Source: Minisyncoccota bacterium (GTDB lineage: Bacteria; Patescibacteriota; Minisyncoccia; Phycocordibacterales; PALSA-1337). Taken from it: a stretch of DNA of 64,000 bases. The stretch lies in NCBI GenBank assembly GCA_041665385.1, contig JBAYIX010000001.1:47865-111864 (forward strand). The letters are read 5' to 3'. The notes beneath the pieces are model-generated. The model made no database searches. It was not told the origin of the DNA and was given only the letters and a program-made list of their open reading frames with translations. The position numbers and the translations under genes were made by a program. Below are positions 1 to 64,000 of the stretch, one piece after another (positions within the stretch are counted from its first letter, which is position 1; every line of letters starts with the position of its first letter).

Positions 1-443
1 TCACGATTTGTGAAGATGGGTGACGGGTGTTCGGGATGGAAGTGACACTTCATCCCCACAGTGCCGCAATATTTGATGATATGAAGTATTTTTCCGTAGT
101 GCTTCACGCCATGTTCGGACATTGTCGTCCTCAAATAGGGATAGACCTTGCCATCGACGATACCGGCTGATACACACTCATCGATATCCTCTTCTGTAGT
201 ATCTTCCGTGATCATCACAAACGGAATAAAGCGCATAGCCCGTCCGAGAGGGACGAGTCTAGCGGCGACATCGCGGTAAGTTGTCACAGAGCGGGCATTA
301 ACGATTGGCATTTTTAGATTTGGCATGATGCCCAACACATCCGTACCCCCTTCGAGAGCGTACCGAATGAGAGCAGACATGATGTCTTCTCTTTGTCTCA
401 AATGAAAGTGGGTGTCCGCCAAAGATTCAACTTCAATAACATT
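1..443 (-). CDS. pyrC: dihydroorotase (class II, E. coli type), 5' portion only; the gene continues beyond the window start
   Basis: Minus-strand translation from ATG at 443 reads MLLKLNLWADTHFHLRQREDIMSALIRYALEGGTDVLGIMPNLKMPIV...GKVYPYL...HFHPEHP. The DxHxHLR metal-binding motif and overall colinearity match E. coli-type PyrC. Not in the ORF track because it runs off the window. Confidence 0.7.
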
Positions 444-552
444 CATATTGTCCTTTCTTCTGGTTGTTTACTGTCCTATTCTGACGAAACATTAGTCCAT
501 CCGAGACTACAAAGCAACACGCCCAGGTAGAAAGAACCAATGCACACTATTA

Positions 553-1260
553 TCAGATAGCTCGAAATTCTTGAATTATTTTTTCTTCATCCTCGGCATT
601 TAACGCCTTTTTGTACCTGGCGCCGCGAACACCCTTTACTCTTTTTTCACATTCTGGCCAGGAATGATAGATCTTGATATCACCTTTTATGGAACTTATA
701 TATGAATATGCCTTGGCCTTGCTTCGAGATTTTGTCTCCATTTTTTCTGCAGATTTGACCGCTGAATGAGTAATTTTCAAAATATCCGAAACCAAATAAC
801 TAGAGAGTGGTCCATTATACAAATCAAAACTTTTTTTATCTGCAAAAGAAGTAGCAATGACATCACATCTCTCATTTCCAGGAATGCCCACATGCCCGCC
901 GACATATTCCCACTTTATGTTCCTCTCGTCTGCGAGCTCGTCCAGCTTTTCCCACAGATCCCTATTCAGAACCTCGGCTTTTGCGCGCGTCACCCAATCT
1001 ATCTTTTTCCAGCCCTTCACCCATTTTGTAATACCATTTATGAGATATGAAGAGTCGGTATACAGTTTTCCATTAGAACCTTCCGGAATATTTGCTAGTG
1101 CTTGTATAGCCGCGACTAGCTCCATTCTATTATTTGTAGTGTGCTCTTCCCTACCACTCAGCTCTACAACTGTGCCTTTTGCTTCGTCTATGATTATCGC
1201 CCCCCAGCCGCCAGGACCGGGATTGCCACGCGATGCTCCGTCGGTAAAGATGATTGTCAT
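553..1260 (-). CDS. rnhA: ribonuclease HI with a C-terminal Cauli_VI-like (RNA/DNA hybrid-binding) extension
   Basis: N-terminal region TDGASRGNPGPGGWGAII...TNNRMELVAAIQAL...YTDSSYLINGITKWV...GHVGIPGNERCD has the RNase H catalytic motifs. The C-terminal ~60 aa (YSYISSIKGDIKIYHSWPECEKRVKGVRGARYKKALNAEDEE) resembles the caulimovirus-VI / RNase H N-terminal domain, but placed C-terminally. Confidence 0.75.
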   Translation of the reverse strand: MTIIFTDGASRGNPGPGGWGAIIIDEAKGTVVELSGREEHTTNNRMELVAAIQALANIPEGSNGKLYTDSSYLINGITKWVKGWKKIDWVTRAKAEVLNRDLWEKLDELADERNIKWEYVGGHVGIPGNERCDVIATSFADKKSFDLYNGPLSSYLVSDILKITHSAVKSAEKMETKSRSKAKAYSYISSIKGDIKIYHSWPECEKRVKGVRGARYKKALNAEDEEKIIQEFRAI

Positions 1261-1322
1261 CTTTCGATTTTAGCATGTATTGGAATAAAATTTTAGATTT
1301 GTGTATGTTTGCTCAAAAGAAA

Positions 1323-1343
1323 ACCGCTCAGAAAAGCCGAGCG
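1323..1343 (-). terminator. rho-independent terminator hairpin after the ABC exporter gene
   Basis: ccgctc-agaaaagcc-gagcgg gives a 6-bp GC stem. On the minus strand it is followed by TTTTCTTTTG, and it lies between two minus-strand genes. Confidence 0.45.
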
Positions 1344-1377
1344 GCTTCTTTGAGCGGTGTGATCAGATGACGTGCAA

Positions 1378-3207
1378 TTACTGGAATCGATCGGCTTGGA
1401 GCCGGAACAGGCGAGCATAAATACCTCCCTGTCGCATGAGTGCCGCATGACTTCCGATCTCGGCAACGGAGCCGTTTTCCAGAACACAGATGCGATCGGC
1501 TTGCACAACATTTGCATAGTTATGCGAGATGAGCACCGCCGATGTTTTCCCTTTGAGACTATAGAGCCTCTCAAATATGGCAGCCTCGGCCTTCGCATCA
1601 GTGGCCGCTGTCGGCTCGTCCAGAATAGCGAAATGAGCTTTGCGGTATGATACCCGCGCCAGAACAAGTCGTTGAGACTGACCCCGAGAGAGATCGATCC
1701 CGCCGAATTCCCGACCAATCTGCTGAGAGTAGCCTTCGTCAAACTTCTCAATGAACCTGTCGGCTCCTGAGAACTTTGCTGACTCGAGTACTCGTTCGCG
1801 CCGTATCGGATCGGTTGTCCTACCTAGGGCGATAACCTCATCAGCTTTGAAACAATACTCCCCATACCATTGCGCGAGAATAGCGAGCTCTGCATACCAC
1901 GATTGGAGGTCGATGGTCTTCAGATCGATACCATCGATAAGGATCTTCCCTTTGTCTGGGTCGTACACGCGACAGAGTAACTTTGCCAACGTAGTCTTAC
2001 CTGCTCCATTTTCCCCGACGATAGCCAAGATTTCTCCAGGTTTGATCGTGAGGGATACGTTTCGCAGGACAGGCTCGCTTTGATCCGGATATGTGAATGT
2101 CACATTCCGAAACTCGATAGTCGGGATTTTACCCCGACACACAACAATACCGTTCTCAGGCTGTTTGATCACAGGCTCGGTCGCCAGTACTTTTCTAATG
2201 TCACTGGCAAAGAGACTGTTCTCGTACTGCCTCGCCAGAGTGTTGAACAGTCCGGAGAATGAACTCTGGAAACTGAACAATGTACCAGTAATAAATAGCC
2301 AAGTCCCTATCTGAGTCTCTCCGCTGACAACTCTCATAATCACTATGAGAACCGTCAAGGAGATCGCCAGGGTAGAGACCATTCCCGAGATCAGATCTGC
2401 ACGGAACTTCTTCTTGTCATTGACTCTATGCTCGGCATTAAAGCCTTTGAGCATACTTTCAACGCGTGTGATGAAGTGTCCAACGTTCTGAAACACTTGT
2501 AGTTCGAAAAGATTCGAACTACTTTGGAATTTGTTACGGAGATGAAAGAATCTCCTCCGTGTGGTCGACTGGGTATCGTAGATGTCCCAGACGTTGTGAC
2601 TGTATCGGAACTGAGCGATCAAGGATGGGATTTCTCCAAATGCGACCATGAGCCAGAGCGTACTGTCGATCGACAGTAGGATCGCCGAGGCTATGACCAA
2701 ACCGGCCACCGATGACAACATGTCGTACTGACCCTCCAGGAGATTTATCAAGGAAAAGATTCCCCGCTCACCTGCCTTATTTGAGAGGTCTTGAAATGCT
2801 GGATCTTCATGACGCGCCAAGTCTAGCTCAGAACGTTTCTTCAACATCATCATCTCGAACCTTTCAGACATGACCATGTGCAATGCCTTTTCCCAATACC
2901 GCTTCAATGAATGAAGCAGACTAGGCAATGCATATGCGAACATGAGAAGACCGACAGAGAAGGTCAACATCAAGGTGAATTGTCCGTAACGACTAGCTCT
3001 CATGAGCTCGTTCACTACTAAGGCGTTTGCGCCCGATCGCAGGAATGACAGTAAAGTCATTGCCAAGGTGACCGCAAACATAAGGATGACCAAATTGTGG
3101 CTCTCTTGCCAAGCCAACTTGGCTACCACGACCATGTTCCGAAACATCTCGACCACAGAAGCGATAGAAAGTGACGTTTTTGCCACTTTCTCTTTTTCGA
3201 TATTCAT
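1378..3207 (-). CDS. ABC transporter, fused permease/ATP-binding exporter (MsbA-like)
   Basis: N-terminal half has multiple transmembrane helices. C-terminal half has Walker A GENGAGKTTLAKLL, an ABC signature variant LSRGQSQRL and Walker B ILDEPTAATD. Confidence 0.8.
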   Translation of the reverse strand: MNIEKEKVAKTSLSIASVVEMFRNMVVVAKLAWQESHNLVILMFAVTLAMTLLSFLRSGANALVVNELMRASRYGQFTLMLTFSVGLLMFAYALPSLLHSLKRYWEKALHMVMSERFEMMMLKKRSELDLARHEDPAFQDLSNKAGERGIFSLINLLEGQYDMLSSVAGLVIASAILLSIDSTLWLMVAFGEIPSLIAQFRYSHNVWDIYDTQSTTRRRFFHLRNKFQSSSNLFELQVFQNVGHFITRVESMLKGFNAEHRVNDKKKFRADLISGMVSTLAISLTVLIVIMRVVSGETQIGTWLFITGTLFSFQSSFSGLFNTLARQYENSLFASDIRKVLATEPVIKQPENGIVVCRGKIPTIEFRNVTFTYPDQSEPVLRNVSLTIKPGEILAIVGENGAGKTTLAKLLCRVYDPDKGKILIDGIDLKTIDLQSWYAELAILAQWYGEYCFKADEVIALGRTTDPIRRERVLESAKFSGADRFIEKFDEGYSQQIGREFGGIDLSRGQSQRLVLARVSYRKAHFAILDEPTAATDAKAEAAIFERLYSLKGKTSAVLISHNYANVVQADRICVLENGSVAEIGSHAALMRQGGIYARLFRLQADRFQ

Positions 3208-3292
3208 TTCTCAAGGTCCTTTCGTTTGTTGTGAATTCTCCTATATTATACTACACATATAGATGCTTGTCTAGTAACTTGCAAGTAACCCA

Positions 3293-5050
3293 TTACACCC
3301 CCATAAAAACCTCCACGACCCTCATCCTAAGCTCCGTCTTGCCACCAAACATAGATTTTTCTAGTGTTGATATGAGATCTATCTTACTCTTCGGCTGTAC
3401 TTCCCTAGCCCAATCGCTTGATGCCCCAAAAAAGGATATGGCCTTTAGCTTTTCCCCGCTTAGTTTCTGAAAAGTCAGTTCCACATGCTCCTTTGTCTTA
3501 CCAAATATTTTTAGAGATTCCACTGTAATATTTCGAAATAGGAAAACTGGTTTTTTATTGCCTGTGCCGAATGGCGCAAGTTTGGCAATATCGTTATAAA
3601 GATTCCAATTCACTGCATCGAGAGTTAGCTCTGCGTCTATCTCGTCACCATTTACGGCAGAAATTTCCGTTACGCCTGCAAGCGCAGCTTTTTCCATATT
3701 AGATAATGCCGCTTCATTTAGCCTTTGCTCGAGATAGTGCACAGCGTCATTTGCGACAGCGAAGCCCCCTGAATGTTTGTGTCCACCAAACTGTACGAAA
3801 ACCCCCTCGGGCACAGCACGCATGAGCTCTACCACATGAGTCCTGCCTTCCGAACGACAAGAACCCTTTATAGCATTGTCACCATCGCGCCCCCAAAGGA
3901 AAACAGGTCTGTCATATTCTTCGGCACAGGTGTTCGCCGCAAGACCTAGGAGTGCAGGTCTCCAACTAGGATTACCCAGGACTATCACACTCGGTATACT
4001 CTGACTCTCCTTCTGACTGCCATAGCGATCACGCAAAGTCTTCTTTATTTCCTTAACCAGAGCCGCGACTACCCCTTTCCTTTCGTTATTTATCTCATCC
4101 AAATGATCCGCCGCACTGCTCGCATCCGTATCATTGTCTGCTGTGAGCATACGAAATGCATCCATGGGCACACCCATTCGCGAAGCGGCATTGATGCGTG
4201 GTGTTATCATAAAAGCGATATCATCCTCCGTCACATACCTTTGTTGTATTCGCAATTTGGAAAGCATTTTTATCAAACCTTTCCTCGGACTCTTGCGCAG
4301 CACATCGAGACCATATCTGGCAAATACACGATTCTCCCCCACCAGAGGCACCATGTCTGACATTGTAGCCATACCGACCAGGTCCAGCATCCATTTTTCC
4401 ATACCTTCCTTCATACCCAGCCTGTCTTTTTTCAATATCGCCTGAATGAGTTTGAAACCGACACCAGTACCACAAAGATTTTTATCAGGATATAAGCAGT
4501 CTGCCTGTTTGTGATCTATGATGGCAAAAGCCGCCGGCAATATGAGCGGTGGCTCATGATGATCCGTGATTATTACGTCCACCTCCAGACTATTCGCATG
4601 CGCCACGGGACCCACGTCCGATATGCCGCAGTCGAGCGTAACCAAGAGCTTCACACCCCCTCTCGCAAGCTCAGTCACAGCGTCATCATTCAAACCAAAA
4701 CCTTCGTCATGACGATGTGGGATATATATAACAAAGTTTTTGTACCCTATACGAGCAAAAAATTCATGCCACATGGCCGCGCCGGGTATACCATCGGCAT
4801 CATAGTCGCTATATATCGCCACTTTTTCTTCATTTCGTATGGCTCCGAGTATCCTATCTGCCGCTTTTTCGGCATCCTTTAGGAGAAATGGGTCATGTAT
4901 ATCACGATCGTAATCCGGAGCGATAAATTTTCCCGCCTTTTCCGCATCATCAATACCCCTGTGATACAAAAGATGTGACAAAAGTGTAGAAAATGGCGCG
5001 AGTTGGAGCTGTTCTACCGTGCTCAGTTGTCGGCGTATAGCATACTTCAC
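3293..5050 (-). CDS. recJ: single-stranded-DNA-specific exonuclease RecJ
   Basis: DHH phosphoesterase motifs (DYDADGIPGAAMW, ITDHH), a DHHA1-like region and a C-terminal OB-like extension. Length 585 aa. Confidence 0.8.
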   Translation of the reverse strand: MKYAIRRQLSTVEQLQLAPFSTLLSHLLYHRGIDDAEKAGKFIAPDYDRDIHDPFLLKDAEKAADRILGAIRNEEKVAIYSDYDADGIPGAAMWHEFFARIGYKNFVIYIPHRHDEGFGLNDDAVTELARGGVKLLVTLDCGISDVGPVAHANSLEVDVIITDHHEPPLILPAAFAIIDHKQADCLYPDKNLCGTGVGFKLIQAILKKDRLGMKEGMEKWMLDLVGMATMSDMVPLVGENRVFARYGLDVLRKSPRKGLIKMLSKLRIQQRYVTEDDIAFMITPRINAASRMGVPMDAFRMLTADNDTDASSAADHLDEINNERKGVVAALVKEIKKTLRDRYGSQKESQSIPSVIVLGNPSWRPALLGLAANTCAEEYDRPVFLWGRDGDNAIKGSCRSEGRTHVVELMRAVPEGVFVQFGGHKHSGGFAVANDAVHYLEQRLNEAALSNMEKAALAGVTEISAVNGDEIDAELTLDAVNWNLYNDIAKLAPFGTGNKKPVFLFRNITVESLKIFGKTKEHVELTFQKLSGEKLKAISFFGASSDWAREVQPKSKIDLISTLEKSMFGGKTELRMRVVEVFMGV

Positions 5051-5081
5051 GAGAGAAAGTATAGCATGCTAAACTTGAGCC

Positions 5082-5444
5082 ATGGATAACTGCATATTTT
5101 GCAAAATAGTTCGGAAAGAAATACCGGCACATATAGTCTATGAGGACGAACGATTCTTGGCATTTCTTTCTAGTGAACCATTATCCGTCGGTCATGTTTT
5201 GGTTATTCCCAAAAAACACTACAGATGGGTATGGGATGTCGAGAATGCAGGTGAGTATTTCGAAACTGTAAAGAAAATCGCTCACGCCCAGAGAAAAGCT
5301 TTCTCTACGGAGTTTATAATGAGCAAGATTGTGGGCGAAGAAGTACCCCACGCCCATATCTGGGTCTTTCCTTCAAAAGAAATCGCCGGCGATAAGGATG
5401 ACCTAGCCGGCAATGCAAAAAAGATTATAGATTGTCTCCGTTGA
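5082..5444 (+). CDS. HIT-family (histidine triad) nucleotide hydrolase
   Basis: Histidine triad motif VPHAHIWVFP near the C-terminus, N-terminal CIFCKI zinc-binding motif, 120 aa. Confidence 0.8.
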   Translation: MDNCIFCKIVRKEIPAHIVYEDERFLAFLSSEPLSVGHVLVIPKKHYRWVWDVENAGEYFETVKKIAHAQRKAFSTEFIMSKIVGEEVPHAHIWVFPSKEIAGDKDDLAGNAKKIIDCLR

Positions 5445-6558
5445 GAGCCTGTATACCTGGAAGTGTACCCTTGGCCAGGAAGTCGAGCATAGCCCCGCCT
5501 CCGGAGGAAACAAAAGTAAAATCTTGTGTAAGCTTCATATCTTCGAGTGCGGCCACTGTATCTCCTCCACCGACGACGGACATAAGACCTCTTTTCGTAT
5601 TTTCTGCAATACATTTTGCCAAATCTTCCGTCCCCTTATTATAACCAAGCTCATACAATCCGATTGTGCCGTTCCAAAGTACAAACCGGGCTCCTGCTAT
5701 CTTTTCCTTTAACATCGCCATAGTTTTTGGCCCGGCGTCTACTATCTTGCCATCCTTGGGAAAACCTTCTGGTAGCCAGATCTGCTTTTTCTCATCCATG
5801 ACGTCTATAGGAAGAAGAAGTTTGGTATTGCTTGCATATTGCGATAGGTCTATGTTCCCCGCAGAAACTAGTGAGGTTCCGAGCTCATATCCTTTTTGTT
5901 TGAAAAAGTCATTTGCCAACGCACCACCAACGAAGACTGTGTCTGCTATCTCCAAAAACTTTTTCAATAGAGGCAACTTTGTCTCGAACTTCGCACCATT
6001 CAAGATGAAGACAAAAGGTCGCGGAGGATTGAAAGTCCTAGAGAGATGTTCTACTTCTTTCTCTAGTTGCAGTCCGGCATAGCTCGGTATGAGTTTTGGC
6101 ACAGAAAATATTGATGCATGCTCTCGATGAGAAGAAGGAAATGCTTCATTTACATACATGTCGCCAAATGAAGCCAGCTGTCTAGCAAAAGCCATATCAT
6201 TATTCTTTTCGCCTTCGTAGAATCGAAGATTTTCCAATAAAACCACATCGCCATTCTTCATCTTCTCTTCGATGTAACTATGAGCGATCTTGTAGTCTTC
6301 TATGAAAGTACAAGGCATTCCCAACTTCACTATGCGTTCATTAACAGGCTTGAATGACAAATTCTTACCGTCACTAGACTCTATGTGTGCGATCAGGATG
6401 ACTTTGGCACCCCTCTCCTTCAAGTATGAGATCGTCGGCAAAACTATTCGGATACGAAAATCATCTGTTATCTTGCCGTCCTGCATGGGCACATTGAGAT
6501 CGGCACGTACGAGTACCCTCACCCCTTCCAGATGTTCTATGTCTCGTATGGTCTTCAT
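5425..6558 (-). CDS. pgk: phosphoglycerate kinase
   Basis: N-terminus MKTIRDIEHLEGVRVLVRADLNVP plus the glycine-rich C-terminal nucleotide-binding region GGGDTVAAL...SGGGAMLDFL. Length 377 aa. Confidence 0.9.
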   Translation of the reverse strand: MKTIRDIEHLEGVRVLVRADLNVPMQDGKITDDFRIRIVLPTISYLKERGAKVILIAHIESSDGKNLSFKPVNERIVKLGMPCTFIEDYKIAHSYIEEKMKNGDVVLLENLRFYEGEKNNDMAFARQLASFGDMYVNEAFPSSHREHASIFSVPKLIPSYAGLQLEKEVEHLSRTFNPPRPFVFILNGAKFETKLPLLKKFLEIADTVFVGGALANDFFKQKGYELGTSLVSAGNIDLSQYASNTKLLLPIDVMDEKKQIWLPEGFPKDGKIVDAGPKTMAMLKEKIAGARFVLWNGTIGLYELGYNKGTEDLAKCIAENTKRGLMSVVGGGDTVAALEDMKLTQDFTFVSSGGGAMLDFLAKGTLPGIQALNGDNL

Positions 6559-7322
6559 ATGTCGAGGGTATCTACGGCGCGGAGTAGCTCCACAAAACCA
6601 ACAGAATTTACACTTTCTCTGCCTACCAAGAAACCGTCTGCTTTGCCTATTGTTATGATATCTGGAGCATTGTGAGAATTTACCGATCCACCATAGAGAA
6701 CCCTGGTCTTTATGCCAGCGTCTGGAGTGAAGACATCGGCAAATATTTTCTTTACAAACAACGATGTCTCATAAACATCTTCTGGTCGCATTGCGTCCTT
6801 GCCACCTATGGCCCAGACGGGCTCGTAGGCTATGACTATGTCTTTTGTAAATTTTTTTGCTACTCCCTCGAGACTATTACGGATCTGATTTTTCAGACTT
6901 TCAAGGTATGATCCCTCTGGGTCGCGGGTATTTTCCCCCACGCAGACTATGGCTTGCATGCCCTGCTCGAGCACATTTCGCAAACGCTTCGAAACATTTG
7001 CATCTGTGTCTCCTTTTTGCCTTTGTTCAGAATGTCCTACCACCACATATTCTACTCCCATATCTTTGAGCATGGTCGCGCTGACTTCACCGGTATGTGG
7101 CCCAGTATCTACTTCTGTAGATGCAGATTGCGCACCCAAGAAAAAATTTTTGGGTATCTCCCGAGACTTACATACGGAAATATATGGAAATGGTGGACAT
7201 ATCACAGCTTCTGTTCTTTCTAGGCTAGCTGCGGCCAAGCGAAATTTGCGTGCGAGGTTCTTTGCCTCGATTACCGTGGCCGGGTTCATCTTCCAGTTAC
7301 CTGCTACAAGTCTTTTGTTCAT
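6555..7322 (-). CDS. tpiA: triosephosphate isomerase. Likely start is the internal Met at 7322; the ORF-track start is 7388
   Basis: VAGNWKMN, VVGHSEQR and AYEPVWAIGG motifs. Overlaps the pgk stop, suggesting an operon. Confidence 0.9.
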   Translation of the reverse strand: MNKRLVAGNWKMNPATVIEAKNLARKFRLAAASLERTEAVICPPFPYISVCKSREIPKNFFLGAQSASTEVDTGPHTGEVSATMLKDMGVEYVVVGHSEQRQKGDTDANVSKRLRNVLEQGMQAIVCVGENTRDPEGSYLESLKNQIRNSLEGVAKKFTKDIVIAYEPVWAIGGKDAMRPEDVYETSLFVKKIFADVFTPDAGIKTRVLYGGSVNSHNAPDIITIGKADGFLVGRESVNSVGFVELLRAVDTLDI

Positions 7323-7369
7323 GAGTGTAATTGTAACAAGTAGCAAATAAAAAGCGAATTCCTTGTCTA

Positions 7370-8884
7370 TTAGTTCACTTCCTGCCAAGACAACGGTATG
7401 TACGAACTAGATGAAAGCGGAAACGACGGCGGAGGACCATAGAGAAGATCCGGGTCATAGGTAACATCTCGTACACAGTAGCCACTGCCGATATTACCTA
7501 TAGCTCCACCACAATTGAAGTTTGAGCCAGTATAAGAAAATCCGTACCTGACGTATGTCGCTATCATTCCATAGAGAGTGAGGGAATTGCGTGTATATGT
7601 GCTGCCACAATCGGAATTGTAATAATACCTGCCTACCCTGCCCGTCTGAGCCACCAGGGCCGCATCTATTTCCAGATCTGTATCGCTATAAAGGCCGACT
7701 GTCACATTTCCTTGTGCTATAAGGCCGATAGAGTTACTACCATCTTGAGTCGCATAGCTCAGATCCGCATTTATTATGATATCCGGCGGTGTCGCAGGCT
7801 GAGGCAGTTTGGCCGCAGCGATGGTTACCCGGGCTCCATTCCCCACTCTGCCGTCCACCCAAACATTATCTGCCACAAATATTACTCCATTGGACGGGAG
7901 CTTATTACCTGTCGATATGGTTTGTTCGGGGTTGCCTGTATTACCAATACTCCAGCTTCCCCAGTTGGTCTGACTGGCATCATTGCCACATTGGTTCGGC
8001 ACACTGCGGAGGGACTTCACTTTTTTTAGGTCATAGGTAGTAGTGCCATTGTTATTGTAGAAGATAATATGATAACCGTAGTTTCCACTACCCGACGCGG
8101 CAATATTATATTTATTCGTAATAGGATCCGAAGCTATTGCAGCTACCTGAAGCTGGTTAAAATTTGCAGTAATACCGGAAAAACTCACTGCAGGATTCGA
8201 AAGTTGCCTCCCCGCCACAAAAACGTCCGGCCTATTTGGCAATACTGTAGGTGGATTTGGATCATTTGCACCAGACTCCGTAAATACTGCCCACCGGAGC
8301 GCACATGCAGGATAAGGTGAACATGACACATCGGGGTCAGTAGTCGTAGAAAGTGCACTCGCAACTACATTGTTCGCTATACCGTCGAAGTGAATACCCT
8401 GATTTGCATGTATTGGCCCATTTACGACCGTACCAGCACCAAAACGCATAAAATCATTTGCTACAAAAGCGTATTTTGCAAAAGAAGGAATAGCCAAGGT
8501 GGACAGGAGAGTTCTAGAAATACTACTGCTCGCAAGTGTGCCAACAGAGCGTATCTTTACCAAAGTAGAACCTATAGGCGGCGGGGTGATAGTCAGACTG
8601 TATGTCCCCAGAATATTTCCAGACTCGTCAGCAAAGTTGTGGACATATGGTCCAGGGTTTGTGGTCCCGTCTCTGAAATCAGATGGTGAATGCGCTAGGT
8701 GCCAACGATAATATTCTATACCTGCCTCCGCTATCTGCAGAGCCTGCTCTTTTTGCTGTAAGTTTTTCACCGAACGAAATATCTGAACACTCCAATTCAC
8801 TAAACCGGTCGTAATAACCACAGCTATGGTTGCAAATATGAGCACGTTTACCAAAACCATTCCTTTTGAAGGATTCTTACTCAT
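7370..8884 (-). CDS. pilus-associated protein with a non-canonical pilin-like N-terminus (hypothetical)
   Basis: Last gene of the pilB-pilC-pilin-pilin operon. N-terminus MSKNPSKGMVLVNVLIFATIAVV resembles a prepilin leader plus hydrophobic helix but lacks the conserved Glu5 (N instead). Large Gly/Ser/Thr/Asn-rich beta-type C-terminal region. Confidence 0.4.
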   Translation of the reverse strand: MSKNPSKGMVLVNVLIFATIAVVITTGLVNWSVQIFRSVKNLQQKEQALQIAEAGIEYYRWHLAHSPSDFRDGTTNPGPYVHNFADESGNILGTYSLTITPPPIGSTLVKIRSVGTLASSSISRTLLSTLAIPSFAKYAFVANDFMRFGAGTVVNGPIHANQGIHFDGIANNVVASALSTTTDPDVSCSPYPACALRWAVFTESGANDPNPPTVLPNRPDVFVAGRQLSNPAVSFSGITANFNQLQVAAIASDPITNKYNIAASGSGNYGYHIIFYNNNGTTTYDLKKVKSLRSVPNQCGNDASQTNWGSWSIGNTGNPEQTISTGNKLPSNGVIFVADNVWVDGRVGNGARVTIAAAKLPQPATPPDIIINADLSYATQDGSNSIGLIAQGNVTVGLYSDTDLEIDAALVAQTGRVGRYYYNSDCGSTYTRNSLTLYGMIATYVRYGFSYTGSNFNCGGAIGNIGSGYCVRDVTYDPDLLYGPPPSFPLSSSSYIPLSWQEVN

Positions 8885-9507
8885 AGATTGTTTTTGAGAT
8901 TGCGCAAGGATACGCTACTGCTAAAGGTTCTAGGTATTGGCGAGCGGTTCGGGTCGGAGTCAATGATAATAGTTACATTTATAAGCCTCACAGAGGAAAT
9001 GCTGAGCGGATATGAAAGAGGAGAACTAGTACCTTGGTACGAACTATCAAAGTATCTGAATACTGGCAAGGTACTGGAAGCTCTGACACCTGTAGCCAGG
9101 ATCTTCAATGTCTCATTTGCAGGGTTGTATACCGGCGGATTCCCTGTGGGTATGATCTGTCCCCTGTACAGAGTGGTACTGGAGAGAAAATATCGGACCT
9201 TTTCTATTGCTGTATCGTTATTCACATTATTAAAAAAGGTTATGGAGCTGGTCGCTGCGGAAAATATGGCATAAGATCCGCTCGCAGAAGGGATCATGGA
9301 CCGGAGTTCTTTTGTCATGGGCTTCAAGACTGCCTCTGCCTGCCAGGTATTTGTGATCTGTGTCTGTGACTGATTCGTATAGATAAAAATATTCGCTTCG
9401 AAAGCAAAGACTGCGACCATGACAATGCCGATAACAGCTATGACCACCAACATTTCTGCAAGTGTCATTCCCTTTTTCAACAAATATTTTGATGATTGTG
9501 GTGACAT
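8881..9507 (-). CDS. type IV pilin / pseudopilin (prepilin-type N-terminal cleavage/methylation domain)
   Basis: The leader MSPQSSKYLLKKG precedes the cleavage site. Mature N-terminus MTLAEMLVVIAVIGIVMVAV is the class III signal peptide motif G|(F/M)TLxE. Confidence 0.75.
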   Translation of the reverse strand: MSPQSSKYLLKKGMTLAEMLVVIAVIGIVMVAVFAFEANIFIYTNQSQTQITNTWQAEAVLKPMTKELRSMIPSASGSYAIFSAATSSITFFNNVNNDTAIEKVRYFLSSTTLYRGQIIPTGNPPVYNPANETLKILATGVRASSTLPVFRYFDSSYQGTSSPLSYPLSISSVRLINVTIIIDSDPNRSPIPRTFSSSVSLRNLKNNL

Positions 9508-9514
9508 ATGAGAT

Positions 9515-11308
9515 TTATTGTGACAAGGACTGTTGTTTTTCCTGCCAATTACTAGATATGGTCGTACTACTGACTACAGTATTATATCCTGTCTTGGAAA
9601 TAGTGAGAGTATAGTTGCCCGCACTCAACCCCTGGAACAAAACTTGCCCCGGCGGGATACAATCGGAAGTATATGTAAAACCAACATCAGATACGGTAGC
9701 CGTAGAGGTCGAGACTTCTGTCGCAAGATAAGCGCGGTATCTGGCATACTGGTTTCCGTTTGTAACACTATTGAAAGAGGAATTCGATACTGTGTAATAA
9801 GTCGCATTGGTCCCATCCGGTCCAAAAAAATTCCATCCCAAAGGAGGTGTAGAGGAAGGCGACGTTGCAAACTGGAATCTTATGCTGGTAGAAGCCGGCT
9901 CATTGGTCGGTGACCAGATAAAGTTGTAAAAATTACTGATAGTACCTGTATCGAAAGTTGATGACTCCACATACCCGTTTGAGTTGTAGTTACCAAAGGC
10001 ATTGCGGAGCTGAATGCTTCCTGGAACCGCAGTGACATCTACATTTGTGTCGTCGGCAAAATACTGTGTGGGATTCGTAAAATCTACCTGTCCAGCGCCA
10101 CCCGACCAGTCATTTTGATTTAGGAAACCCTGCCCCGTGATTTTGGTAGTATCATACGACCCACCAACAAGTCGTACGCTAGCACCGGACAAAGGCAAGC
10201 CAGTTGAAGTATCGGTGACTGACACCATGAGGGAACGGGGATTTTTCGGCACGACGACGAGTTGGAGACTTACTGCGGCGCCGGGGTTGAGCGAGAGTGG
10301 ATTTGCCGGATTTAGACCTGCTAGATCATATACGCTGTCGTTTGGAGTTATGGCATATGCCGTATCCCATTCCATAGTAGGCAAGGTCAGCTGTCCAGAG
10401 GCATTTGTGACATGATTCACTGAATATTTTGGTACGCCGGTGCCGATCTGCTTCGAACCGGTAATATTGAAATGGTAAGCAGGTACTACGGCACACAGAG
10501 GAGACACACTGGAAACAGACAAAGCTGCTGAACGGTCGATAAAAAAATCTACAGAAGTGACTTGCCCCGTGACAACATTTGCATCGACATTTATGGGATT
10601 TGGATTGCCAGCTCCACCTAGAGGATATGTTTGGTCGCTAGAATACCCGATCTTACCGACTGTGATGTGGTATGCTCTCGAACCTGGAGGCACACCTACC
10701 AGAGCAAGCTTCCCCGTATTATCTGTGACATCATGAATGGTGATCGTGGATGTGCCCTGAGTGTTTACCGTCGTCACATCCGCATCTTGGACACTGCCAC
10801 CCACAGCATCGTGCACATGTATGAACAAGGAACCCGTATTTCCACTACTTTCCAATGACAAAGGAGCGACTTGACCGACAATACTGAAAGGAATCATGTT
10901 GTTGCAAGTGTTGCAGGATACAGTCAAGGATACGAGCTTGTTATCATTTGGTGCAGTATCATTTGGCGTTCCTCCTGCTACACTGTCTGCGGCCAAGTCT
11001 ATGTTGCGTATGATTGTCTTTACTGTGAATGTGGCTCCGCCACGAAGATATGTCTGTTCATAAAGCACGTTACCGTTCGGTATACTTCCTATCACACCCA
11101 CGTCGGAATATGGCATGTTTCTGATGATCTCCATTTGCTCTTCTGCAAGGTCTACCGCCAATTCCTGATATTGTGCGCTATTCATAAACCGGAACAAATT
11201 TACATAAGATCCATACACGGCCATAGCGACAATGACGAAGACCGCCACACCGATAACCGTCTCGACCAACGTGAATCCTCTCCGTCTAGATGCAGCGTTA
11301 TCTTTCAT
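9515..11308 (-). CDS. large type IV pilin-like protein (minor pilin/tip adhesin-like)
   Basis: MKDNAASRRRG|FTLVETVIGVAVFVIVAMAVYG is a canonical prepilin leader and N-methylation site. Followed by a 560-aa Thr/Ser/Gly/Asn-rich domain. Confidence 0.75.
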   Translation of the reverse strand: MKDNAASRRRGFTLVETVIGVAVFVIVAMAVYGSYVNLFRFMNSAQYQELAVDLAEEQMEIIRNMPYSDVGVIGSIPNGNVLYEQTYLRGGATFTVKTIIRNIDLAADSVAGGTPNDTAPNDNKLVSLTVSCNTCNNMIPFSIVGQVAPLSLESSGNTGSLFIHVHDAVGGSVQDADVTTVNTQGTSTITIHDVTDNTGKLALVGVPPGSRAYHITVGKIGYSSDQTYPLGGAGNPNPINVDANVVTGQVTSVDFFIDRSAALSVSSVSPLCAVVPAYHFNITGSKQIGTGVPKYSVNHVTNASGQLTLPTMEWDTAYAITPNDSVYDLAGLNPANPLSLNPGAAVSLQLVVVPKNPRSLMVSVTDTSTGLPLSGASVRLVGGSYDTTKITGQGFLNQNDWSGGAGQVDFTNPTQYFADDTNVDVTAVPGSIQLRNAFGNYNSNGYVESSTFDTGTISNFYNFIWSPTNEPASTSIRFQFATSPSSTPPLGWNFFGPDGTNATYYTVSNSSFNSVTNGNQYARYRAYLATEVSTSTATVSDVGFTYTSDCIPPGQVLFQGLSAGNYTLTISKTGYNTVVSSTTISSNWQEKQQSLSQ

Positions 11309-12525
11309 ATTGCATTTACAATGGAATACAGCGGAGATATCATAGATACCGCGAAAAACCCGACAGCACTACCGATGATGATCATAAGGAAGGGTTCGAT
11401 GATCGTAGACATATCCTTTGTCTTTTGTTCAACATCATCTTCATAGTATTCCGCTACACCCAAAAGCATATCTTTTATATTTCCAGTCTCTTCCCCCACA
11501 CTCATCATTTCCGAAAGGAAAATAGGATAGAGTTTGGTATTTTCGCCAAAAACTTTTGACATTGGCTCTCCGGTCTTTATCGCTCTGGAAGCCTGCTCGA
11601 GAACAGCACGAAAGTGAACGTTTTGAATAACTGTCGCCGTGATATTCACAGACTCGACAACATCAACACCAGCACCAAGGAGAGAAGAAAGTGTGCGCGA
11701 TGTCCTAGCGGCATTTACTTCTTGTACCAAAACGCCGACAACCGGGATCTTCAGGATCGCATAGTGGAGAAAACTCCTACCAAACGGACGATGCCCCCAA
11801 TAGTAGAGAGCAATGGCAACCAAAATGATGACGATGAGCACCCACAACCCTTGATTTTGGATGAGATTACTCACAAAGAGCACAGCCTGAGTAGACTTTG
11901 GCAGTTCTACATTTAGCTCGGTAAATGTCGACATCAGAGTAGGCACTACGAATATGAACATCAATATCCCGATTGCGATCATCAGACACAATATGACTCC
12001 AGGATATATGAGAGCTCCGCGCACTTTCCTTTCCAGGTTATAGGAATTGTCCATCTGAAGAGCGATAACCTTGAGCGATTCCGCCAATGTTCCCGACTGT
12101 TCGCCGGCTCGGACCATGGATATCACGAGCGGTGGAAAAACTTTCGGATATTTTGCCAAACCATCAGAGAAGGTATCACCGCTAGTCACAGTCGCCAATA
12201 CTCCGACAATAATTGACTTGAGTTTTTTGTTTTGAGATTGTTTTTCCAAGACCGAGAGTGCCCTTCCGAGAGGCAGTCCCGCTTCGAGCATAGAACCTAG
12301 ATTTCGGCAAAAATGTATTTTTTCTATCATCTTGACTCGGTTGAGTACACTCGGCATGTCATTTAGTTTGGCCAAAAAATGGAAAGGTGTCTTTTCCTGA
12401 AAGGTCAAAATGTCATCTCCACTTTCTCGGAGCATGCGGTACAGCTCGAAACGGTCGGCGACATCCTTTTCGCCTGTATACACTTCACCACTCTGACGTT
12501 TGGCTTTAAATATGAAATGTGACAT
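11305..12525 (-). CDS. pilC: type IV pilus assembly platform protein PilC (GspF family). Likely start at 12525, overlapping the pilB stop as TAATG
   Basis: Two GspF repeats, three transmembrane segments, C-terminal PLYSIVNAI. Start MSHFIFKAKRQSGEVYTGE is typical of PilC; the ORF track extends to 12579. Confidence 0.85.
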   Translation of the reverse strand: MSHFIFKAKRQSGEVYTGEKDVADRFELYRMLRESGDDILTFQEKTPFHFLAKLNDMPSVLNRVKMIEKIHFCRNLGSMLEAGLPLGRALSVLEKQSQNKKLKSIIVGVLATVTSGDTFSDGLAKYPKVFPPLVISMVRAGEQSGTLAESLKVIALQMDNSYNLERKVRGALIYPGVILCLMIAIGILMFIFVVPTLMSTFTELNVELPKSTQAVLFVSNLIQNQGLWVLIVIILVAIALYYWGHRPFGRSFLHYAILKIPVVGVLVQEVNAARTSRTLSSLLGAGVDVVESVNITATVIQNVHFRAVLEQASRAIKTGEPMSKVFGENTKLYPIFLSEMMSVGEETGNIKDMLLGVAEYYEDDVEQKTKDMSTIIEPFLMIIIGSAVGFFAVSMISPLYSIVNAI

Positions 12526-14306
12526 TACTCTGTGATTACACGGAGAACTTCCTCTATAGTAGTGAGGCCGGTCACGCATTTGTATATACCATCCTCAAAC
12601 ATTGTGAGCATACCCTCTTTCTTTGCTTGGACCTCTATCTCCGCCGCTGTCGCATCTTTCATAACCATTTCTTTTATTGTCTGGGTCATAAGAAGGACTT
12701 CATGGATACCTATACGACTCTTGTAACCTTCATCGTCTCCGACAGGTGATGCCTTCCAAAAAGGTATCTTGTCCCAGGTATCGCTCGGCTTCACGGCTTT
12801 GTCCGCCTTGAGGGCGGCGAGGACATGATCGAGATCCACCATCTTTTGCAACTGGGCAAACTCGGCCTTGGATAGAAAATATTTTTCTTTTGTCTCAGTA
12901 AGCCTTCGGACGAGCCTCTGGCCGATGACAATATTGAGAGTAGAGACGAGGAGGAAGGATTCTACTTTCATATCGAGGAGACGAGGTATGGCACCTGCAG
13001 CAGAGTTCGTATGCAATGTAGATAGCACCAAGTGACCAGTAAGTGCGGCATTCACACCGAGAGCGGCCGTCTCATTGTCGCGTATCTCACCCACCATGAT
13101 GATATCTGGGTCCTGACGGACGAGAGTGCGTATACCCTGAGCAAAGCTAAAACCAATGTCTGGCTTGACCTGAGTCTGATTTATACGAGCCATCTGGTAT
13201 TCTATAGGATCTTCGATTGTGGAAATGTTCACATCCGGAGTATTGAGGAGATCGAGCATAGTATACAGTGTAGTCGTCTTTCCGGATCCTGTAGGCCCGG
13301 TAGTGAGGATCATGCCCGTGGTCTGCTTTAGTGCCTTGTGAATACGCTCCAGTCCCTCGCCGTGAAAATTTAGATACTCCAATGTAAAACCGGAAATATT
13401 TTCGCGGAGGAGACGCATGACGGTCTTTTCACCGTAATACGTGGGCAATATGGAAACACGAAAAGAAACTTTTTCATTATTCATGTCCACCTTGAATCGT
13501 CCGTCCTGTGGGAGACGCTTCTCATCTAGTTTGAGATTGGAAAGAACCTTGATGCGTGCAGTGATGGATGAACCCGCCTGTTTTGGGAGCACCATAGCGT
13601 CGCGGAGGAGACCGTCTATACGGTAACGGACTAGGACCTGTCCTTCCATCTGCTCTATATGTATGTCAGAAGCATTTTGGAGAATGGCGTGTTTTATGAG
13701 AGTGTCGACTATGCGCACTACCGGCAAATCTGTGGCTATTTTCTTCAAATCCTCCTCGGAAACAGCTTCACCCTTTTCTTCCGATATCATCCTCATAGTC
13801 TCTGTCTCTTTTTGGATGATATCTCCAAACTCGGCTTTCAAACTTTTTTGATATTGCACCAACGCCTCCTTTATGGAGTCCGCATCCGTGAGTCGGGGAA
13901 GGATTTTCAGATTTACTTTCTTTTTTATAAAGTCTATAGCAGAAAGATCATTCACATCGAGCATTGCTACTTCGAGCGAGGTATCGTTTTTCTTGAATGC
14001 GACTATGTTGTGAGTGCGAGCAATAGGTTCCGGTATGAGCGAAAGGGTTTCAAAGGGAGTTTTCTTGCCTTTCAGATCTACGAATGGGATGCCGAGCACA
14101 TAGGCATTCATCCTACGGAGATTGTCCGCGGTGATCTTGCCCTCTGTGACGAGTGTGTCTCCCAGATGTTTGTTATTCTCGTTGGACTCTTTCTTTGCAA
14201 CCTCCAAGTCTTCCTTGGAAACTAGTCCCGAGTCGAGGATAAATTTATAAAGTTGGGTATCCTCAATGAGCATTGCTAGAATTATACCATATGTTATACT
14301 GTCCAC
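12525..14306 (-). CDS. pilB: type IV pilus assembly ATPase PilB (GspE family)
   Basis: N-terminal GspE_N-like domain, Walker A GPTGSGKTTTLY, Asp box and His box, and the tetracysteine region is degenerate. Length 593 aa. Confidence 0.9.
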   Translation of the reverse strand: MDSITYGIILAMLIEDTQLYKFILDSGLVSKEDLEVAKKESNENNKHLGDTLVTEGKITADNLRRMNAYVLGIPFVDLKGKKTPFETLSLIPEPIARTHNIVAFKKNDTSLEVAMLDVNDLSAIDFIKKKVNLKILPRLTDADSIKEALVQYQKSLKAEFGDIIQKETETMRMISEEKGEAVSEEDLKKIATDLPVVRIVDTLIKHAILQNASDIHIEQMEGQVLVRYRIDGLLRDAMVLPKQAGSSITARIKVLSNLKLDEKRLPQDGRFKVDMNNEKVSFRVSILPTYYGEKTVMRLLRENISGFTLEYLNFHGEGLERIHKALKQTTGMILTTGPTGSGKTTTLYTMLDLLNTPDVNISTIEDPIEYQMARINQTQVKPDIGFSFAQGIRTLVRQDPDIIMVGEIRDNETAALGVNAALTGHLVLSTLHTNSAAGAIPRLLDMKVESFLLVSTLNIVIGQRLVRRLTETKEKYFLSKAEFAQLQKMVDLDHVLAALKADKAVKPSDTWDKIPFWKASPVGDDEGYKSRIGIHEVLLMTQTIKEMVMKDATAAEIEVQAKKEGMLTMFEDGIYKCVTGLTTIEEVLRVITE

Positions 14307-14362
14307 ATCCCGTATGTTCGCCCGAAAGGCGAACTATTTTATTAAAAGAGTGAGTTTATACA

Positions 14363-14478
14363 TCGGTGTGAGGTGTGCACTACTTTGTTTTTGTTCAAAT
14401 TGAAGAGTTACCTCGAACTCTGCCCGTTGGTTTTTATCCAATTTGAACAAAAACAAAGTAGTGCACACCTCACACCGA
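14363..14478. repeat. hairpin element copy E1: 40-bp perfect inverted repeat with a 36-nt loop
   Basis: Left arm cggtgtgaggtgtgcactactttgtttttgttcaaattg is the exact reverse complement of the right arm. Loop aagagttacctcgaactctgcccgttggtttttatc. Ends 12 nt before the nusA start. Confidence 0.85.
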
Positions 14479-14489
14479 CAATAATCAAC

Positions 14490-15650
14490 ATGTTTGACTT
14501 AAAAGTAATCAATTCCGTCGTAGAACAACTCGAAGAAGAGCGCGGTATTCCCCGTGAAAAAACTCTCGAGGCTATTGCCATGTCTCTCGCTACGGCTTAC
14601 AAGAAAGAATTTGGCAAAAAAGGCCAGATAATAAGGGCTTCATTTGACGTGAACAGCGGCCAGGTAGAATTTTGGCAGGTAAAAGTCGTGGTAGACAGGG
14701 ACCAGGTCATCATGGAAGGAGACGAAGAGATGGCTCATGAGGAGATAAAGGATGCAAATGTCGACGATATCAAGATCCGTTTCAACCCGGAACAGCACAT
14801 GCTTTTCGAGGACGCTCAGAAGATAAAGAAGGATGCCGCCATCGGCGACGAGCTGGTATTCCCTCTAGAAGCAAAGGCAGACTTTGGACGCATAGCGGCA
14901 CAGACCGCAAAGCAGGTCATCATCCAAAAGATTCGCGAAGCAGAGAAAACTTCGGTTTTAGGTGAATTTGGCCAGAAGGAGGGCGAAATAGTAGCAGGGA
15001 CAGTAGAACGAGTAGAGAGAGGCGTAGTCTATATCAATATGGGCCGTGCTCTGGGCATGATCCCTTACGAAGAACAGATACCGAGTGAGCGCTGGAAAAC
15101 TGGCGACCGTATCCGTGCATACCTATATGCAGTAGAGGAGTCCCCTCGTGGCATCATGCTAAAGCTTTCCCGTGCTCATCCCAAGTTCCTGTCCAAACTC
15201 TTCGAGACCGAAACTCCGGAAATAGCGGCTGGAACTGTAGAGATCAAGGCCATCGCCCGCGAAGCGGGCTCACGCTCCAAGATCGCTGTCATATCTCACG
15301 ATCCTCATATCGACCCTATCGGTTCCATGGTCGGACAACGTGGGGTGCGTGTCTCGACGGTGACGAGCGAACTTTCTGGCGAAAAAATAGATATAGTAGA
15401 GTGGAATGAAGATCCTGCGCTGTTTATCGAGGAATCTCTCTCCCCTGCGGAAGTCGTCAGTCTGGAATTGATAGACGAAGAACATCGTGCAATTGTGACA
15501 GTGACAGAAGACGAACAATCCCTAGCTATCGGCAAGGGTGGTCAAAATGTCCGCCTCGCGGCCAAACTCACCGGCTGGAAGATAGATATAAAGTCTGCAG
15601 GAGGGAATGCGACTACAGGAGGTGATGAAGAAAAGGAGGCTACGAAATAA
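14490..15650 (+). CDS. nusA: transcription termination/antitermination factor NusA. Start at 14490; the ORF track extends upstream through the hairpin
   Basis: MFDLKVINSVVEQLEEERGIPREKTLEAIAMSLATAYKK, S1 domain and two KH domains (IGKGGQNVRLAAKLTGWKIDI). Confidence 0.9.
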   Translation: MFDLKVINSVVEQLEEERGIPREKTLEAIAMSLATAYKKEFGKKGQIIRASFDVNSGQVEFWQVKVVVDRDQVIMEGDEEMAHEEIKDANVDDIKIRFNPEQHMLFEDAQKIKKDAAIGDELVFPLEAKADFGRIAAQTAKQVIIQKIREAEKTSVLGEFGQKEGEIVAGTVERVERGVVYINMGRALGMIPYEEQIPSERWKTGDRIRAYLYAVEESPRGIMLKLSRAHPKFLSKLFETETPEIAAGTVEIKAIAREAGSRSKIAVISHDPHIDPIGSMVGQRGVRVSTVTSELSGEKIDIVEWNEDPALFIEESLSPAEVVSLELIDEEHRAIVTVTEDEQSLAIGKGGQNVRLAAKLTGWKIDIKSAGGNATTGGDEEKEATK

Positions 15651-15677
15651 GAACGAGTAAGGTTAGAAAGGCAAAAA

Positions 15678-15701
15678 AACCGCAGTAATAGCGGCTTTTT
15701 T
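15678..15701. terminator. weak bidirectional terminator between nusA (+) and the reverse transcriptase gene (-)
   Basis: aaaaaaaccgc-agtaata-gcggctttttt: a 4-bp GC stem flanked by an A-run and a T-run. Confidence 0.35.
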
Positions 15702-15708
15702 GTATGTT

Positions 15709-16719
15709 TTAATTTACTTTTGCTGATGCTTTTTCACGTAGAACTCTGAAACTTAACTTTCGGCAATTTCCATGACTCATTAGCCCTAGATACGAATTTG
15801 CCGACTTCTCTTTCCACTGATTCAAAATCAAATTCCTAAACATTCTTTTCTTGGTTGTTGTTCGCAGAACTCTGTGGTCCGGAAAATGCACCCACCCCAA
15901 AAAATCAACTCCTGAAGCAATCGTGGAAATAGAAACCTTATTTGGATGCATAGTAAGTCTCAACTTCTCTTCTAAAAAAGACTGCATCTTTGGCAAATGG
16001 CTTTCAAGATATGACCTGTTTTGCGACAACACGACAAAATCGTCAGCATAACGAATATAGTATTTTACTTTGAGCTTGTGCTTCACATATTGGTCAAACT
16101 CATTCATGTAGATATTCACGAGAAGTTGCGAGGTGAGGTTGCCGAGTGGGAGACCGACTCCTTTTGTACCAGAGTTGAAACTACTGACGATTTCAGAGAC
16201 GAGCCTCATAATGTCTCGGCCCGGGATATATTTGCCTATAATACTGAGTAGTATCGTCTGATCAATATTCGCAAAAAACTTTTTGATATCGCATTTGAGA
16301 ACCCATGTTGTACGAGTATTATTTTGCGAGACCGAACGAGAAAATTGCTCGAAACGCTTTAGTGCTCGATGTGTGCCCTTTCCGATCTGACATGAATGTG
16401 AATCCGATATAAATGTTTTTTTGAAAAATGGATAGAGAATGCGGTGTAAGGCATGGTTAACAAGCCTGTCTCGAACGCTCGCCTTATGAATATCCCGCGG
16501 CTTTGGGTCAGAAATCCTAAACGCCTGATATGCTGAATGCGAATATGTTTTTGTGGCAAGCTCGTGGTGAAGCAATATTATATTTGTCATCAAATCTCGC
16601 TCAAACCCTTGAACGTCTTTCCGCGCTCGCTTGTCGCACACAAATTCTTTCCATGCCAAAAGAAGATTTTCGAGAGAAATGATATCATTGTATGCATGTT
16701 GAAAAATAATTTTGGACAT
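15709..16719 (-). CDS. reverse transcriptase of a diversity-generating retroelement (DGR)
   Basis: RT motifs including YIRYADDFVVL (YxDD) and GLPLGNLTSQLLVNIYMNEFD. The [ILV]GxxxSQ motif, replacing the usual QGxxxSP, is the DGR-RT signature. Avd and a TR/VR pair lie adjacent. Confidence 0.88.
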   Translation of the reverse strand: MSKIIFQHAYNDIISLENLLLAWKEFVCDKRARKDVQGFERDLMTNIILLHHELATKTYSHSAYQAFRISDPKPRDIHKASVRDRLVNHALHRILYPFFKKTFISDSHSCQIGKGTHRALKRFEQFSRSVSQNNTRTTWVLKCDIKKFFANIDQTILLSIIGKYIPGRDIMRLVSEIVSSFNSGTKGVGLPLGNLTSQLLVNIYMNEFDQYVKHKLKVKYYIRYADDFVVLSQNRSYLESHLPKMQSFLEEKLRLTMHPNKVSISTIASGVDFLGWVHFPDHRVLRTTTKKRMFRNLILNQWKEKSANSYLGLMSHGNCRKLSFRVLREKASAKVN

Positions 16720-17136
16720 AAAGATAGCGTCAGTCAGTCAGTCAGTCAGTCAGTCAGTCAGTCAGTCAGTCAGTCAGTCAAGATTTTACCTGTTCTAAAT
16801 AAGGTAAAGAGTGCTTATCTGACATGGTACAGATTTTATCAAGATCTCCCGAAGACACATAGACATTCTATAGGACAGCGTATCGATACTTTGTTTGTTG
16901 AGCTGATAGAAGCGATATCGGCGGCAAGTTTCTTATCACGTGAGGAGAAACATCCGTATGTCAGACTAGCAATCAAAAAGCTCGATACCCTACGCGTACT
17001 TCTCATGATCCTTTGGGAAATAAAATCTTTTGATGACAAGAAATATATTACCCTTTCTGTAATGATTGATGAGGCTGGAAAAATGCTTGGTGGATGGAAC
17101 GGTCAGCTTACAAAACAAAACTCTCCCAAGAAATAG
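16696..17136 (+). CDS. avd: DGR accessory variability determinant (Avd-like four-helix-bundle protein). Start at ATG 16696 reading through the (GTCA)n tract is an inference
   Basis: The region after the repeat (PKTHRHSIGQRIDTLFVELIEAISAAS...LAIKKLDTLRVLLMILWEIKSFDDKKYITLSVMIDEAGKMLGGWNGQL) parallels Bordetella phage bAvd (PRKHGVAREMFLKCLLGQVELF...QVETAQVLIAEVGRILGSWIARV). There is no in-frame ATG between the repeat and this domain; the nearest upstream ATG is 16696, overlapping the RT start by 24 nt. Confidence 0.7.
   Translation: MLKNNFGHKDSVSQSVSQSVSQSVSQSVKILPVLNKVKSAYLTWYRFYQDLPKTHRHSIGQRIDTLFVELIEAISAASFLSREEKHPYVRLAIKKLDTLRVLLMILWEIKSFDDKKYITLSVMIDEAGKMLGGWNGQLTKQNSPKK
16729..16780. 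repeat. perfect tetranucleotide microsatellite (GTCA)x13
   Basis: gtcagtca... repeated 13 times without interruption. Lies 10-60 nt upstream of the RT start (minus strand) and inside the 5' end of the avd reading frame (plus strand), where it translates as (VSQS)n. Confidence 0.95.
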
Positions 17137-17154
17137 GGAGAGAAATGAAGTGAG

Positions 17155-17255
17155 TTGCGAACACCAGCGAACCACCAGTTGTCGTTCCAGTCGTTGTCGT
17201 TGCGGTTGACGTTCACCTTGCGCTTGTCGTTCCAACGGTTGAACGTGGCGTAGCA
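17155..17255 (-). repeat. DGR template repeat (TR)
   Basis: Non-coding; matches the 3' end of the downstream minus-strand target gene. All mismatches fall at minus-strand adenines of this copy (plus-strand T), e.g. ttg/cgg, tcg/ccg, ttc/agc. Blocks of 24, 18 and 18 nt are identical. Confidence 0.85.
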
Positions 17256-17642
17256 TTGTATGGAGTCTCGTCTATTTCACTGCCCCTCGAATACTCTCAG
17301 AGCTGTATCGAATCCGGCATCTCATTCAGCAGAATGACCTACTGGGTTTATGCCTTAAAACTCCATACCAAGTAGCTTCATTTTTTTGAAGTGTCTGCAT
17401 GCACCACCCTATCCAAAGCCTCATTTAGCAAAATGACCACTGGGTTGACCGTGGATACTCTCGATGCATGGATACTGGTTTCGGTAGCGGGAAGCCGTAA
17501 CCGCCCGCATATTCACCTACTGCCGGAATAAGTATAACTGGTTTTATATAAAAAAATTAGCCCCACATCCAAAATTAATTGAATGCAGGGCTAAGGACCA
17601 AGTTTCTAAGGACCGGAGTCCAAAGCGACTTAGTGTTGAGAA

Positions 17643-18275
17643 CTACTTGCGAACACCAGCGAACCACCAGCGGCCGAGCCAGCCGCCGCCCCAGCCGTCG
17701 CCGTTGCGGTTGACGTTCACCAGGCGCCCGCCGTCCCAACGGTTGAACGTGGCGAAGCACCAGTTGCCTTTGGCATCTTTCCAATGAGTGCCGTGGGGCT
17801 TCTCATCGGCGAAGGCGGGATCGGCTTCATTCACGGCGGCGACAGAGATCGGATCGACGGGCTTGAGACCACGCAGTTCGAACTCTTTTTCGAGGTCGTC
17901 ATCGGAGATGAAACCATTGCGGTTCGAGAGGTCGGGTTTGAAGAACACAACCTCGACTTCGTCGCCTTCACCTTTCGGCATCGCATCCACGACCTTGCGG
18001 TCCGTGTACTGCGCGCGGCCGGTGGCCTCGATCGCCTCTTGCGGAAAGCGACTACGATTCACCTTGATGGTGCGGACGATGAGGTTCGAGACCGCTTCAG
18101 CGCGTTCGCAGAAGGGCGTAAACATCATCATTCCGAGATTCTCGACGCCGAGAACCTGTTGAGCGACGTCCGAGGTGATCGAGGAGCGATGCTTGCGCAT
18201 CGCGTCGCGGAGTTTGTTGACGGCATTTTCGATTTGGCCGTCGGTCATTTCGGCTGCAGTCATGATCTGTGTCAT
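17643..18275 (-). CDS. DGR variable (target) protein with a C-terminal variable region, probably C-type lectin / FGE-like fold
   Basis: 210 aa. C-terminus ...HGTHWKDAKGNWCFATFNRWDGGRLVNVNRNGDGWGGGWLGRWWFAGVRK is encoded by the VR. GC content is visibly higher than surrounding genes. No obvious signal peptide. Confidence 0.75.
   Translation of the reverse strand: MTQIMTAAEMTDGQIENAVNKLRDAMRKHRSSITSDVAQQVLGVENLGMMMFTPFCERAEAVSNLIVRTIKVNRSRFPQEAIEATGRAQYTDRKVVDAMPKGEGDEVEVVFFKPDLSNRNGFISDDDLEKEFELRGLKPVDPISVAAVNEADPAFADEKPHGTHWKDAKGNWCFATFNRWDGGRLVNVNRNGDGWGGGWLGRWWFAGVRK
17647..17759 (-). repeat. DGR variable repeat (VR) at the 3' end of the target gene
   Basis: Direct repeat of the TR with substitutions only at TR adenines. 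It is 12 nt longer than the TR, with a (ccg/cag) expansion. It ends 1 nt from the target stop codon. The 24-nt identical 3' block ttgcgaacaccagcgaaccaccag is an IMH-like GC-rich segment. Confidence 0.85.
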
Positions 18276-18496
18276 GGTGTCATCCTTTCTTTTTGATTTC
18301 GACTTATATGTAAGAACTGTTCACAATAATTATACTCCTATTATCACCCATTGTCAATAGCTCCCGGTCCTGCCAAAATACCCCTATATTAAGCCCCAAT
18401 CATTGCATATTTGGCCCTTTTTTATTAGAATGCGCACATTGACAATTATTAGAAGGAAGACTAAAAGCCTCCCAAAAAGGGAGTAATAATACCAAA

Positions 18497-20518
18497 ATGA
18501 GCCCTTATATATGGTTCGCACTTATAAGTTCCGTAATCGCTATAGCATACGGCGCTTTTTTGATCACATCGATCTTGAAGAAGCCCACAGGCAATGACCG
18601 CATGAGAGAGATAGCCGCCGCCATCCAGGCAGGCGCAAAGGCGTATCTCAATCGCCAATATCGAACCATCGCCGTCATAGCAGTCATCCTATTCCTAATA
18701 CTCGGCTTTTTCCTAGGCTGGTCCATAGGCATAGGGTTCCTGGTAGGTGCTATCCTCTCTGCGCTTACAGGTTATATCGGTATGAATATATCGGTACGAA
18801 CAAACATAAGGACAGCCGAAGCAGCGAGGAGTGGCTTGGCTGAAGCTCTCTCTCTGGCATTCAAAGGCGGATCTGTGACCGGATTCTTCGTAGTTGGCTT
18901 GGCTCTCCTCGGAGTCACAGGCTTTTATGCCATCACAAAAGATGTAAACTCTCTCATCGGTTTGGCATTCGGAGCGAGTCTTATATCGATATTCGCCCGC
19001 CTAGGCGGAGGCATATTCACAAAGGCCGCTGATGTCGGCACCGATCTCGTAGGCAAATTAGAAGCAGGCATACCTGAAGATGATCCCAGAAACCCTGGTG
19101 TTATCGCAGACAACGTAGGCGACAATGTAGGAGACTGTGCTGGCATGGCAGCAGACTTGTTCGAGACCTATGCCGTCACCACCATAGCAGCCATGATACT
19201 CGGCGCGGTCACCTTCACACAGACTCTCGACGTTTCTGGTGTTGCAGTCAACGCAGTATTTGCAAATGCAACCATTTATCCTCTCGCTATAGGAGGTGTC
19301 GCCATCATCGCTTCTATCATAGGTACCTGGTTCGTAAAGCTCGGAAAAAGTGGAAACATAATGGGTGCAATGTACAAAGGACTCATAGCGGCTGGTGTCA
19401 TTTCTGCCATCGCTTTCTACCCCCTCACCATGGAACTCATGGCTGACAACAAACTCTACGATCCTACGAACTTGTACTACGCAACACTCGTCGGACTTCT
19501 CGTGACCGCAGCATTGGTATATATAACTGAATACTACACCTCCACCAAGTATCACCCAGTGCAATCCATAGCAAACGCGAGCGTTTCTGGTCACGGTACG
19601 AACATCATTCAGGGTCTGGCAATATCCATGAAAGCTACAGCATGGCCTACTCTGAGCATCGTTGCTGGAATATTGGCTGCATATCACTTCGGCGGACTCT
19701 ACGGTATAGCTATAGCCGCTATGAGTATGCTCTCTATGGCAGGTATCATAGTCGCTATCGACTCTTACGGTCCTATCACTGACAATGCCGGAGGCATAGC
19801 AGAGATGGCAGAACTACCAAAGGAGGTCCGTGATGTCACTGACCCATTGGATGCAGTCGGTAATACCACAAAAGCGGTCACAAAAGGATATGCCATCGGT
19901 TCCGCAGGGTTGGCGGCTCTGGTACTCTTTGCTTCCTATACAGAAGCAGTCGGTTCCGGGCACAGCTTTAGCCTCAATGATCCCGAAGTTATCGTCGGAT
20001 TGTTCATCGGAGGACTATTGCCTTACTATTTCGCAGCTCTCTGCATGGAAGCCGTAGGAAAAGCGGCTGGAAAAGTAGTAGAAGAAGTCAGGAGACAGTT
20101 CCGCGAGATCAAAGGCATCATGGATGGCTCTGCAAAGCCAGACTACAGCCGTGCGGTAGATATCGTGACTTCTGCAGCTATCAAGGAAATGATAGTTCCT
20201 GCTCTCATACCGGTTCTAGCACCTATATTGGTCGGATTTATACTCGGCCCAGTCGCTCTCGGAGGTTTGCTCGTCGGTTCCATTGTGACAGGCCTATTCG
20301 TAGCACTTTCTATGACTTCCGGAGGAGGAGCATGGGATAATGCAAAGAAACACATAGAGCAAGGTGCTCATGGAGGCAAGGGTTCGGATGCTCACAAAGC
20401 CGCTGTTACTGGCGACACCGTTGGAGATCCTTACAAAGACACAGCTGGCCCAGCCATAAACCCTATGATCAAGATCTTGAACATTGTGGCCCTGCTCATC
20501 GTCGCTTTCATTATTTAA
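18497..20518 (+). CDS. hppA: membrane-bound proton/sodium-translocating pyrophosphatase
   Basis: 673 aa polytopic membrane protein with [39 protein letters not shown] and [17 protein letters not shown] signature motifs. Confidence 0.9.
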
Positions 20519-20664
20519 TCCAGCTTAGCTAGGATTGTATGGAAAATAGTCACATTTCTGTGGCTATTTTCTTTTGAGCACTTTGCCCCCAAAAGTGCTA
20601 GACTATTCACAAGCCATGATCCACAGATATGGCTATTAATCCTAATAGAAATCACACCATTATA

Positions 20665-21450
20665 ATGAAAAAATTACAATATTCTCTCGCCATTCTAGCC
20701 ATAGTGCTCATAGGTACTCCGGCTTTGATACAGGCAGAGACAGATACAGATGCGAGTGTTTCTGCCAGCGCAGAAATAAAGGTCAGAAATACTCTTCGAG
20801 AAAAGATTAAAGCGGATATGGAGAACAAGGCAGAAAATGCCAAGAATAACCGTGACTATAGAAACTTAAAGCTAGCAGAATACGGAACTACATCTGCTAG
20901 GATCATGGCTACAGGCACACGTCCCATGCCGATCAGGGCCGCTTCCAGCACAATAAGAGTAAAGTTAGAAGAAAGGAGAGATGATAAGAAAGAGGAAAAA
21001 CAGGAAAAAAGAGAGGATCGGAGAGAAGATCGTCAGGAAAAGAGGATAGAGAAATTCCAAGAAGAAAGAGCTCACATAGTGAGACAACTCGAACAATCCA
21101 TATCAAACCTAAAGCAAGTCCAGACTAGGATACAAAGCCGGATCACAAAGGCAGAACAAGAAGGACTCAACATGACAGATGCCAAGACTTTGAATGTCAC
21201 AGCAACAACCAAGATAAATCTTGCAGTACAGGCAGTAGATGCACTCAAAATATTCGATGCATCCTCAAACGTATCGGCATCTAGTACGATAGACCTGAGC
21301 AAACCCCGAGAGCTTCTAAATACAGCTCGCCTATCTATAAAGACTGCTCGCGAAGCATTGAATGATGTTATCGTCTCCATAGCTCACACTATGGGATACA
21401 AACTTGGCGCAAAGATAAATGCCACCTCCACTGGATCTGTGAGTCAATAA
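20665..21450 (+). CDS. secreted coiled-coil protein with a highly charged KR/E-rich repeat (hypothetical)
   Basis: Signal peptide MKKLQYSLAILAIVLIGTPALIQA (start at internal Met; ORF track from 20629). Charged block RRDDKKEEKQEKREDRREDRQEKRIEKFQEER. Confidence 0.5.
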   Translation: MKKLQYSLAILAIVLIGTPALIQAETDTDASVSASAEIKVRNTLREKIKADMENKAENAKNNRDYRNLKLAEYGTTSARIMATGTRPMPIRAASSTIRVKLEERRDDKKEEKQEKREDRREDRQEKRIEKFQEERAHIVRQLEQSISNLKQVQTRIQSRITKAEQEGLNMTDAKTLNVTATTKINLAVQAVDALKIFDASSNVSASSTIDLSKPRELLNTARLSIKTAREALNDVIVSIAHTMGYKLGAKINATSTGSVSQ

Positions 21451-21474
21451 TCATTATTATAATAAATAACAAAA

Positions 21475-21804
21475 ATGGAACCTAACCAAAATCAGCCAGT
21501 GAACCCGACGTTGCCTATTAGCAACATGACACCGACTTCTCACAAAAAGGTCGGTCCGATAGTGGCAATACTTGTCATCGTCTTGGTCCTCATCGTCGCG
21601 GCGTTATATCTCTTTGCTTCCAAACTCAACAAACAACCAGTAATGTTAGAAAATACAAACGGCACGGAGTCCGCATTTATTGCGGAAGAAAATTCTTCTC
21701 CTATGCCAGTCGTATCCCCTGTGACTGGTACCGCTGACGATCCAGATTCGCTCTCAAATGATCTCAATGCTGGCGCACAGGCAGAAAGTAACTTTGCATT
21801 CTAA
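21475..21804 (+). CDS. small single-pass membrane protein (hypothetical)
   Basis: 109 aa with one transmembrane segment (GPIVAILVIVLVLIVAALYLFA). No recognisable domain. Confidence 0.4.
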   Translation: MEPNQNQPVNPTLPISNMTPTSHKKVGPIVAILVIVLVLIVAALYLFASKLNKQPVMLENTNGTESAFIAEENSSPMPVVSPVTGTADDPDSLSNDLNAGAQAESNFAF

Positions 21805-21876
21805 GTAGAGAAATATTTGTGAAAAAATGCAGCTCTAACGGGCTGCTTTTTTTGTTTGCAAATTTCAATTGCAGTA

Positions 21877-21992
21877 TCGGGCAAGCGAGGGATGTGCATT
21901 CTTTTCATAGAAATTGGAGAAAAACCAACCGGCTCTGTTCGTGGTAGCTCTTCAATTTCTATGAAAAGAATGCACATCCCTCGCTTGCCCGA
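21877..21992. repeat. hairpin element copy E2: 40-bp perfect inverted repeat with a 36-nt loop
   Basis: Arms cgggcaagcgagggatgtgcattcttttcatagaaattg and its exact complement. Loop gagaaaaaccaaccggctctgttcgtggtagctctt is closely similar to the reverse complement of the E1 loop. Sits about 50 nt upstream of tig. Confidence 0.85.
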
Positions 21993-22042
21993 GCCCCCAA
22001 CCAAAGTTGCACGATATCCACGATCAATGTAAACTCCCATTT

Positions 22043-23098
22043 ATGACAAAAAATCAAAAAAATTATGGAGAAGCAAAGGTAAAACCGCTAGACAAATCTC
22101 GCATAGAGATCATTGGAAATATCCCACCAGAAATTTGGGAAAACTACCGTGCCCAGGCTCTAAAGGAAGTGAATGATTCTGTGACAATCGACGGATTCCG
22201 AAAAGGTATGGTTCCAGAAAACATACTCATTTCCAAGGTTGGTGAAATGGCTATTCTAGAAGAGATGGCCGAGCTCGCCATGACGCCAGCATACATGGAC
22301 ATAGTCATTGAAAATAAGATAGACGCAATAGGCAGACCCGACATACAGATCACAAAACTCGCTTCCGGAAACCCCATCGAATTCAAAATCGTTTCCGCCA
22401 TCGTTCCTACTGTCACATTGCCTGAATACAAAAAAATCGCCGTGGAAGAAGTTAAGAAACAAAATCCAGATGATGTGAAGGTGACAGAAAAAGACATAGA
22501 GGATACAATTACACGCATATTGTCGGAAACAGAGTCAGCAGATACGGCGGCGGATCGTTCCGACCACAAAACTTTAGCTACAAAAAATGAACTCAATGAC
22601 GATTTTGTAAAAAAATTGGGGGCCTTTTCGAGCGTCTCAGATTTCAAAGAAAAATTGAAAGAGATGATAGCCCAGCAAAAGAAAGACCAGGCAATAGAAA
22701 AACTTCGCATTCAGATAGCGGAAAATATTTCGTCTGCATCCACTATCGACCTTCCGGACATAATGGTCGACAGTGAAACAAGTAGAATAGAGGCTCAGTT
22801 TGGCGGTGATATAGAGAGAATGGGTGTGAAACTCGAGGATTATCTGAAACATTCCAAAAAGACGATAGAGGATCTCAGGAAAGAGTGGCGCCCACATGCA
22901 GAAAAGAAGGCCAAACTCCAACTCATATTGAATGCCATTGCCGATAAGGAAAAGCTAAGACCCAGTAAGGACGAAATCGAACATGAAGTGAAACATATCT
23001 TGGAACACTACAAAGATGCAGATCACGAACAAGCTCACTCGTATGCAGAGACTGTTCTAACAAACGAAAAAGTCTTTCAGTTTCTCGAATCAAAATAG
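22043..23098 (+). CDS. tig: trigger factor (start at internal Met 22043)
   Basis: VTIDGFRKGMVP motif of the trigger-factor ribosome-binding/PPIase region, overall TF architecture, 350 aa. Confidence 0.8.
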   Translation: MTKNQKNYGEAKVKPLDKSRIEIIGNIPPEIWENYRAQALKEVNDSVTIDGFRKGMVPENILISKVGEMAILEEMAELAMTPAYMDIVIENKIDAIGRPDIQITKLASGNPIEFKIVSAIVPTVTLPEYKKIAVEEVKKQNPDDVKVTEKDIEDTITRILSETESADTAADRSDHKTLATKNELNDDFVKKLGAFSSVSDFKEKLKEMIAQQKKDQAIEKLRIQIAENISSASTIDLPDIMVDSETSRIEAQFGGDIERMGVKLEDYLKHSKKTIEDLRKEWRPHAEKKAKLQLILNAIADKEKLRPSKDEIEHEVKHILEHYKDADHEQAHSYAETVLTNEKVFQFLESK

Positions 23099-23110
23099 GT
23101 TACAAAGATA

Positions 23111-23812
23111 TCAAAAAACAACTTGTGAAAGTGCAGCAACAACCGCAGTTTCCGCCCGCAATATTTGAGAACCCAAGCAATAGGTTGGAATATTATATTT
23201 CTGAAACATTTCTAGTTCTGCATCTGACCATCCGCCCTCAGGACCGATAAATATCATTACTGGACCAGAATCTTTTCCTGTTTCCTTTTGCCATTTTTCC
23301 CCCTCAGTATGAAATACTATTTTAGATTCGATAGACATCGAAACAGCATCTGAAAAATCAATCATCTTTTCGAGAGTCGGGATATTTCCTCTTCCACTTT
23401 GCTCGCTAGCCTCGATCAAAATCTTCTGCAGGCGATCTTCATTCAAAAATTTCTTTTCACTCCTTTCCGCTACGACAGGAATGATCCTAGATATGCCGAG
23501 CTCGGTTGCTTTTTCTGCTATCCATTCAAAATTATCTTTTTTTACCAGCGCGGCAGCGAGGACGACTTGTCTCTCTGGCATGAAACGACTTTTGACTATT
23601 TCTGAAACCTGGAGGGACATTAAACTTGCACTCTTTTCCGTTTCCAATATTTCACAGATATAGTCGAAGCCGGAGCCATCAAAGACTATCACTTTGTCTC
23701 CCACCCCCAAACGAAAAACTTTTCGGATCTGATGGATCATATCTTCCGATTCTATCCGTAAATTTTTATCCGATCCTATAGGCGTCGGTATATAAAAACG
23801 GTGCAGTCGCAT
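23111..23812 (-). CDS. rsmE: 16S rRNA (uracil1498-N3)-methyltransferase RsmE
   Basis: MRLHRFYIP... N-terminal PUA-like domain and C-terminal SPOUT knot region (IFIGPEGGWSDAE). 233 aa. Confidence 0.75.
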   Translation of the reverse strand: MRLHRFYIPTPIGSDKNLRIESEDMIHQIRKVFRLGVGDKVIVFDGSGFDYICEILETEKSASLMSLQVSEIVKSRFMPERQVVLAAALVKKDNFEWIAEKATELGISRIIPVVAERSEKKFLNEDRLQKILIEASEQSGRGNIPTLEKMIDFSDAVSMSIESKIVFHTEGEKWQKETGKDSGPVMIFIGPEGGWSDAELEMFQKYNIPTYCLGSQILRAETAVVAALSQVVF

Positions 23813-24396
23813 TATTTGGGGTTGAGAACCTGATCTATGACACCATACTTCTTCGCCTCTTCCGCACTCATAAAGAAATCTCGATCTGCGTCTTTTTCAA
23901 TTTTTGCGAGTGACTGTCCAGTAGCCTTGGCGAGCATTTTATTCAAGTTCTCTCTCATTTTCAAAATGTGCTTTGCACTGATCTCAATGTCTGAAGCCTG
24001 ACCTTCGGTTCCACCGTGAGGCTGGTGTATCATGACTTCGGCATTTGGGAGGGCGTACCTCTTCCCTTTTGTCCCAGAAGCGAGAATGACAGCTCCCATA
24101 GATGCGGCAATACCTACACAATAAGTGGCGATATCATTTTTTATGGAATTCATAGTATCAATTATTGCCAGACCAGAAGAGATCACTCCACCTGGAGAAT
24201 TGATATACATGCTTATTTCCTTCTTGGGATCTTCGGACTGCAGAAACAATAGCTGAGCAATGACCAAGTTTGCCGTAACATCATCTATCGGTCCGCCAAG
24301 GAAAATAATATTCTCTTTCAGGAGACGTGAATAGATATCATATGCACGCTCGCCGAAACTGGATTTCTCGATAACTGTTGGAATGAGTATTGACAT
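23812..24396 (-). CDS. clpP: ATP-dependent Clp protease proteolytic subunit (start at internal Met)
   Basis: [53 protein letters not shown], with catalytic Ser (GIAASMGA) and His (MIHQP). Confidence 0.9.
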
Positions 24397-24633
24397 GGTT
24401 TTGTGTTGGTTTTGTTTTTTATTACTTTCGTACTGTATCACGCATACGAAAATAGTCAACTAAAACTATACCACAATTACTGGACATTATCAGCTTATTC
24501 ATTATATGATGACAATGTTACCAATATTAAATTTTGAAACCGCTTCAACGGACCATGACACTCTTATTTATGATTAGATTTCCTCATACAATAGGTATAA
24601 AGCCATAGATCCAATACGGCGGTTCATCCGCAT

Positions 24634-26163
24634 ATGTCATTAAAACTAGTCGCACTCTTCCTCTCCATTGCTGGAGTTGTCGGTGTGGCAGTTGGTTATT
24701 ATCTCCGATTGATCATTTCTTTGGGCAAAAAAGGCTCAATGGAACTCGAGATCAAGGAAATGCTCCTCGCCGCAAAAGAGGAAGCAAAGAAGATAACAGC
24801 CGACGCCACTACCAGAGCAAACCAAGTAATTACAGAAGGAAGAAAAGAAATAAAAGAAAAGGAAGATAAGATAAGACACACAGAAGATCGTCTGATAAAA
24901 AAAGAGGATCTGCTAGATAAGCGCCAATTAGATCTAGACAAAGAGGTTGATTTGATAAAACAGCGTGTAGTAGAAATAAAAGCCATTCGCGAGCAAGCAG
25001 ACAAACTCGAGGAACACAGGAAACAAGAACTCGAGAAAATATCACGCCTGACGACCGAGGAAGCCAAAGAAGAGCTCATTCGAATCATCGAAAAGCAATC
25101 CGAGGAAGATCTGATGGTTCGCATTACCAAGCTAGAACAGCATGGAGAAGACATGCTAGAAAATAAAGCCAAAGATATCCTAGCGATGTCCATACAACGC
25201 CTGGCTACTTCTGTCGCAGCAGATGTGATGTCTACTGTCGTACCTATTCCAAATGAAGATGTAAAAGGTAAGATTATTGGCAAGGAAGGAAGAAATATAA
25301 AGGCTTTTGAGCGTATCAGCGGCGTAGAAGTGCTGGTGGACGACTCCCCAGGCGCGATAACCATATCCTCATTTGACCCAGTTCGCCGCCACATAGCGCG
25401 TATGGCTCTGGAAGAACTCATCAAAGATGGCCGCATACAGCCGGCTCGCATCGAACAGGTAGTAGACAAGGCAAAACAAGATATAAACAAGACGATCAAG
25501 GAAAAGGGCGAACAAGCTGCATATGAATGTGGCGTGCTCGGCCTCGATCCCAGAATACTTCTCATTTTGGGACGACTTCACTTCCGCACTAGCTACGGCC
25601 AAAATGTCCTCCTTCACTCCATAGAAATGGCTCACATTGCCGGAATGATAGCCGAGGAACTAGGTGCAAACGTCCAGGTCGCAAAAGCAGGTGCTCTCCT
25701 TCACGACATAGGCAAGGCTCTAGACCACGAAGTCAGCGGTACACACGTAGAAATAGGTAGGAGAATCCTGCAAAAGTTTGGCGCACCAGAAGAAGTGATA
25801 AAAGCCATGCAGGCTCATCATGAAGAATATCCTTACGAGACCGTAGAATCTCGTATTGTGCAGACTGCAGATGCAGTCTCCGGAGCGAGACCTGGTGCAA
25901 GAAGGGATAACATCGAAAATTATCTGAAACGCCTCGGTGATCTGGAAGCTTTGGCAAATTCTTTCAAGGGTATAGAAAAGTCTTACGCCCTGCAAGCAGG
26001 CCGTGAAATACGTATATTCGTAAAGCCCGAGGAGATAGGAGATGTCGAGGCAAAAAATCTCGCACGAGACATAGCAGTAAAGATAGAAAAGGATCTCAAA
26101 TACCCCGGCGAGATAAAAGTGATGATAATTCGAGAAACTAGAACCATAGAATTTGCAAGGTAG
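24634..26163 (+). CDS. rny: ribonuclease Y
   Basis: N-terminal transmembrane helix, coiled coil, KH domain (GKIIGKEGRNIKAFERISG) and HD domain (HSIEMAHIAGMIAEELG...LLHDIGKA). 509 aa. Confidence 0.9.
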   Translation: MSLKLVALFLSIAGVVGVAVGYYLRLIISLGKKGSMELEIKEMLLAAKEEAKKITADATTRANQVITEGRKEIKEKEDKIRHTEDRLIKKEDLLDKRQLDLDKEVDLIKQRVVEIKAIREQADKLEEHRKQELEKISRLTTEEAKEELIRIIEKQSEEDLMVRITKLEQHGEDMLENKAKDILAMSIQRLATSVAADVMSTVVPIPNEDVKGKIIGKEGRNIKAFERISGVEVLVDDSPGAITISSFDPVRRHIARMALEELIKDGRIQPARIEQVVDKAKQDINKTIKEKGEQAAYECGVLGLDPRILLILGRLHFRTSYGQNVLLHSIEMAHIAGMIAEELGANVQVAKAGALLHDIGKALDHEVSGTHVEIGRRILQKFGAPEEVIKAMQAHHEEYPYETVESRIVQTADAVSGARPGARRDNIENYLKRLGDLEALANSFKGIEKSYALQAGREIRIFVKPEEIGDVEAKNLARDIAVKIEKDLKYPGEIKVMIIRETRTIEFAR

Positions 26164-26239
26164 TCAATCTCATATACCCTATTGCCTAAAAAACGGCTTA
26201 ATATATAATATGCAGTATTAATAGGTAATAGAAAACACA

Positions 26240-26512
26240 ATGAATAAAGCTAGTATTGTTGACGCTGTGCACGGAGTACTTGGTGGAACAAAGGTTCAAG
26301 CCGAGCAAGCAGTAGAAACTATGATTAACACCGTTATCGATTCTTTGAAGAAAGGAGAGGAAGTCTCCATCTCAGGCCTCGGTATATTCTCAGTAAAGCA
26401 GCGTGCCGCACGTGAAGCTAGAAACCCTCGTACAGGTGAGGCTATCAAGGTCCCAGCTATGAAGGTTCCTAAGTTCCGTGCAGCAAAGGCCCTCAAGGAC
26501 GCGGTAAAATAA
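26240..26512 (+). CDS. hup: DNA-binding protein HU
   Basis: 90 aa. MNKASIVDAV...GLGIFSVKQRAAREARNPRTGEAIKVPAMKVPKFRAAKALKDAV is the canonical HU/IHF fold sequence. Confidence 0.9.
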   Translation: MNKASIVDAVHGVLGGTKVQAEQAVETMINTVIDSLKKGEEVSISGLGIFSVKQRAAREARNPRTGEAIKVPAMKVPKFRAAKALKDAVK

Positions 26513-26540
26513 GGATCCCAGGTTTACTATCGTTAGTAGC

Positions 26541-26567
26541 AAAAAACCGCCCTAGGGCGGTTTTTTG
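26541..26567. terminator. bidirectional rho-independent terminator between hup (+) and tRNA-Gly (-)
   Basis: aaaaaaccgccc-ta-gggcggtttttt: a 6-bp GC stem flanked by an A6 run and a T6 run. Confidence 0.6.
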
Positions 26568-26580
26568 CTACATATAGCAG

Positions 26581-26651
26581 TGCGGGATAGGAGAATCGAA
26601 CTCCTGACATTTGTTTGGAAAACAAATATTTTACCATTAAACTAATCCCGC
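26581..26651 (-). tRNA. tRNA-Gly (anticodon TCC)
   Basis: Minus-strand sequence GCGGGATTAGTTTAATGGTAAAATATTTGTTTTCCAAACAAATGTCAGGAGTTCGATTCTCCTATCCCGCA has a 7-bp acceptor stem, anticodon loop TTTCCAA and T-loop GGAGTTCGATTCTCC. Confidence 0.85.
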
Positions 26652-26684
26652 TTTTGTTTTTGAAATTCCATATCACACAACACC

Positions 26685-27032
26685 CTACGACGCCTTGCTC
26701 CCCGGCGGTATCGTAACATTTGGCTCTAGCAATGAAAAGCCGACGTCCGGCACAGACACAGCCAAGATCATACCACTACTTTCCAAACCACGTATAGTCC
26801 TAGGCTCGATATTTGTAACAAACATACAGGTCTTCCCTACCAAAACCTGCGGGTCTGGGAAATATGCAGAGATACCGGAGACTATCTGGCGAGGCTTTAC
26901 ATTGCCTTGCTCGTCTTTCTCCGCAAAATCTACCACCAACTTCAGTAGCTTGTCCGCATCCAACACCTTTTCTGCAGACAATATTTTGCCCGCTCTTATC
27001 TCGACTTTTTTGAAATCATCAAAAGGTATCAT
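26685..27032 (-). CDS. tRNA-binding protein (CsaA / EMAP-II-like Myf domain)
   Basis: 115 aa. VEIRAGKILSAEKVLDADKLLKLVVDFAE...RQIVSGISAYF matches the OB-fold tRNA-binding domain found in the MetRS C-terminus/CsaA. Located in a tRNA cluster. Confidence 0.7.
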   Translation of the reverse strand: MIPFDDFKKVEIRAGKILSAEKVLDADKLLKLVVDFAEKDEQGNVKPRQIVSGISAYFPDPQVLVGKTCMFVTNIEPRTIRGLESSGMILAVSVPDVGFSLLEPNVTIPPGSKAS

Positions 27033-27463
27033 TTGTGATGAATAGTATGGTCATGCTCGACTGCTTCTTTTATCTCATCTACCTCCTTTTTTATCTCGGT
27101 AACCATGGATGTTATCACTTTTATTTGTGCCTCCTCTTCCCTCACTTCTTTTTCCGTCTTGTCCGTAACCTTCTTTTCACCCTTTATACCACTGAGGAGG
27201 ATCGTATCACCGATAAAGTAAGACACGAATAGACCTGTTGCGAGCAAGATAAGCAAAACGAATACGAGACTAGTAGGTTCATAAAATATAACTCCCAACC
27301 AACCACCCTTTGCCTGCAATATGTCCGCGGTATGCCATACCCCCCTCCAAAACAGCACGATAGCTACACTACCTATCATTGTATACACAATAGGGTGACG
27401 GGAGAGATGCCCCCTCACAGTATCCTCAAATTTATCAAAAAAATTAATTATTTTATGAATCAT
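27029..27463 (-). CDS. membrane protein with C-terminal coiled coil (hypothetical). Start at internal Met to avoid overlapping tRNA-Pro
   Basis: Two transmembrane helices followed by a charged KE-rich C-terminus. No recognised domain. Confidence 0.4.
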   Translation of the reverse strand: MIHKIINFFDKFEDTVRGHLSRHPIVYTMIGSVAIVLFWRGVWHTADILQAKGGWLGVIFYEPTSLVFVLLILLATGLFVSYFIGDTILLSGIKGEKKVTDKTEKEVREEEAQIKVITSMVTEIKKEVDEIKEAVEHDHTIHHK

Positions 27464-27473
27464 TGCTTCTTTG

Positions 27474-27546
27474 TCGGAGCGCCGGGATTCGAACCCGGAG
27501 TCACCTGTACCCAAAACAGGGATGTTAGCCGTTACACCACGCTCCG
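27474..27546 (-). tRNA. tRNA-Pro (anticodon TGG)
   Basis: Minus-strand sequence CGGAGCGTGGTGTAACGGCTAACATCCCTGTTTTGGGTACAGGTGACTCCGGGTTCGAATCCCGGCGCTCCGA; anticodon loop TTTGGGT. Confidence 0.85.
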
Positions 27547-27563
27547 GTGTTCGTATCAGCTTA

Positions 27564-27956
27564 TCACAAGATCACGTTCTTTAGCCACCTTACTTTTGCT
27601 TTTCGACTTTGCATGTTCATATATACTGACAAGACATGTACCTGAAAGTTTGCATCAAGTCCCCTGCTACTATATCCCAGATACGTTTCTATGATCCGAC
27701 GCAGATGCTTTGTCTTCCAACTATCCACATTTTCCTCCGGTTTATGACTATCAAAAAATTGACCTGAAAGAGTATTCGTCACACTTTTGACTTCAAAAAA
27801 GTGAACTATATTGTCCTTTTCGGCTATTATGTCCAATTCTCCCCATTTCCTCTGGAAATTGCGTTCCGAAACCGTGAAACCTAGATTTTCTATATATTTA
27901 CAGGCTATATCTTCCCCGAGATTACCCTTTTGTCGATTATGTAGGTCATTATTCAT
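27564..27956 (-). CDS. yraN: YraN-family (UPF0102) endonuclease
   Basis: 130 aa. GEDIACKYIENLGFTVSERNFQRKWGELDIIAEKDNIVHFFEVKS matches the YraN/restriction-endonuclease-like fold motif. Confidence 0.7.
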   Translation of the reverse strand: MNNDLHNRQKGNLGEDIACKYIENLGFTVSERNFQRKWGELDIIAEKDNIVHFFEVKSVTNTLSGQFFDSHKPEENVDSWKTKHLRRIIETYLGYSSRGLDANFQVHVLSVYMNMQSRKAKVRWLKNVIL

Positions 27957-28136
27957 GGCTTTTACCTGGTAATTAGAAATGGCTTTATCTAGCCATAATA
28001 ATAAAAACTGACTCTCTATAGTACAAAATTAACGGATTAAAGCCATTTAATCTGACTTTTATAAACACTATCCACAGGGTTATCCCCAGTTATTACACTT
28101 ATCATTCCTGCTCCACCTGACATTCGCAATACAATG

Positions 28137-28207
28137 TGCGGGTATGGAGAATCGAACTCCAATCTCGTCCTTGGCAAGGACGTGTCCTACCACTAAACGA
28201 TACCCGC
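28137..28207 (-). tRNA. tRNA-Trp (anticodon CCA)
   Basis: Minus-strand sequence GCGGGTATCGTTTAGTGGTAGGACACGTCCTTGCCAAGGACGAGATTGGAGTTCGATTCTCCATACCCGCA; anticodon loop TGCCAAG. Confidence 0.85.
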
Positions 28208-28261
28208 TTGTGAAACCCCAGTATAACTGAAAGTCTTTTTTTTATCAAAAGATTTATGTGT

Positions 28262-28443
28262 TTTCGCACCGCAGGCACAGCAATGCAGTATCGGGACATT
28301 TGCAGTCCGAGCCGGATACAATGCATCTGCATATCTCTGCGAGGCGAGGACGAAACTAGCGCAAAATCCGCAACTGGCTTTCTGTAGTTGTTGCAGATTT
28401 TGAGCGTGTCCCGATACTGCATTGCTGTGCCTGCGGTGCGAAA
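28262..28443. repeat. 37-bp perfect inverted repeat enclosing a 108-nt structured loop, between tRNA-Trp and tRNA-Arg
   Basis: Left arm tttcgcaccgcaggcacagcaatgcagtatcgggaca is the exact reverse complement of the right arm (28407-28443). The loop contains further small hairpins. Shares the 15-mer caatgcagtatcggg with the left flank of hairpin element E2. Confidence 0.8.
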
Positions 28444-28467
28444 CTAGAACAAAGTGAGAGCGTAGCA

Positions 28468-28539
28468 GTGCGCCCGGTAGGACTCGAACCTACAATAACG
28501 GTTCCGAAGACCGCTGTGATATCCATTTCACCACGGGCG
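28468..28539 (-). tRNA. tRNA-Arg (anticodon TCG)
   Basis: Minus-strand sequence GCGCCCGTGGTGAAATGGATATCACAGCGGTCTTCGGAACCGTTATTGTAGGTTCGAGTCCTACCGGGCGCA; anticodon loop CTTCGGA. Confidence 0.8.
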
Positions 28540-28556
28540 CGTAAAGCTATACTATC

Positions 28557-30074
28557 ATGAAATCGAATCTATGTTATTCTAGTGCAATGGAAGGATCTCA
28601 CCAAACAACTATTCCCTTGCAGGTCATAAGCGCCATTGAAACCCTAGAAAAGGCAGGTTTCAAGGCATATCTCGTCGGTGGATCGGTCCGCGACTTGCTA
28701 CTTGGCAAAAAACCCAAAGACTGGGATATTACGACAAACGCAAAACCCGAACAAATTCAAGGTTTGTTTACAAAAACTGTCTATGAAAACGTTTACGGCA
28801 CAGTAGCTGTCATAGACGAAACTACAGAAGATATTTCACTAAAAAGTATTGAGATTACCCCATTTCGATTGGAATCCGACTATAGCGATAGACGTCATCC
28901 TGACCAAGTAAAGTTTAGTGATAAGATCGAAGATGATCTAAAAAGACGAGACTTCACAATAAATGCGATTGCGGTGTCCTTATCCAATGGCGCTATAAAG
29001 GACATAATTGACCTTTACAGTGGTTTCCAAGACATAAAAGACAAAACTATCAGAACAGTAGGAGATGCCGCATCTAGGTTCAACGAGGACGCCCTACGCA
29101 TGATGCGTGCTATACGACTGGCTGTAGAATTGGGTTTCACCATAGATAAGAACACTCTAGACGGCATAAAAATGAACAGTAATCTCTTGAAGGAAGTATC
29201 TATAGAACGTATTCGTGATGAGTTTACAAAGATAATCCTATCCGAACAGCCAAAAAGCGGTATTGAGCTGATGCAAAGCGCTGGTTTGTTGTTTCACGTG
29301 ACACCTGAGCTCGAAAAAGCCATAGGAGTAGGCCAAAACCAAGCCCATGCCTACGATGTTTGGGAACATCTACTACGTAGTCTGCAATGTGCGGCAGATA
29401 AAGACTGGAGCTTGGAAATACGTTTGGCTGCCCTTTTTCACGATATTTCAAAGCCAAAGACCAAAGGTCTTTCACGTGAAACAGGTATCATCACCTTTTA
29501 TGGCCATGAAATGGCTGGTTCACGTGAAACACGTAAAATATTAGAAAGAATGCGCTTTTCACGTGAAATCATCGAAATAGTCGTAAAACTGGTTAGATGG
29601 CACATGTTTTTCTCAGATACCGAGGTTGTTACCCTCTCTGCTGTTCGCCGTATGATCGCAAACGTCGGCAAAGACCTAATATGGGATCTAATGGACTTGC
29701 GGGTCTGTGATAGAGTCGGTACTGGTCGCCCAAAGGAAAATCCATACAGACTCCGTAAGTACAAGGCTATGGTGGAAGAAGCACTCAAGGACCCAGTATC
29801 CGTCAGTATGTTGAAAATCGATGGTAATAGAATAATGGAAATTTGCAATATTAAACCTGGACCCAAAATTGGATTTATTCTACATGCACTATTCAATGAA
29901 GTGCTCGATGATCCAAAACTAAACACGGCAGAACAACTGGAAAAACGAGCAGAAGAATTGATAGTAATTGACGATAATACGTTGAGAACTATGGGTGAAT
30001 CTGGAAAAGATCGCAAAGAGGAGGAGGAAGAAAAGAGCGTAAAGGAAATAAGGGACAAGTACCATGTCCAATAA
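28557..30074 (+). CDS. cca: CCA-adding tRNA nucleotidyltransferase with HD domain
   Basis: Pol-beta-like NTase head (GGSVRDLLLGKKPKDWDITT), RLAALFHDISKP HD motif, 505 aa. Confidence 0.85.
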   Translation: MKSNLCYSSAMEGSHQTTIPLQVISAIETLEKAGFKAYLVGGSVRDLLLGKKPKDWDITTNAKPEQIQGLFTKTVYENVYGTVAVIDETTEDISLKSIEITPFRLESDYSDRRHPDQVKFSDKIEDDLKRRDFTINAIAVSLSNGAIKDIIDLYSGFQDIKDKTIRTVGDAASRFNEDALRMMRAIRLAVELGFTIDKNTLDGIKMNSNLLKEVSIERIRDEFTKIILSEQPKSGIELMQSAGLLFHVTPELEKAIGVGQNQAHAYDVWEHLLRSLQCAADKDWSLEIRLAALFHDISKPKTKGLSRETGIITFYGHEMAGSRETRKILERMRFSREIIEIVVKLVRWHMFFSDTEVVTLSAVRRMIANVGKDLIWDLMDLRVCDRVGTGRPKENPYRLRKYKAMVEEALKDPVSVSMLKIDGNRIMEICNIKPGPKIGFILHALFNEVLDDPKLNTAEQLEKRAEELIVIDDNTLRTMGESGKDRKEEEEEKSVKEIRDKYHVQ

Positions 30075-30075
30075 A

Positions 30076-30102
30076 GGACAGAGTTATCCACAGTCTGTCC
30101 TT
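30076..30102 (+). terminator. terminator hairpin after cca
   Basis: aggacaga-gttatccacag-tctgtcct: an 8-bp stem immediately after the stop codon, followed by a T-rich tract. Confidence 0.45.
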
Positions 30103-30566
30103 TACACTATTTATTAAAGGACATACAATACTCTCAGATCCGTTCGTTGTCCGAGGTCTGTCATGCTCATCATAGTACGTAAACAAAATATATTTATGTG
30201 TTTTGGTGAGCATGACACAAACGAGCAAAGCTCTTTCAAAAGTTAGGGTAGGTAACTCCTTTTCATGAAGTCTGATGTGTTTGTCAGTGTTAGTTTCGCA
30301 ACCTTCTGTTGCTAGGCCACATCATAGTGTATTCTGTCACAAAATATACACAGTCTCCGAGCAGGAGAACTAATAGGAAGTGAAACAGAAAAAGCACACT
30401 ATATGCCTCAGGAACGGACCGGATAGCGATAGTGGACGTGATGGCCTTTGGCCATTCCATGTCACGGACCTGTGGGTCCTCCTTGTTCTTTAGTGCTTTT
30501 AAGTCAGACTTCAAAAGCCGCGTGAGCGCAGTCCGATCTCTAGGAAACGCATTACGCGGTTTTTTA
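30103..30566. ncRNA. candidate structured non-coding RNA in a convergent intergenic region (class unknown)
   Basis: About 460 nt without a convincing ORF between convergent cca and xth. Contains nested perfect hairpins (atggcc-ttt-ggccat, ggacc-tgtg-ggtcc, cgtga...tcacg, tgtcatgctca...tgagcatgaca) and ends with ccgcgt...acgcgg-TTTTTT. No RNase P, tmRNA or SRP consensus motifs recognised by eye. Confidence 0.3.
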
Positions 30567-30618
30567 TTGGCCGTATTCTGTGTTTTTTGTATTAATACAT
30601 TCAAACAGAGCCATAAAA

Positions 30619-31407
30619 CTATCTAATAACAAGTTCGAGTGGACAATGGTCAGATCCGAGAACATGGTCTAATATTCTTATCTTTTCAACCTTTTCCATC
30701 AGTCCAGGAGTTACAAAAAAGTAGTCTATCCTCCAACCAACATTACGCTCTCTAGCAAACGTCTTCATATCCCAATATGTGTATTTACCGACAAGAGTGG
30801 GGTAGAGAGATCTGAATACATCCACATAACCATTTTTCACAACCTTATCGAGCCATGCTCGCTCTACTGGCAGGAAACCAGTATTGCCAGCATTTTCTTT
30901 TGGACGAGCCAAGTCTATTTCATTGTGAGCGGTATTGATATCCCCAGTAAAGATCACCTCATAACCCTTTTTTTGCAGAGAATTTACGTACTTTAAAAAT
31001 TCATCGTAGTATTCGAGCTTAAATTTCAATCGGACAGGTCCACCGCCGCCATTGGGAAAATAAATGTTCAATACAGCTAGTTTTGATATGTCCTTTATCA
31101 AACCATCATAAAATAGGCCTATAAACCTACCTTCCTGATCATATTGTTCTTTACCGAGTCCATATTCGACTTTTGATGGTTTAACCTTGGTAAAAGCCGC
31201 CACTCCGCTATAGCCATTACGTCCTTTGGAATGGTCAAAGTACGAAAAATACCCAGGAGGATTGTGGACACCTTCTTCTAGTTGTTCTGCCCGGGCCTTT
31301 GTTTCTTGAACAAAATAAATATCTGGAGATTCATTCAAAAACCAGTCAAAACCGCCTTTTTTCACGTTTGCACGAATTCCATTTACATTCCAAGAGATTA
31401 TTCTCAT
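30619..31407 (-). CDS. xth: exodeoxyribonuclease III (AP endonuclease)
   Basis: MRIISWNVNGIRAN...FVQETKA...GDINTAHNEIDL...WRIDYFFV...SDHCPLEL are the EEP-family catalytic motifs. Confidence 0.9.
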   Translation of the reverse strand: MRIISWNVNGIRANVKKGGFDWFLNESPDIYFVQETKARAEQLEEGVHNPPGYFSYFDHSKGRNGYSGVAAFTKVKPSKVEYGLGKEQYDQEGRFIGLFYDGLIKDISKLAVLNIYFPNGGGGPVRLKFKLEYYDEFLKYVNSLQKKGYEVIFTGDINTAHNEIDLARPKENAGNTGFLPVERAWLDKVVKNGYVDVFRSLYPTLVGKYTYWDMKTFARERNVGWRIDYFFVTPGLMEKVEKIRILDHVLGSDHCPLELVIR

Positions 31408-31421
31408 CTCTTCATCATACT

Positions 31422-32351
31422 TTATCTACGTTTATTGTGAAACTGACTATGCACACGCTTTAGTTCTTTGTCTGTAATATGCGTATACATTTGAGTTGTG
31501 CTTATATTCGCATGACCCAAAAGCATCTGGACAGAGCGCAAATCTGCTCCATTCATGAGGAGATCTGTGGCAAAACAGTGACGTATGACGTGAGGAGTAA
31601 CTTTTTTTGATATGCCTGCCCTGACTGCATATTGTTTCACGATACGCTCTATAGAACGCCTATCTAGAGCCAGATCACCACCTCGGGACTTTTCTTTGCC
31701 AAAACGAACAAACAGAGCATCATCTACATCAGTTCTTTTGTTTATATACTTTTTCAAAGCACTCTTTGCCTCCAAAGAAAGGAAGACAACACGTATTTTC
31801 TCACCTTTTCCTCGGATAGAAAACTCATCCGCATCCAGATCCAGGTCTCGAGACAGGGAACAGAGCTCAGAAACGCGCAAACCTGTAGAAAAGAGTAGTT
31901 CTAGAATAGCTTTGTCACGCAGAGACTTGATTTCTTCGCCTTTCGGAGCATCGAGGAGCCGCGTGAGTTCTTCTTTGGTAATGAGATCCATATGCCTTTC
32001 TCCTACCTTGGCGAGTTCGATGTGTTCTGCCGAAAGTGTATTTATATTGCGCTTTGCTAGATATTTCAAGAAAGCACGCAGTGAAATGAGATAATAATTC
32101 TGTGTTTTCTTCTTTAGTGTTCTTATATCGCTCGATCTACCTATTTCTTGGCGCACCGGCTGACGATTGAGCCACAAACGATATGCTCTCATTTTCTCGG
32201 GAGTGATAGAAGCGGGATTATTACTCTTCAAAAAAGCCAAAAACTTACTAATATGATGATCATAATTTTCCAAAGTTTTCATGGAACGACCTTTTTCTAT
32301 CTCGATGTACTCCAAAAATTCTTGTTTCAGATCCCTGAGATTATGCGACAT
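31422..32351 (-). CDS. xerC: tyrosine recombinase XerC/XerD family (start at internal Met)
   Basis: Phage-integrase N-terminal SAM-like domain plus catalytic R...HxxR...Y motifs (GLRVSELCSL, HVIRHCFATDLLMNGADLRSVQMLLGHANISTTQMYTHI). Confidence 0.85.
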   Translation of the reverse strand: MSHNLRDLKQEFLEYIEIEKGRSMKTLENYDHHISKFLAFLKSNNPASITPEKMRAYRLWLNRQPVRQEIGRSSDIRTLKKKTQNYYLISLRAFLKYLAKRNINTLSAEHIELAKVGERHMDLITKEELTRLLDAPKGEEIKSLRDKAILELLFSTGLRVSELCSLSRDLDLDADEFSIRGKGEKIRVVFLSLEAKSALKKYINKRTDVDDALFVRFGKEKSRGGDLALDRRSIERIVKQYAVRAGISKKVTPHVIRHCFATDLLMNGADLRSVQMLLGHANISTTQMYTHITDKELKRVHSQFHNKRR

Positions 32352-32425
32352 ACATATATTGTACGATGTTAACATCTATTTCGGTATCTTGCTCATTTTA
32401 GGCATTCATGCTACTATTTCACATC

Positions 32426-32692
32426 ATGTTATCACCACGCCAAAAGACAAAGATTATCAAGGGTACCGGCATACACGACAAGGACACCGGCTCTGCCGAA
32501 GTTCAGGTCGCCCTGCTCTCGAAAAGGATAGAGGAATTGACCTCTCATTTGAAGAAACACAAGAAAGATAACCACTCCAGAAGGGGACTTTTGGGCATGG
32601 TGGCAGATCGACAAACACATTTGAATTATCTCAAGAAGAACTATCCTCGCAGATATTCGTCTATCATAAAGAAACTAGAACTCAAGAAGTAA
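32426..32692 (+). CDS. rpsO: 30S ribosomal protein S15
   Basis: [71 protein letters not shown] is the canonical S15 sequence. Confidence 0.9.
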
Positions 32693-32749
32693 CTTTTTTC
32701 TCATTTCGGTTCGTACCTTAAAAATTAATATTTTTCATACACAAGTAAC

Positions 32750-33265
32750 ATGTCAGTAATAAAACACAAAGAACAGCGCGTCGGCATTTTCATCGATGCA
32801 CAAAACCTGTATCACAGCGGAAAAAACTTATACCACTCCAAGGTAAACTTCGGAAAAATCGTAGAGGACGCTCTAGACAACAGGAAACTCGTACGAGCAG
32901 TAGCATACGTCATCGCAACAGAAGGAGGTGAGGAAAACGCCTTTTTCGACGCCCTGACCAAAGTCGGCATAGAAACAAAGATAAAAGACCTCCAAGTCTT
33001 CGGCTCCGGAGCCAAAAAAGCAGACTGGGATGTCGGCATGGCGATAGATGCTGTGAAAGTAGCACCCAAGCTCGATGCGGTCGTTCTCGTCACCGGTGAC
33101 GGAGACTTTGTACCACTCGTAGAATACCTCCAGATGAACCAAGGCTGTCAGGTAGAAGTCGTCTCTTTCGGCAAATCCACATCAGCAAAGCTGATCGAAG
33201 CCGCAGACCATTTTACCGATCTAGACATAGCACCCAACAAGTATCTTCTCCGCGGAAGGAAATAA
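32750..33265 (+). CDS. NYN-domain (LabA-like, PIN-fold) putative ribonuclease
   Basis: VGIFIDAQNLYHS...VLVTGDGDFVPLVEYLQMNQGCQVEVVSFGK matches the NYN/LabA architecture. Inserted between rpsO and pnp. Confidence 0.7.
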   Translation: MSVIKHKEQRVGIFIDAQNLYHSGKNLYHSKVNFGKIVEDALDNRKLVRAVAYVIATEGGEENAFFDALTKVGIETKIKDLQVFGSGAKKADWDVGMAIDAVKVAPKLDAVVLVTGDGDFVPLVEYLQMNQGCQVEVVSFGKSTSAKLIEAADHFTDLDIAPNKYLLRGRK

Positions 33266-33441
33266 ATAGCTCGTAAGTATAACCAAAAATAGTTGCGCAC
33301 ATATGCAAAAGTTGTTACATTGCATGTGATTGTGTGGCACATTACAAACACATCGCCATCAGATAGGCAGGTTTGAAACATTGCTTTCAAGTCTGAAATC
33401 TGACGGCGAACTAACAAATAGGAAAACATCCTATAAATTTT

Positions 33442-35595
33442 ATGACAAAAAAAGAATATTCGATGCAGGTGAGCGGCAAGATTCTAACAGCCGAATTCAC
33501 TGATCTTGCAGACCAAGCAAACGGTTCTGTGCTTTTGCGTTATGGCAATACCGTAGTTTTGGCAACCGCCGTGATGGGAGAAAAAAAAGAAGGGGATTTT
33601 TTCCCTTTGACCGTAGACTATGAAGAACGCTTCTACGCTACCGGCAGGATCTTGGGATCACGTTTCGTCCGCAGAGAAGGACGACCCTCCACCGAAGCCA
33701 TACTTTCCGGAAGAGTAGTCGACCGCACCATACGCCCACTTTTCAATCAGAAAATACGAAATGAAGTCCAAGTAGTAATCACAACAATAGCCATAGGTGA
33801 CGAAGATCCAGACGTAATTTCTGTAGTAGGTGCATCGCTCGCTCTCGGTACCTCCAACATACCGTGGAATGGACCAGTTTCTGCTGTGAGATTGATCAAA
33901 AAGGATGCATGGATCATAAACCCAGATTTCAAGGAGCGCGAGGACGAAGTTTCTACACTGGAAATGATAGCATGCGGCAAGGACAGTATGATAAACATGA
34001 TAGAAGTCGGTTCCAAAGAAGTTGGGGAAAGTACGATAGATGAGGCTTTGACAAAAGCTTCAGAAGAAATAGAAAAGATCCAAAAATGGCAGACGACCAT
34101 AATAAAAGAAATTGGCAAAGCAAAAACAAAAGTTGAAATAGCAGAACCTACGCCAGGCACAAAGGAGCTTTTTGCGGCGGAGATATCGCCCAAACTAAAG
34201 TCCCACGTTTTTTCCAATAAACCAGGCAAAGAACATATATCAGAAATAAATAAAGTATGGACAGACAAATTCAAAGAAAAGATACCCGAAGGCGACCAAG
34301 CGATGGCCCAGGAAGTATTCGAAGAAGCTGTGAATGACCTGCTCCATAACGAAGCCATAGACAATGAAAAACGTGCCGACGGCCGCAGCATGGACGAAGT
34401 TCGTCCGCTTTTCGTAAAAGCCGGCGGGATGTCGCCTGTACTTCATGGATCGGGAATATTTTATCGCGGGGGCACACATATCCTGTCAGCTTTGACATTG
34501 GGTTCACCTGGAGATGCCCTCGTCATAGAAGGCCTGACGATGGAAGAAAACAAGAGATTCATGCATCACTACAATTTTCCGCCATTTTCTACAGGCGAGA
34601 CAGGCAGAATGGGCGGTACAAACAGGAGAATGATAGGACATGGTGCTTTGGCAGAAAAGGCTCTCTTGCCAGTCATCCCTGCAAAAGATAAATTCCCATA
34701 CACGATCCGACTGGTTTCCGAAGCTCTTGCCTCCAATGGCTCCACATCTATGGGGTCAGTATGTGGCTCCACACTGGCACTGATGGACGGGGGAGTGCCT
34801 ATAAAAGCTCCTGTCGCAGGTATTGCATCTGGTTTAATGATGAGAAAAGGTGGAACTGGTAAATACCAATATAAGGTGCTGACAGATATACAGGGACCGG
34901 AAGATCACCATGGCGATATGGATTTCAAGGTAGCAGGAACCAGAGAGGGGATAACTGCCGTGCAAATGGACGTGAAAGTCGGCGGCATACCTCTAGATAT
35001 ACTCACCATAGCCCTAGAAAAGGCAAAGAAGGCGCGTTTCCAAATATTGGATCTAATAGAAAAGGAAATACCTGCACCGAGAAAAACAATTTCCCCCAAT
35101 GCGCCAGAAATAATAACTATGACAATAAAACCAGACCAAATAGGTCTAGTCATAGGCACGGGTGGCAAGACGATAAATGAAATCCGAGATAATACAGGCG
35201 TGGAAGATATAAGCATCGAAGACGATGGCTCGATCTTCATAACTGGCAAGGGTGGTACGGCGGAAAAAGCCCGAGAAATAATACACGGAATGACCAGAGA
35301 ATATATGCCAGGGGAAAAGTTCGATGGAGAAGTGACTCGTCTCATGGAATTTGGCGCTTTTGTAAAGATAGGACCGAACGCCGAAGGATTGGTACACGTC
35401 TCAGAATTTGCACCTTTCCGTGTCGAAAGGGTCGAAACGTATGTAAAAGAGGGCATGAAAGTGCCAGTTTCCGTAAAGGAAGTGGATGAAAAGGGCAGAC
35501 TGAACCTGTCCATCAAAGCTGCAAACGCTGAGTTTTTCACAAAAAAAGAAGAAAATCCAAAGCCGCCTCGACAGGAGTTCAAAAAAAGATTTTAA
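33442..35595 (+). CDS. pnp: polynucleotide phosphorylase
   Basis: Two RNase PH domains, a KH domain (IGLVIGTGGKTINEIRDNTG) and an S1 domain (GEKFDGEVTRLMEFGAFVKIGPNAEGLVHVSE). 717 aa. Confidence 0.9.
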   Translation: MTKKEYSMQVSGKILTAEFTDLADQANGSVLLRYGNTVVLATAVMGEKKEGDFFPLTVDYEERFYATGRILGSRFVRREGRPSTEAILSGRVVDRTIRPLFNQKIRNEVQVVITTIAIGDEDPDVISVVGASLALGTSNIPWNGPVSAVRLIKKDAWIINPDFKEREDEVSTLEMIACGKDSMINMIEVGSKEVGESTIDEALTKASEEIEKIQKWQTTIIKEIGKAKTKVEIAEPTPGTKELFAAEISPKLKSHVFSNKPGKEHISEINKVWTDKFKEKIPEGDQAMAQEVFEEAVNDLLHNEAIDNEKRADGRSMDEVRPLFVKAGGMSPVLHGSGIFYRGGTHILSALTLGSPGDALVIEGLTMEENKRFMHHYNFPPFSTGETGRMGGTNRRMIGHGALAEKALLPVIPAKDKFPYTIRLVSEALASNGSTSMGSVCGSTLALMDGGVPIKAPVAGIASGLMMRKGGTGKYQYKVLTDIQGPEDHHGDMDFKVAGTREGITAVQMDVKVGGIPLDILTIALEKAKKARFQILDLIEKEIPAPRKTISPNAPEIITMTIKPDQIGLVIGTGGKTINEIRDNTGVEDISIEDDGSIFITGKGGTAEKAREIIHGMTREYMPGEKFDGEVTRLMEFGAFVKIGPNAEGLVHVSEFAPFRVERVETYVKEGMKVPVSVKEVDEKGRLNLSIKAANAEFFTKKEENPKPPRQEFKKRF

Positions 35596-35653
35596 AACCA
35601 CAAGACCATACTTGTAAGCAAAAAAATTAATTTTTAGTTATAATGAAGGAGTA

Positions 35654-37264
35654 ATGGACGAGAGTGAACAAAAAAAAGAAAGTGAGGAAAGGGTATATGA
35701 GTTTACCTCAGACCTGAATATTTCCGCAGTCAAAAATACGGATCCGGATGCAGAATCCTTGCCTGTACCGGAAGTACCGATCCCTACGCTAAAAAGTGAA
35801 ATAAAAAAAGAAGTACCAAAACCAGAATATCCAGAAAAAATCGGCGTACCGCAATATGGTAATAGCATAGATGTCCGAAAAGAGGCCCCGACATCTGTTC
35901 CTGAGCAGAAAATATCTCCGCCGGCACATGTGTCTATCACAACACCCAAAGAAGAACCTGTCGCCAAGCGAGAACCAGACAAAGAAAAAGCCATTCGAAC
36001 CCTCGAAGGCGACATTGCCGAATACATGGCGAAAAACAATATTTCTACCGCCACGATGGTAATTGCGGAAAAAGAAAAGAAGGACAAAAAAACCCCACCA
36101 GTGCCTGTAAAACCTGAACCCACAAAACCTGCAGAACCCGAGCCTGAAGACACCACCGTAGATATACCACCCATACCGGAGCAAACCAAACTCAGCGAAA
36201 AACTAAATAAGTTTCGAGAAGAAGAAGCACAGGAACTTGTGGACATAAACAAGGACTCTTTGAACATAGCCGATCTGCAACACGAACAGAGAGTAAAACC
36301 TATTCCAAAACCAGAATCAATCCCGACACCTGTACCTGAGCCTAAAGAGGTACCAGTACCTGTACCCGTACCCGAACCAATACCTAAACCCGAACCAGTG
36401 CCTGAACCTGAACACGTTGAACTGGGACACTTCCAGGCGGCAGATTCTACATGGCAGACGAAAAACACAGACCAGCCAACTGAGAAGGCCATGCCTTCGG
36501 CAATAGAATACACACAGTCGAATCTAGATGAAATGGAGTTACCCAAACAGTCCGGCAAGAAAATCTTTTTTGTCCTATTGAGCATGATATTTGTGTTGGG
36601 TGGAATAATAGTCGCCTACTATCTATATAGTATAAGCGCCTTGGCTGTGAAGGTTCCCGTAAACCTGGAGACTGAACTTGGTACTCCCATCATATCCGTA
36701 GATTCGCGAGCAACCCTGGATGTGAACGGTCTTTCCAATACGGAAATTATTTCGGCCTTGAGACAAGCAGTAAACGTCGGCAGTACACCGAATACTATTC
36801 AGGATATCGTATTAACAGAAAAGATTGCTGACACCCCGACACGTCTAACATCTACAGATATACTGAGAAAGCTGTCCATAACCGTGCCAGATACTCTAGC
36901 CCGATCTTTATCTGGACCCTGGATGGTAGGAACATACACAGATCAGAATGGTGCAAAAGATGTATTTGTGATAGCCAAGCACAGCTTCTTTCAAAATGCA
37001 TTTTCTGGAATGATCTCCTGGGAAAAAACTATGATCAATGACCTCAAAGATTATCTTTTCCAATCACAAGAAGACGTCACTACGCACGGACAGTTCGTAG
37101 ACGGTATAGTGGGGAACAAGGACGTCCGCGCATATATTTCTGAAAAAGGCTCTCTCGTGATCTTGTACTCACTTATTGATAATGAAAAAATCGTATTCGC
37201 TACAAAAGAGAGTACAATAAAAGAAATTATTCAAAGACTTGAAAGACAGGCCTATATAAGATAA
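35654..37264 (+). CDS. membrane-anchored protein with proline/glutamate-rich PEP/PVP repeat N-terminal region (hypothetical)
   Basis: N-terminal 290 aa are low complexity (PVPEPKEVPVPVPVPEPIPKPEPVPEPE), followed by one transmembrane helix (KIFFVLLSMIFVLGGIIVAYYLY) and a 230-aa C-terminal domain. Confidence 0.5.
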   Translation: MDESEQKKESEERVYEFTSDLNISAVKNTDPDAESLPVPEVPIPTLKSEIKKEVPKPEYPEKIGVPQYGNSIDVRKEAPTSVPEQKISPPAHVSITTPKEEPVAKREPDKEKAIRTLEGDIAEYMAKNNISTATMVIAEKEKKDKKTPPVPVKPEPTKPAEPEPEDTTVDIPPIPEQTKLSEKLNKFREEEAQELVDINKDSLNIADLQHEQRVKPIPKPESIPTPVPEPKEVPVPVPVPEPIPKPEPVPEPEHVELGHFQAADSTWQTKNTDQPTEKAMPSAIEYTQSNLDEMELPKQSGKKIFFVLLSMIFVLGGIIVAYYLYSISALAVKVPVNLETELGTPIISVDSRATLDVNGLSNTEIISALRQAVNVGSTPNTIQDIVLTEKIADTPTRLTSTDILRKLSITVPDTLARSLSGPWMVGTYTDQNGAKDVFVIAKHSFFQNAFSGMISWEKTMINDLKDYLFQSQEDVTTHGQFVDGIVGNKDVRAYISEKGSLVILYSLIDNEKIVFATKESTIKEIIQRLERQAYIR

Positions 37265-37273
37265 AATTCCCAC

Positions 37274-37636
37274 ATGACTACACAGGAAATAAAAAAATTT
37301 AAAGAAATGTTACTTGCAGAAAAACAGAGCTTGGAACAGCAATTGACCGGGATAGGAAAAAAAGACTCATCAAGTGCGGGTGGCTGGGATGCCACAACAG
37401 CGAATATCGAGGTGGACGTAGCAGACGAAAATGAACTAGCAGACAAGATGGAAGAATTGGAAGAAAATTCCGAAGTAGCATCGCAACTCGAGAGTCAGCT
37501 CAGTGAAGTAAAGGAAGCTCTTACAAAAATAGAAAGCGGCAATTTTGGCCTATGTGAGATCTGCGGAGAAGAAATAGAAATGGAAAGACTAGAAGCAAAC
37601 CCGAGTGCCAAAGTATCCATAAAGCACGCTCACTAA
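37274..37636 (+). CDS. DksA/TraR-family C4-type zinc-finger protein
   Basis: Coiled-coil N-terminus and C-terminal CEICGEEIEMERLEANPSAKVSIKH zinc ribbon typical of DksA/TraR/YteA. Confidence 0.7.
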   Translation: MTTQEIKKFKEMLLAEKQSLEQQLTGIGKKDSSSAGGWDATTANIEVDVADENELADKMEELEENSEVASQLESQLSEVKEALTKIESGNFGLCEICGEEIEMERLEANPSAKVSIKHAH

Positions 37637-37638
37637 CA

Positions 37639-39177
37639 TTATTTATCTGGTGTCTTTTCTCTGTATTGAAGCGCCTCCAATATATGATTTTTATTTATTA
37701 ATGAACATTGTCCTAAGTCCGCTATTGTCTGTGCAACCTTTATAATTCGATGAAAGGCTCTTCCAGAGAATTCAAATCGCTGTGCTGAAATTTTGAGGAG
37801 AGTTCTGGCTTCCGCTTCCATCATTACGCATTTTTCTATGTCCAGGGCACTCATTTCGCTATTATAGCTTTTGGGTATATTTGCGGCGGCAAAGCGCTCC
37901 ACACATAGAGAACGTGCCGCTATGACCCGCCCACGTACAACGTCTGAAGATTCATTATCAATACTCGACAGAGCGAGGGTCTCATAATCTATCTTGTTCA
38001 CATTTATCCAAAGGTCTATTCTGTCTAATATCGGACCAGATATTTTGCGCCGATAGTTCGATATCATAACTTCGGTACAGGTACAACCTCGGTCTTTGCC
38101 CTTGCCACATGGACATGGGTTCATAGAAGCGATAAATATACACTGAGCAGGAAATGTGACGACGCCCCGAGCTCGAGAAATCGTGATCATACGGTCTTCC
38201 AAGGGCTGTCGAAGTGCTTCTATAACCTCACGTTCAAACTCCGGAAATTCGTCCAAGAATAGTACACCACGGTGAGCGAGCGTGACTTCTCCAGGTTTTG
38301 GAAATGCCCCTCCGCCAACTATGGAAGGGTAAGAGGCCGTGTGATGCGGTGCCCGAAAAGGAGGATCTGCTATAAGGCCGGCTTCCAGAATACGCGCCGC
38401 ACTGTGTATGCCAGTGACTTCTACCGACTGCTCGTATGTGAGTGGTGGCAAAAGAGAACAAAAGCTGTTGGCAAGCATGGTTTTTCCCGTTCCGGGAGGG
38501 CCACACATGAGCAGATTGTGTGCGCCTGCTGCGGCTATTTCCAAACCTCTTTTGCCAACTTCATTGCCACGAATCACACCTATATCCGTCCAAGCCTGCT
38601 TCCGAGAGTGTTTTGCTCGGTCAACATCCGAATAAGATTGGAGTGGTTTCATGTCATTTTCTCCTGATAGAATAGCTATAATCTCGGTGAGAGAGGATAC
38701 CGGATATATGTCGATACCTCTGGCCAAACAAGCTTCAGGAGTGTTTTCCTTCGGTATGTATACGCTTTTGAAACCCTGATCAGCCGCTTGGCACAAAATG
38801 GGTAGAAGGCCTGACATACGTCGCACATTACCCTCGAGAGAGAGCTCGCCCAGAAAGAGTGCTCCTTCCGGATCGAATACTATTTCCTCTGCAGCAGAGA
38901 GATATGCGAGAGCCATGGCGAGGTCAAAAGCTGAGCCTTCTTTCCTGGCATCGGCAGGAGCGAGAGATATCACAACTTTTTGATTTTTTTGTTTTGGCGA
39001 CTGGTAACCGCTGTTTTTTATTGCAGCTGAGATGCGGTCTTTTGCTTCTGAAACAGAACGATCACCCAACCCGACAACAGAAAAATTATTCAGACCATTT
39101 GCTATATCCACCTCCACAGTAACAATTTCGGAACGAAGACCCACGAGCTGGGCACTATATGATTTTGATATTCCCAT
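37639..39177 (-). CDS. comM: YifB/ComM-family Mg-chelatase-like AAA+ ATPase
   Basis: N-terminal Lon-protease-like domain. AAA+ core with Walker A GPPGTGKTML and sensor motifs, C-terminal ChlI-like domain. 512 aa. Confidence 0.85.
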   Translation of the reverse strand: MGISKSYSAQLVGLRSEIVTVEVDIANGLNNFSVVGLGDRSVSEAKDRISAAIKNSGYQSPKQKNQKVVISLAPADARKEGSAFDLAMALAYLSAAEEIVFDPEGALFLGELSLEGNVRRMSGLLPILCQAADQGFKSVYIPKENTPEACLARGIDIYPVSSLTEIIAILSGENDMKPLQSYSDVDRAKHSRKQAWTDIGVIRGNEVGKRGLEIAAAGAHNLLMCGPPGTGKTMLANSFCSLLPPLTYEQSVEVTGIHSAARILEAGLIADPPFRAPHHTASYPSIVGGGAFPKPGEVTLAHRGVLFLDEFPEFEREVIEALRQPLEDRMITISRARGVVTFPAQCIFIASMNPCPCGKGKDRGCTCTEVMISNYRRKISGPILDRIDLWINVNKIDYETLALSSIDNESSDVVRGRVIAARSLCVERFAAANIPKSYNSEMSALDIEKCVMMEAEARTLLKISAQRFEFSGRAFHRIIKVAQTIADLGQCSLINKNHILEALQYREKTPDK

Positions 39178-39271
39178 GAGGGAATAGTATCAATACAAAA
39201 TGAAATTCCAATGAATATTCAGTAAAGAAACGATAAAATTCAGATCAAAAAACGATAAAAAGGGAAATGTA

Positions 39272-40360
39272 TTAGAAAGGATTTTTGGCTCCACGAATCT
39301 CGAAATGAACGTGCGGGCCGGTCGTGAGTCCCGTCATGCCGATATAACCGATAAGCTCTCCTTGTTTGACAGTGTCTCCGGCTGCGACGACCAGGTTGGT
39401 CTGCATATGGGCATACAAAGACTGGGTCCCATTGGGATGCGATACCACTACAAAGTTTCCGTACCCTCCATTCCATCCGCCATTGATGCGACTGATGATA
39501 ACTGTTCCTGCAGCGGAGGCCCGTATCGGCGTGCCTACGGCAGCTGCAAAGTCCACACCGTTGTGTCCGTGCAATCCCTGGCTGACACGTCCGACACTGA
39601 GAGGACTAATATAGTATCCAGCATATGTGGGCAATTTTGTAACATTATCCAAAAGTTTGCCTGTCACGGTACCCTTTTTCGACGATGCGGCGACATTTTG
39701 AGGAGCACCCAACTCTGCATTTGGAATGATAATGTTTTGTCCGATAGTTATGGTAGATACAGAAAGATCGTTATAAGCGACAATATCATCCTCATCTGCT
39801 CCGTATTTCTTTGCTATTTCCGATATAGTATCTCCTCTCTTTACTATGTACATGATTCCCGAAACAGGAAGAATCACGAGGGTTTGACCGGCTTTCAGAG
39901 TAGACTTACTGGTGAGATCGTTCGCCCACAATATCGTGTTTATGGACACATGGAACATTTTGGCAATTTCTGAAACAGTGTCTCCCTCCCGGACAATATA
40001 GGTATTGATCTCCGTACTCGTCTGGTCGGATTCATTACTATTGTTCATAGCTATATCAGGAATGAGGGTATTGTTGGCTATCGGTGCCATATTTGCCGGC
40101 TTATTGGGGTTTGGGTCAAAGTTTGTTGCGGCCTGCAGCAAAACCATTGTTTGAGCATTGGAATCATTCAGAGGAGACACGATCTTGGCAGAAGCAGTGG
40201 TTCCTTCGATGATGGGTGCAAGAAAAGAAAAGAGACCTGCATAGGCGGTCCCAAAAGAAAGAAGAAGAGAAGTTATTATAATAGCAAAAATAGCAGTCCA
40301 GGAATTTGTATGCCTTGAAACAGCCTGTATTGAGTTGTGAGATTTATTTAGAAATTTCAT
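39272..40360 (-). CDS. LysM-domain M23-family peptidoglycan endopeptidase
   Basis: Two LysM repeats (YIVREGDTVSEIAKMFHVSINTILWAN; YIVKRGDTISEIAKKYGADEDDIVAYN) and a C-terminal M23 domain (HNGVDFAAAVGTPIRASAAGTVI...HVHFEIR). N-terminal signal/transmembrane segment. Confidence 0.85.
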   Translation of the reverse strand: MKFLNKSHNSIQAVSRHTNSWTAIFAIIITSLLLSFGTAYAGLFSFLAPIIEGTTASAKIVSPLNDSNAQTMVLLQAATNFDPNPNKPANMAPIANNTLIPDIAMNNSNESDQTSTEINTYIVREGDTVSEIAKMFHVSINTILWANDLTSKSTLKAGQTLVILPVSGIMYIVKRGDTISEIAKKYGADEDDIVAYNDLSVSTITIGQNIIIPNAELGAPQNVAASSKKGTVTGKLLDNVTKLPTYAGYYISPLSVGRVSQGLHGHNGVDFAAAVGTPIRASAAGTVIISRINGGWNGGYGNFVVVSHPNGTQSLYAHMQTNLVVAAGDTVKQGELIGYIGMTGLTTGPHVHFEIRGAKNPF

Positions 40361-40552
40361 AACGAAATTTTCCTTTCGGCAATACTTACCATATAGTTTT
40401 TTCTTCCTTGCTGTACGATACTCTGCCCAATAAATGGCCGAGATAAGCCATTTTGTAGACTGTGGTTTCGAGTTATCTACTCCAGGGTATCAGGCGCCAG
40501 GTTATTGTCAACAAAGTTGTGCACAGGTTATAAACACTGCTAAGATACGAGG

Positions 40553-42526
40553 ATGTCTCTAAATTCCGAACAAGATCGAGCTGTACAAACTACCGATGGG
40601 CCGGTCCTCATCATCGCTGGGGCTGGGGCTGGTAAAACGCGAGTCATCACACATAGAATATTGAATCTGATAAGAAAAGGTGTGACTCCGCACAATATTC
40701 TTGCCATTACTTTTACGAACAAAGCGGCAAAAGAAATGAAAGAACGTGTCGAGTCATTATTGGAAGATGACAAAGATCTGAATCTACCTATTTCTATGCA
40801 AGAAAGACCGTTTGTGAGTACCTTCCATGCACTGGGAGTGCATATACTCCGAGAAAACTCCCGACTTATCGGTCGGACACGACATTTCACGATATATGAC
40901 AGGTCAGATTCCAAACGTGCGGTGAAAGAAGCTATGGAAAGATCATCAGTAGACCCGAAAAAGTTCGACCCAGGATCAATATTAAATAAAATCTCGCTAG
41001 CAAAAGGCGAGGGTATCACAAGATTGGTCTATTTGGACCACACAAAAGATGCTTATGAAGAAATGATAGCCCAGATCTGGGAAAACTATGAAAATATTAT
41101 GGAAAAAGACAAAGCTCTAGACTTCGATGACCTCCTCTTGAAAACTGCATACCTGCTAGAGAACAATGTCGACGTTCGGAGGCATTACAATACTATTTGG
41201 AAATATATTCATATAGATGAATACCAAGACACAAATAGGGTACAGTACAAAATAGCAAAATACCTAACAGGAGAGGAACATCACATATGTGTCGTGGGTG
41301 ATGCCGACCAAAACATCTACAGCTGGAGAGGTGCAACCATAGAAAATATCTTGAACTTTGAAAAAGACTATCCAGAAGCGACCGTGATAGTACTCGAAAA
41401 AAACTATCGATCAACGAAAACCATACTGGATGCGGCAAATATGATCATTGAGAAGAACATTCATCGCAAGAAAAAGAAGCTATATACCGATAGTGGCATG
41501 GGGGAAAAGATATCACTCATAGTTTCATACACAGAAAACGATGAAGCAAGATCTATTGCAGATACGGCTAGAGACCTCATAACAAAAGGCGTAGCGCCGC
41601 GGGACATGGCCGTACTTTACCGGGCAAACTTCCAGTCCCGAGTATTGGAAGAAGCATTCATAAAGAAAAATGTGCCATACCAACTCCTTGGAACTCGCTT
41701 TTTCGAAAGAAAGGAAATAAAAGACGTGCTCTCCTATGTGAGGGCGGCAATGAACCACAAAGAGGGGCAAGAAGGGGATGAAAGTTGGGGTGATATTGCC
41801 AGGATCATAAACGTACCCGCTCGCGGTATAGGTAAAGTCACACTTGCAAAGATATTGTCGGGGAGGTTGGACCTCCTGCCGGACGGAATAAGGGTGAAAA
41901 TCAACAACTTTTTCCATCTACTATCTGATATACGAAAAGAGATCATGGAAAAGAAACCTTCCGAAGCTATACGCTTCATCATCCGAGAGACAGGTATAGA
42001 AAACCAACTCAGGAAAGGGGACAGCGAAGACGAAGAGCGTCTACTCAACATTCAGGAACTTGTTTCTGTGGCCGCACAATATGACACAGAGACAGAAAAA
42101 ACTATCGACTCCGAACAAATTTCCGGCATAGAGAAAATGTTGGAAAATGCCGCCCTAGCGACAGATCAGGATGAACTAGAGAAAAATTCTGATGCAGTGA
42201 AGCTCATGACTGTGCACTCTTCCAAAGGATTGGAATTCGATACTGTATTCATCGCCGGACTGGAACAAGAACTTTTCCCATTTCAGCACATGGACGAAAA
42301 CAACTTGAGCGAAACAGAGAGTGAAGAAGAGCGTAGACTCTTCTATGTCGCCCTCACTAGAGCAAAAAAGAAAGTTTATCTGAGTTATACTATCATCCGT
42401 ACGATATATGGCTCCCAGAAAGTAAACACTCCTTCAGAATTTATTGAGGATATAGCTGCCGAACTCATAGAGTCTGCTGTTCCGGAAAAGCCGAGCGGGG
42501 CAAAAGCATTATTCATAGATTTTTAA
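40553..42526 (+). CDS. pcrA: ATP-dependent DNA helicase PcrA/UvrD family
   Basis: UvrD helicase motifs: Walker A AGAGAGKTRV, motif II DEYQDTN, VGDADQNIYSWRGA, plus C-terminal helicase motifs. 657 aa. Confidence 0.9.
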   Translation: MSLNSEQDRAVQTTDGPVLIIAGAGAGKTRVITHRILNLIRKGVTPHNILAITFTNKAAKEMKERVESLLEDDKDLNLPISMQERPFVSTFHALGVHILRENSRLIGRTRHFTIYDRSDSKRAVKEAMERSSVDPKKFDPGSILNKISLAKGEGITRLVYLDHTKDAYEEMIAQIWENYENIMEKDKALDFDDLLLKTAYLLENNVDVRRHYNTIWKYIHIDEYQDTNRVQYKIAKYLTGEEHHICVVGDADQNIYSWRGATIENILNFEKDYPEATVIVLEKNYRSTKTILDAANMIIEKNIHRKKKKLYTDSGMGEKISLIVSYTENDEARSIADTARDLITKGVAPRDMAVLYRANFQSRVLEEAFIKKNVPYQLLGTRFFERKEIKDVLSYVRAAMNHKEGQEGDESWGDIARIINVPARGIGKVTLAKILSGRLDLLPDGIRVKINNFFHLLSDIRKEIMEKKPSEAIRFIIRETGIENQLRKGDSEDEERLLNIQELVSVAAQYDTETEKTIDSEQISGIEKMLENAALATDQDELEKNSDAVKLMTVHSSKGLEFDTVFIAGLEQELFPFQHMDENNLSETESEEERRLFYVALTRAKKKVYLSYTIIRTIYGSQKVNTPSEFIEDIAAELIESAVPEKPSGAKALFIDF

Positions 42527-42527
42527 C

Positions 42528-43346
42528 ATGTCTTTATTCGCAAAAAAGTCTCTCGGTCAGCATTTTTTGAAGTCCACTCATGTTTTGGAGCAAATCATAC
42601 ATGCATCCGAGATAAAACCCGGTGAAACTATCCTAGAAATCGGTCCGGGTACCGGAGTATTGACCGATGCTTTGCTCAGTGCAGGAGCAAAAGTAGTCGC
42701 AGTTGAAAAGGACCAGAGAGCGCTGGAAGTATTGCATAATAAGAATGCCGAGAATATTTCACTCGGTAAAACCTGTTTTAGACTCATTGATGCTGATATT
42801 TTGGAGGTAAATCCTAATGATCTGGGACTAGAACAGTACAAATACGCCATTGTAGCCAATATCCCTTATTATATTACTGGCGCTATTTTGGAAAAATTCC
42901 TAGAAAATGAACCCCGACCTAGCCGAATGGTCCTTTTGGTACAAAGAGAAGTAGCGGAACGTATATTGGCAAGGCCTGAAAATGGTGAAAAACAAGGCAA
43001 GGAAAGCATACTTTCCATATCCATTAAAGCTTTTGGCGTACCGAAGATAGTTGCGAAGGTACCTCCGGGAGCCTTTGTACCTCCACCTACAGTAGATTCA
43101 GCTATTTTAGCTATTTCTGACATATCTGATAGACGTTTTACAAACAAAAATGTAGATATAAAGCACTTTTTCCGCATCGTACGAGCCGGATTTGCCCATA
43201 AGCGCAAATATTTGGTCAGAAACCTGGAAAGTGTGATAAAATCTGAGGAAATATTGGCTATTTGGAGAAAAAACAGCCTAGACACGAAGGTTAGGGCAGA
43301 GGATCTGCCTCTGGATATGTGGTTTTCTATAGCTTCAGGACAATAA
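42528..43346 (+). CDS. rsmA: 16S rRNA (adenine1518/1519-N6)-dimethyltransferase RsmA/KsgA
   Basis: LGQHFLKS..., SAM-binding EIGPGTGVLT and NIPYYIT motifs. Confidence 0.9.
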   Translation: MSLFAKKSLGQHFLKSTHVLEQIIHASEIKPGETILEIGPGTGVLTDALLSAGAKVVAVEKDQRALEVLHNKNAENISLGKTCFRLIDADILEVNPNDLGLEQYKYAIVANIPYYITGAILEKFLENEPRPSRMVLLVQREVAERILARPENGEKQGKESILSISIKAFGVPKIVAKVPPGAFVPPPTVDSAILAISDISDRRFTNKNVDIKHFFRIVRAGFAHKRKYLVRNLESVIKSEEILAIWRKNSLDTKVRAEDLPLDMWFSIASGQ

Positions 43347-43350
43347 AGGC

Positions 43351-43683
43351 CTAAATACTACTACCGTGGAACACGATAGGGTATCCGCTCCCATATGTCA
43401 CATTTCCTAACATGCATGTCAAAGGCACAGGTAAATATTCTCCGAGTAGCCATTGACCAATATGGGGGACGACATACATTGCGTATGGTAAATTGCCATA
43501 TTGCCACATAAAGAAACCTGGTCCTTTGAAAGGTAAAGGTTGCATAACTGTTAGCAAAAGCCCATGATTGCATGGCTGTGAAAAAATGATATAACCCCCA
43601 AATGGTAGACCAGCCGCCAGAGCAAGATAAGGTAAAGAAATAATCATGAGAAGAACCAAGCAAGCTGTATGAGTTTTGTGCAT
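43351..43683 (-). CDS. small secreted protein (hypothetical)
   Basis: 110 aa with an N-terminal signal peptide (LVLLMIISLPYLALAA). Aromatic/Gly/Pro-rich, no known domain. Confidence 0.35.
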   Translation of the reverse strand: MHKTHTACLVLLMIISLPYLALAAGLPFGGYIIFSQPCNHGLLLTVMQPLPFKGPGFFMWQYGNLPYAMYVVPHIGQWLLGEYLPVPLTCMLGNVTYGSGYPIVFHGSSI

Positions 43684-43768
43684 GTGAAAATTATATCATA
43701 TAAAAAAAGTCTACTATCCCCACAAATACACGAATTAACATAGATTTCTTGCTATAATTCTCTCTAGT

Positions 43769-44638
43769 ATGGCAAAGAACTACCCGCGTTTACAAACGGT
43801 TATTATTTTCGTAATATGCGCCACTGCTGTCGTGATTTTCGGCATGTATGTCTATGGTAAAAGATCTCAAAATTCAAACCCAAATACCGCACAAATCATA
43901 AAAGTGCAGGGGAACAAGGAAAGTACGTCGGAAAAGATCGCAGACACAAACTGGCAAAAGCAATTCTTCTCCGGAGATGCAAAAGATACGATCAAGCTAA
44001 ACCAGTCTGCGAAAGTTGCCGTAAAAGAAAACAAGCAACCGACTCTTACAGATCAGATCGGACAAGATTTCTTTTCGCAGTTTTGGCAAATACACCAGTC
44101 TGGCTTGGAAGGGGATGAAAAAGTAATGAACAGTTTTTCGGAACGCTTTGCGAGCCAAGTCGCAGCTGCGGCAGTACCGGAACTATATTCAAGTTCAGAC
44201 ATACAGATCTCAAATGAGACGAGTGAAAGTGCGACTGTAACATACGTCAAGAAAATATTGGAAATACTGAAGAAACTCCCTGCATCCGATGCCGCCATCA
44301 TTGCAAACAATGCACTGAAAGAAGGCGGCTCGGCTTCGCTATCACAGATCGACCCTATAATCACCAGTTACAGATCTACCTTGAAAAGTTTAAGAACAAT
44401 ACCTGTGCCTCTGACTTTTTCTTCCCCGCACCTGAACCTAGTAAACGCTGTCAGCGCCATGCTATTCAATGCAGAATCTTTGCGCAAAGTGGACGTCGAC
44501 CCGGTAAAGGGGTTGGCGGCAGTGAGCATATATATCCAAGGGTTACAGTCTCTTTCTGACGCTTTGGGTGATGTTGAAAAAGGATTTGCAGCCGCTGGAA
44601 TAGTATTTACAAATGCAAATCCCGCCGGCCGAAACTAA
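43769..44638 (+). CDS. membrane-anchored protein, first gene of a T4SS-like cluster (hypothetical)
   Basis: N-terminal transmembrane anchor (LQTVIIFVICATAVVIFGMYVYG) and 260-aa extracytoplasmic domain. Co-directional and tightly spaced with downstream genes. Confidence 0.45.
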   Translation: MAKNYPRLQTVIIFVICATAVVIFGMYVYGKRSQNSNPNTAQIIKVQGNKESTSEKIADTNWQKQFFSGDAKDTIKLNQSAKVAVKENKQPTLTDQIGQDFFSQFWQIHQSGLEGDEKVMNSFSERFASQVAAAAVPELYSSSDIQISNETSESATVTYVKKILEILKKLPASDAAIIANNALKEGGSASLSQIDPIITSYRSTLKSLRTIPVPLTFSSPHLNLVNAVSAMLFNAESLRKVDVDPVKGLAAVSIYIQGLQSLSDALGDVEKGFAAAGIVFTNANPAGRN

Positions 44639-44642
44639 ACAT

Positions 44643-46316
44643 ATGTCTTCTTTCTTTAAAAAAATCACAACAGCTACTCTAACAATAATTTTGGTTTTTA
44701 GTATTACCATTACTTCGGTCAACGCCCAAGTCATATATGTTCCTACGAACGATATGGGACCATTTGCTATCAAACGCACTACCGACACGACGATGTTGCA
44801 AGTAAAAAACTACGTATTGGACGGACTAGCTTGGTCTGTGGCAAAGATCATGTTGCAACAAGTCACGGCGAGCGTGGTGAACTGGATCAATAGTGGCTTT
44901 GAAGGAAGCCCTGCGTTCCTCACAAATCCTGGAGCATTCTTCGCAGACACCGCGGACCAGATCACGGGGGCATTCATAGCAAATACTGGCGTGCTTTCCA
45001 GGCTCTGTTCACCCTTCAGCATAGATATCCGTCTCGGCCTAGCACTCTCAGGAGGAGGATCGGACTACAGACGCTATGAATGTACTCTGAGCACAGTTAT
45101 AAACAATGCCAAAAAGTCTACTGTAAATGTAAATGGCAATGTGACAGTAAACGGAAGTTCGGTCATCAATGAAAATGTATCGGCGAGCGGAGACGGGGCA
45201 AGTATAGACGGATTTATGAACGGAGATTTCAACCAAGGCGGCTGGCCGGCATTCATGGCTATGACCACACAGCCACAAAACAATATTTATGGAGCATATC
45301 TCCAGGCCAAGAGTGACCTCGACTACCAGATCGCTACGAAGCAAAACAATATTCGCCTCGACCTCCAAATGGGTAGGGGATTCATGTCATGGCAAAAATG
45401 TACGGACGTGAATATAGACGAGGCGGCAATGTTTTCTAACAATAGCAAAGATGCGGGACTGACCCAAAAAGTAGGCAAGGACGGCAAGGTAAAATATCAG
45501 GATTGTCAGACACAAACACCCGGATCCGTAATAGCAGGCTCCATAGACAAGTCTCTCGGTATTCCTCAGGACACACTCAATATCGCGGGATCTCTGGACC
45601 AAATAGTCGGTGCGCTCTTTTCTCAGCTAGTCTCAAAAGTACTATCTGGTGGCTTGCACGCATCTAGCAACTACAGCTCACAGGGCAGTGCTACCGCAGG
45701 AGTAGCAACACAGCTCCTCCAGCAACAAACAGGCGACCAACTCTCTGATTCCAGAAACAGACTGCAGAGTTCATTGACCTCATACTCTGGTACAGCACTG
45801 CAATACTCCGACCTACGCCAAAAAGCCGTGGACTCACTCAATACGGCAAAGTTGACATACCAAACAGCCATAGCTTGCTTCCAAGGCAAACTGCCTACAG
45901 GATCCATTTCAACCGGTACACAGGATGCCGACTACATGTTCCTGCAAAGTCAGATCTCAAATGCAAATGCGGCAATAGCAAAGGTGGATATAGCCATAGC
46001 ACAATACACTGCAAAAGTTGCTGAAGCGTATTCCAGGACAGAAAGGATCCGCGATCTACAGAAGCAGATAGCAAATGCCATGACAACAGATGAGATCAAC
46101 AAAGCATCCTCAGACTATAACACTGCTATACAGAGTGGTCTCGGTGGAGAGCTTATATCTGAAACAGATATTGCAAATGCGACTACAGATCTGGAGGCGG
46201 CAAAGTCCCAAGCTAGTCTCTTTACCCAAAATGCCATGCAGTTCCAGTCTGCTTGCAACTCATTCCGTCCAGGTACAGCGGGGCAGACGGGGTCAGGATT
46301 CCGTACAGGATTATAA
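44643..46316 (+). CDS. large secreted Ser/Thr/Gln-rich protein of the T4SS-like cluster (hypothetical)
   Basis: Signal peptide/transmembrane MSSFFKKITTATLTIILVFSITITSVNA, 557 aa, low-complexity polar composition with coiled-coil segments. Start at internal Met after the upstream stop. Confidence 0.45.
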   Translation: MSSFFKKITTATLTIILVFSITITSVNAQVIYVPTNDMGPFAIKRTTDTTMLQVKNYVLDGLAWSVAKIMLQQVTASVVNWINSGFEGSPAFLTNPGAFFADTADQITGAFIANTGVLSRLCSPFSIDIRLGLALSGGGSDYRRYECTLSTVINNAKKSTVNVNGNVTVNGSSVINENVSASGDGASIDGFMNGDFNQGGWPAFMAMTTQPQNNIYGAYLQAKSDLDYQIATKQNNIRLDLQMGRGFMSWQKCTDVNIDEAAMFSNNSKDAGLTQKVGKDGKVKYQDCQTQTPGSVIAGSIDKSLGIPQDTLNIAGSLDQIVGALFSQLVSKVLSGGLHASSNYSSQGSATAGVATQLLQQQTGDQLSDSRNRLQSSLTSYSGTALQYSDLRQKAVDSLNTAKLTYQTAIACFQGKLPTGSISTGTQDADYMFLQSQISNANAAIAKVDIAIAQYTAKVAEAYSRTERIRDLQKQIANAMTTDEINKASSDYNTAIQSGLGGELISETDIANATTDLEAAKSQASLFTQNAMQFQSACNSFRPGTAGQTGSGFRTGL

Positions 46317-46321
46317 AAAAC

Positions 46322-48187
46322 ATGATTTCTAGATTTATAAAACAAATACTACCGACGCTCGCTACATCTATATTGATATCGGTTGTTTTCACTCATGTGG
46401 CGAGCGCACAACTCGCCTCAGCAGTAGCGGGAGCAGTCGCGTCGACCGCTTGGGATATGTTCTGGGTTGGAGCATCAAACTTTATGCAAGCCCTCCTCAT
46501 GGTGACAGCATGGCTCGTCGGGCTTACAGGTACACTATTAAACGTAGCGATATTCATAACTACAAATCTTGGTCCATTTATAAAAGATACCCCTGTTATT
46601 TATAATGTCTGGACAATCATACGAGACCTCGCAAGCATGGTGCTCATATTTGTCATTCTTTGGGCGGCCATCCAGATGATACTCAACCTGAAACAACCAA
46701 ACTTTGGTAATCTTCTGAAGAATATAGTCATAATGGGAATCTTGATCAACTTTAGCTTCTTCTTTGCACAAGTGATGATAGACGCGTCGAACATAGTATC
46801 GCTACAATTCTTCAACGCTATCACCCCTGGTAAGGAATACTCGACCGGAAGCAAGCTGGGAGATTGGACCTCGAAAGCTTTCAACGACGGAGGACTATCA
46901 AATGTATTCATGGGCGCTCTCCAAGTAAATGGCTGGTACAAGAACATGGGTGTCGTCGGCGGATCGTCATCTTCGGGAACCACAGACCAGAACGCGGCAC
47001 CTATTCGCATTGTCTTGGTCACATTTGCAGGTATGATCGTGATGATCTTTGCGAGTATGAGTTTCCTCGCGGCTGCGGCCGTATGTCTCTTGCGTACAGC
47101 GATGCTAATATTCCTGCTTGCATTTTCTCCTATATGGATAGCGGCATTCGCATTTCCAGAACTCAAGGAAGTAGCAAATCCCTGGTGGAAACAATTCAAA
47201 GTCCAGCTATTGTTCTTGCCGACATATTTGATACTCATGTATGTGGCGATACGTGTATTAAACGAAAGTGGCTTGAACAAACTCACAGGATCTACAGAAT
47301 CCGCTTTGACTATCGCCTCGCAAGCCAATCTTTCTGCATACACTTCGCTCTTTGTAGGTTTTACTATTGTTCTGATCATGATCAACCTACCTCTCATCGG
47401 AGCACTCAGTATCGCCGGTGCGGCAGGGACAGCGACAGAGAAATGGTTCAAGGGCACACAATCTTGGCTCGGTAGAAATACTATGGGTAGATTTGCCTCC
47501 AGAGTGAATGAGAGCGATGTCGCGCGTAACTGGTATGCAAAAAACCCTCGTGCTGGCATGGTTTTGCAAAAGCAACTTTCCAAAGTCAGCTCGGCGAGCT
47601 TTGCATCTGACAAGAACAGCATACTTGGAATGAAAGACACGAAGACTGGATTTGATAAGGTAAGAAAGGATAAAGTCTCAGCTATCGATAAGTACGCAAA
47701 AGGGCTAGGCTTCGATGATGAAAGGGTAAAAACGAAGATTGCGGATGAACTTAAGACAACCGACTCTATCATTGCGACAGATAAAAAAATCCTGAGCGAT
47801 AATCGAAATAAACTAAGTACAACTACCGATCCAGATGAGAGAAGAAGGATTGAAGCAACAATTACTGAATCGGAGAAGGAATTGGAGAAGCGAGTCAACG
47901 AACGAGACACTAAGGCCAAGGAACTCAAAAAGAGTTACGAATCTGAAAGGAAAGGTGAGGTTGTAAAATTCTATCAGGACCGCAGATCAACTGCAGGAAA
48001 ATTTGCGAGACTGGTCACAGGCAACAAGAGATTTAAGGGTCCAAACAAATGGAATGCAAGTGTATTTGGTGCTCTAAAGAAAGACAAAGATACCGCAGCA
48101 AAACTGATCGACGCCCTAAAAGATGAAGTAAAACCAAAAGACGAAGACAAGCCGCCAAAGAAAGAGGAAAGCGCTCATGCAGAATAA
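46322..48187 (+). CDS. TrbL/VirB6-like polytopic membrane protein with charged C-terminal tail
   Basis: Signal-like N-terminus, then at least six transmembrane helices with a large loop (VirB6/TrbL topology). C-terminal 150 aa are Lys/Glu/Asp-rich coiled coil. Located upstream of PrgI-like and VirB4-like genes. Confidence 0.5.
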   Translation: MISRFIKQILPTLATSILISVVFTHVASAQLASAVAGAVASTAWDMFWVGASNFMQALLMVTAWLVGLTGTLLNVAIFITTNLGPFIKDTPVIYNVWTIIRDLASMVLIFVILWAAIQMILNLKQPNFGNLLKNIVIMGILINFSFFFAQVMIDASNIVSLQFFNAITPGKEYSTGSKLGDWTSKAFNDGGLSNVFMGALQVNGWYKNMGVVGGSSSSGTTDQNAAPIRIVLVTFAGMIVMIFASMSFLAAAAVCLLRTAMLIFLLAFSPIWIAAFAFPELKEVANPWWKQFKVQLLFLPTYLILMYVAIRVLNESGLNKLTGSTESALTIASQANLSAYTSLFVGFTIVLIMINLPLIGALSIAGAAGTATEKWFKGTQSWLGRNTMGRFASRVNESDVARNWYAKNPRAGMVLQKQLSKVSSASFASDKNSILGMKDTKTGFDKVRKDKVSAIDKYAKGLGFDDERVKTKIADELKTTDSIIATDKKILSDNRNKLSTTTDPDERRRIEATITESEKELEKRVNERDTKAKELKKSYESERKGEVVKFYQDRRSTAGKFARLVTGNKRFKGPNKWNASVFGALKKDKDTAAKLIDALKDEVKPKDEDKPPKKEESAHAE

Positions 48188-48953
48188 AAATATGAATCAA
48201 GAAGACATACAACAACAAATAAAAGAACAGTTCCGCAGTCTGCCACCGTTACTGCAGGAAGCTATCACTGCTACAGACCTACCGATAAAGATGAAGGACC
48301 TTGCGAACAAGCACAACCTCCTATTAGACGAGGCGGGCATACTAGAAATGGAAATACTATTTGTATTGCTAGGAATGAAAAAATCTTCGGATTTTGTCAG
48401 TACACTTGCCTCAGAACTAAAACTCGACAAACATGAGGTAACAAGCATCGCACAGGATGTGAACACATTCATATTTGATGAAGTGAGAACTCACCTGAGA
48501 GAGATCGAACAAGAAACCGAGGACGAAGGTGATAAAGGCACCGCTCCGTCGTCATCTGCAACCTCAGTGAACTTCGACACACTAAAGAGAGACATGGAAG
48601 CGGTAGGGGGCATAGCTATTCATAATGAAAGCTCAGAACCAGAGGAATACACATATAATAGTATGGGCAAACCTGCCTCTACTCACGAACCCCACATAGA
48701 GCCACCGACAAATTTGCCCGGGAAAACAGAGATAGTAGGCATGACAGATGCTCATACCGAGGCTCTGCCAGATCACCTATTGGGAAAACCTGCAGTTACG
48801 CCTATTGCACACAAACCAATTATAAACCAGACTTTTCCTACATCTTCAACTCAACCTTCAGTTTCAGTACGTCCTACTCAGCCGGTGCAACCCATCCCAC
48901 CTATGCCGCGAGAAGGAGGAAGCATCGGTGATCACTATCGCGAACCAGTGTAA
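48177..48953 (+). CDS. acidic hypothetical protein in the T4SS-like cluster
   Basis: 258 aa, no transmembrane helix, acidic, C-terminal Pro/Thr/Ser-rich tail. Overlaps the upstream gene stop. Confidence 0.4.
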   Translation: MQNKNMNQEDIQQQIKEQFRSLPPLLQEAITATDLPIKMKDLANKHNLLLDEAGILEMEILFVLLGMKKSSDFVSTLASELKLDKHEVTSIAQDVNTFIFDEVRTHLREIEQETEDEGDKGTAPSSSATSVNFDTLKRDMEAVGGIAIHNESSEPEEYTYNSMGKPASTHEPHIEPPTNLPGKTEIVGMTDAHTEALPDHLLGKPAVTPIAHKPIINQTFPTSSTQPSVSVRPTQPVQPIPPMPREGGSIGDHYREPV

Positions 48954-48983
48954 CTCCGAACATTATAAGTTATAATATGTGAG

Positions 48984-49421
48984 ATGCGTTACCAAGTTCC
49001 TCAATTCATAGAGGTGGAAGACAAAATTTTCGGACCACTCACGCTGAAACAGTTCATTTACATTGTCGGCGGAGCCGGACTGTCATTCATCATATATGTC
49101 CTTATCGGCAATCTCCTATTGTCATTCATCCCCATGGCCATAGTCATGGGAATATCTCTCGCTTTGGCATTCTTCAAGGTATACAACCATTTCCCACTCA
49201 TAACCATAGCAGAACATGCCTTCAAATATTGGTTTGGTAGCAAGCTATATATATGGAAAAAAGAAGAGAAACCCCGGGCGAAAGACGCACAGTCAGCTAT
49301 CCGAGACGCAAAGAGCTACGCAGGCATAACTGTACCAAAGATTTCCGATAGCAAACTCAAGGAGCTCACTTGGAGTCTGGATATCAAAGAGAGCATGTAC
49401 TCCAACCGCAACCAAAAATAA
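48984..49421 (+). CDS. PrgI-family (VirB3-like) small membrane protein of Gram-positive/CPR-type T4SS
   Basis: N-terminus MRYQVPQFIEVEDKIFGPLTLKQFIYIVGGAG followed by two transmembrane helices. The QFI(D/E)VEDKI(F)GPLTL(K/R)QF motif is characteristic of PrgI-family proteins encoded upstream of VirB4. Confidence 0.65.
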   Translation: MRYQVPQFIEVEDKIFGPLTLKQFIYIVGGAGLSFIIYVLIGNLLLSFIPMAIVMGISLALAFFKVYNHFPLITIAEHAFKYWFGSKLYIWKKEEKPRAKDAQSAIRDAKSYAGITVPKISDSKLKELTWSLDIKESMYSNRNQK

Positions 49422-49422
49422 A

Positions 49423-50064
49423 ATGGCAAACACACCCCCAAAAGCTACGCAGGATTTTGTACCTATTTCGGAAATACGTGACGGTGTAATCATCCTGAAA
49501 AACGGGGGAATGAGGTCTGTGATACTGGCATCTTCGTTGAACTTCGCGCTCAAATCTGCAGACGAGCAAAACTCCATATTGTTTCAGTTCCAAAACTTCC
49601 TAAATTCTCTCGATTTCTCCGTACAGATAGTCATACAATCAAAAAAACTCGACATAAGGCCGTACCTCGCCCTTTTGGAGTCCCGATACAAAGACCAAGC
49701 TACCGAGCTCATGAAGATTCAAGTCAGAGAATATATAGAATTTATAAAGACTTTCGTTGAAAATACCAATATCATGTCGAAGAGTTTCTTTGTCGTCATA
49801 CCTTATGATCCGGCACTCCTAAACTCATCTAATAACCCCATGAGCAAGTATCTTCCCGGGAAAAATAAAGGTTCGGAAAGGCTGAGTGCCGACCAGCAAT
49901 TCCAAGAATACCGATCTCAGCTCGAACAGAGAGTAGCAGTAGTAGAGCAGGGCCTGGTTCGTTGTGGCATACGCGCGGCAGAACTAGGTACAGAAGAAGT
50001 GGTAGAATTGTTTTATAAACTCTTCAATCCCGGAGAGACGGAAAAGCCTATCCAAATAACCTAA
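49423..50064 (+). CDS. VirB4-like N-terminal segment (possible split or frameshifted 5' part of the VirB4 ATPase gene)
   Basis: 213 aa. VPISEIRDGVIILKNGGMRSVILASSLNFALKSADEQNSILFQFQNFLNSLDFSVQIVIQS resembles the extreme N-terminus of Gram-positive VirB4/Orf16/TcpF proteins. Stop TAA at 50062-64 is followed 1 nt later by the ATG of the next ORF. Confidence 0.5.
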   Translation: MANTPPKATQDFVPISEIRDGVIILKNGGMRSVILASSLNFALKSADEQNSILFQFQNFLNSLDFSVQIVIQSKKLDIRPYLALLESRYKDQATELMKIQVREYIEFIKTFVENTNIMSKSFFVVIPYDPALLNSSNNPMSKYLPGKNKGSERLSADQQFQEYRSQLEQRVAVVEQGLVRCGIRAAELGTEEVVELFYKLFNPGETEKPIQIT

Positions 50065-50065
50065 T

Positions 50066-51877
50066 ATGTCTTTTATCTCAAAAATATTCAGTAAAAAAGA
50101 AGTTTCTCCCATAGTTTCTATCATGCCGGAAGAAATATACCAGGCTGGCGTTCTCGAACTCAAAGATGTCATCGCACCCTCTGCTCTCAAGGTCAGCCCA
50201 AAGGATATAAATCTGGGAGAGAAAGTAGGCAGAACACTCTTTGTCATATCATATCCGAGATTCCTCCAAGAGAGCTGGTTTGCCCCCATCATAAACCTGG
50301 ACAAAGTTTTTAATGTTTCCATCTTCATCCACCCCGTAGACACAGCAAAGATCCTCCGTCATTTTCAAAAGAAAGTTGCGGAAGTCCAGAGCCAGATCTC
50401 GAGGAGGGAAGATAAGGGACTGGTGCGTGACCCTGCTCTCGATACCGCATACCAAGACCTAGAAGCTCTCCGCGACCAACTGATGCAGGCACAAGAGCAC
50501 CTTTTCGACGTGGGAGTTTACATCACACTCTTTGCCGACAATGAAAGCGAACTAGACAAACTCGAATCCGAAGTGAAATCCATACTGGAATCCAAGCTTG
50601 TCTATGTAAAACCAGCTCTTTTCCAACAGGAAAATGGCTTCAAAAGTGTGCTTCCACTAGCAGACGACCAACTCGCAGTACATTCCAAGCTCAATTCTTC
50701 ACCTCTTTCCAGTCTATTTCCATTCGTCTCTTTTGACCTTACCTCGGACAAAGGTATCCTTTATGGCATAAACAGACACAATTCCTCGCTGGTACTTTTC
50801 GACCGATTCCTACTAGAAAACTACAACTCTGTCACTTTTGCAGTAGCCGGAGCCGGAAAATCCTACTGTACAAAGCTCGAAATACTCCGAACTCTCATGT
50901 TCGACACCGATGTCATAGTCATCGACCCAGAAAAGGAATACGAATACATGGCCGAAGCCACAGGAGGAAAATACTTCAACATTTCCTTGAATTCCGAGCA
51001 CCATATCAACCCCTTTGACCTACCTATCCCCAGAGAAGATGAGTCGGCATCAGATGTTTTGCGATCCAATATCATAAACCTTGTCGGTTTATTCCGTATC
51101 ATGCTCGGGGGACTCACTCAGGAGGAAGACGCGATCATAGACAGGGCGATCACCGAGACCTACGCTCTCAAAGACATCACTGCAGAGTCCAACTTTCAGA
51201 GTGTAGAGCCACCACTTTTGTCTGATTTTGAAATGGTACTTGCAGGAATGGAGGGGGCGAATTCTCTGGTAGAAAGACTTTCCAAATATACCAAGGGCAC
51301 GTGGTCCAGTTTTATCAACAGACCATCGAATGTAGATATAAACAAAAAGTTTGTGGTATTTTCCCTGCGGGATATGGAAGACGAGCTCAAACCTGTGGCT
51401 ATGTATATAGTCACGCACTATATATGGAATTCCATACGAAAAGTTCTGAAAAAGCGCCTACTAGTGATCGACGAGGCCTGGTGGATGATGAAATCCGAAG
51501 ACACCGCCTCATTCTTGTTCGGCCTAGCAAAGAGAGGTCGCAAATACTTCCTGGGCCTTGCTACCATCACTCAGGATGTCGACGACTTCCTAAAGTCTCC
51601 TTACGGCCTACCTATCGTGAGCAACTCATCTATGCAAATACTGCTAAAGCAGTCACCGGCTGTCATAGATACTGTTCAGAGAACATTTAACCTTACCGAT
51701 GAAGAAAAGTATTTGCTCCTAGAGTCCGACGTGGGAGAGGGTATATTCTTCGTAGGATTGAAACATGTGGCGCTCAAGATCGTGGCTTCATATACTGAAG
51801 ACCAGATTATCACCACAAATCCTCAGCAAGTGATGGCTATAAGAGAGGCAAAGAAACAATTGGAAAGTGCGGGGTAG
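50066..51877 (+). CDS. virB4: VirB4/TrbE/CagE-family type IV secretion ATPase
   Basis: Walker A AVAGAGKSYCT, Walker B LLVIDEAWWMM, VirB4-type N-terminal domain (GEKVGRTLFVISYPRF) and C-terminal ATPase motifs (GLATITQDVDDF). 603 aa. Confidence 0.8.
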   Translation: MSFISKIFSKKEVSPIVSIMPEEIYQAGVLELKDVIAPSALKVSPKDINLGEKVGRTLFVISYPRFLQESWFAPIINLDKVFNVSIFIHPVDTAKILRHFQKKVAEVQSQISRREDKGLVRDPALDTAYQDLEALRDQLMQAQEHLFDVGVYITLFADNESELDKLESEVKSILESKLVYVKPALFQQENGFKSVLPLADDQLAVHSKLNSSPLSSLFPFVSFDLTSDKGILYGINRHNSSLVLFDRFLLENYNSVTFAVAGAGKSYCTKLEILRTLMFDTDVIVIDPEKEYEYMAEATGGKYFNISLNSEHHINPFDLPIPREDESASDVLRSNIINLVGLFRIMLGGLTQEEDAIIDRAITETYALKDITAESNFQSVEPPLLSDFEMVLAGMEGANSLVERLSKYTKGTWSSFINRPSNVDINKKFVVFSLRDMEDELKPVAMYIVTHYIWNSIRKVLKKRLLVIDEAWWMMKSEDTASFLFGLAKRGRKYFLGLATITQDVDDFLKSPYGLPIVSNSSMQILLKQSPAVIDTVQRTFNLTDEEKYLLLESDVGEGIFFVGLKHVALKIVASYTEDQIITTNPQQVMAIREAKKQLESAG

Positions 51878-51931
51878 GATCCCTGAACACCATGCGGTGA
51901 AGGGACACGCTATTACTGTTATAATAGACTC

Positions 51932-52324
51932 GTGAAACCCGAACACCGCATAACAACAGGCGCATTTGCAATATGGCTCATCGTTGGTGGACTTTTCGAT
52001 CTTCTCGGTCTTATACCATTCGTCGAGAATGTAATAGGAATAATTTTCGCTCTACTATTTGGAACATACCTATGGATAAAAGGCATGGGTGTATTTAAGG
52101 GCAAAGTTTTTATTACCGAATGTATCAGTTTAGTCGGATCTTTTATCCCTATGATACAGAGCCTTCCTCAACTGACAGCAGGCGTAGTAGCAATATTCAT
52201 AATAAGTAGACTAGAAGAAAAGGTCGGTATATCAGCGACATCACTCACGAGTGGCAAGGGTATTCGAACCCCCGTAGGCAGGAATCCGCTAAACCAGGGA
52301 GGTATACGCGCACCACGTGTATAA
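51932..52324 (+). CDS. small polytopic membrane protein (hypothetical; possibly pilin/VirB2-like)
   Basis: 130 aa with three hydrophobic segments, directly downstream of VirB4. Assignment to VirB2 is speculative. Confidence 0.35.
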   Translation: MKPEHRITTGAFAIWLIVGGLFDLLGLIPFVENVIGIIFALLFGTYLWIKGMGVFKGKVFITECISLVGSFIPMIQSLPQLTAGVVAIFIISRLEEKVGISATSLTSGKGIRTPVGRNPLNQGGIRAPRV

Positions 52325-52357
52325 CCAAACATGCAGCTTTGTCATATTCTTGGTAAA

Positions 52358-53413
52358 ATGAAATCAATGAAATCTAAAGTATTCTTAACTTCCACTTTTT
52401 TGCTTTTTATATTTGCTTTCACACAAGCTCAAGGAATATCTACGAATATCCAAGGCATAGATCTGACAGTCTCGAACAATAGCCCAGCCCCAGGACAGAC
52501 TGTGACCATAAAAGCCGAGAGTTATGTTTCTGACCTCAATTCTTCGAATATTACCTGGAAGCTGAACAACGTGGAATATAAAAAGGGTATAGGTGTAACT
52601 TCCGTCGACATACAGGCACCGGCTCTAGGAAAAAAACTAACAGTGAGTATAGTTGCAGTCACTCCGGAAGGGAGGACGATGACAACCAGCGTGAGCCTAA
52701 GTTCCGGAAATGTTGATCTTATATTGGAATCAGACGGCTACGTGCCTCCATTTTTCCAAGGCAAGATGCCCCTCGTCTACCAGAATAACTACCGCGTGAT
52801 AGCCATGCCGCACCTAGCGGATACATCGGGCAAGGAATACGATCCAGCGACACTCATATATCAATGGAGTAAGGATTCCCGTCTGGTCCAGGACCAGAGT
52901 GGTTATGGTAAACAAGTATTTTTGTGGAAAGATGAGATGGTCCCGAGACAGAGACTGATATCCGTAAAAGTATTGACCCGAGACGGCAGTGTCCAAGCAG
53001 AAAAGGTGATACCCATAGAAGCAGGGAGCCCACTCATAGTCTTTTACAAGGATGATCCATTGTACGGCACACTCTTCAATAATGCCCTGGAAAATAGCGT
53101 CAGCCTGGGAAAGAGCGGAGAAATATCGGTTCTTGCTGTTCCTTTTGGTTTCAATAAACCAGCAAATACCATGGGAGATCTCAATTTTTCCTGGCTCATA
53201 AACTCCATCAAACATGATTCTCTTTCGGCGAGTCAGTCCATAACCCTCCGAGCACCGACAGATAGTAGTGGATCTTCGAATATACAGCTCACTGTATATA
53301 ACAACGAAGACATATTAGAAAAAGCAGAAAATAGAATAACTGCAACCTATGCAATACCAAATAGTAATACTTCCATTAATAGTGCAAATACCCTGAACAA
53401 CAATGGCCTATAA
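52358..53413 (+). CDS. secreted beta-rich protein of the T4SS-like cluster (hypothetical)
   Basis: Signal peptide MKSMKSKVFLTSTFLLFIFAFTQAQG. Ser/Thr/Asn-rich, no known domain. Confidence 0.45.
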   Translation: MKSMKSKVFLTSTFLLFIFAFTQAQGISTNIQGIDLTVSNNSPAPGQTVTIKAESYVSDLNSSNITWKLNNVEYKKGIGVTSVDIQAPALGKKLTVSIVAVTPEGRTMTTSVSLSSGNVDLILESDGYVPPFFQGKMPLVYQNNYRVIAMPHLADTSGKEYDPATLIYQWSKDSRLVQDQSGYGKQVFLWKDEMVPRQRLISVKVLTRDGSVQAEKVIPIEAGSPLIVFYKDDPLYGTLFNNALENSVSLGKSGEISVLAVPFGFNKPANTMGDLNFSWLINSIKHDSLSASQSITLRAPTDSSGSSNIQLTVYNNEDILEKAENRITATYAIPNSNTSINSANTLNNNGL

Positions 53414-54599
53414 TACTCTCAAGAAAATAAAGTTTGTGATTTTTGTAGTGATTTTGATGACTTCTTTCTCGGTCATTGCCACACAACAACCTGCATACGC
53501 ACAAGAGTACAAGAAATACGAACTCTTGGAGCCCTTGCCATGCATACCAGATGAAGTATTAGACTGCAACGACTCTACTACCGGAAAAAACTCCACACTA
53601 ACGAGTGTGAACATGGCACAATTTTTCCAGTATGGGTTCAATCTTTTCATAGCAATTGCGGGCGTAGCCGCCGTATTCATGATGGTTTGGGGAGGATTCC
53701 TGTATATCACATCAGATTCCTGGTTCAAGAAAGACCAAGGTAAGACTTATTTCCAAAACGCGATATACGGCCTCCTCATGATTCTATGCTCATATCTGAT
53801 ATTACGAACTGTAAATCCAAAATTGGTTTCATTCCCGAGGACTATACCTGTAATAACCAGTACCGCAGCAACCGAAAACCCCGTCAGTCTTTTTGAACAA
53901 TTAAACAAAGCTGCTACGAACTATAACGTAGAAGCTCGAAAATTTGTCGATGAAGCAAGAGAAGCTGATACAGCTCTGACCGCACTAAAAAAAGAAAAAG
54001 GGGATGTAGAAAAGCAAATATTCAATGCTGAACTGAGTAATGCTGGACTCGATTCACAGACTACATTGATATCAGAACTCAAAGTAAAACTAGCAAAGAT
54101 CGATGACCAAATAAAAGAAAATGAAGCGAAGATAGTTGCTGGTGCAGCAAAAGCGACGATCACCAACGCTGGATTATCTATGACAACCAGCGGGGTCAGT
54201 AACAGTGCAACAGATGTCTATGCGACGGCACTGGAGGTATCCAGCGGTCTCAATCTAGTAGAACAGCAGAGACTTGACGCCGTTAAAAGATTAAATCAAA
54301 TGCAAGCTCCGCAAGAGATAACAGCTGTCAACGAACAAGCAGTTTATGCAAAAGCGATGATAAACTTGACTGACGCACAGGCTTCAGTAAACCGATTCAC
54401 TATAACCAAACCAGATAACTATGGGACTCCTTACACCACCACTGCAGATATAAAGCAATTTAAGGCAGATGTAGCATCTCGCATTACAAAAATTGAAGCT
54501 GAAGCAGCAACGATCAACAATGCCGAACTAAAACAAAAAATGTTAGCTGAAGCAAAAAAAGCAAAGGACGCATTAGAAAAGAAATTGAAAGGATATTAA
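53403..54599 (+). CDS. membrane protein with signal peptide, two-helix hairpin and long C-terminal coiled coil (hypothetical)
   Basis: Signal peptide, then helix pair FNLFIAIAGVAAVFMMVWGGFLYI / IYGLLMILCSYLILRTV reminiscent of conjugative pilin hairpins, then about 250 aa of coiled coil. Confidence 0.4.
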   Translation: MAYNTLKKIKFVIFVVILMTSFSVIATQQPAYAQEYKKYELLEPLPCIPDEVLDCNDSTTGKNSTLTSVNMAQFFQYGFNLFIAIAGVAAVFMMVWGGFLYITSDSWFKKDQGKTYFQNAIYGLLMILCSYLILRTVNPKLVSFPRTIPVITSTAATENPVSLFEQLNKAATNYNVEARKFVDEAREADTALTALKKEKGDVEKQIFNAELSNAGLDSQTTLISELKVKLAKIDDQIKENEAKIVAGAAKATITNAGLSMTTSGVSNSATDVYATALEVSSGLNLVEQQRLDAVKRLNQMQAPQEITAVNEQAVYAKAMINLTDAQASVNRFTITKPDNYGTPYTTTADIKQFKADVASRITKIEAEAATINNAELKQKMLAEAKKAKDALEKKLKGY

Positions 54600-55943
54600 A
54601 TGAAAAAAACAACAACCATAATAACAGTTCTGATCCTCATCCTCGCTCTGGTCGGCGCGGCGTATTGGTATTTCATTTTTGGCTTTGGTTCTGCACCAGT
54701 GACAGCCCTACCGGGGAATCAGACGACTCCGGGAGGATTTGAGCCTATAGACCGTCCTCTACCAACCGAATCCACATTACCAGGCGATATGACGAACAGT
54801 TCTTCTACAACAACGACTACAAATGAGCCTTCACCTCTCGCAACTCTCCGCCATTTGAGCAGTGTGCCAGTGGGAGGCTTTGGTGTATTTACCAGCGCTT
54901 CGCTCCGCTCCGGTCAGGCAGGATCTACGACTATCCGCTGGGTGGATAGAGGAAGAGGAAACACATACGAGGCGTACAGCCACAAACCAGACATAAACAT
55001 TCTTTCCAACACCTTGGTTCCTCGCATATACCAGAGCTGGTGGAATAACAGTCTAAACTCCTTTTTTGCGCAATATTCCAGTGCCACCAACGATACTGTC
55101 ACCACTGTTGTTGCAAATATTCAGAAAACTGTCGCAAACACACCCAGGCCTCAAAATGCGTCTTCTACCAACATCTCAAATAGCTCAACCGAAACAATTA
55201 CCGAAACGCCATATCAGCTCAAAGGAACGCTAGTTTCTGGAAACATTATAGACATTGCAGTATCACCAGCCAAAGATAGGGCAGTAGTAGTTACAAAAGA
55301 GAACAATCGAGCAATAGGATACCTATCCAAGTTCGATGGCACGGGACAAACCCAACTATTCAGCCTACCTCTCACAGCTATCACGGTAGACTGGCCGGAG
55401 ACCAATACTATTTCGGTCGTTACAAAAGGAAGTGCCTCATATGCCGGATACTTGTACTTCATAAATACAAAAACTGGCGTTATGAAGCAAATCTTGGGCG
55501 GTATAGCAGGCCTCAGTGCGAAAGTTAGCAAAGATGCGACACGAGTATTGTATTCGAGCACCGGCAGGGGAGAGTCTGCCATAGAAACGAACATGTTGGA
55601 TGTAAAAACAAGTACTGTCACAGATGTAATATTCAAAACATTAGCTGACAAGTGTACATGGTCTCCCAAAACCCTTGAACAGGTGTATTGCGCAGTACCT
55701 TCAACATTACCAAATGGTCTATATCCCGATGATTGGTACCTCGGTTTTGCCGCCTTTCGTGATAATATTTGGCTTTTAGACACAAAAACTGGCAACGGGA
55801 AACAAATAGCAAACCTACTCACTCTAGGAAATAGCCTTATAGATGCTATAAACCTGGAAATAGACAACTCTGACAACTATCTAGTATTCATGAATAAGAT
55901 CGATCTCAGTTTGTGGTCACTAGATCTAGCTGCTACAAACTAG
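54600..55943 (+). CDS. membrane-anchored secreted protein, Ser/Thr-rich with beta-propeller-like C-terminus (hypothetical)
   Basis: N-terminal transmembrane anchor MKKTTTIITVLILILALVGAAYWY, 447 aa. Last gene of the co-directional cluster. Confidence 0.4.
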   Translation: MKKTTTIITVLILILALVGAAYWYFIFGFGSAPVTALPGNQTTPGGFEPIDRPLPTESTLPGDMTNSSSTTTTTNEPSPLATLRHLSSVPVGGFGVFTSASLRSGQAGSTTIRWVDRGRGNTYEAYSHKPDINILSNTLVPRIYQSWWNNSLNSFFAQYSSATNDTVTTVVANIQKTVANTPRPQNASSTNISNSSTETITETPYQLKGTLVSGNIIDIAVSPAKDRAVVVTKENNRAIGYLSKFDGTGQTQLFSLPLTAITVDWPETNTISVVTKGSASYAGYLYFINTKTGVMKQILGGIAGLSAKVSKDATRVLYSSTGRGESAIETNMLDVKTSTVTDVIFKTLADKCTWSPKTLEQVYCAVPSTLPNGLYPDDWYLGFAAFRDNIWLLDTKTGNGKQIANLLTLGNSLIDAINLEIDNSDNYLVFMNKIDLSLWSLDLAATN

Positions 55944-56697
55944 CCTTCTTTGTCGCATATTGCTTCCTAATGACGAGCTCCTGTCCCAAGGTAAACAAAG
56001 TACTCACTATCCAATAAAGAGCGATGATCGATGCCGCCTGAGGGAAACTGGCGGGAATGATCCAGTATGTGGAGGCGAACGCCAGAATAGGCAACATAAA
56101 TTTCATTTGCTTGTTCATGGTAGTCGCAAAATCTGGAGCAGAAGGTGTTGCACCCTTGGTAGCTGGCACTGCCGACTTTATCTGTTTTGATGCGAGAGAG
56201 AAGTGTAATTGTACATATTGTGCGACTGCAGTCAGAATAGCCAAAATGAGGCTGGGCTGAGTCAGGTCGATGAGACCGAGAAACTGAGTTTTTACAACCG
56301 GCAAATCGATAAAAGAATATAGATATTCTGGGTGAATAGCGGGTATGATCTTGTAAAAAACAGACAGTAGGGCTAACAGGATAGGGAGTTGGATGAGTAG
56401 GAGCAATATACCAGAAAAAGGCTTTACACCCTTGGAACGGTATAACTCCATAATCTTTAGAGCTTGAGCTTGTCGATCGTTTGCGTATTCTGCTTTTATC
56501 TTATTTGCTTCCGGTTCTATCTCTTTCATTCGGATCTGCGTCAGTATAGAAGACTTCGAAAGATGGAAAAGTGCTAATTTTACGATAACTGTAAAAATAA
56601 TTACAGCAACGCCCACATCGGCCCACGGTAAAAGATCCATTACTCCTACCAAGCCATTATAAAGGGGCTGGAATATAAGGGTGTGGTACATATTCAA
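55933..56697 (-). CDS. yidC: membrane protein insertase YidC (short form)
   Basis: LLIQLPILLALLSVFYK and the conserved YidC/Oxa1 transmembrane core. 254 aa. Sits downstream of rnpA-rpmH as in most bacteria. Confidence 0.85.
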   Translation of the reverse strand: MNMYHTLIFQPLYNGLVGVMDLLPWADVGVAVIIFTVIVKLALFHLSKSSILTQIRMKEIEPEANKIKAEYANDRQAQALKIMELYRSKGVKPFSGILLLLIQLPILLALLSVFYKIIPAIHPEYLYSFIDLPVVKTQFLGLIDLTQPSLILAILTAVAQYVQLHFSLASKQIKSAVPATKGATPSAPDFATTMNKQMKFMLPILAFASTYWIIPASFPQAASIIALYWIVSTLFTLGQELVIRKQYATKKASL

Positions 56698-56725
56698 GAA
56701 CTATACACCGTTTCTACCAAAAAAA

Positions 56726-57064
56726 CTAACTTTTTGATATTTTTGCCTTTATGAACAATTCCTGAACATCTTTGGCTATATCTGCAAGCTCTATTTCGGA
56801 AATATCTTTCTTTATGAAGAGAGCCCCCCATATTCCTGGTATTATGACAGCCATTAGCGGTCTTATCGCTGCATATATTCGGCGCCTATTACGATTCCTC
56901 ACTACAGCAGTCTTTGCTATCTTTTTGGGGGCAACGGCAGATATACGTGTGTCTACCTGACCAGAAACGAATCTCAATAAAAAAAGGGTAGAGTGAGCCA
57001 CCCTTCCTTTTTCCATCACTATATCAAACTGTTTTGTTGTCAGTCTTTGCGACTTTGCTAACAT
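56726..57064 (-). CDS. rnpA: ribonuclease P protein component
   Basis: 112 aa basic protein, MLAKSQRLTTKQFDIVMEKGR...RNRNRRRIYAAIR (RNR motif), immediately downstream of rpmH. Confidence 0.85.
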   Translation of the reverse strand: MLAKSQRLTTKQFDIVMEKGRVAHSTLFLLRFVSGQVDTRISAVAPKKIAKTAVVRNRNRRRIYAAIRPLMAVIIPGIWGALFIKKDISEIELADIAKDVQELFIKAKISKS

Positions 57065-57066
57065 TT

Positions 57067-57204
57067 TTAGGAGACGGACACTTTCTTGCGTCCGCGAGCA
57101 CGCCTTCTAGCCACTATTTTGCGGCCTCCAGGACTCTTCATCCTCATGCGAAATCCGTGCGCCTTGGCACGCTTCCTCTTGTTTGGGTGGTAAGTGAATG
57201 ACAT
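57067..57204 (-). CDS. rpmH: 50S ribosomal protein L34 (not in the ORF track; under 60 aa)
   Basis: Manual translation gives [45 protein letters not shown] (45 aa), matching the L34 consensus (KRTFQPS..KR..HGFR.RM.T..GR.VL.RRR.KGR..L). Confidence 0.85.
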
Positions 57205-57247
57205 GATTGATGAAGTATTGCATGGTTTTATTTTATTGGCAAGTTTT

Positions 57248-57365
57248 TGCCTCCCGAGCCGGCAGTGTGCTCCTTTTGTTCCTTTTGAAATAGTTGTGCA
57301 GGGTTCGAGTAATCATAAAAGCTCACAAAAGGAACAAAAGGAGCACACTGCCGGCTCGGGAGGCA
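57248..57365. repeat. hairpin element copy E3: 40-bp perfect inverted repeat with a 38-nt loop, in the rpmH-dnaA spacer
   Basis: Arms gcctcccgagccggcagtgtgctccttttgttccttttg and its exact complement. Loop aaatagttgtgcagggttcgagtaatcataaaagctca has the family core GGGTTCGAGTAATC. A DnaA-box-like tcatccaca follows about 60 nt downstream. Confidence 0.85.
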
Positions 57366-57465
57366 CCAACTCACAACACAAAAAATGTTCTCCACAGCTT
57401 ATCAACATATTTACAGCTCATCCACAAGTTCCCATATTTATAAACAGGTATATACTGTAAAAACG

Positions 57466-58812
57466 ATGAATGATTTTTCTCAAATCTGGCAGACAGCTCT
57501 GATAGAGATGCAATCTATAGTTTCTCCTGCAAATTATTCCACCTGGGTAAAGTCTACTAGGATCATCCGTGAAGAAGAGGGTGTCATATATCTCGGCGTA
57601 CCCAACGAATTTACCCGCGAATGGCTATTCAAGAAGTGTCACAACTCCATTTTGCGCATATTGAGACAACTCAATGAACATGTCCGGGCTTTGGAGTACA
57701 TAGTTCTAAAGGAGGAGGAAGAAAAACAAGACCAGCTCAGGAAAAAGGCATTTATGGCCCCTACTATCTCCATGCCTTTGCAAGATTTCTACATAAACAA
57801 AGAAGATAATCTCAATCCCCGCTACACCTTCGACAACTTTATCATCGGACCCTTCAACGACTTGGCTCACGCAGCCTCTTCTATGGTGGTAAAGAGTCCT
57901 GGTCATGTCTATAACCCACTATTCATATACGGTGGAACTGGCCGTGGCAAAACACACCTCATACAGGCAGTAGGGAACAAGATCAAAAGCCTTTTTCCAA
58001 ATAAAAAAGTCTTTTATTTGACTGCGGAGCGTTTCGGCTCTGAGTTTTTCGAATCCTTACAAAACAGCACGGCTCAACAATTCAAGGAAAGGTATCGCAA
58101 ATACGATGTCCTCATAATGGACGATGTCCAATTCTTCTCTAGCAAAGAAAAGTTCCAAGAAGAACTGTTCCACCTATTCAATACATTCCACGATACGGCC
58201 CGCCAGTTGGTATTTTCTTCCGACAAGCACCCGAATGTCATCCCAAACCTCGAGGATCGTATACGTGGCCGCTTTGCCGCAGGGATGATCGTAGATATAG
58301 CTGAACTCGACAAGGAATCCCGCATGGCAATAGTCAAAACCAAATGTAAACCTCACAATATCACTCTTACAGAAGAAATCGTCGATTATCTGGCGACAGA
58401 AATCGAAGATAATATCCGGGAGATAGAAGGGATAGTGAATATTATTGCTCACCAAACAATGCACAAGTCGCGCGAACTCAATATAAACGAAATAAAAAAC
58501 ATCCTGAAAAACAACGCAAAACCAAAAAAGATGCTGTCTGTAAAGGATGTAGTAAAAACGGTTTGTGACTTTTACAATATAGAAGAGGAGAGTATATACA
58601 ACAAAACCCGCAGAAAAGAAGTAGTGAAACCCCGACAAGTCGTCATGTATATACTCCGAGAAGATTTCAACATCTCTTTTCCTTCCATTGGAGACAAACT
58701 CGGGGGGAGGGATCATACTACCGTTATTCATTCCTATGAAAAAGTAAAGGAAGATATAAAAACAAACTCTGTTTTGTCGCAGGAGATACTTCAGCTCCGG
58801 ACTATGTTATAA
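57466..58812 (+). CDS. dnaA: chromosomal replication initiator protein DnaA (start at internal Met; ORF track from 57385)
   Basis: N-terminal domain I, AAA+ Walker A GGTGRGKTHL, Walker B VLIMDDVQF, sensor motifs and C-terminal DNA-binding domain (REDFNISFPSIGDKLGGRDHTTVIHSYEKV). Confidence 0.92.
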   Translation: MNDFSQIWQTALIEMQSIVSPANYSTWVKSTRIIREEEGVIYLGVPNEFTREWLFKKCHNSILRILRQLNEHVRALEYIVLKEEEEKQDQLRKKAFMAPTISMPLQDFYINKEDNLNPRYTFDNFIIGPFNDLAHAASSMVVKSPGHVYNPLFIYGGTGRGKTHLIQAVGNKIKSLFPNKKVFYLTAERFGSEFFESLQNSTAQQFKERYRKYDVLIMDDVQFFSSKEKFQEELFHLFNTFHDTARQLVFSSDKHPNVIPNLEDRIRGRFAAGMIVDIAELDKESRMAIVKTKCKPHNITLTEEIVDYLATEIEDNIREIEGIVNIIAHQTMHKSRELNINEIKNILKNNAKPKKMLSVKDVVKTVCDFYNIEEESIYNKTRRKEVVKPRQVVMYILREDFNISFPSIGDKLGGRDHTTVIHSYEKVKEDIKTNSVLSQEILQLRTML

Positions 58813-59055
58813 CTGTGAATATCCTTGTTGATAGTTTGTGAATAAGTACCAGAAACCTGGTGATAAAATAAGTACAAAAACCCAAAAATAAAATTACCGA
58901 TACTAATATACACCTTATGAACAAAACAAAATGGAATAAAAAAACCAAAAGACAAGCAAGTAAAAGGTTTATAAACTTTTCAACTTATCCACAGGACTAA
59001 TAATAACTATGGAGTTTTATATAAAAAAATAACTTATTAATTATTACGAACTAAC
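58813..59055. promoter_or_regulatory. putative oriC / DnaA-box region between dnaA and dnaN
   Basis: AT-rich 243-bp spacer. It contains TTATCCACA (about 58985-58993, perfect), TTATTCACA (reverse complement of tgtgaataa at about 58837-58845) and ATATTCACA (about 58815-58823), plus A/T tracts suitable as an unwinding element. Confidence 0.5.
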
Positions 59056-60165
59056 ATGAAAACTGAGCTGAGATTCCAAGAGCTAAGGAAAGCGGTTGCT
59101 ATGACCGAGAGGGTTGCTGGTAAGCATATGACTCTACCAGTCTTATCTTGTCTTCTTTTTGAAATAAAGAAAAACTCTTTGGTGATCAAGGCAACAAATT
59201 TGGATATCGGGGTGGAGGTACATGTTGCCGCAAAATCTGAAGCAGAAGAAACCGTGGCTGTGCCAGCAGCTGTCCTGAGCTCTTTTCTCGGCCAGATAGC
59301 AGAATATGACGGTGTGGCAAGTTTAGAAATATCCTCGGGCAATATGATAATTCAGGCGGCAAAGTCGAGGGGTGTAATAAAAACAGTTCCTCATGAGGAT
59401 TTCCCCAGTATACCAGTAGTCACAGAAGGACAAGAGATCATTATGTCCGCGGATATTTTGATAAAAGGCCTCAAGGCGGTGTGGTATAGCGCCTCACTCT
59501 CTAGTGTAAAACCGGAATTATCTAGTGTGTATATGTACACTATGAATAATGAGCTTGTGTTTGTTGCTACAGATTCTTTCCGCTTGGCAGAAAAGAGAGT
59601 TCGAACTGACGAAAAGGCAAATATCAAGGAGATTCTCATACCATTTAAAAATATAGCCGATATGACGAGGATATTAGAGACATTGAAAGATAAAGCCTCA
59701 GTATATGTGAGTAAAAATATGATCTCATTTGAAGTAAAAAACAAACTGAGGGTTGTGTCTCGCGTCATAGATGGAATCTTTCCAGACTATAAACAAATAA
59801 TCCCCAAGGGGTATGTGACAGAAGTGGTGGTGCTAAAGCAAGATTTGCTAAATGCCCTAAAAATATCAAATGTTTTCTCTGACAAGTTCAACCAGGTTCA
59901 TTTTACTCTAGATCCGAAGGGTAAATTGTTTGAAATACAGACAAAAAACAGCGATATAGGCGAAAATAAAACAGCGATTGATGCCGCAATAACTGGAGAA
60001 AAGATTGAGATAAATTTCAATTACAAGTATATAGTAGACTGCTTCCAGTCTATAGATGCTGATAGTATGACTCTACAACTTTCCGGCATGAATAGACCAA
60101 TGGTCATAAGGCCTGTTTCTGGCGATCAGAGCTTCATGTATCTGGTGATGCCAATGAATAGGTAA
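59056..60165 (+). CDS. dnaN: DNA polymerase III beta sliding clamp
   Basis: 369 aa, three-domain clamp. MKTELRFQELRKAVAMTERVA...ATDSFRLAEK...MNRPMVIRP. Confidence 0.9.
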   Translation: MKTELRFQELRKAVAMTERVAGKHMTLPVLSCLLFEIKKNSLVIKATNLDIGVEVHVAAKSEAEETVAVPAAVLSSFLGQIAEYDGVASLEISSGNMIIQAAKSRGVIKTVPHEDFPSIPVVTEGQEIIMSADILIKGLKAVWYSASLSSVKPELSSVYMYTMNNELVFVATDSFRLAEKRVRTDEKANIKEILIPFKNIADMTRILETLKDKASVYVSKNMISFEVKNKLRVVSRVIDGIFPDYKQIIPKGYVTEVVVLKQDLLNALKISNVFSDKFNQVHFTLDPKGKLFEIQTKNSDIGENKTAIDAAITGEKIEINFNYKYIVDCFQSIDADSMTLQLSGMNRPMVIRPVSGDQSFMYLVMPMNR

Positions 60166-60169
60166 CATA

Positions 60170-60430
60170 ATGTTCAATATTAGCCAATTTCTAAAGAGGG
60201 CCACTGGTAAACAGGGTAGGGAGCTCTATTTCCGTAAATCCATTCAAGATCTTTTGAAAGAAAGGTTTGATCTTGAGGTGCCCTTCGAGATGATATCCTT
60301 GAAGTCTGGCACGATCTATATAAAAAATATTCCCCAATCTGCTCGAACTTCTATTTTTATAAAAAAGACAGCTATACTTCAGGAGATAAATAGAATCCAA
60401 GATATATATGTAATACTAGACGTAAGATAA
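60170..60430 (+). CDS. DUF721/DciA-like small protein (possible replicative helicase loader)
   Basis: 86 aa immediately after dnaN. VPFEMISLKSGTIYIKNIPQSARTSIFIKKTAILQEINR fits the DUF721 pattern (G.L.v.v.s...a.eL......il..ln). Position is typical for dciA. Confidence 0.45.
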   Translation: MFNISQFLKRATGKQGRELYFRKSIQDLLKERFDLEVPFEMISLKSGTIYIKNIPQSARTSIFIKKTAILQEINRIQDIYVILDVR

Positions 60431-60521
60431 TAGGAATTATCCACAGTTTTATTTTGTTGCAAAATTGTCCATGCTTTGTTACAAATGAAGCACCAAATTA
60501 TAAGAGATTAATTTTTGAGTT

Positions 60522-60782
60522 ATGCCGACTAAAACTCAGTCAAAAAAAATCAATACAACTCGCCAAACAAAGCCGAGTTCTGAGAAGGAAGAGGAAGAGA
60601 TTGTAATCACAAAAAAATCTAGTACGAAACCAATCGAGATAGAAGAAACCGATATTATAATAGCTGAAGTAGAAAAACCGGTTGATGATGTGGTTACCGA
60701 GGATGGTGAAGTGGAGGAAGTAGAAGAAGCAGGTCTCAATGAAGAGGACCTTGATCCGTTCGGTGACAAATGGGAACAATAA
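60522..60782 (+). CDS. small highly acidic protein (hypothetical)
   Basis: 86 aa, Glu/Asp-rich C-terminal half (EEVEEAGLNEEDLDPFGDKWEQ). No known domain. Confidence 0.35.
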   Translation: MPTKTQSKKINTTRQTKPSSEKEEEEIVITKKSSTKPIEIEETDIIIAEVEKPVDDVVTEDGEVEEVEEAGLNEEDLDPFGDKWEQ

Positions 60783-60807
60783 ATAAACTCTGATATACTG
60801 GGGTTTC

Positions 60808-63333
60808 ATGAGTCGTCGCCATTCTAATATAAAGGTAATAAAAGGCTTTATCCTCCTTTCTATGTCTGGAGTTTTTTTGGTGGTCGGTGGATCTGCTTTG
60901 TGGGTCGCTACACTAAAGATGCCCGACCTCAATGCTTTTGAGAATAGAAAGGTCTCTCAATCAACAAAAATTTTTGATCGTACCGGAAGTGTACTTCTCT
61001 ATGACCTTAATACAGATGTAAAAAGAACCATAGTTAGTCTCGCGAGTACCTCACCTCTGGTGCAAAAGGCAACTATCGCCATCGAAGATGCGGAGTTTTA
61101 TACACATATGGGCATACGGCCAACTGCCATTATCCGTGCGGTTCTCGCCGACATACTCGCTGGAGATAAGACTCAGGGCGGCTCTACCATAACTCAACAA
61201 GTAGTAAAAAACTCTCTTTTAACAAAAGACAAAACAGTCACCAGAAAAATAAAAGAGTGGGTGCTCGCCATAAAGTTGGAGAAAATAATGACCAAAAACC
61301 AGATATTGGAAACATATCTGAATGAGGTTCCTTATGGTGGCACAATATACGGTATAGAAGAAGCCAGCCAAGCCTTTTTTGGCAAGCCGGCTACAAGCTT
61401 GACCTTGGCGGAGGCGGCATATCTTGCGGCGGTGCCGCAGGCACCTACTTACTATTCACCCTATGGCACACATAGGGACGCTTTGGATGCACGCAAAAAT
61501 CTGGTGCTTTCGAGAATGAAATCTCTAAATATGATAACAAAGGAAGAATATCAAGTCGCATCGGAGGAAAAAGTTCAATTCCTTTCCAAAAACAATGCCG
61601 GCATAAAGGCTCCACACTTTGTCATGATGGTTCGCGATTATTTGTCCCAAAAATACGGCGACGAGGCGGTGAATGAAGGTCTAAAAGTTATCACTACGCT
61701 CGATTTCGAAATGCAAAAGAAAGCCGAAGCTGTCGTGGATAAATTTGCACCTTCTCTCGCAACAAACTTTAATGCTAGTAATACTGCAATTGTTGCAATC
61801 GATCCCAAAACAGGGGATATATTGACCCTGGTAGGATCTAGAGATTATTTTAGCCAAGATATAGATGGCAATTATAATATTGCTCTGGCATTACGTCAGC
61901 CAGGCTCCACATTCAAACCTTTCGTCTACGCGACGGCTTTCAAACAAGGCTATACTCCAAATACAGTACTTTTCGATGTGCCGACACAGTTTTCCACACA
62001 GTGTGCCCCTGACGGAAAGCCCAACAATCCTACGGCAGATCCCAAAAAAGTTTGTTATTCTCCTCAGGAATTTGATGATTTGTATCCTGGACCCATGATC
62101 ATGCGTTTTGCTCTGGCTCAGTCACGCAATATTCCTGCGGTCAAAACCCTCTATCTCTCTGGGGTGGCAGAATCTATGCAGACAGCGGAAGACCTCGGCA
62201 TAACAACTCTCACTGACCCAAATCGCTACGGACTCACACTCGTTCTCGGTGGCGGTGAAGTCAGATTACTCGACTTGGTCAGTGCCTACGGTGTATTTGC
62301 GAATGATGGAGTGCGCAATACGCATCGTTCTGTGTTGGAAGTTTATGACAATGAAGGTAATGTCCTCGAAAAAGTATCAACCAATCCCAAAGAAGCCATA
62401 GAGCCGGAGATAGCCAGACAAATATCCGACATACTATCTGATACTAGTGTGCGTATGAATAGTCTCAAACCTATAGCAGAGGGTGTCGGCAGGCCCGTCG
62501 CCATAAAGACAGGTACGACGAACGATTATCGCGATGTTTGGACTGTCGGTTATACTCCGAACCTGGTAGTCGGTGCATGGGCAGGGAACAGTGACAATAC
62601 TCCGATGGAGCACAACGTAGCTGGTCTCATAATATCTCCTTTGTGGGGGGCGTTCATGTCACAAGCAGTAAAGGAACTGCCAAAGGAAAATTTCAAACCG
62701 CCTCCACCAGAGACGAACGAGAGCAAGCCAAGCCTCCACGGAATATGGGAAGGAGGTGTGTCCTATTGGAAAGATAGTGTTTCGGGCAAGCTAGCCACGG
62801 AATATACGCCTCCGGAAGCAAAAAAAGAAGTTGTCTTCAATAGTGTCCATACCATTCTGCATTGGCTGGACAAGAAAAATCCCACCGGCCCAGCACCTCT
62901 GCGTCCACAAGACGATTCCCAATATGCAAACTGGGAGTTCGCTGTGAGAAAGTGGTTCGTAGAATACCAAAAACTAAACCCAAGCTTTATCGAACAGACA
63001 AAGATAGAGATACCGAAAGAGAAAGATGATGTGCATACTCCGGAAAAATCTCCAAAAGTCACCATAGTTTCACCTCCGGACAATTCCCTCATCAATCCTC
63101 AGGGTCAATTAACAGTACAACTGACTTCGACAGGAGGCTTTCCGGCGCAAAAAACTGAGGTTTATGTGAATGGAAAGTATGTGATGACAGCTACGAGCAA
63201 TCCTCTCAATTTCTCCTTTATTCCTGCGGATGTGGGGAATCTGACTTCAAATAATACATTGTCAGTAATACTGTATGATAGTGTTTTGAATAAGGCACAA
63301 GCAGTCGCAAACTTTACTGTAAGTACTCAATAA
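60808..63333 (+). CDS. mrcA: penicillin-binding protein 1A (bifunctional transglycosylase/transpeptidase)
   Basis: N-terminal transmembrane anchor, GT51 motifs (EDAEFYTHMGI, GGSTITQQVVKN) and transpeptidase motifs (STFKPF, SRN, KTGTT). 841 aa. Confidence 0.9.
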   Translation: MSRRHSNIKVIKGFILLSMSGVFLVVGGSALWVATLKMPDLNAFENRKVSQSTKIFDRTGSVLLYDLNTDVKRTIVSLASTSPLVQKATIAIEDAEFYTHMGIRPTAIIRAVLADILAGDKTQGGSTITQQVVKNSLLTKDKTVTRKIKEWVLAIKLEKIMTKNQILETYLNEVPYGGTIYGIEEASQAFFGKPATSLTLAEAAYLAAVPQAPTYYSPYGTHRDALDARKNLVLSRMKSLNMITKEEYQVASEEKVQFLSKNNAGIKAPHFVMMVRDYLSQKYGDEAVNEGLKVITTLDFEMQKKAEAVVDKFAPSLATNFNASNTAIVAIDPKTGDILTLVGSRDYFSQDIDGNYNIALALRQPGSTFKPFVYATAFKQGYTPNTVLFDVPTQFSTQCAPDGKPNNPTADPKKVCYSPQEFDDLYPGPMIMRFALAQSRNIPAVKTLYLSGVAESMQTAEDLGITTLTDPNRYGLTLVLGGGEVRLLDLVSAYGVFANDGVRNTHRSVLEVYDNEGNVLEKVSTNPKEAIEPEIARQISDILSDTSVRMNSLKPIAEGVGRPVAIKTGTTNDYRDVWTVGYTPNLVVGAWAGNSDNTPMEHNVAGLIISPLWGAFMSQAVKELPKENFKPPPPETNESKPSLHGIWEGGVSYWKDSVSGKLATEYTPPEAKKEVVFNSVHTILHWLDKKNPTGPAPLRPQDDSQYANWEFAVRKWFVEYQKLNPSFIEQTKIEIPKEKDDVHTPEKSPKVTIVSPPDNSLINPQGQLTVQLTSTGGFPAQKTEVYVNGKYVMTATSNPLNFSFIPADVGNLTSNNTLSVILYDSVLNKAQAVANFTVSTQ

Positions 63334-63339
63334 TTACGA

Positions 63340-63450
63340 GCAAGCAATGAGCAAAACTTCCTTTTTGTCGGATTTGAGAAGTTGTGCAATGTCCGGGTAA
63401 TCATAAGAGCTCGCAAATCCGACAAAAAGGAAGTTTTGCTCATTGCTTGC
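63340..63450. repeat. hairpin element copy E4: 37-bp perfect inverted repeat with a 37-nt loop
   Basis: Arms gcaagcaatgagcaaaacttcctttttgtcggatttg and its exact complement. Loop agaagttgtgcaatgtccgggtaatcataagagctcg is about 80 percent identical to the E3 loop. Lies between the PBP1a stop and the ruvC stop. Confidence 0.85.
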
Positions 63451-63940
63451 GTGCACTACAGGTGAGTGCTACAGCGATGGCGTCGTATTCATCATCATGA
63501 GTCTTTTTTACAGGTAACTTTACCAGAAGATTCACCATCTTTGTCACTCGTGCTTTGTCGCTCGTACCATCACCGGTTATTGCCATCTTGATCTCCATGG
63601 GAGAGTATTCAAAAACCGGAATATTCTTCTTGAATGCTTCGTACATGATGATGCCACGTGCTTCCGAAACGCGCATTGCTGTTTTTTGGTTCTTGGTTAT
63701 AAATAGATTTTCTATGCCGACCTTGTCGGGTGCATACAGCTCTAAAACCCGCGCTATTTCCTGACCGATACATAAAAGGCGGAAGTGAATAGCATCTTTG
63801 GGGGAAGTGCTGAAGCAGTCTGAATATAAAACCCTTTCCTTGCCGGCAGTATCCCTGTCTACGACAGCTATGCCTAGTCGATCATAACCCGGATCTATGC
63901 CGAGTATGCGGGTATGGCTCGGACGAGCGTCACTCGGCAT
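63440..63940 (-). CDS. ruvC: crossover junction endodeoxyribonuclease RuvC. Start at ATG 63940; the ORF track extends to a TTG at 63976
   Basis: ILGIDPGYDRLGIAVV, catalytic Asp/Glu residues, 166-178 aa. Confidence 0.88.
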   Translation of the reverse strand: MPSDARPSHTRILGIDPGYDRLGIAVVDRDTAGKERVLYSDCFSTSPKDAIHFRLLCIGQEIARVLELYAPDKVGIENLFITKNQKTAMRVSEARGIIMYEAFKKNIPVFEYSPMEIKMAITGDGTSDKARVTKMVNLLVKLPVKKTHDDEYDAIAVALTCSARKQ

Positions 63941-64000
63941 TTGTATAGACTTCCTGGACATCATCATTTGCTTCAAGTTCCTCGACGAGTTTGGTGAGTT
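63930..64000 (-). CDS. yebC: YebC/PmpR-family transcriptional regulator, 3' end only; the gene continues beyond the window
   Basis: Minus-strand frame reads ...LTKLVEELEANDDVQEVYTNAE*, the characteristic YebC C-terminus. Overlaps the ruvC start, as is typical for yebC-ruvC. Confidence 0.6.
   Translation of the reverse strand, partial: LTKLVEELEANDDVQEVYTNAE

Follow-up and report, generated by a model that had tools for sequence, protein, structure and literature searches.

A palindrome-bounded segment between two tRNA genes probably belongs to a hitherto unannotated family of small structured RNA elements in Paceibacteria/Parcubacteria

Correia/NEMIS elements in Neisseria and ERIC/IRU sequences in enterobacteria are MITE-like palindromic intergenic repeats. 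They are often co-transcribed with their neighbours, their hairpins are substrates of double-strand-specific RNases, and their arms (terminal inverted repeats, TIRs) are conserved among copies and accompanied by target-site duplications (TA for Correia). Small RNAs can also be carried in tRNA transcripts, as in the 3'ETS-leuZ of E. coli and the dicistronic tRNA-snoRNA genes of plants. The bacteria of the CPR/Patescibacteria have tiny genomes, and we know of hardly any non-coding RNAs described from them besides the universal ones.

The DNA analysed here (the window) is a stretch of 64,000 nucleotides from a Paceibacteria/Parcubacteria (CPR) contig and is identical to part of the 166-kb ENA contig ERZ27249449:k141_1377396; a JGI contig that is 99.98% identical to the window sequence stops ~500 nt before the element described below. 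The closest relatives of its CCA-adding enzyme (cca) in genome and metagenome collections share at most 72% amino-acid identity and come from Patescibacteria MAGs labelled Paceibacterota, Parcubacteria, Taylorbacteria, and similar. Besides cca, the nearby genes encode UPF0102, a tRNA-binding protein, RNase Y, trigger factor, NusA, and DnaA. The gene order tRNA-Gly(UCC), tRNA-Pro, tRNA-Gly(GCC), tRNA-Arg(UCG), cca is conserved among relatives. We also observed that tRNA-Pro genes of the same lineage have flanking duplexes of 21–35 bp. An earlier note on this DNA had placed the element between tRNA-Trp and tRNA-Arg; the second assignment stands, as tRNA-Arg(TCG), and the first has to be corrected to tRNA-Gly(GCC) according to both ARAGORN and Rfam. 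The features of the spacer are listed below by their position in the window, where R2 and A7 denote the covariance model and the alignment introduced further on.

28136 to 28207, minus strand: tRNA-Gly(GCC) (ARAGORN, Rfam)
28220 to 28248, minus strand: sigma-70-like promoter of tRNA-Gly, TTGATA-17-TATACT (promoter scan, 10/12 match)
28262 to 28298, plus strand: closing helix, 5' arm, 37 nt; its inner part GTATCGGGACA aligns with the family closing stem (R2 alignment)
28277 to 28428, plus strand: stretch matched by covariance model R2, whose training set did not include the window sequence
28299 to 28304, plus strand: junction UUU-GCA, with the 2-bp P0 (UU pairs with AA at 28354–28355) and then the 5' side of the G(C/G)A/GA internal loop (descriptor scan, R2 alignment)
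28305 to 28351, plus strand: P1 hairpin GUCC...GGAC, ~37 nt longer than the 12-nt consensus GNNC-GACG-GNNC and with a nested GA/GA loop inside (RNAfold, R2 alignment)
28352 to 28361, plus strand: GA (3' side of the internal loop), AA(C) closing P0, and the linker CUAGC (descriptor scan, R2 alignment)
28362 to 28402, plus strand: P2 hairpin CAAAAUCC...GAUUUUG, ~24 nt longer than the consensus CAAAAnnnCU-AGCA-AGnnnUUUU(A)UG (RNAfold, descriptor scan, R2 alignment)
28403 to 28411, plus strand: conserved 3' tail AGCGUGUCC, the CGUG motif of the family, which continues into the 3' arm (alignment A7, R2 alignment)
28407 to 28443, plus strand: closing helix, 3' arm, 37 nt (repeat searches)
28468 to 28540, minus strand: tRNA-Arg(TCG), whose 3' end lies 24 nt from the right arm of the element (ARAGORN, Rfam)

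The palindrome is exact and far beyond chance expectation. A repeat search found two arms of 37 nt (28262–28298 and 28407–28443) that are 100% complementary, all 37 of 37 pairs being Watson–Crick with zero G-U pairs, around an enclosed stretch of 108 nt, and the same inverted repeat was recovered in a scan of the whole window; with its arms included, the palindrome-bounded segment measures 182 bp. The 260-nt spacer folds at −120.3 kcal/mol on the plus strand and −118 kcal/mol on the minus strand, compared with about −70 kcal/mol for shuffled sequences (z = −10.5 and −10.4 on the two strands, with 0/200 shuffles as stable), and the 108-nt core forms hairpins of its own in RNAfold. On both counts, the exact arms and the separately structured core, the earlier note is thus reproduced.

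The element lies between the 3' end of tRNA-Arg and the promoter of tRNA-Gly, which is kept in the window and whose −35 box is 14 nt downstream of the element end; the AGTATA box of this promoter is found again in the "empty" spacers of relatives. The comparison of spacers that the earlier note had proposed did yield empty sites: the spacer is shorter than 100 nt (median 80) in 50 of the 85 relatives with the syntenic Gly(GCC)–Arg(TCG) arrangement. Subtracting the element from the window spacer (260 − 182 = 78) gives a length matching these short spacers, and on this comparison the element looks like an insertion relative to the spacers of most relatives.

A candidate family was first noticed by eye, in the form of long-stem elements from other species that share an identical junction layout: closing stem, YY-GCA, P1, GA-RR, a linker, P2 starting with CAAAA, a CGUG tail, and the closing stem again. 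MAFFT alignments of the members were structurally inconsistent, which is why the seed model was made from two gapless copies in one related locus, L074 (related loci carry the prefix L), with a hand-drawn structure. This seed covariance model retrieved eight more members from other species. Ten sequences, window excluded, constitute alignment A6, from which the broadened covariance model R2 was built. Searched against the whole 64-kb window with filters off, R2 returned one significant match, 28277–28428 on the plus strand (29.4 bits, E ~2e-6, where R2 E-values are rough because they derive from a shortened calibration), followed by a next best match of 14.1 bits, which is the level of generic hairpins. 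Default filters gave the identical match, and the reverse strand of the window palindrome fails to reach E 10 with R2. The segment is therefore a member of a family to whose model it did not contribute. The window copy was not picked up by R1, the narrow first model, and was detected only with the broadened R2, which marks it as divergent; in the R2 alignment, 37 nt are inserted in its P1 loop and 24 nt in its P2 loop. As modelled by R2, the window copy is accordingly best described as a divergent and expanded member of the family. It has the junction motifs UU-GCA-[GUCC..GGAC]-GA-AA, CAAAAUCC..GAUUUUG, and GCGUGUCC; neither the GACG loop of P1 nor the AGCA loop of P2 is preserved.

Multiple copies of the family are found in and across genomes. 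At E < 1e-4, R2 identifies ~22 members in ~1.07 Mb of related loci. L074 has three of them in 9.4 kb and L058 three in 6.5 kb, and L073 and L160 have two copies each. A hand-written descriptor gave 8 matches, compared with 0–2 in shuffled sequences; one of the 8 (L097) lies in coding sequence and is apparently a false positive. Searches by sequence similarity returned nothing comparable: nhmmer, queried with core and whole element, found only self-matches in 1.1 Mb of relatives, exact-pattern scans for arm and core in viral contigs and for the arm in JGI metagenomes found nothing, and the arm sequence has no second occurrence in the rest of the window, the related loci, or the viral and JGI metagenome collections. 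A guide-like or flank-duplication origin of the arms was likewise sought in 1.1 Mb, where chance-level 12- to 14-mers were all that was found.

Neither the window copy nor any of seven other members has a match among the families of Rfam 15, whether at gathering thresholds or at E up to 5–10; beyond the tRNAs, all Rfam matches, in the window and in these members, are to microRNA-precursor models, as generic hairpins. Nor did we find a description of such an element in the literature searched on structured RNAs and palindromes of the CPR. The family is new in the sense that it is absent from both sources. Readings of the core as a hammerhead (CUGANGA...GAAA), K-turn, SRP, 5S, 6S, or mini-ykkC RNA were dropped on motif inspection, because the conserved positions misfit.

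The consensus of the family is a three-way junction enclosed by a closing stem whose sequence varies; its first arm consists of the short P0 helix, the G(C/G)A/GA internal loop, and P1 (GACG loop), and is followed by a GAG linker, P2 (CAAAA..AGCA..UUUU), and the CGUG tail. This structure is kept by compensatory changes. In A6, 93.2% of cells pair, compared with 43–50% when the partners are slid, and double changes occur at 30/32 pairs; in A7 (22 sequences), 92.6% of cells pair with double changes at 31/32 pairs, all of these pairing statistics being inflated because both alignments were fitted to the model. The covariation score of A7 is 0.81, compared with 0.19 after shuffling, and was reached in 0/500 shuffles. 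The 2-bp P0 helix covaries across the family (CG/UA/GC), and support for the inner closing stem is poor in A7 (53%).

Over the four helices with good support, namely the closing, P0, P1, and P2 helices, one strand shows 20 G-U cells and 4 A-C cells, and this excess of G-U points to the GCA-first strand as the RNA sense strand. The same strand folds better by 2–6 kcal/mol in L058, L064, L073, and the window. For the window copy, we infer that the sense strand would be the plus strand, which also encodes cca and is antisense to the tRNAs.

Two copies in L074 illustrate where the constraint lies. Their cores are identical at 65/65 positions, with flanks of 58% identity, and the two closing stems are distinguished by a compensatory change from C-G to T-A at one pair and by two G-U pairs; this indicates that the core is constrained in its sequence, while the stem keeps its pairing only. 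Many copies have non-complementary flanks, GCGAA immediately before the stem and GAGC immediately after it, together with an outer ACAAAAY/RTTTTGT helix. As these features lie outside the closing stem, the unit reaches past the stem and does not end in terminal repeats. They are found in about half of the members and are for that reason not defining for the whole family; at the window copy, where the flanks are TTATGTGT on the left and CTAGAACAAAG on the right, both the GCGAA/GAGC motif and the outer helix are absent.

Members of the family have preferred sites, either just 3' of tRNA-Arg(TCG) or tRNA-Gly(GCC) or between convergent genes. The majority are found between convergent genes. Where the upstream gene could be called (20 members), it is on the strand of the element in 15; where the downstream gene could be called (21 members), it is convergent in 14, mostly with its 3' end within ~30 nt of the 3' side of the element. 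Six members are located directly 3' of a tRNA and on the tRNA strand: four follow tRNA-Arg(UCG) (L126, L058b, L160b, L162) and two follow tRNA-Gly(GCC) (L164, L143). The Gly–Arg spacer, which is the site of the window copy, is occupied in L126 (42.9 bits) and L109 (20.9 bits) by R2-detected members in tRNA sense, and by-eye relatives closed by GGGAUUCGAA...CGAAUCCC are found in the same spacer of L148, L070, L011, L112, and L103. Relative to the 3' end of tRNA-Arg, the window copy has the same position as the copies in L126 and L109 and the opposite orientation. Orientation also differs at a second orthologous site (L074a versus L055, L062, and L073b).

Taken together, our best explanation is that the segment probably represents a family of small structured RNA elements in Paceibacteria/Parcubacteria (CPR) that had not been annotated before, and that it works as follows. 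The element would be transcribed inside the trailer or read-through transcripts of an adjacent gene, and its long closing helix would mark and protect the ends as a transcript-end roadblock. The same helix would probably serve as a site for double-strand-specific (RNase III-type) processing, and the conserved junction and loops may bind a putative partner. We thus infer transcription and processing of the element as well as its strand. An RNase III signature was sought in ~83 kb of this genome, which is part of the genome only, and none was found. Copies would turn over among intergenic sites in either orientation; the window copy, in a tRNA-Arg/tRNA-Gly spacer that is empty in most relatives, would then be one that is inverted compared with the tRNA-sense copies elsewhere.

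The promoter scan found no convincing plus-strand promoter upstream of the element, and the flanking tRNAs are on the minus strand, which makes sense-strand expression of the window copy doubtful. If the tRNA strand alone were transcribed, the window copy may work through its hairpin only, as an insulator or terminator between two tRNA units. It may thus form a barrier hairpin that separates the tRNA-Arg unit from the tRNA-Gly promoter, or else be a decaying or inverted copy.

A more far-reaching proposal, which we put forward tentatively and consider less probable, is that the elements are small RNAs of a new, Patescibacteria-specific class bounded by hairpins. These RNAs would reside in tRNA trailers and 3' UTRs, be released by double-strand-specific or tRNA-processing nucleases, and act on a putative partner through a conserved three-way junction with twin G(N)A/GA loops; the long inverted arms would also let the core flip, so that a fixed promoter outside expresses either the sense or the antisense core. 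Such flipping would explain the opposite orientations at orthologous sites (the window versus L126/L109).

The window contains five long near-perfect hairpins including the one in the tRNA spacer, the other four being the E elements at 14363, 21877, 57242, and 63340. The loops of the E elements are 28–38 nt long (GTTCGAG/GTTCGTG..., GGTAGCTC or GTAATCATAA), with a stem patch GTGTGC..CTTTTG, and constitute a separate conserved family that has neither P2 nor the CGUG tail; their motifs were not found in the 108-nt core, and the E3/E4 hairpin-loop pattern had no match in viral contigs. According to the earlier note, the arm and the flank of the second E element (E2) share a 15-mer that would not be expected by chance in 64 kb. 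The word in question, caatgcagtatcggg, matches AATTGCAGTATCGGG at 21867–21881 in 13/15 positions with two mismatches, and the longest exact word in common is the 12-mer TGCAGTATCGGG. With E = 1.3 in 1.1 Mb (blastn-short), and with an estimated ~0.2 chance matches for a 37-nt arm in 64 kb, this 12-mer is at chance level and on its own is no evidence of relatedness.

The stems of all five hairpins, and of a sixth just outside the window, are 37–51 bp long and near-perfect, whereas the closing stems of copies in other genomes are in most cases shorter and in some cases contain G-U pairs and mismatches. The stems of the five window hairpins look like DNA-level palindromes rather than old RNA helices, and their difference from the shorter stems elsewhere points to palindrome extension or arm-to-arm correction at the DNA level, which may be operating in this genome.

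Several other explanations account for part of these observations. The element could be a MITE-like non-autonomous DNA transposon of the Correia/ERIC type, in which the arms are TIRs recognised by a transposase encoded elsewhere, the core is a passenger, and the RNA-like features are a by-product. Its insertion-like appearance against empty spacers, the multiple copies per genome (as in L074 and L058), the variable orientation at both orthologous sites, the location of copies in "safe" convergent intergenic regions, and the perfect Watson–Crick arms would all be expected of such an element. We still regard a transposon as unlikely. The window copy and 19 other copies show no target-site duplication, no transposase was seen near any copy, and the exact arm does not recur in the viral or JGI metagenome collections. 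Arms that are wholly different between copies and species around a conserved core are the reverse of what defines a MITE; the G-U to A-C ratio of 20 to 4 on one strand, compensatory changes that extend into the internal hairpins, and the conserved non-complementary flanks and outer helix outside the closing stem of many copies do not fit either. The suggestion in the earlier note of an integration scar or small non-autonomous mobile element is therefore borne out, across species, as far as an insertion at an otherwise empty site is concerned, but neither label is supported in the form given, in view of the absence of a target-site duplication and of an att-like repeat and the lack of conservation in the arms. 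A palindrome arising by chance or during replication, or a scar (att remnant) of a tRNA-targeting integrative element, has next to no probability in our view: adjacency to tRNA genes, which are common integration targets, and arms as perfect as those of template-switch palindromes are set against the significant match, on one strand only, to a model whose training sequences came from other species. In addition, a direct repeat of a tRNA 3' end is absent from 28000–28700, where the sole direct repeat is a chance-level 15-mer (13/15), and there is no integrase among the neighbours (cca, UPF0102, tRNA-binding protein, RNase Y).

A simpler function would be that of a transcript-end hairpin and nothing else, serving tRNA-Arg as a terminator or insulator and shielding the tRNA-Gly promoter, with a core that has no function. 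The geometry suits this well, since the element starts 24 nt past the 3' end of tRNA-Arg and stops 14 nt short of the −35 box of tRNA-Gly, family members typically abut the 3' ends of genes, and the hairpin is formed equally on both strands. A U-tract after the stem is absent on both strands, however, so that the hairpin is not an intrinsic terminator, and the element was missing from the terminator-like sites of the scan. Most relatives have a spacer without any element, and a covarying three-way-junction core, with 65 nt identical between two L074 copies, is left unexplained; we consider this account improbable. It is very improbable that the element is a larger relative of the E hairpins, as the earlier note had considered. 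Five long near-perfect hairpins in one genome, the 12-mer common to the arm and the edge of E2, and E loops with GCAG..CGAG-like strings (in the R2 alignment of E1, CC-AACG-GG resembles P1) speak for kinship. R2 nevertheless scores the E hairpins at 10–14 bits on both strands, which is the generic-hairpin level, nhmmer finds nothing similar to the core or whole element in 1.1 Mb, the 12-mer is at chance level, and the E loops are their own conserved family without P2 and the CGUG tail. The remaining alternative of the earlier note, a tRNA-linked non-coding RNA, is the one that fits best, given a covarying structured family, six members 3' of tRNA-Arg or tRNA-Gly, and a member in the same spacer of L109.

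A small structured RNA family, which we retain as the preferred explanation, would provide a handle on RNA processing and regulation in uncultivated CPR bacteria, as a covarying multi-copy element near tRNA-Arg, tRNA-Gly, and gene ends in many species. The R2 covariance model is ready for scanning complete genomes and metatranscriptomes. The genome-specific tendency to very long near-perfect palindromes bears on how such genomes generate or tolerate them.

Compared with known systems, the element resembles Correia/NEMIS and ERIC/IRU in its size class of 100–180 bp, its long inverted arms around a core, its intergenic location in either orientation, and its presence or absence between relatives. 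It differs from them in that the arms vary from copy to copy without target-site duplications, and conservation is found inside the element, in a three-way junction that shows compensatory changes and a strand bias of G-U pairs. The leader–trailer processing stems of rRNA operons (RNase III) are similar in that a long duplex is formed by the sequences flanking a structured RNA; to our knowledge, nothing about these stems predicts a dispersed, multi-copy small element. Six members (L126, L058b, L160b, L162, L164, L143) are reminiscent of tRNA-borne small RNAs, being located directly 3' of a tRNA on the same strand and presumably freed by tRNA-processing nucleases. There is no similarity in sequence or structure to those RNAs, however, the window copy is antisense to its tRNAs, and many CPR members follow protein genes. 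Families of Rfam 15 (hammerhead, twister-type ribozymes, mini-ykkC, 6S, SRP, Y RNA, and others) offer the general likeness of a three-way junction with conserved junction nucleotides, and the GACG loop of the family bears a superficial likeness to the ACGR loops of mini-ykkC.

TIGR arrays (TIGR-Tas) of CPR bacteria consist of units with variable yet consistently palindromic stems and short conserved loop motifs; the units form tandem arrays beside a Nop-domain Tas gene and contain box C/D motifs and two spacers of 8–12 nt (PMC12045711). The copies of our element are solitary, with a core that is conserved rather than spacer-like and no array or Tas gene seen, and the K-turn register, by inspection, misfits the G(C/G)A/GA loop. 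In their CPR host, their variable palindromic stems, and their short conserved loop motifs, the TIGR arrays are nonetheless the nearest thematic parallel to the family described here.

Beside the three-way-junction family, to which the 182-bp palindrome-bounded element of the tRNA-Gly(GCC)/tRNA-Arg(TCG) spacer (the target) belongs, long hairpins of a second kind, the E family, were observed at five sites, one of them outside the window on the same contig (L165; L-numbers denote loci compared with the window):

Window 14363-14478, E-family hairpin
Window 21877-21992, E-family hairpin
Window 57242-57371, E-family hairpin
Window 63340-63450, E-family hairpin
L165 19588-19717, E-family hairpin

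The stems are near-perfect over 40-51 bp and differ in sequence from copy to copy, with a GTGTGC..CTTTTG patch as the sole stem sequence in common. The loops (28-38 nt) are conserved and carry GTTCGAG or GTTCGTG with GGTAGCTC or GTAATCATAA, in an orientation that switches from one copy to another. Four of the five hairpins lie just upstream of genes (nusA, tig, dnaA and fusA), and the remaining one has a PBP gene on one side and a convergent ORF on the other. Rfam returned only generic microRNA hairpins for this family.

A long-stem element on the same contig, approximately 1.6 kb past the window's right end, is flanked by ruvB and the gene for a T2SSE ATPase:

L167 14793-14960, long-stem element

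Its 27-nt arms are 89% complementary, including two G-U pairs, and its 114-nt core is unlike that of the target. Folding is strongly strand-asymmetric (-80.3 vs. -59.5 kcal/mol), and the element has no match in Rfam.

Two inverted repeats lie in or after cca, the CCA-adding enzyme gene beside the tRNA cluster:

Window 29465-29534, inverted repeat with TTCACGTGAAAC, within the cca coding region
Window 30157-30219, imperfect inverted repeat of 25 nt, about 80 nt past the cca stop (30074)

The internal repeat is kept across species, at the homologous place in L006, L021, L099, L109 and L110, and probably stems from recurrence of a peptide motif, not from a signal at the RNA or DNA level. The downstream repeat resembles the P2 hairpin of the target's family at its apex (CAAAAUAUAUUUAUGUGU); its score against the family covariance model R2 (14.1 bits, E 0.24) is not significant, and the matching post-cca position holds a full three-way-junction member in L144, L133 and L058.

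Two other classes occur in tRNA-Gly(GCC)/tRNA-Arg (Gly-Arg) spacers and at further sites. The conserved module GGUACUG-NCCUGUAAGGN-CGA, which reads CCTTACAGGNNCAGTAC on the opposite strand, adjoins the three-way-junction element or stands in its place; in a separate long-stem class, the copies have in common a G+C-rich core, CCGTCGAGGCGGCGACAA...GTCGCGCCGAGGAGGGAG:

L126, L011 and L055, Gly-Arg spacers, GGUACUG module
L080 3713-3852, GGUACUG module
L142 2018-2157, GGUACUG module
L001 5590-5768 (= L085 4090-4268), long-stem element
L002, Gly-Arg spacer, long-stem element

The long-stem class is placed once after cca and once in a tRNA spacer, and one strand folds better than the other by 18 kcal/mol.

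Repeats also adjoin other tRNA genes, including inverted repeats of 21-35 bp on both sides of tRNA-Pro at six loci:

L057 2699-2798, tRNA-Pro with flanking inverted repeats
L062 2676-2775, the same
L063 85-199, the same
L068 1577-1694, the same
L073 1892-2047, the same
L131 1148-1247, the same
Window 26536-26571, perfect 36-bp palindrome GTAGCAAAAAACCGCCCT/AGGGCGGTTTTTTGCTAC, just downstream of tRNA-Gly(UCC)

Through the flanking repeats, the acceptor stem of tRNA-Pro continues as a long leader-trailer duplex, an uncommon feature for bacterial tRNA genes. The 36-bp palindrome looks like a bidirectional intrinsic terminator.

Finally, the nested palindrome GTCATTCCCGCGAAAGCGGGAATCC is common to the arms of four elements with A+T-rich, unstructured cores:

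L011 5458-5654, GTCATTCCCGCGAAAGCGGGAATCC-armed element
L011 8074-8161, the same
L015 8794-8993, the same
L059 3385-3525, the same

They resemble conventional MITEs or REP-like repeats; the target does not.

Follow-up and report, generated by a model that had tools for sequence, protein, structure and literature searches.

A chromosomally fixed gene cluster beside oriC of a Paceibacterota genome as a probable Patescibacteria-type type IV secretion system

Within the window, i.e., the whole 64-kb stretch of DNA that was analysed, positions 43769-55943 are occupied by 11 open reading frames (ORFs; here g1 to g11), all of which lie on the + strand and follow each other at gaps of -11 to +54 nt. 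A preliminary description of this DNA had spoken of a co-directional cluster of twelve genes, of which the shared direction holds and the number has to be lowered by one. The components of a type IV secretion system (T4SS) that are supported by tests comprise a VirB3/PrgI-like protein (g5), a TrsD-like protein matching the VirB4 N-terminal domain (g6), the VirB4 ATPase itself (g7), a VirB6-like protein, here mainly by fold (g3), and a VirB2-like pilin (g10). The remaining six genes are lineage-specific and encode the envelope proteins g1, g2, g9 and g11, the small membrane protein g8 and the acidic cytoplasmic protein g4. The GC content of the cluster (0.42-0.47) is like that of its flanks, and a scan for promoters and terminators gave signals at or below chance, which are uninformative on operon structure.

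The motor is encoded by two adjoining genes. The downstream one, g7 (50066-51877), was assigned to the TrsE/CD1110 (MPF_FATA) type of VirB4 ATPases; it matches the NCBIfam model NF045971 over model positions 177-732 (E=4.8e-111, 372 bits, cut-off 325), matches PF19044 and AAA_10 in Pfam, aligns over almost its full length with TrsE of pSK41 in BLASTP (E=2e-36) and has the VirB4 C-terminal domain of PDB 4AG5 as its nearest solved structure (E=1.5e-37). Its Walker A (AVAGAGKS) and Walker B (LLVIDEAW) motifs are intact and are kept in 79 of 79 orthologs. Matches to g7 were obtained from at least 587 species, the best 80 of which show 76-94% identity and are labelled as Patescibacteria lineages or as unclassified bacteria or MAGs, the best curated model being that of the monoderm CD1110 family. 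Upstream thereof, g6 (49423-50064) was identified as TrsD-like and as the equivalent of a detached VirB4 N-terminal domain: in NCBIfam it matches four full-length VirB4 models at their N-termini, its matches including VirB4_plasma at positions 99-233 (E=1.2e-12), CD1110 VirB4 at positions 2-116 and TIGR00929 at positions 7-172, next to TrsD itself (NF041427, E=1e-5), and g6 and g7 together tile one VirB4 model. Profile comparison of g6 with TrsD alone (hhalign) was marginal (E=0.02), the curated TrsD and VirB4 models being decisive; the PDB sequence-profile search returned nothing usable for g6, and a single stray PHROGs terminase match, reflecting P-loop/N-domain-like similarity, was ignored. 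The two ORFs lie 1 nt apart in different frames; the preliminary description was right in giving VirB4 two ORFs, and g6 occupies the position that trsD has in pSK41. In 79 of 79 loci g6 is a separate ORF next to virB4 with the same end position, whereby the spacer ranges from a 4-nt overlap to ~485 nt and sometimes holds a whole inserted gene. Because this arrangement is conserved in all 79 loci, the two-gene VirB4 is not a frameshift, and a pseudogene was rejected on this ground together with the TrsD and VirB4 model matches; it is an ancient conserved arrangement, like TrsD/TrsE of pSK41, and not damage.

Preceding the motor genes, g5 (48984-49421) encodes a small VirB3/PrgI-like membrane protein, which carries the motif QFIEVEDKIFGPLTLKQF already pointed out for it, matches Pfam PF12666 (PrgI; E=1e-10, 42.4 bits, cut-off 27) and is 42-79% identical across 79 loci. 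The product of g3 (46325-48187) is a polytopic membrane protein with a signal peptide, ~6 TM helices and a K/E-rich hydrophilic C-terminal region of ~260 aa, resembling an extended VirB6. Its predicted model superposes best on TrwI/VirB6 (Foldseek E-value 0.04) and sporadic TrbL matches were found in addition; Pfam gave no match for the window protein itself and the PDB sequence-profile search nothing usable. The assignment as putative VirB6, as anticipated in the preliminary description (VirB6/TrbL-like), is supported mainly by the predicted fold, the sequence support being weak. A VirB2-like pilin, which the preliminary description had missed, is encoded by g10 (53403-54599), as revealed by its match to PF18895 (Pfam; E=1.4e-6, 28.7 bits, cut-off 26.6), a family likewise found in 34 of 35 orthologs, the remaining one matching TrbC/VirB2. 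Its pilin region (residues ~30-145) consists of a signal peptide and two hydrophobic helices and is followed by a coiled-coil-like tail of ~250 aa, which is unlike a canonical VirB2 and may not fit into a packed pilus. Single orthologs of g10 possess a CHAP or Peptidase_M15_4 domain. When further pilins were sought with the pilin-domain HMM among g8 and the other ORFs of the window, g10 alone was recovered, and comparison of its pilin domain with the CagC-like TrsB of pSK41 was not significant.

For the other genes (g1, g2, g4, g8, g9 and g11) no T4SS family match was obtained with Pfam, NCBIfam and PDB profiles. The 289-aa bitopic protein g1 (43769-44638) possesses an N-terminal TM anchor (residues 10-28) and a probably helical extracytoplasmic domain; 39 loci have a counterpart of 21-48% identity at this position, and g1 has no match in Pfam, NCBIfam or the PDB-profile search, the latter lending no support to a VirB8-like identity. 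The 557-aa Sec-exported protein g2 (44643-46316) has a signal peptide, consists to 34% of S/T/Q/N and combines a cysteine-containing N-terminal domain, whose invariant residues include W81, G85, G88, P90, C122 and C147, with a C-terminal helical bundle. Its homologs number 976; among the 120 that were listed, Pfam domains are absent throughout. In its AF2 model the C-terminal bundle only is confident (helices at residues 350-540, pLDDT above 90), for which Foldseek returned generic helical bundles and no VirB5; the idea of a VirB5-like stalk, which came from its position just upstream of VirB6, was set aside as far as this bundle goes. The 258-aa cytoplasmic protein g4 (48177-48953) is acidic (40 D+E vs 22 K+R) and comprises a helical N-domain, a P/T/S-rich linker and an extreme C-terminal D-x-Y-R-E-P motif, of which D, Y and E are invariant across orthologs and R is kept in at least 90%; family and PDB searches (Pfam, NCBIfam, PDB profile) gave no match. 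The 130-aa membrane protein g8 (51932-52324) has ~3 TM segments and the conserved motifs D-L-L-x-L-I-P-F-V-G and E-D-K-T-G, was recovered by tblastn from no more than 15 loci and has no family match in Pfam and NCBIfam. The Sec-exported protein g9 (52358-53413) carries a signal peptide and Ig-like beta-sandwich domains, as its orthologs match BiPBP_C (10/35), Ig_3 (8/35) and PKD_3 (4/35) and the PDB-profile search gave a weak match to the Hoc Ig protein (E=0.005); g9 may be a module for the cell surface or for adhesion. Finally, the 447-aa protein g11 (54600-55943) consists of a TM segment (residues 7-25), an S/T-rich linker and a probable TolB-like beta-propeller, weakly supported by profile matches to several TolB chains (E=0.004-0.1) and by DPPIV_N, PD40 or DUF5050 matches in 5 of 37 orthologs. 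The membrane anchor, the large secreted S/T/Q-rich protein, the acidic protein and the small three-TM protein of the preliminary description were thereby recovered in g1, g2, g4 and g8; its last three genes are indeed secreted or membrane proteins, and of the coiled coils ascribed to them a long coiled-coil-like one is present in g10 only. Neither a cell-wall hydrolase (VirB1/TrsG/PrgK-like) nor a VirB8/NTF2-like protein was found among g1-g11 by Pfam, NCBIfam and PDB-profile searches, i.e., at the sequence level; a VirB8-like fold may yet be present in g1, g8, g9 or g11. An M23/LysM peptidase is encoded 3.4 kb upstream of the cluster on the other strand.

The order pcrA-rsmA-[g1..g11]-yidC-rnpA-dnaA-dnaN is shared by all 80 species whose loci were fetched, these being the best 80 out of at least 587, and its recurrence in 80 genomes is far beyond chance. 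The shared synteny therefore identifies the cluster as a vertically inherited core locus beside oriC and not as an integrated conjugative element (ICE). Median identities to the window proteins amount to 80% for g7, 65% for g6 and 54% for g5, as compared to 57% for DnaA, 55% for PcrA and 28-37% for g1-g4 and g8-g11, and g7 was more conserved than DnaA in 48 of 48 loci, whereby the selection of the 80 loci by g7 similarity somewhat inflates the apparent conservation of g7. Pfam and NCBIfam searches of all sizeable window ORFs, together with precomputed Pfam annotation of 10 kb beyond each window end (~84 of the contig's 166 kb), revealed no relaxase, no VirD4 or other coupling protein and no VirB11, in line with what had been stated for the window; the combination of relaxase and type IV coupling protein (VirD4/TcpA) that marks a conjugative MPF_FATA T4SS or ICE is missing from this range, which leaves room for a coupling protein gene in another part of the genome. 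Inspection of the flanks, which had been recommended, showed RuvABC, PolA, ComEC, ribosomal proteins and EF-G, so that a conjugative module just outside the window was rejected given housekeeping genes only and conserved synteny. The earlier statement that no integrase is visible is correct for the cluster border and needs amendment for the window, whose only recombinase, a tyrosine recombinase of the XerC/XerD type, lies at 31422-32375 among housekeeping genes, 11 kb from the cluster. Mobile-element hallmarks (border integrase, patchy distribution, foreign composition) were not found at the cluster. The type IV pilus genes mentioned earlier for the window (PilB, PilC, pseudopilins) are located at 7370-14306.

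Taken as a whole, the cluster is best explained as the Paceibacteria-type version of the Patescibacteria (CPR) T4SS, to which a probability of roughly 0.85 is assigned; its identity as a Patescibacteria T4SS taken by itself is held with high confidence. The following features of this T4SS clade were found here: a VirB4 ATPase with intact catalytic motifs, an adjoining TrsD-like gene, homologs of VirB3/PrgI (g5) and VirB6 (g3) as well as a VirB2-like PF18895 pilin (g10) near virB4, and, within the inspected ~84 kb, a cluster free of relaxase and coupling protein on the chromosome near dnaA, dnaN, rnpA and ksgA. The preliminary description had proposed a T4SS-like system of episymbionts, which agrees with the published Patescibacteria T4SS, and had considered that VirB4 might be the sole T4SS component, a case that the PrgI-, TrsD- and VirB2-like proteins speak against. 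The cluster is chromosomally fixed, vertically inherited and single-operon-like. It would derive from monoderm conjugation machinery (MPF_FATA, pGO1/pSK41-like) by loss of the DNA-processing parts. In other T4SSs, ATP hydrolysis by VirB4 extracts pilin from the membrane. Here, g5, g6 and g7 are suggested to form a cytoplasmic-membrane energy centre on a g3 platform, where, by analogy, ATP hydrolysis would extract the g10 pilin for assembly into a tube or stalk outside the cell. Passage through the cell wall and contact with the host would fall to the surface proteins that evolve fast (g1, g2, g9 and g11) together with the tail of g10. Such a pilus- or conduit-building role is moderately favoured, and the structure may serve host-dependent growth by uptake of host-derived molecules or by protein delivery, and would not serve conjugation. 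A bolder version, which we consider unlikely, would have the system run in reverse: driven by the ultra-conserved core of split VirB4, VirB3 and VirB6, a pilin-based conduit would supply the Paceibacteria cell with macromolecules pulled in from the host, such as RNA, DNA or other building blocks, with g1, g2, g9, g11 and the g10 tail setting host specificity and g4, through D-x-Y-R-E-P, acting as a cytoplasmic adaptor replacing the coupling protein. An uptake conduit was also raised elsewhere (PMC12857230).

Among the rival explanations, export of effectors or toxins towards the host bacterium, with recruitment that needs no coupling protein, as for the Ptl system of Bordetella or the VirB system of Brucella, is possible though doubtful. 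Wang et al. favour protein export or an alternative role (PMC10633639), effector systems devoid of a coupling protein exist (PMC12102498), and, as pure speculation, g4 with its C-terminal motif could provide a recognition signal or adaptor; however, among the genes of the cluster and its neighbours Pfam and NCBIfam recognised none as an effector, a toxin or immunity-like, and the part given to g4 is speculative altogether. A competence-type T4SS comparable to Helicobacter ComB or archaeal Ced, importing host or environmental DNA for nucleotides or recombination, appears rather improbable. It would accord with the missing relaxase, coupling protein and VirB11, as in ComB, with the missing nucleotide synthesis of Patescibacteria (PMC10633639) and with the weak match of g7 to the DNA-import ATPase CedB (NCBIfam, E=1.9e-7), yet this match reaches 30 bits against a cut-off of 700, so that specific ComB/Ced homology was not found. 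Moreover, the contig already encodes a type IV pilus and ComEC for competence, none of the cluster's products was recognised as DNA-binding, and in Southlakia deletion of comEC abolishes competence and leaves viability intact, whereas the T4SS is essential (PMC12857230).

Alternatively, g5-g7 might be the only T4SS-derived module, with g1-g4 and g8-g11 being unrelated envelope proteins that share an operon near oriC. The lack of T4SS family matches for six of the genes and the much faster evolution of the genes flanking g5-g7 would fit this, but the VirB6-like g3 and the pilin g10 stand among just these flanking genes, and 80 species share both the gene order and the tight spacing. Surface parts are the least conserved ones also in known T4SSs, and we regard this explanation as quite improbable. 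It is barely conceivable that the cluster represents what is left of an ICE after decay or domestication, with a frameshifted virB4. Descent from MPF_FATA conjugation machinery, the lack of relaxase and coupling protein and the two ORFs in different frames might suggest so; against it stand the split with its variable spacers in all 79 loci, the same TrsD/TrsE arrangement in the functional plasmid pSK41, intact catalytic motifs in a VirB4 whose two genes are more conserved than dnaA, and synteny with core genes across 80 species.

The Patescibacteria T4SS presumably helps these ultrasmall bacteria to live on a host cell; it is among the few machines that plausibly explain how a huge and mostly uncultured radiation lives off host cells, and it is the first T4SS reported to be essential for the bacterium carrying it. 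The system is already known, having been described in 2023-2025, and the copy in this Paceibacterota genome is real but ordinary, i.e., a clean Paceibacteria example and not a new kind of system. Modest additions are the fold-level support for VirB6, the universality of the TrsD/VirB4 split in the lineage (common to pSK41), first rough assignments for conserved 'grey' accessory genes (Ig-like, probable beta-propeller, pilin with coiled-coil tail) and the finding that VirB4 evolves slower than DnaA and the surface parts fast. They are pointers for choosing structural or genetic targets, not a discovery.

As to known systems, Helicobacter ComB and archaeal Ced are T4SS-derived and work without relaxase or coupling protein, both of which are likewise missing from the inspected ~84 kb; a specific sequence relationship was not found, and the contig here has its separate T4P/ComEC competence route. 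With the minimal MPF_T systems R388 Trw and Agrobacterium VirB the cluster has functional equivalents of VirB2, VirB3, VirB4 and VirB6 in common, g7 matching R388 TrwK/VirB4, whereas it differs in a monoderm-type envelope and in lacking the outer-membrane core (VirB7/9/10), VirB5, VirB8, VirB11 and VirD4. Closer is the trs operon of pSK41/pGO1 (MPF_FATA subclass), with the same local order of VirB3-like TrsC, TrsD and VirB4 (TrsE), with TrsL being of the TrbL/VirB6 type as is g3, and with a CagC/VirB2-like TrsB by RefSeq annotation. In contrast to the fixed chromosomal locus, pSK41 is a mobile plasmid and possesses a relaxase, the VirD4-like TrsK, the CHAP hydrolase TrsG, the topoisomerase TrsI and an SSB, none of which is found in the cluster. 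Closest is the Patescibacteria-clade T4SS, which was characterised bioinformatically by Quinonero-Coronel et al. 2025 (PMC12102498) and genetically in Saccharibacteria, where the homologous locus of Southlakia epibionticum (SEML1_0006-0019) was found by Tn-seq to be essential for epibiotic growth (Wang et al. 2023, PMC10633639). Tubular structures at a Minisyncoccota-host interface are reported in a preprint of 2026. The accessory genes g1, g2, g9 and g11 are unnamed in PMC12102498 and PMC10633639. Unlike Southlakia, the cluster has no peptidase or lysozyme gene after virB4, and the array of six short pilins is replaced by a single gene, in which a long coiled-coil tail follows the pilin domain, the Paceibacteria layout. 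In common are a TrsD-like gene just upstream of VirB4, PrgI/VirB3, VirB6, a PF18895 pilin, the lack of a relaxase and the chromosomal location near dnaA, dnaN, rnpA and ksgA, and for Paceibacteria the same composition, without relaxase and at this very site, had already been described (PMC12102498).

The T4SS-like cluster at 43769-55943 was found to consist of eleven ORFs (g1 to g11) rather than the twelve genes initially counted, and in line with the preliminary description all of these are co-directional, being encoded on the plus strand with intergenic gaps of -11 to +54 nt. Upstream of the cluster pcrA/uvrD (40553-42526) and rsmA/ksgA (42528-43346) are located, while yidC and rnpA follow downstream on the minus strand, beyond which dnaA (57385-58812), dnaN and a class A PBP are encoded. 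This set of flanking genes places the cluster directly beside the presumed replication origin and hence into a housekeeping context. The GC content of the cluster (0.42-0.47) is the same as that of the remaining window.

The core of the system is formed by g5, g6 and g7. Next to carrying the motif that had led to its proposal as a PrgI/VirB3-like protein, g5 (48984-49421) matches the Pfam PrgI/VirB3 family (PF12666, E=1e-10) with a score exceeding the gathering score. On sequence grounds g7 (50066-51877) is assigned as VirB4 ATPase: it reaches 372 bits against the curated CD1110-family VirB4 model (cut-off 325, model positions 177-732), matches PF19044/AAA_10 in Pfam, aligns over almost its full length with TrsE of pSK41 (E=2e-36) and has the VirB4 C-terminal domain 4AG5 as nearest solved structure (E=1.5e-37), whereby Walker A (AVAGAGKS) and Walker B (LLVIDEAW) motifs are present in g7 and in all 79 orthologs examined. 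The preceding g6 (49423-50064) is matched by the TrsD family model and, over their N-terminal 100-230 positions, by four separate VirB4 models of full length, so that g6 and g7 together tile one VirB4, as had been proposed. The same arrangement is known as TrsD/TrsE from the staphylococcal plasmids pGO1 and pSK41, and the pSK41 gene order TrsC(VirB3)-TrsD-TrsE is that of g5-g6-g7. A VirB4 gene damaged by a frameshift would likewise appear as two ORFs; this explanation was ruled out, as among the loci fetched from other species by g7 similarity the stop is found at the identical position in 79 of 79, while the relative frames of g6 and g7 vary and the two genes overlap by 4 nt at one extreme and are ~485 nt apart at the other. 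The split is old and maintained. In four loci (L035, L037, L060, L079) a small gene for a four-helix bundle (23S-IVS/bAvd-like) resides between the g6 and g7 homologs, within a gap of ~450-490 nt.

The VirB6/TrbL-like polytopic protein was identified as g3 (46325-48187), which itself has no Pfam match, by TrbL-type domains, which occur in 3 of 37 orthologs and, among database homologs, in 5 of 120, and by the structure that AlphaFold predicted for its membrane part (pLDDT 75.7, pTM 0.70), for which a search of 350,542 PDB chains with Foldseek returned TrwI/VirB6 of R388 as top match; g3 was accepted as a VirB6 of 'extended' type, whose hydrophilic tail is rich in K and E. A component overlooked previously is the VirB2-like pilin domain (T4SS_pilin) of g10 (53403-54599), whose score is barely over the Pfam cut-off and which recurs in 34 of 35 g10 orthologs. 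It is followed C-terminally by a coiled-coil-like tail of ~250 residues; the corresponding tails in the ortholog alignment (A7, loci L001-L080) differ among species and are mostly coiled-coil-like, with single orthologs possessing a CHAP or M15 (Peptidase_M15_4) cell-wall hydrolase domain instead. Judged from these domains, the 'pilin' protein of some species may supply the missing VirB1-like activity. Upstream of the cluster, at a distance of 3.4 kb, the opposite strand encodes a LysM-LysM-M23 peptidase (39272-40360, minus); LysM/M23-type proteins near virB4 in Paceibacteria were counted as possible VirB1 substitutes (PMC12102498).

The remaining six genes are less readily assigned. The g1 product (43769-44638) is membrane-anchored and apparently helical, with no relatives detectable outside the lineage, while the g2 product (44643-46316), which is exported via Sec, has ~1,000 unannotated proteins in its family and is identical to an NCBI protein of a 'Candidatus Paceibacterota' MAG; AlphaFold gave no usable model of its conserved, Cys-containing N-domain and modelled its long helical bundle with confidence, for which the fold search was uninformative. 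As described before, g4 (48177-48953) is acidic, and g8 (51932-52324) is small with about three TM segments. Despite the low overall conservation of the cytoplasmic g4 (20-50% identity), a D-x-Y-R-E-P motif is conserved at its extreme C-terminus; across the alignment of 24 orthologs D, Y and E do not vary and R is kept in at least 90%. This points to a peptide used for docking or recognition. Of the three last proteins, all formerly described as having coiled coils, this holds true for g10 alone, since g9 (52358-53413) orthologs match Ig-like families and the g11 (54600-55943) profile weakly matches TolB beta-propellers.

When g7 relatives were scanned in one genome per species, a close relative was found in at least 587 species, the best 80 of which are labelled as Patescibacteria lineages (Paceibacterota, Parcubacteria, Taylor-, Zambryski- and Campbellbacteria, MAGs labelled Saccharibacteria) or as unclassified bacteria or MAGs. 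Many of the 'uncultured Candidatus Saccharibacteria' MAGs (binchicken co-assemblies; L001, L002, L007, L009 and others) share 88-94% VirB4 identity and are fully syntenic with Paceibacterota and Parcubacteria MAGs, hence their organism labels look unreliable. Across the 80 loci the order pcrA-rsmA-[g1..g11]-yidC-rnpA-dnaA-dnaN was found wherever the contig is long enough. A mobile element, as which a T4SS locus might be read, was ruled out by this conserved synteny together with the lack of relaxase, VirD4-type coupling protein and VirB11 genes, both within the window, as had been stated, and within 10 kb past either end, where RNase H, ComEC, SOD, S12/S7 and EF-G (one end) and RuvC/YebC/RuvB, a PilB-like ATPase, TsaE and PolA (other end) are encoded. 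The window was also said to be free of integrases; it does encode one tyrosine recombinase (31422-32375), which is of XerC/D type.

Elsewhere in the window the type IV pilus genes reported earlier were located at 7370-14306 (minus strand; listed together with L083 13926-15305), encoding PilB with an MshEN domain, PilC, a PilX/GspK-like protein and two pseudopilins of N-methyl type, of which one has CarboxypepD_reg domains. ComEC lies just past the left window end and the second PilB-like ATPase past the right one. A diversity-generating retroelement resides at 15709-18275, comprising the reverse transcriptase (15709-16719, minus), the template repeat (~17155-17255) and the variable repeat (~17647-17759), which sits in the 3' end of an ORF of 210 aa on the minus strand (17643-18275); read on that strand, the two repeats mismatch at adenines of the template. 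On the plus strand, a bAvd-like four-helix-bundle match (~16822-17136) is in unusual orientation, opposite to the reverse transcriptase.

In the fetched loci, identity to the window has a median of 80% (g7), 65% (g6) and 54% (g5), as compared to 57% for DnaA, 55% for PcrA and 50% for DnaN, and 28-37% for g1-g4 and g8-g11. In all 48 loci having both, g7 is more conserved than DnaA, which is striking for a secretion ATPase; selection of the loci on g7 similarity biases g7 identity to some extent, and the gap is large. A strongly constrained cytoplasmic motor with quickly changing surface parts fits a machine facing another organism. Here, g5, g6 and g7 would constitute a membrane-associated energy centre on the g3 platform. 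In other T4SSs VirB4 suffices to extract pilin and, by analogy, it may build an extracellular stalk or tube from g10 here, with g1, g2, g9 and g11 presumably spanning the wall and contacting the host. Conjugation is very unlikely because coupling protein and relaxase are lacking. A role in uptake, with nutrients or nucleic acids moving in, or as a general conduit was tentatively ranked a little higher than the export of effector proteins, and DNA uptake of the ComB kind was placed lower, as a T4P/ComEC route exists on the same contig and comEC is dispensable in Southlakia (PMC12857230).

The interpretation as CPR-type T4SS is supported by comparison with the literature, where the system is already described: the cluster is exactly that of Quinonero-Coronel et al. 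2025 (PMC12102498), who reported the VirB4 proteins of Patescibacteria to form one monophyletic clade within MPF_FATA, with TrsD as commonest associated component, PrgI/VirB3, VirB6 and PF18895 pilins near virB4, relaxases almost absent, T4CP homologs mostly encoded elsewhere and a Paceibacteria locus adjoining dnaA, dnaN, rnpA, ksgA and rpmH. A 2026 preprint described tubular structures at the symbiont-host interface and feeding on host RNA. In Southlakia epibionticum, the homologous locus was identified by Tn-seq to be essential for epibiotic growth by Wang et al. 2023 (PMC10633639), who also remarked that coupling and relaxase proteins are lacking.
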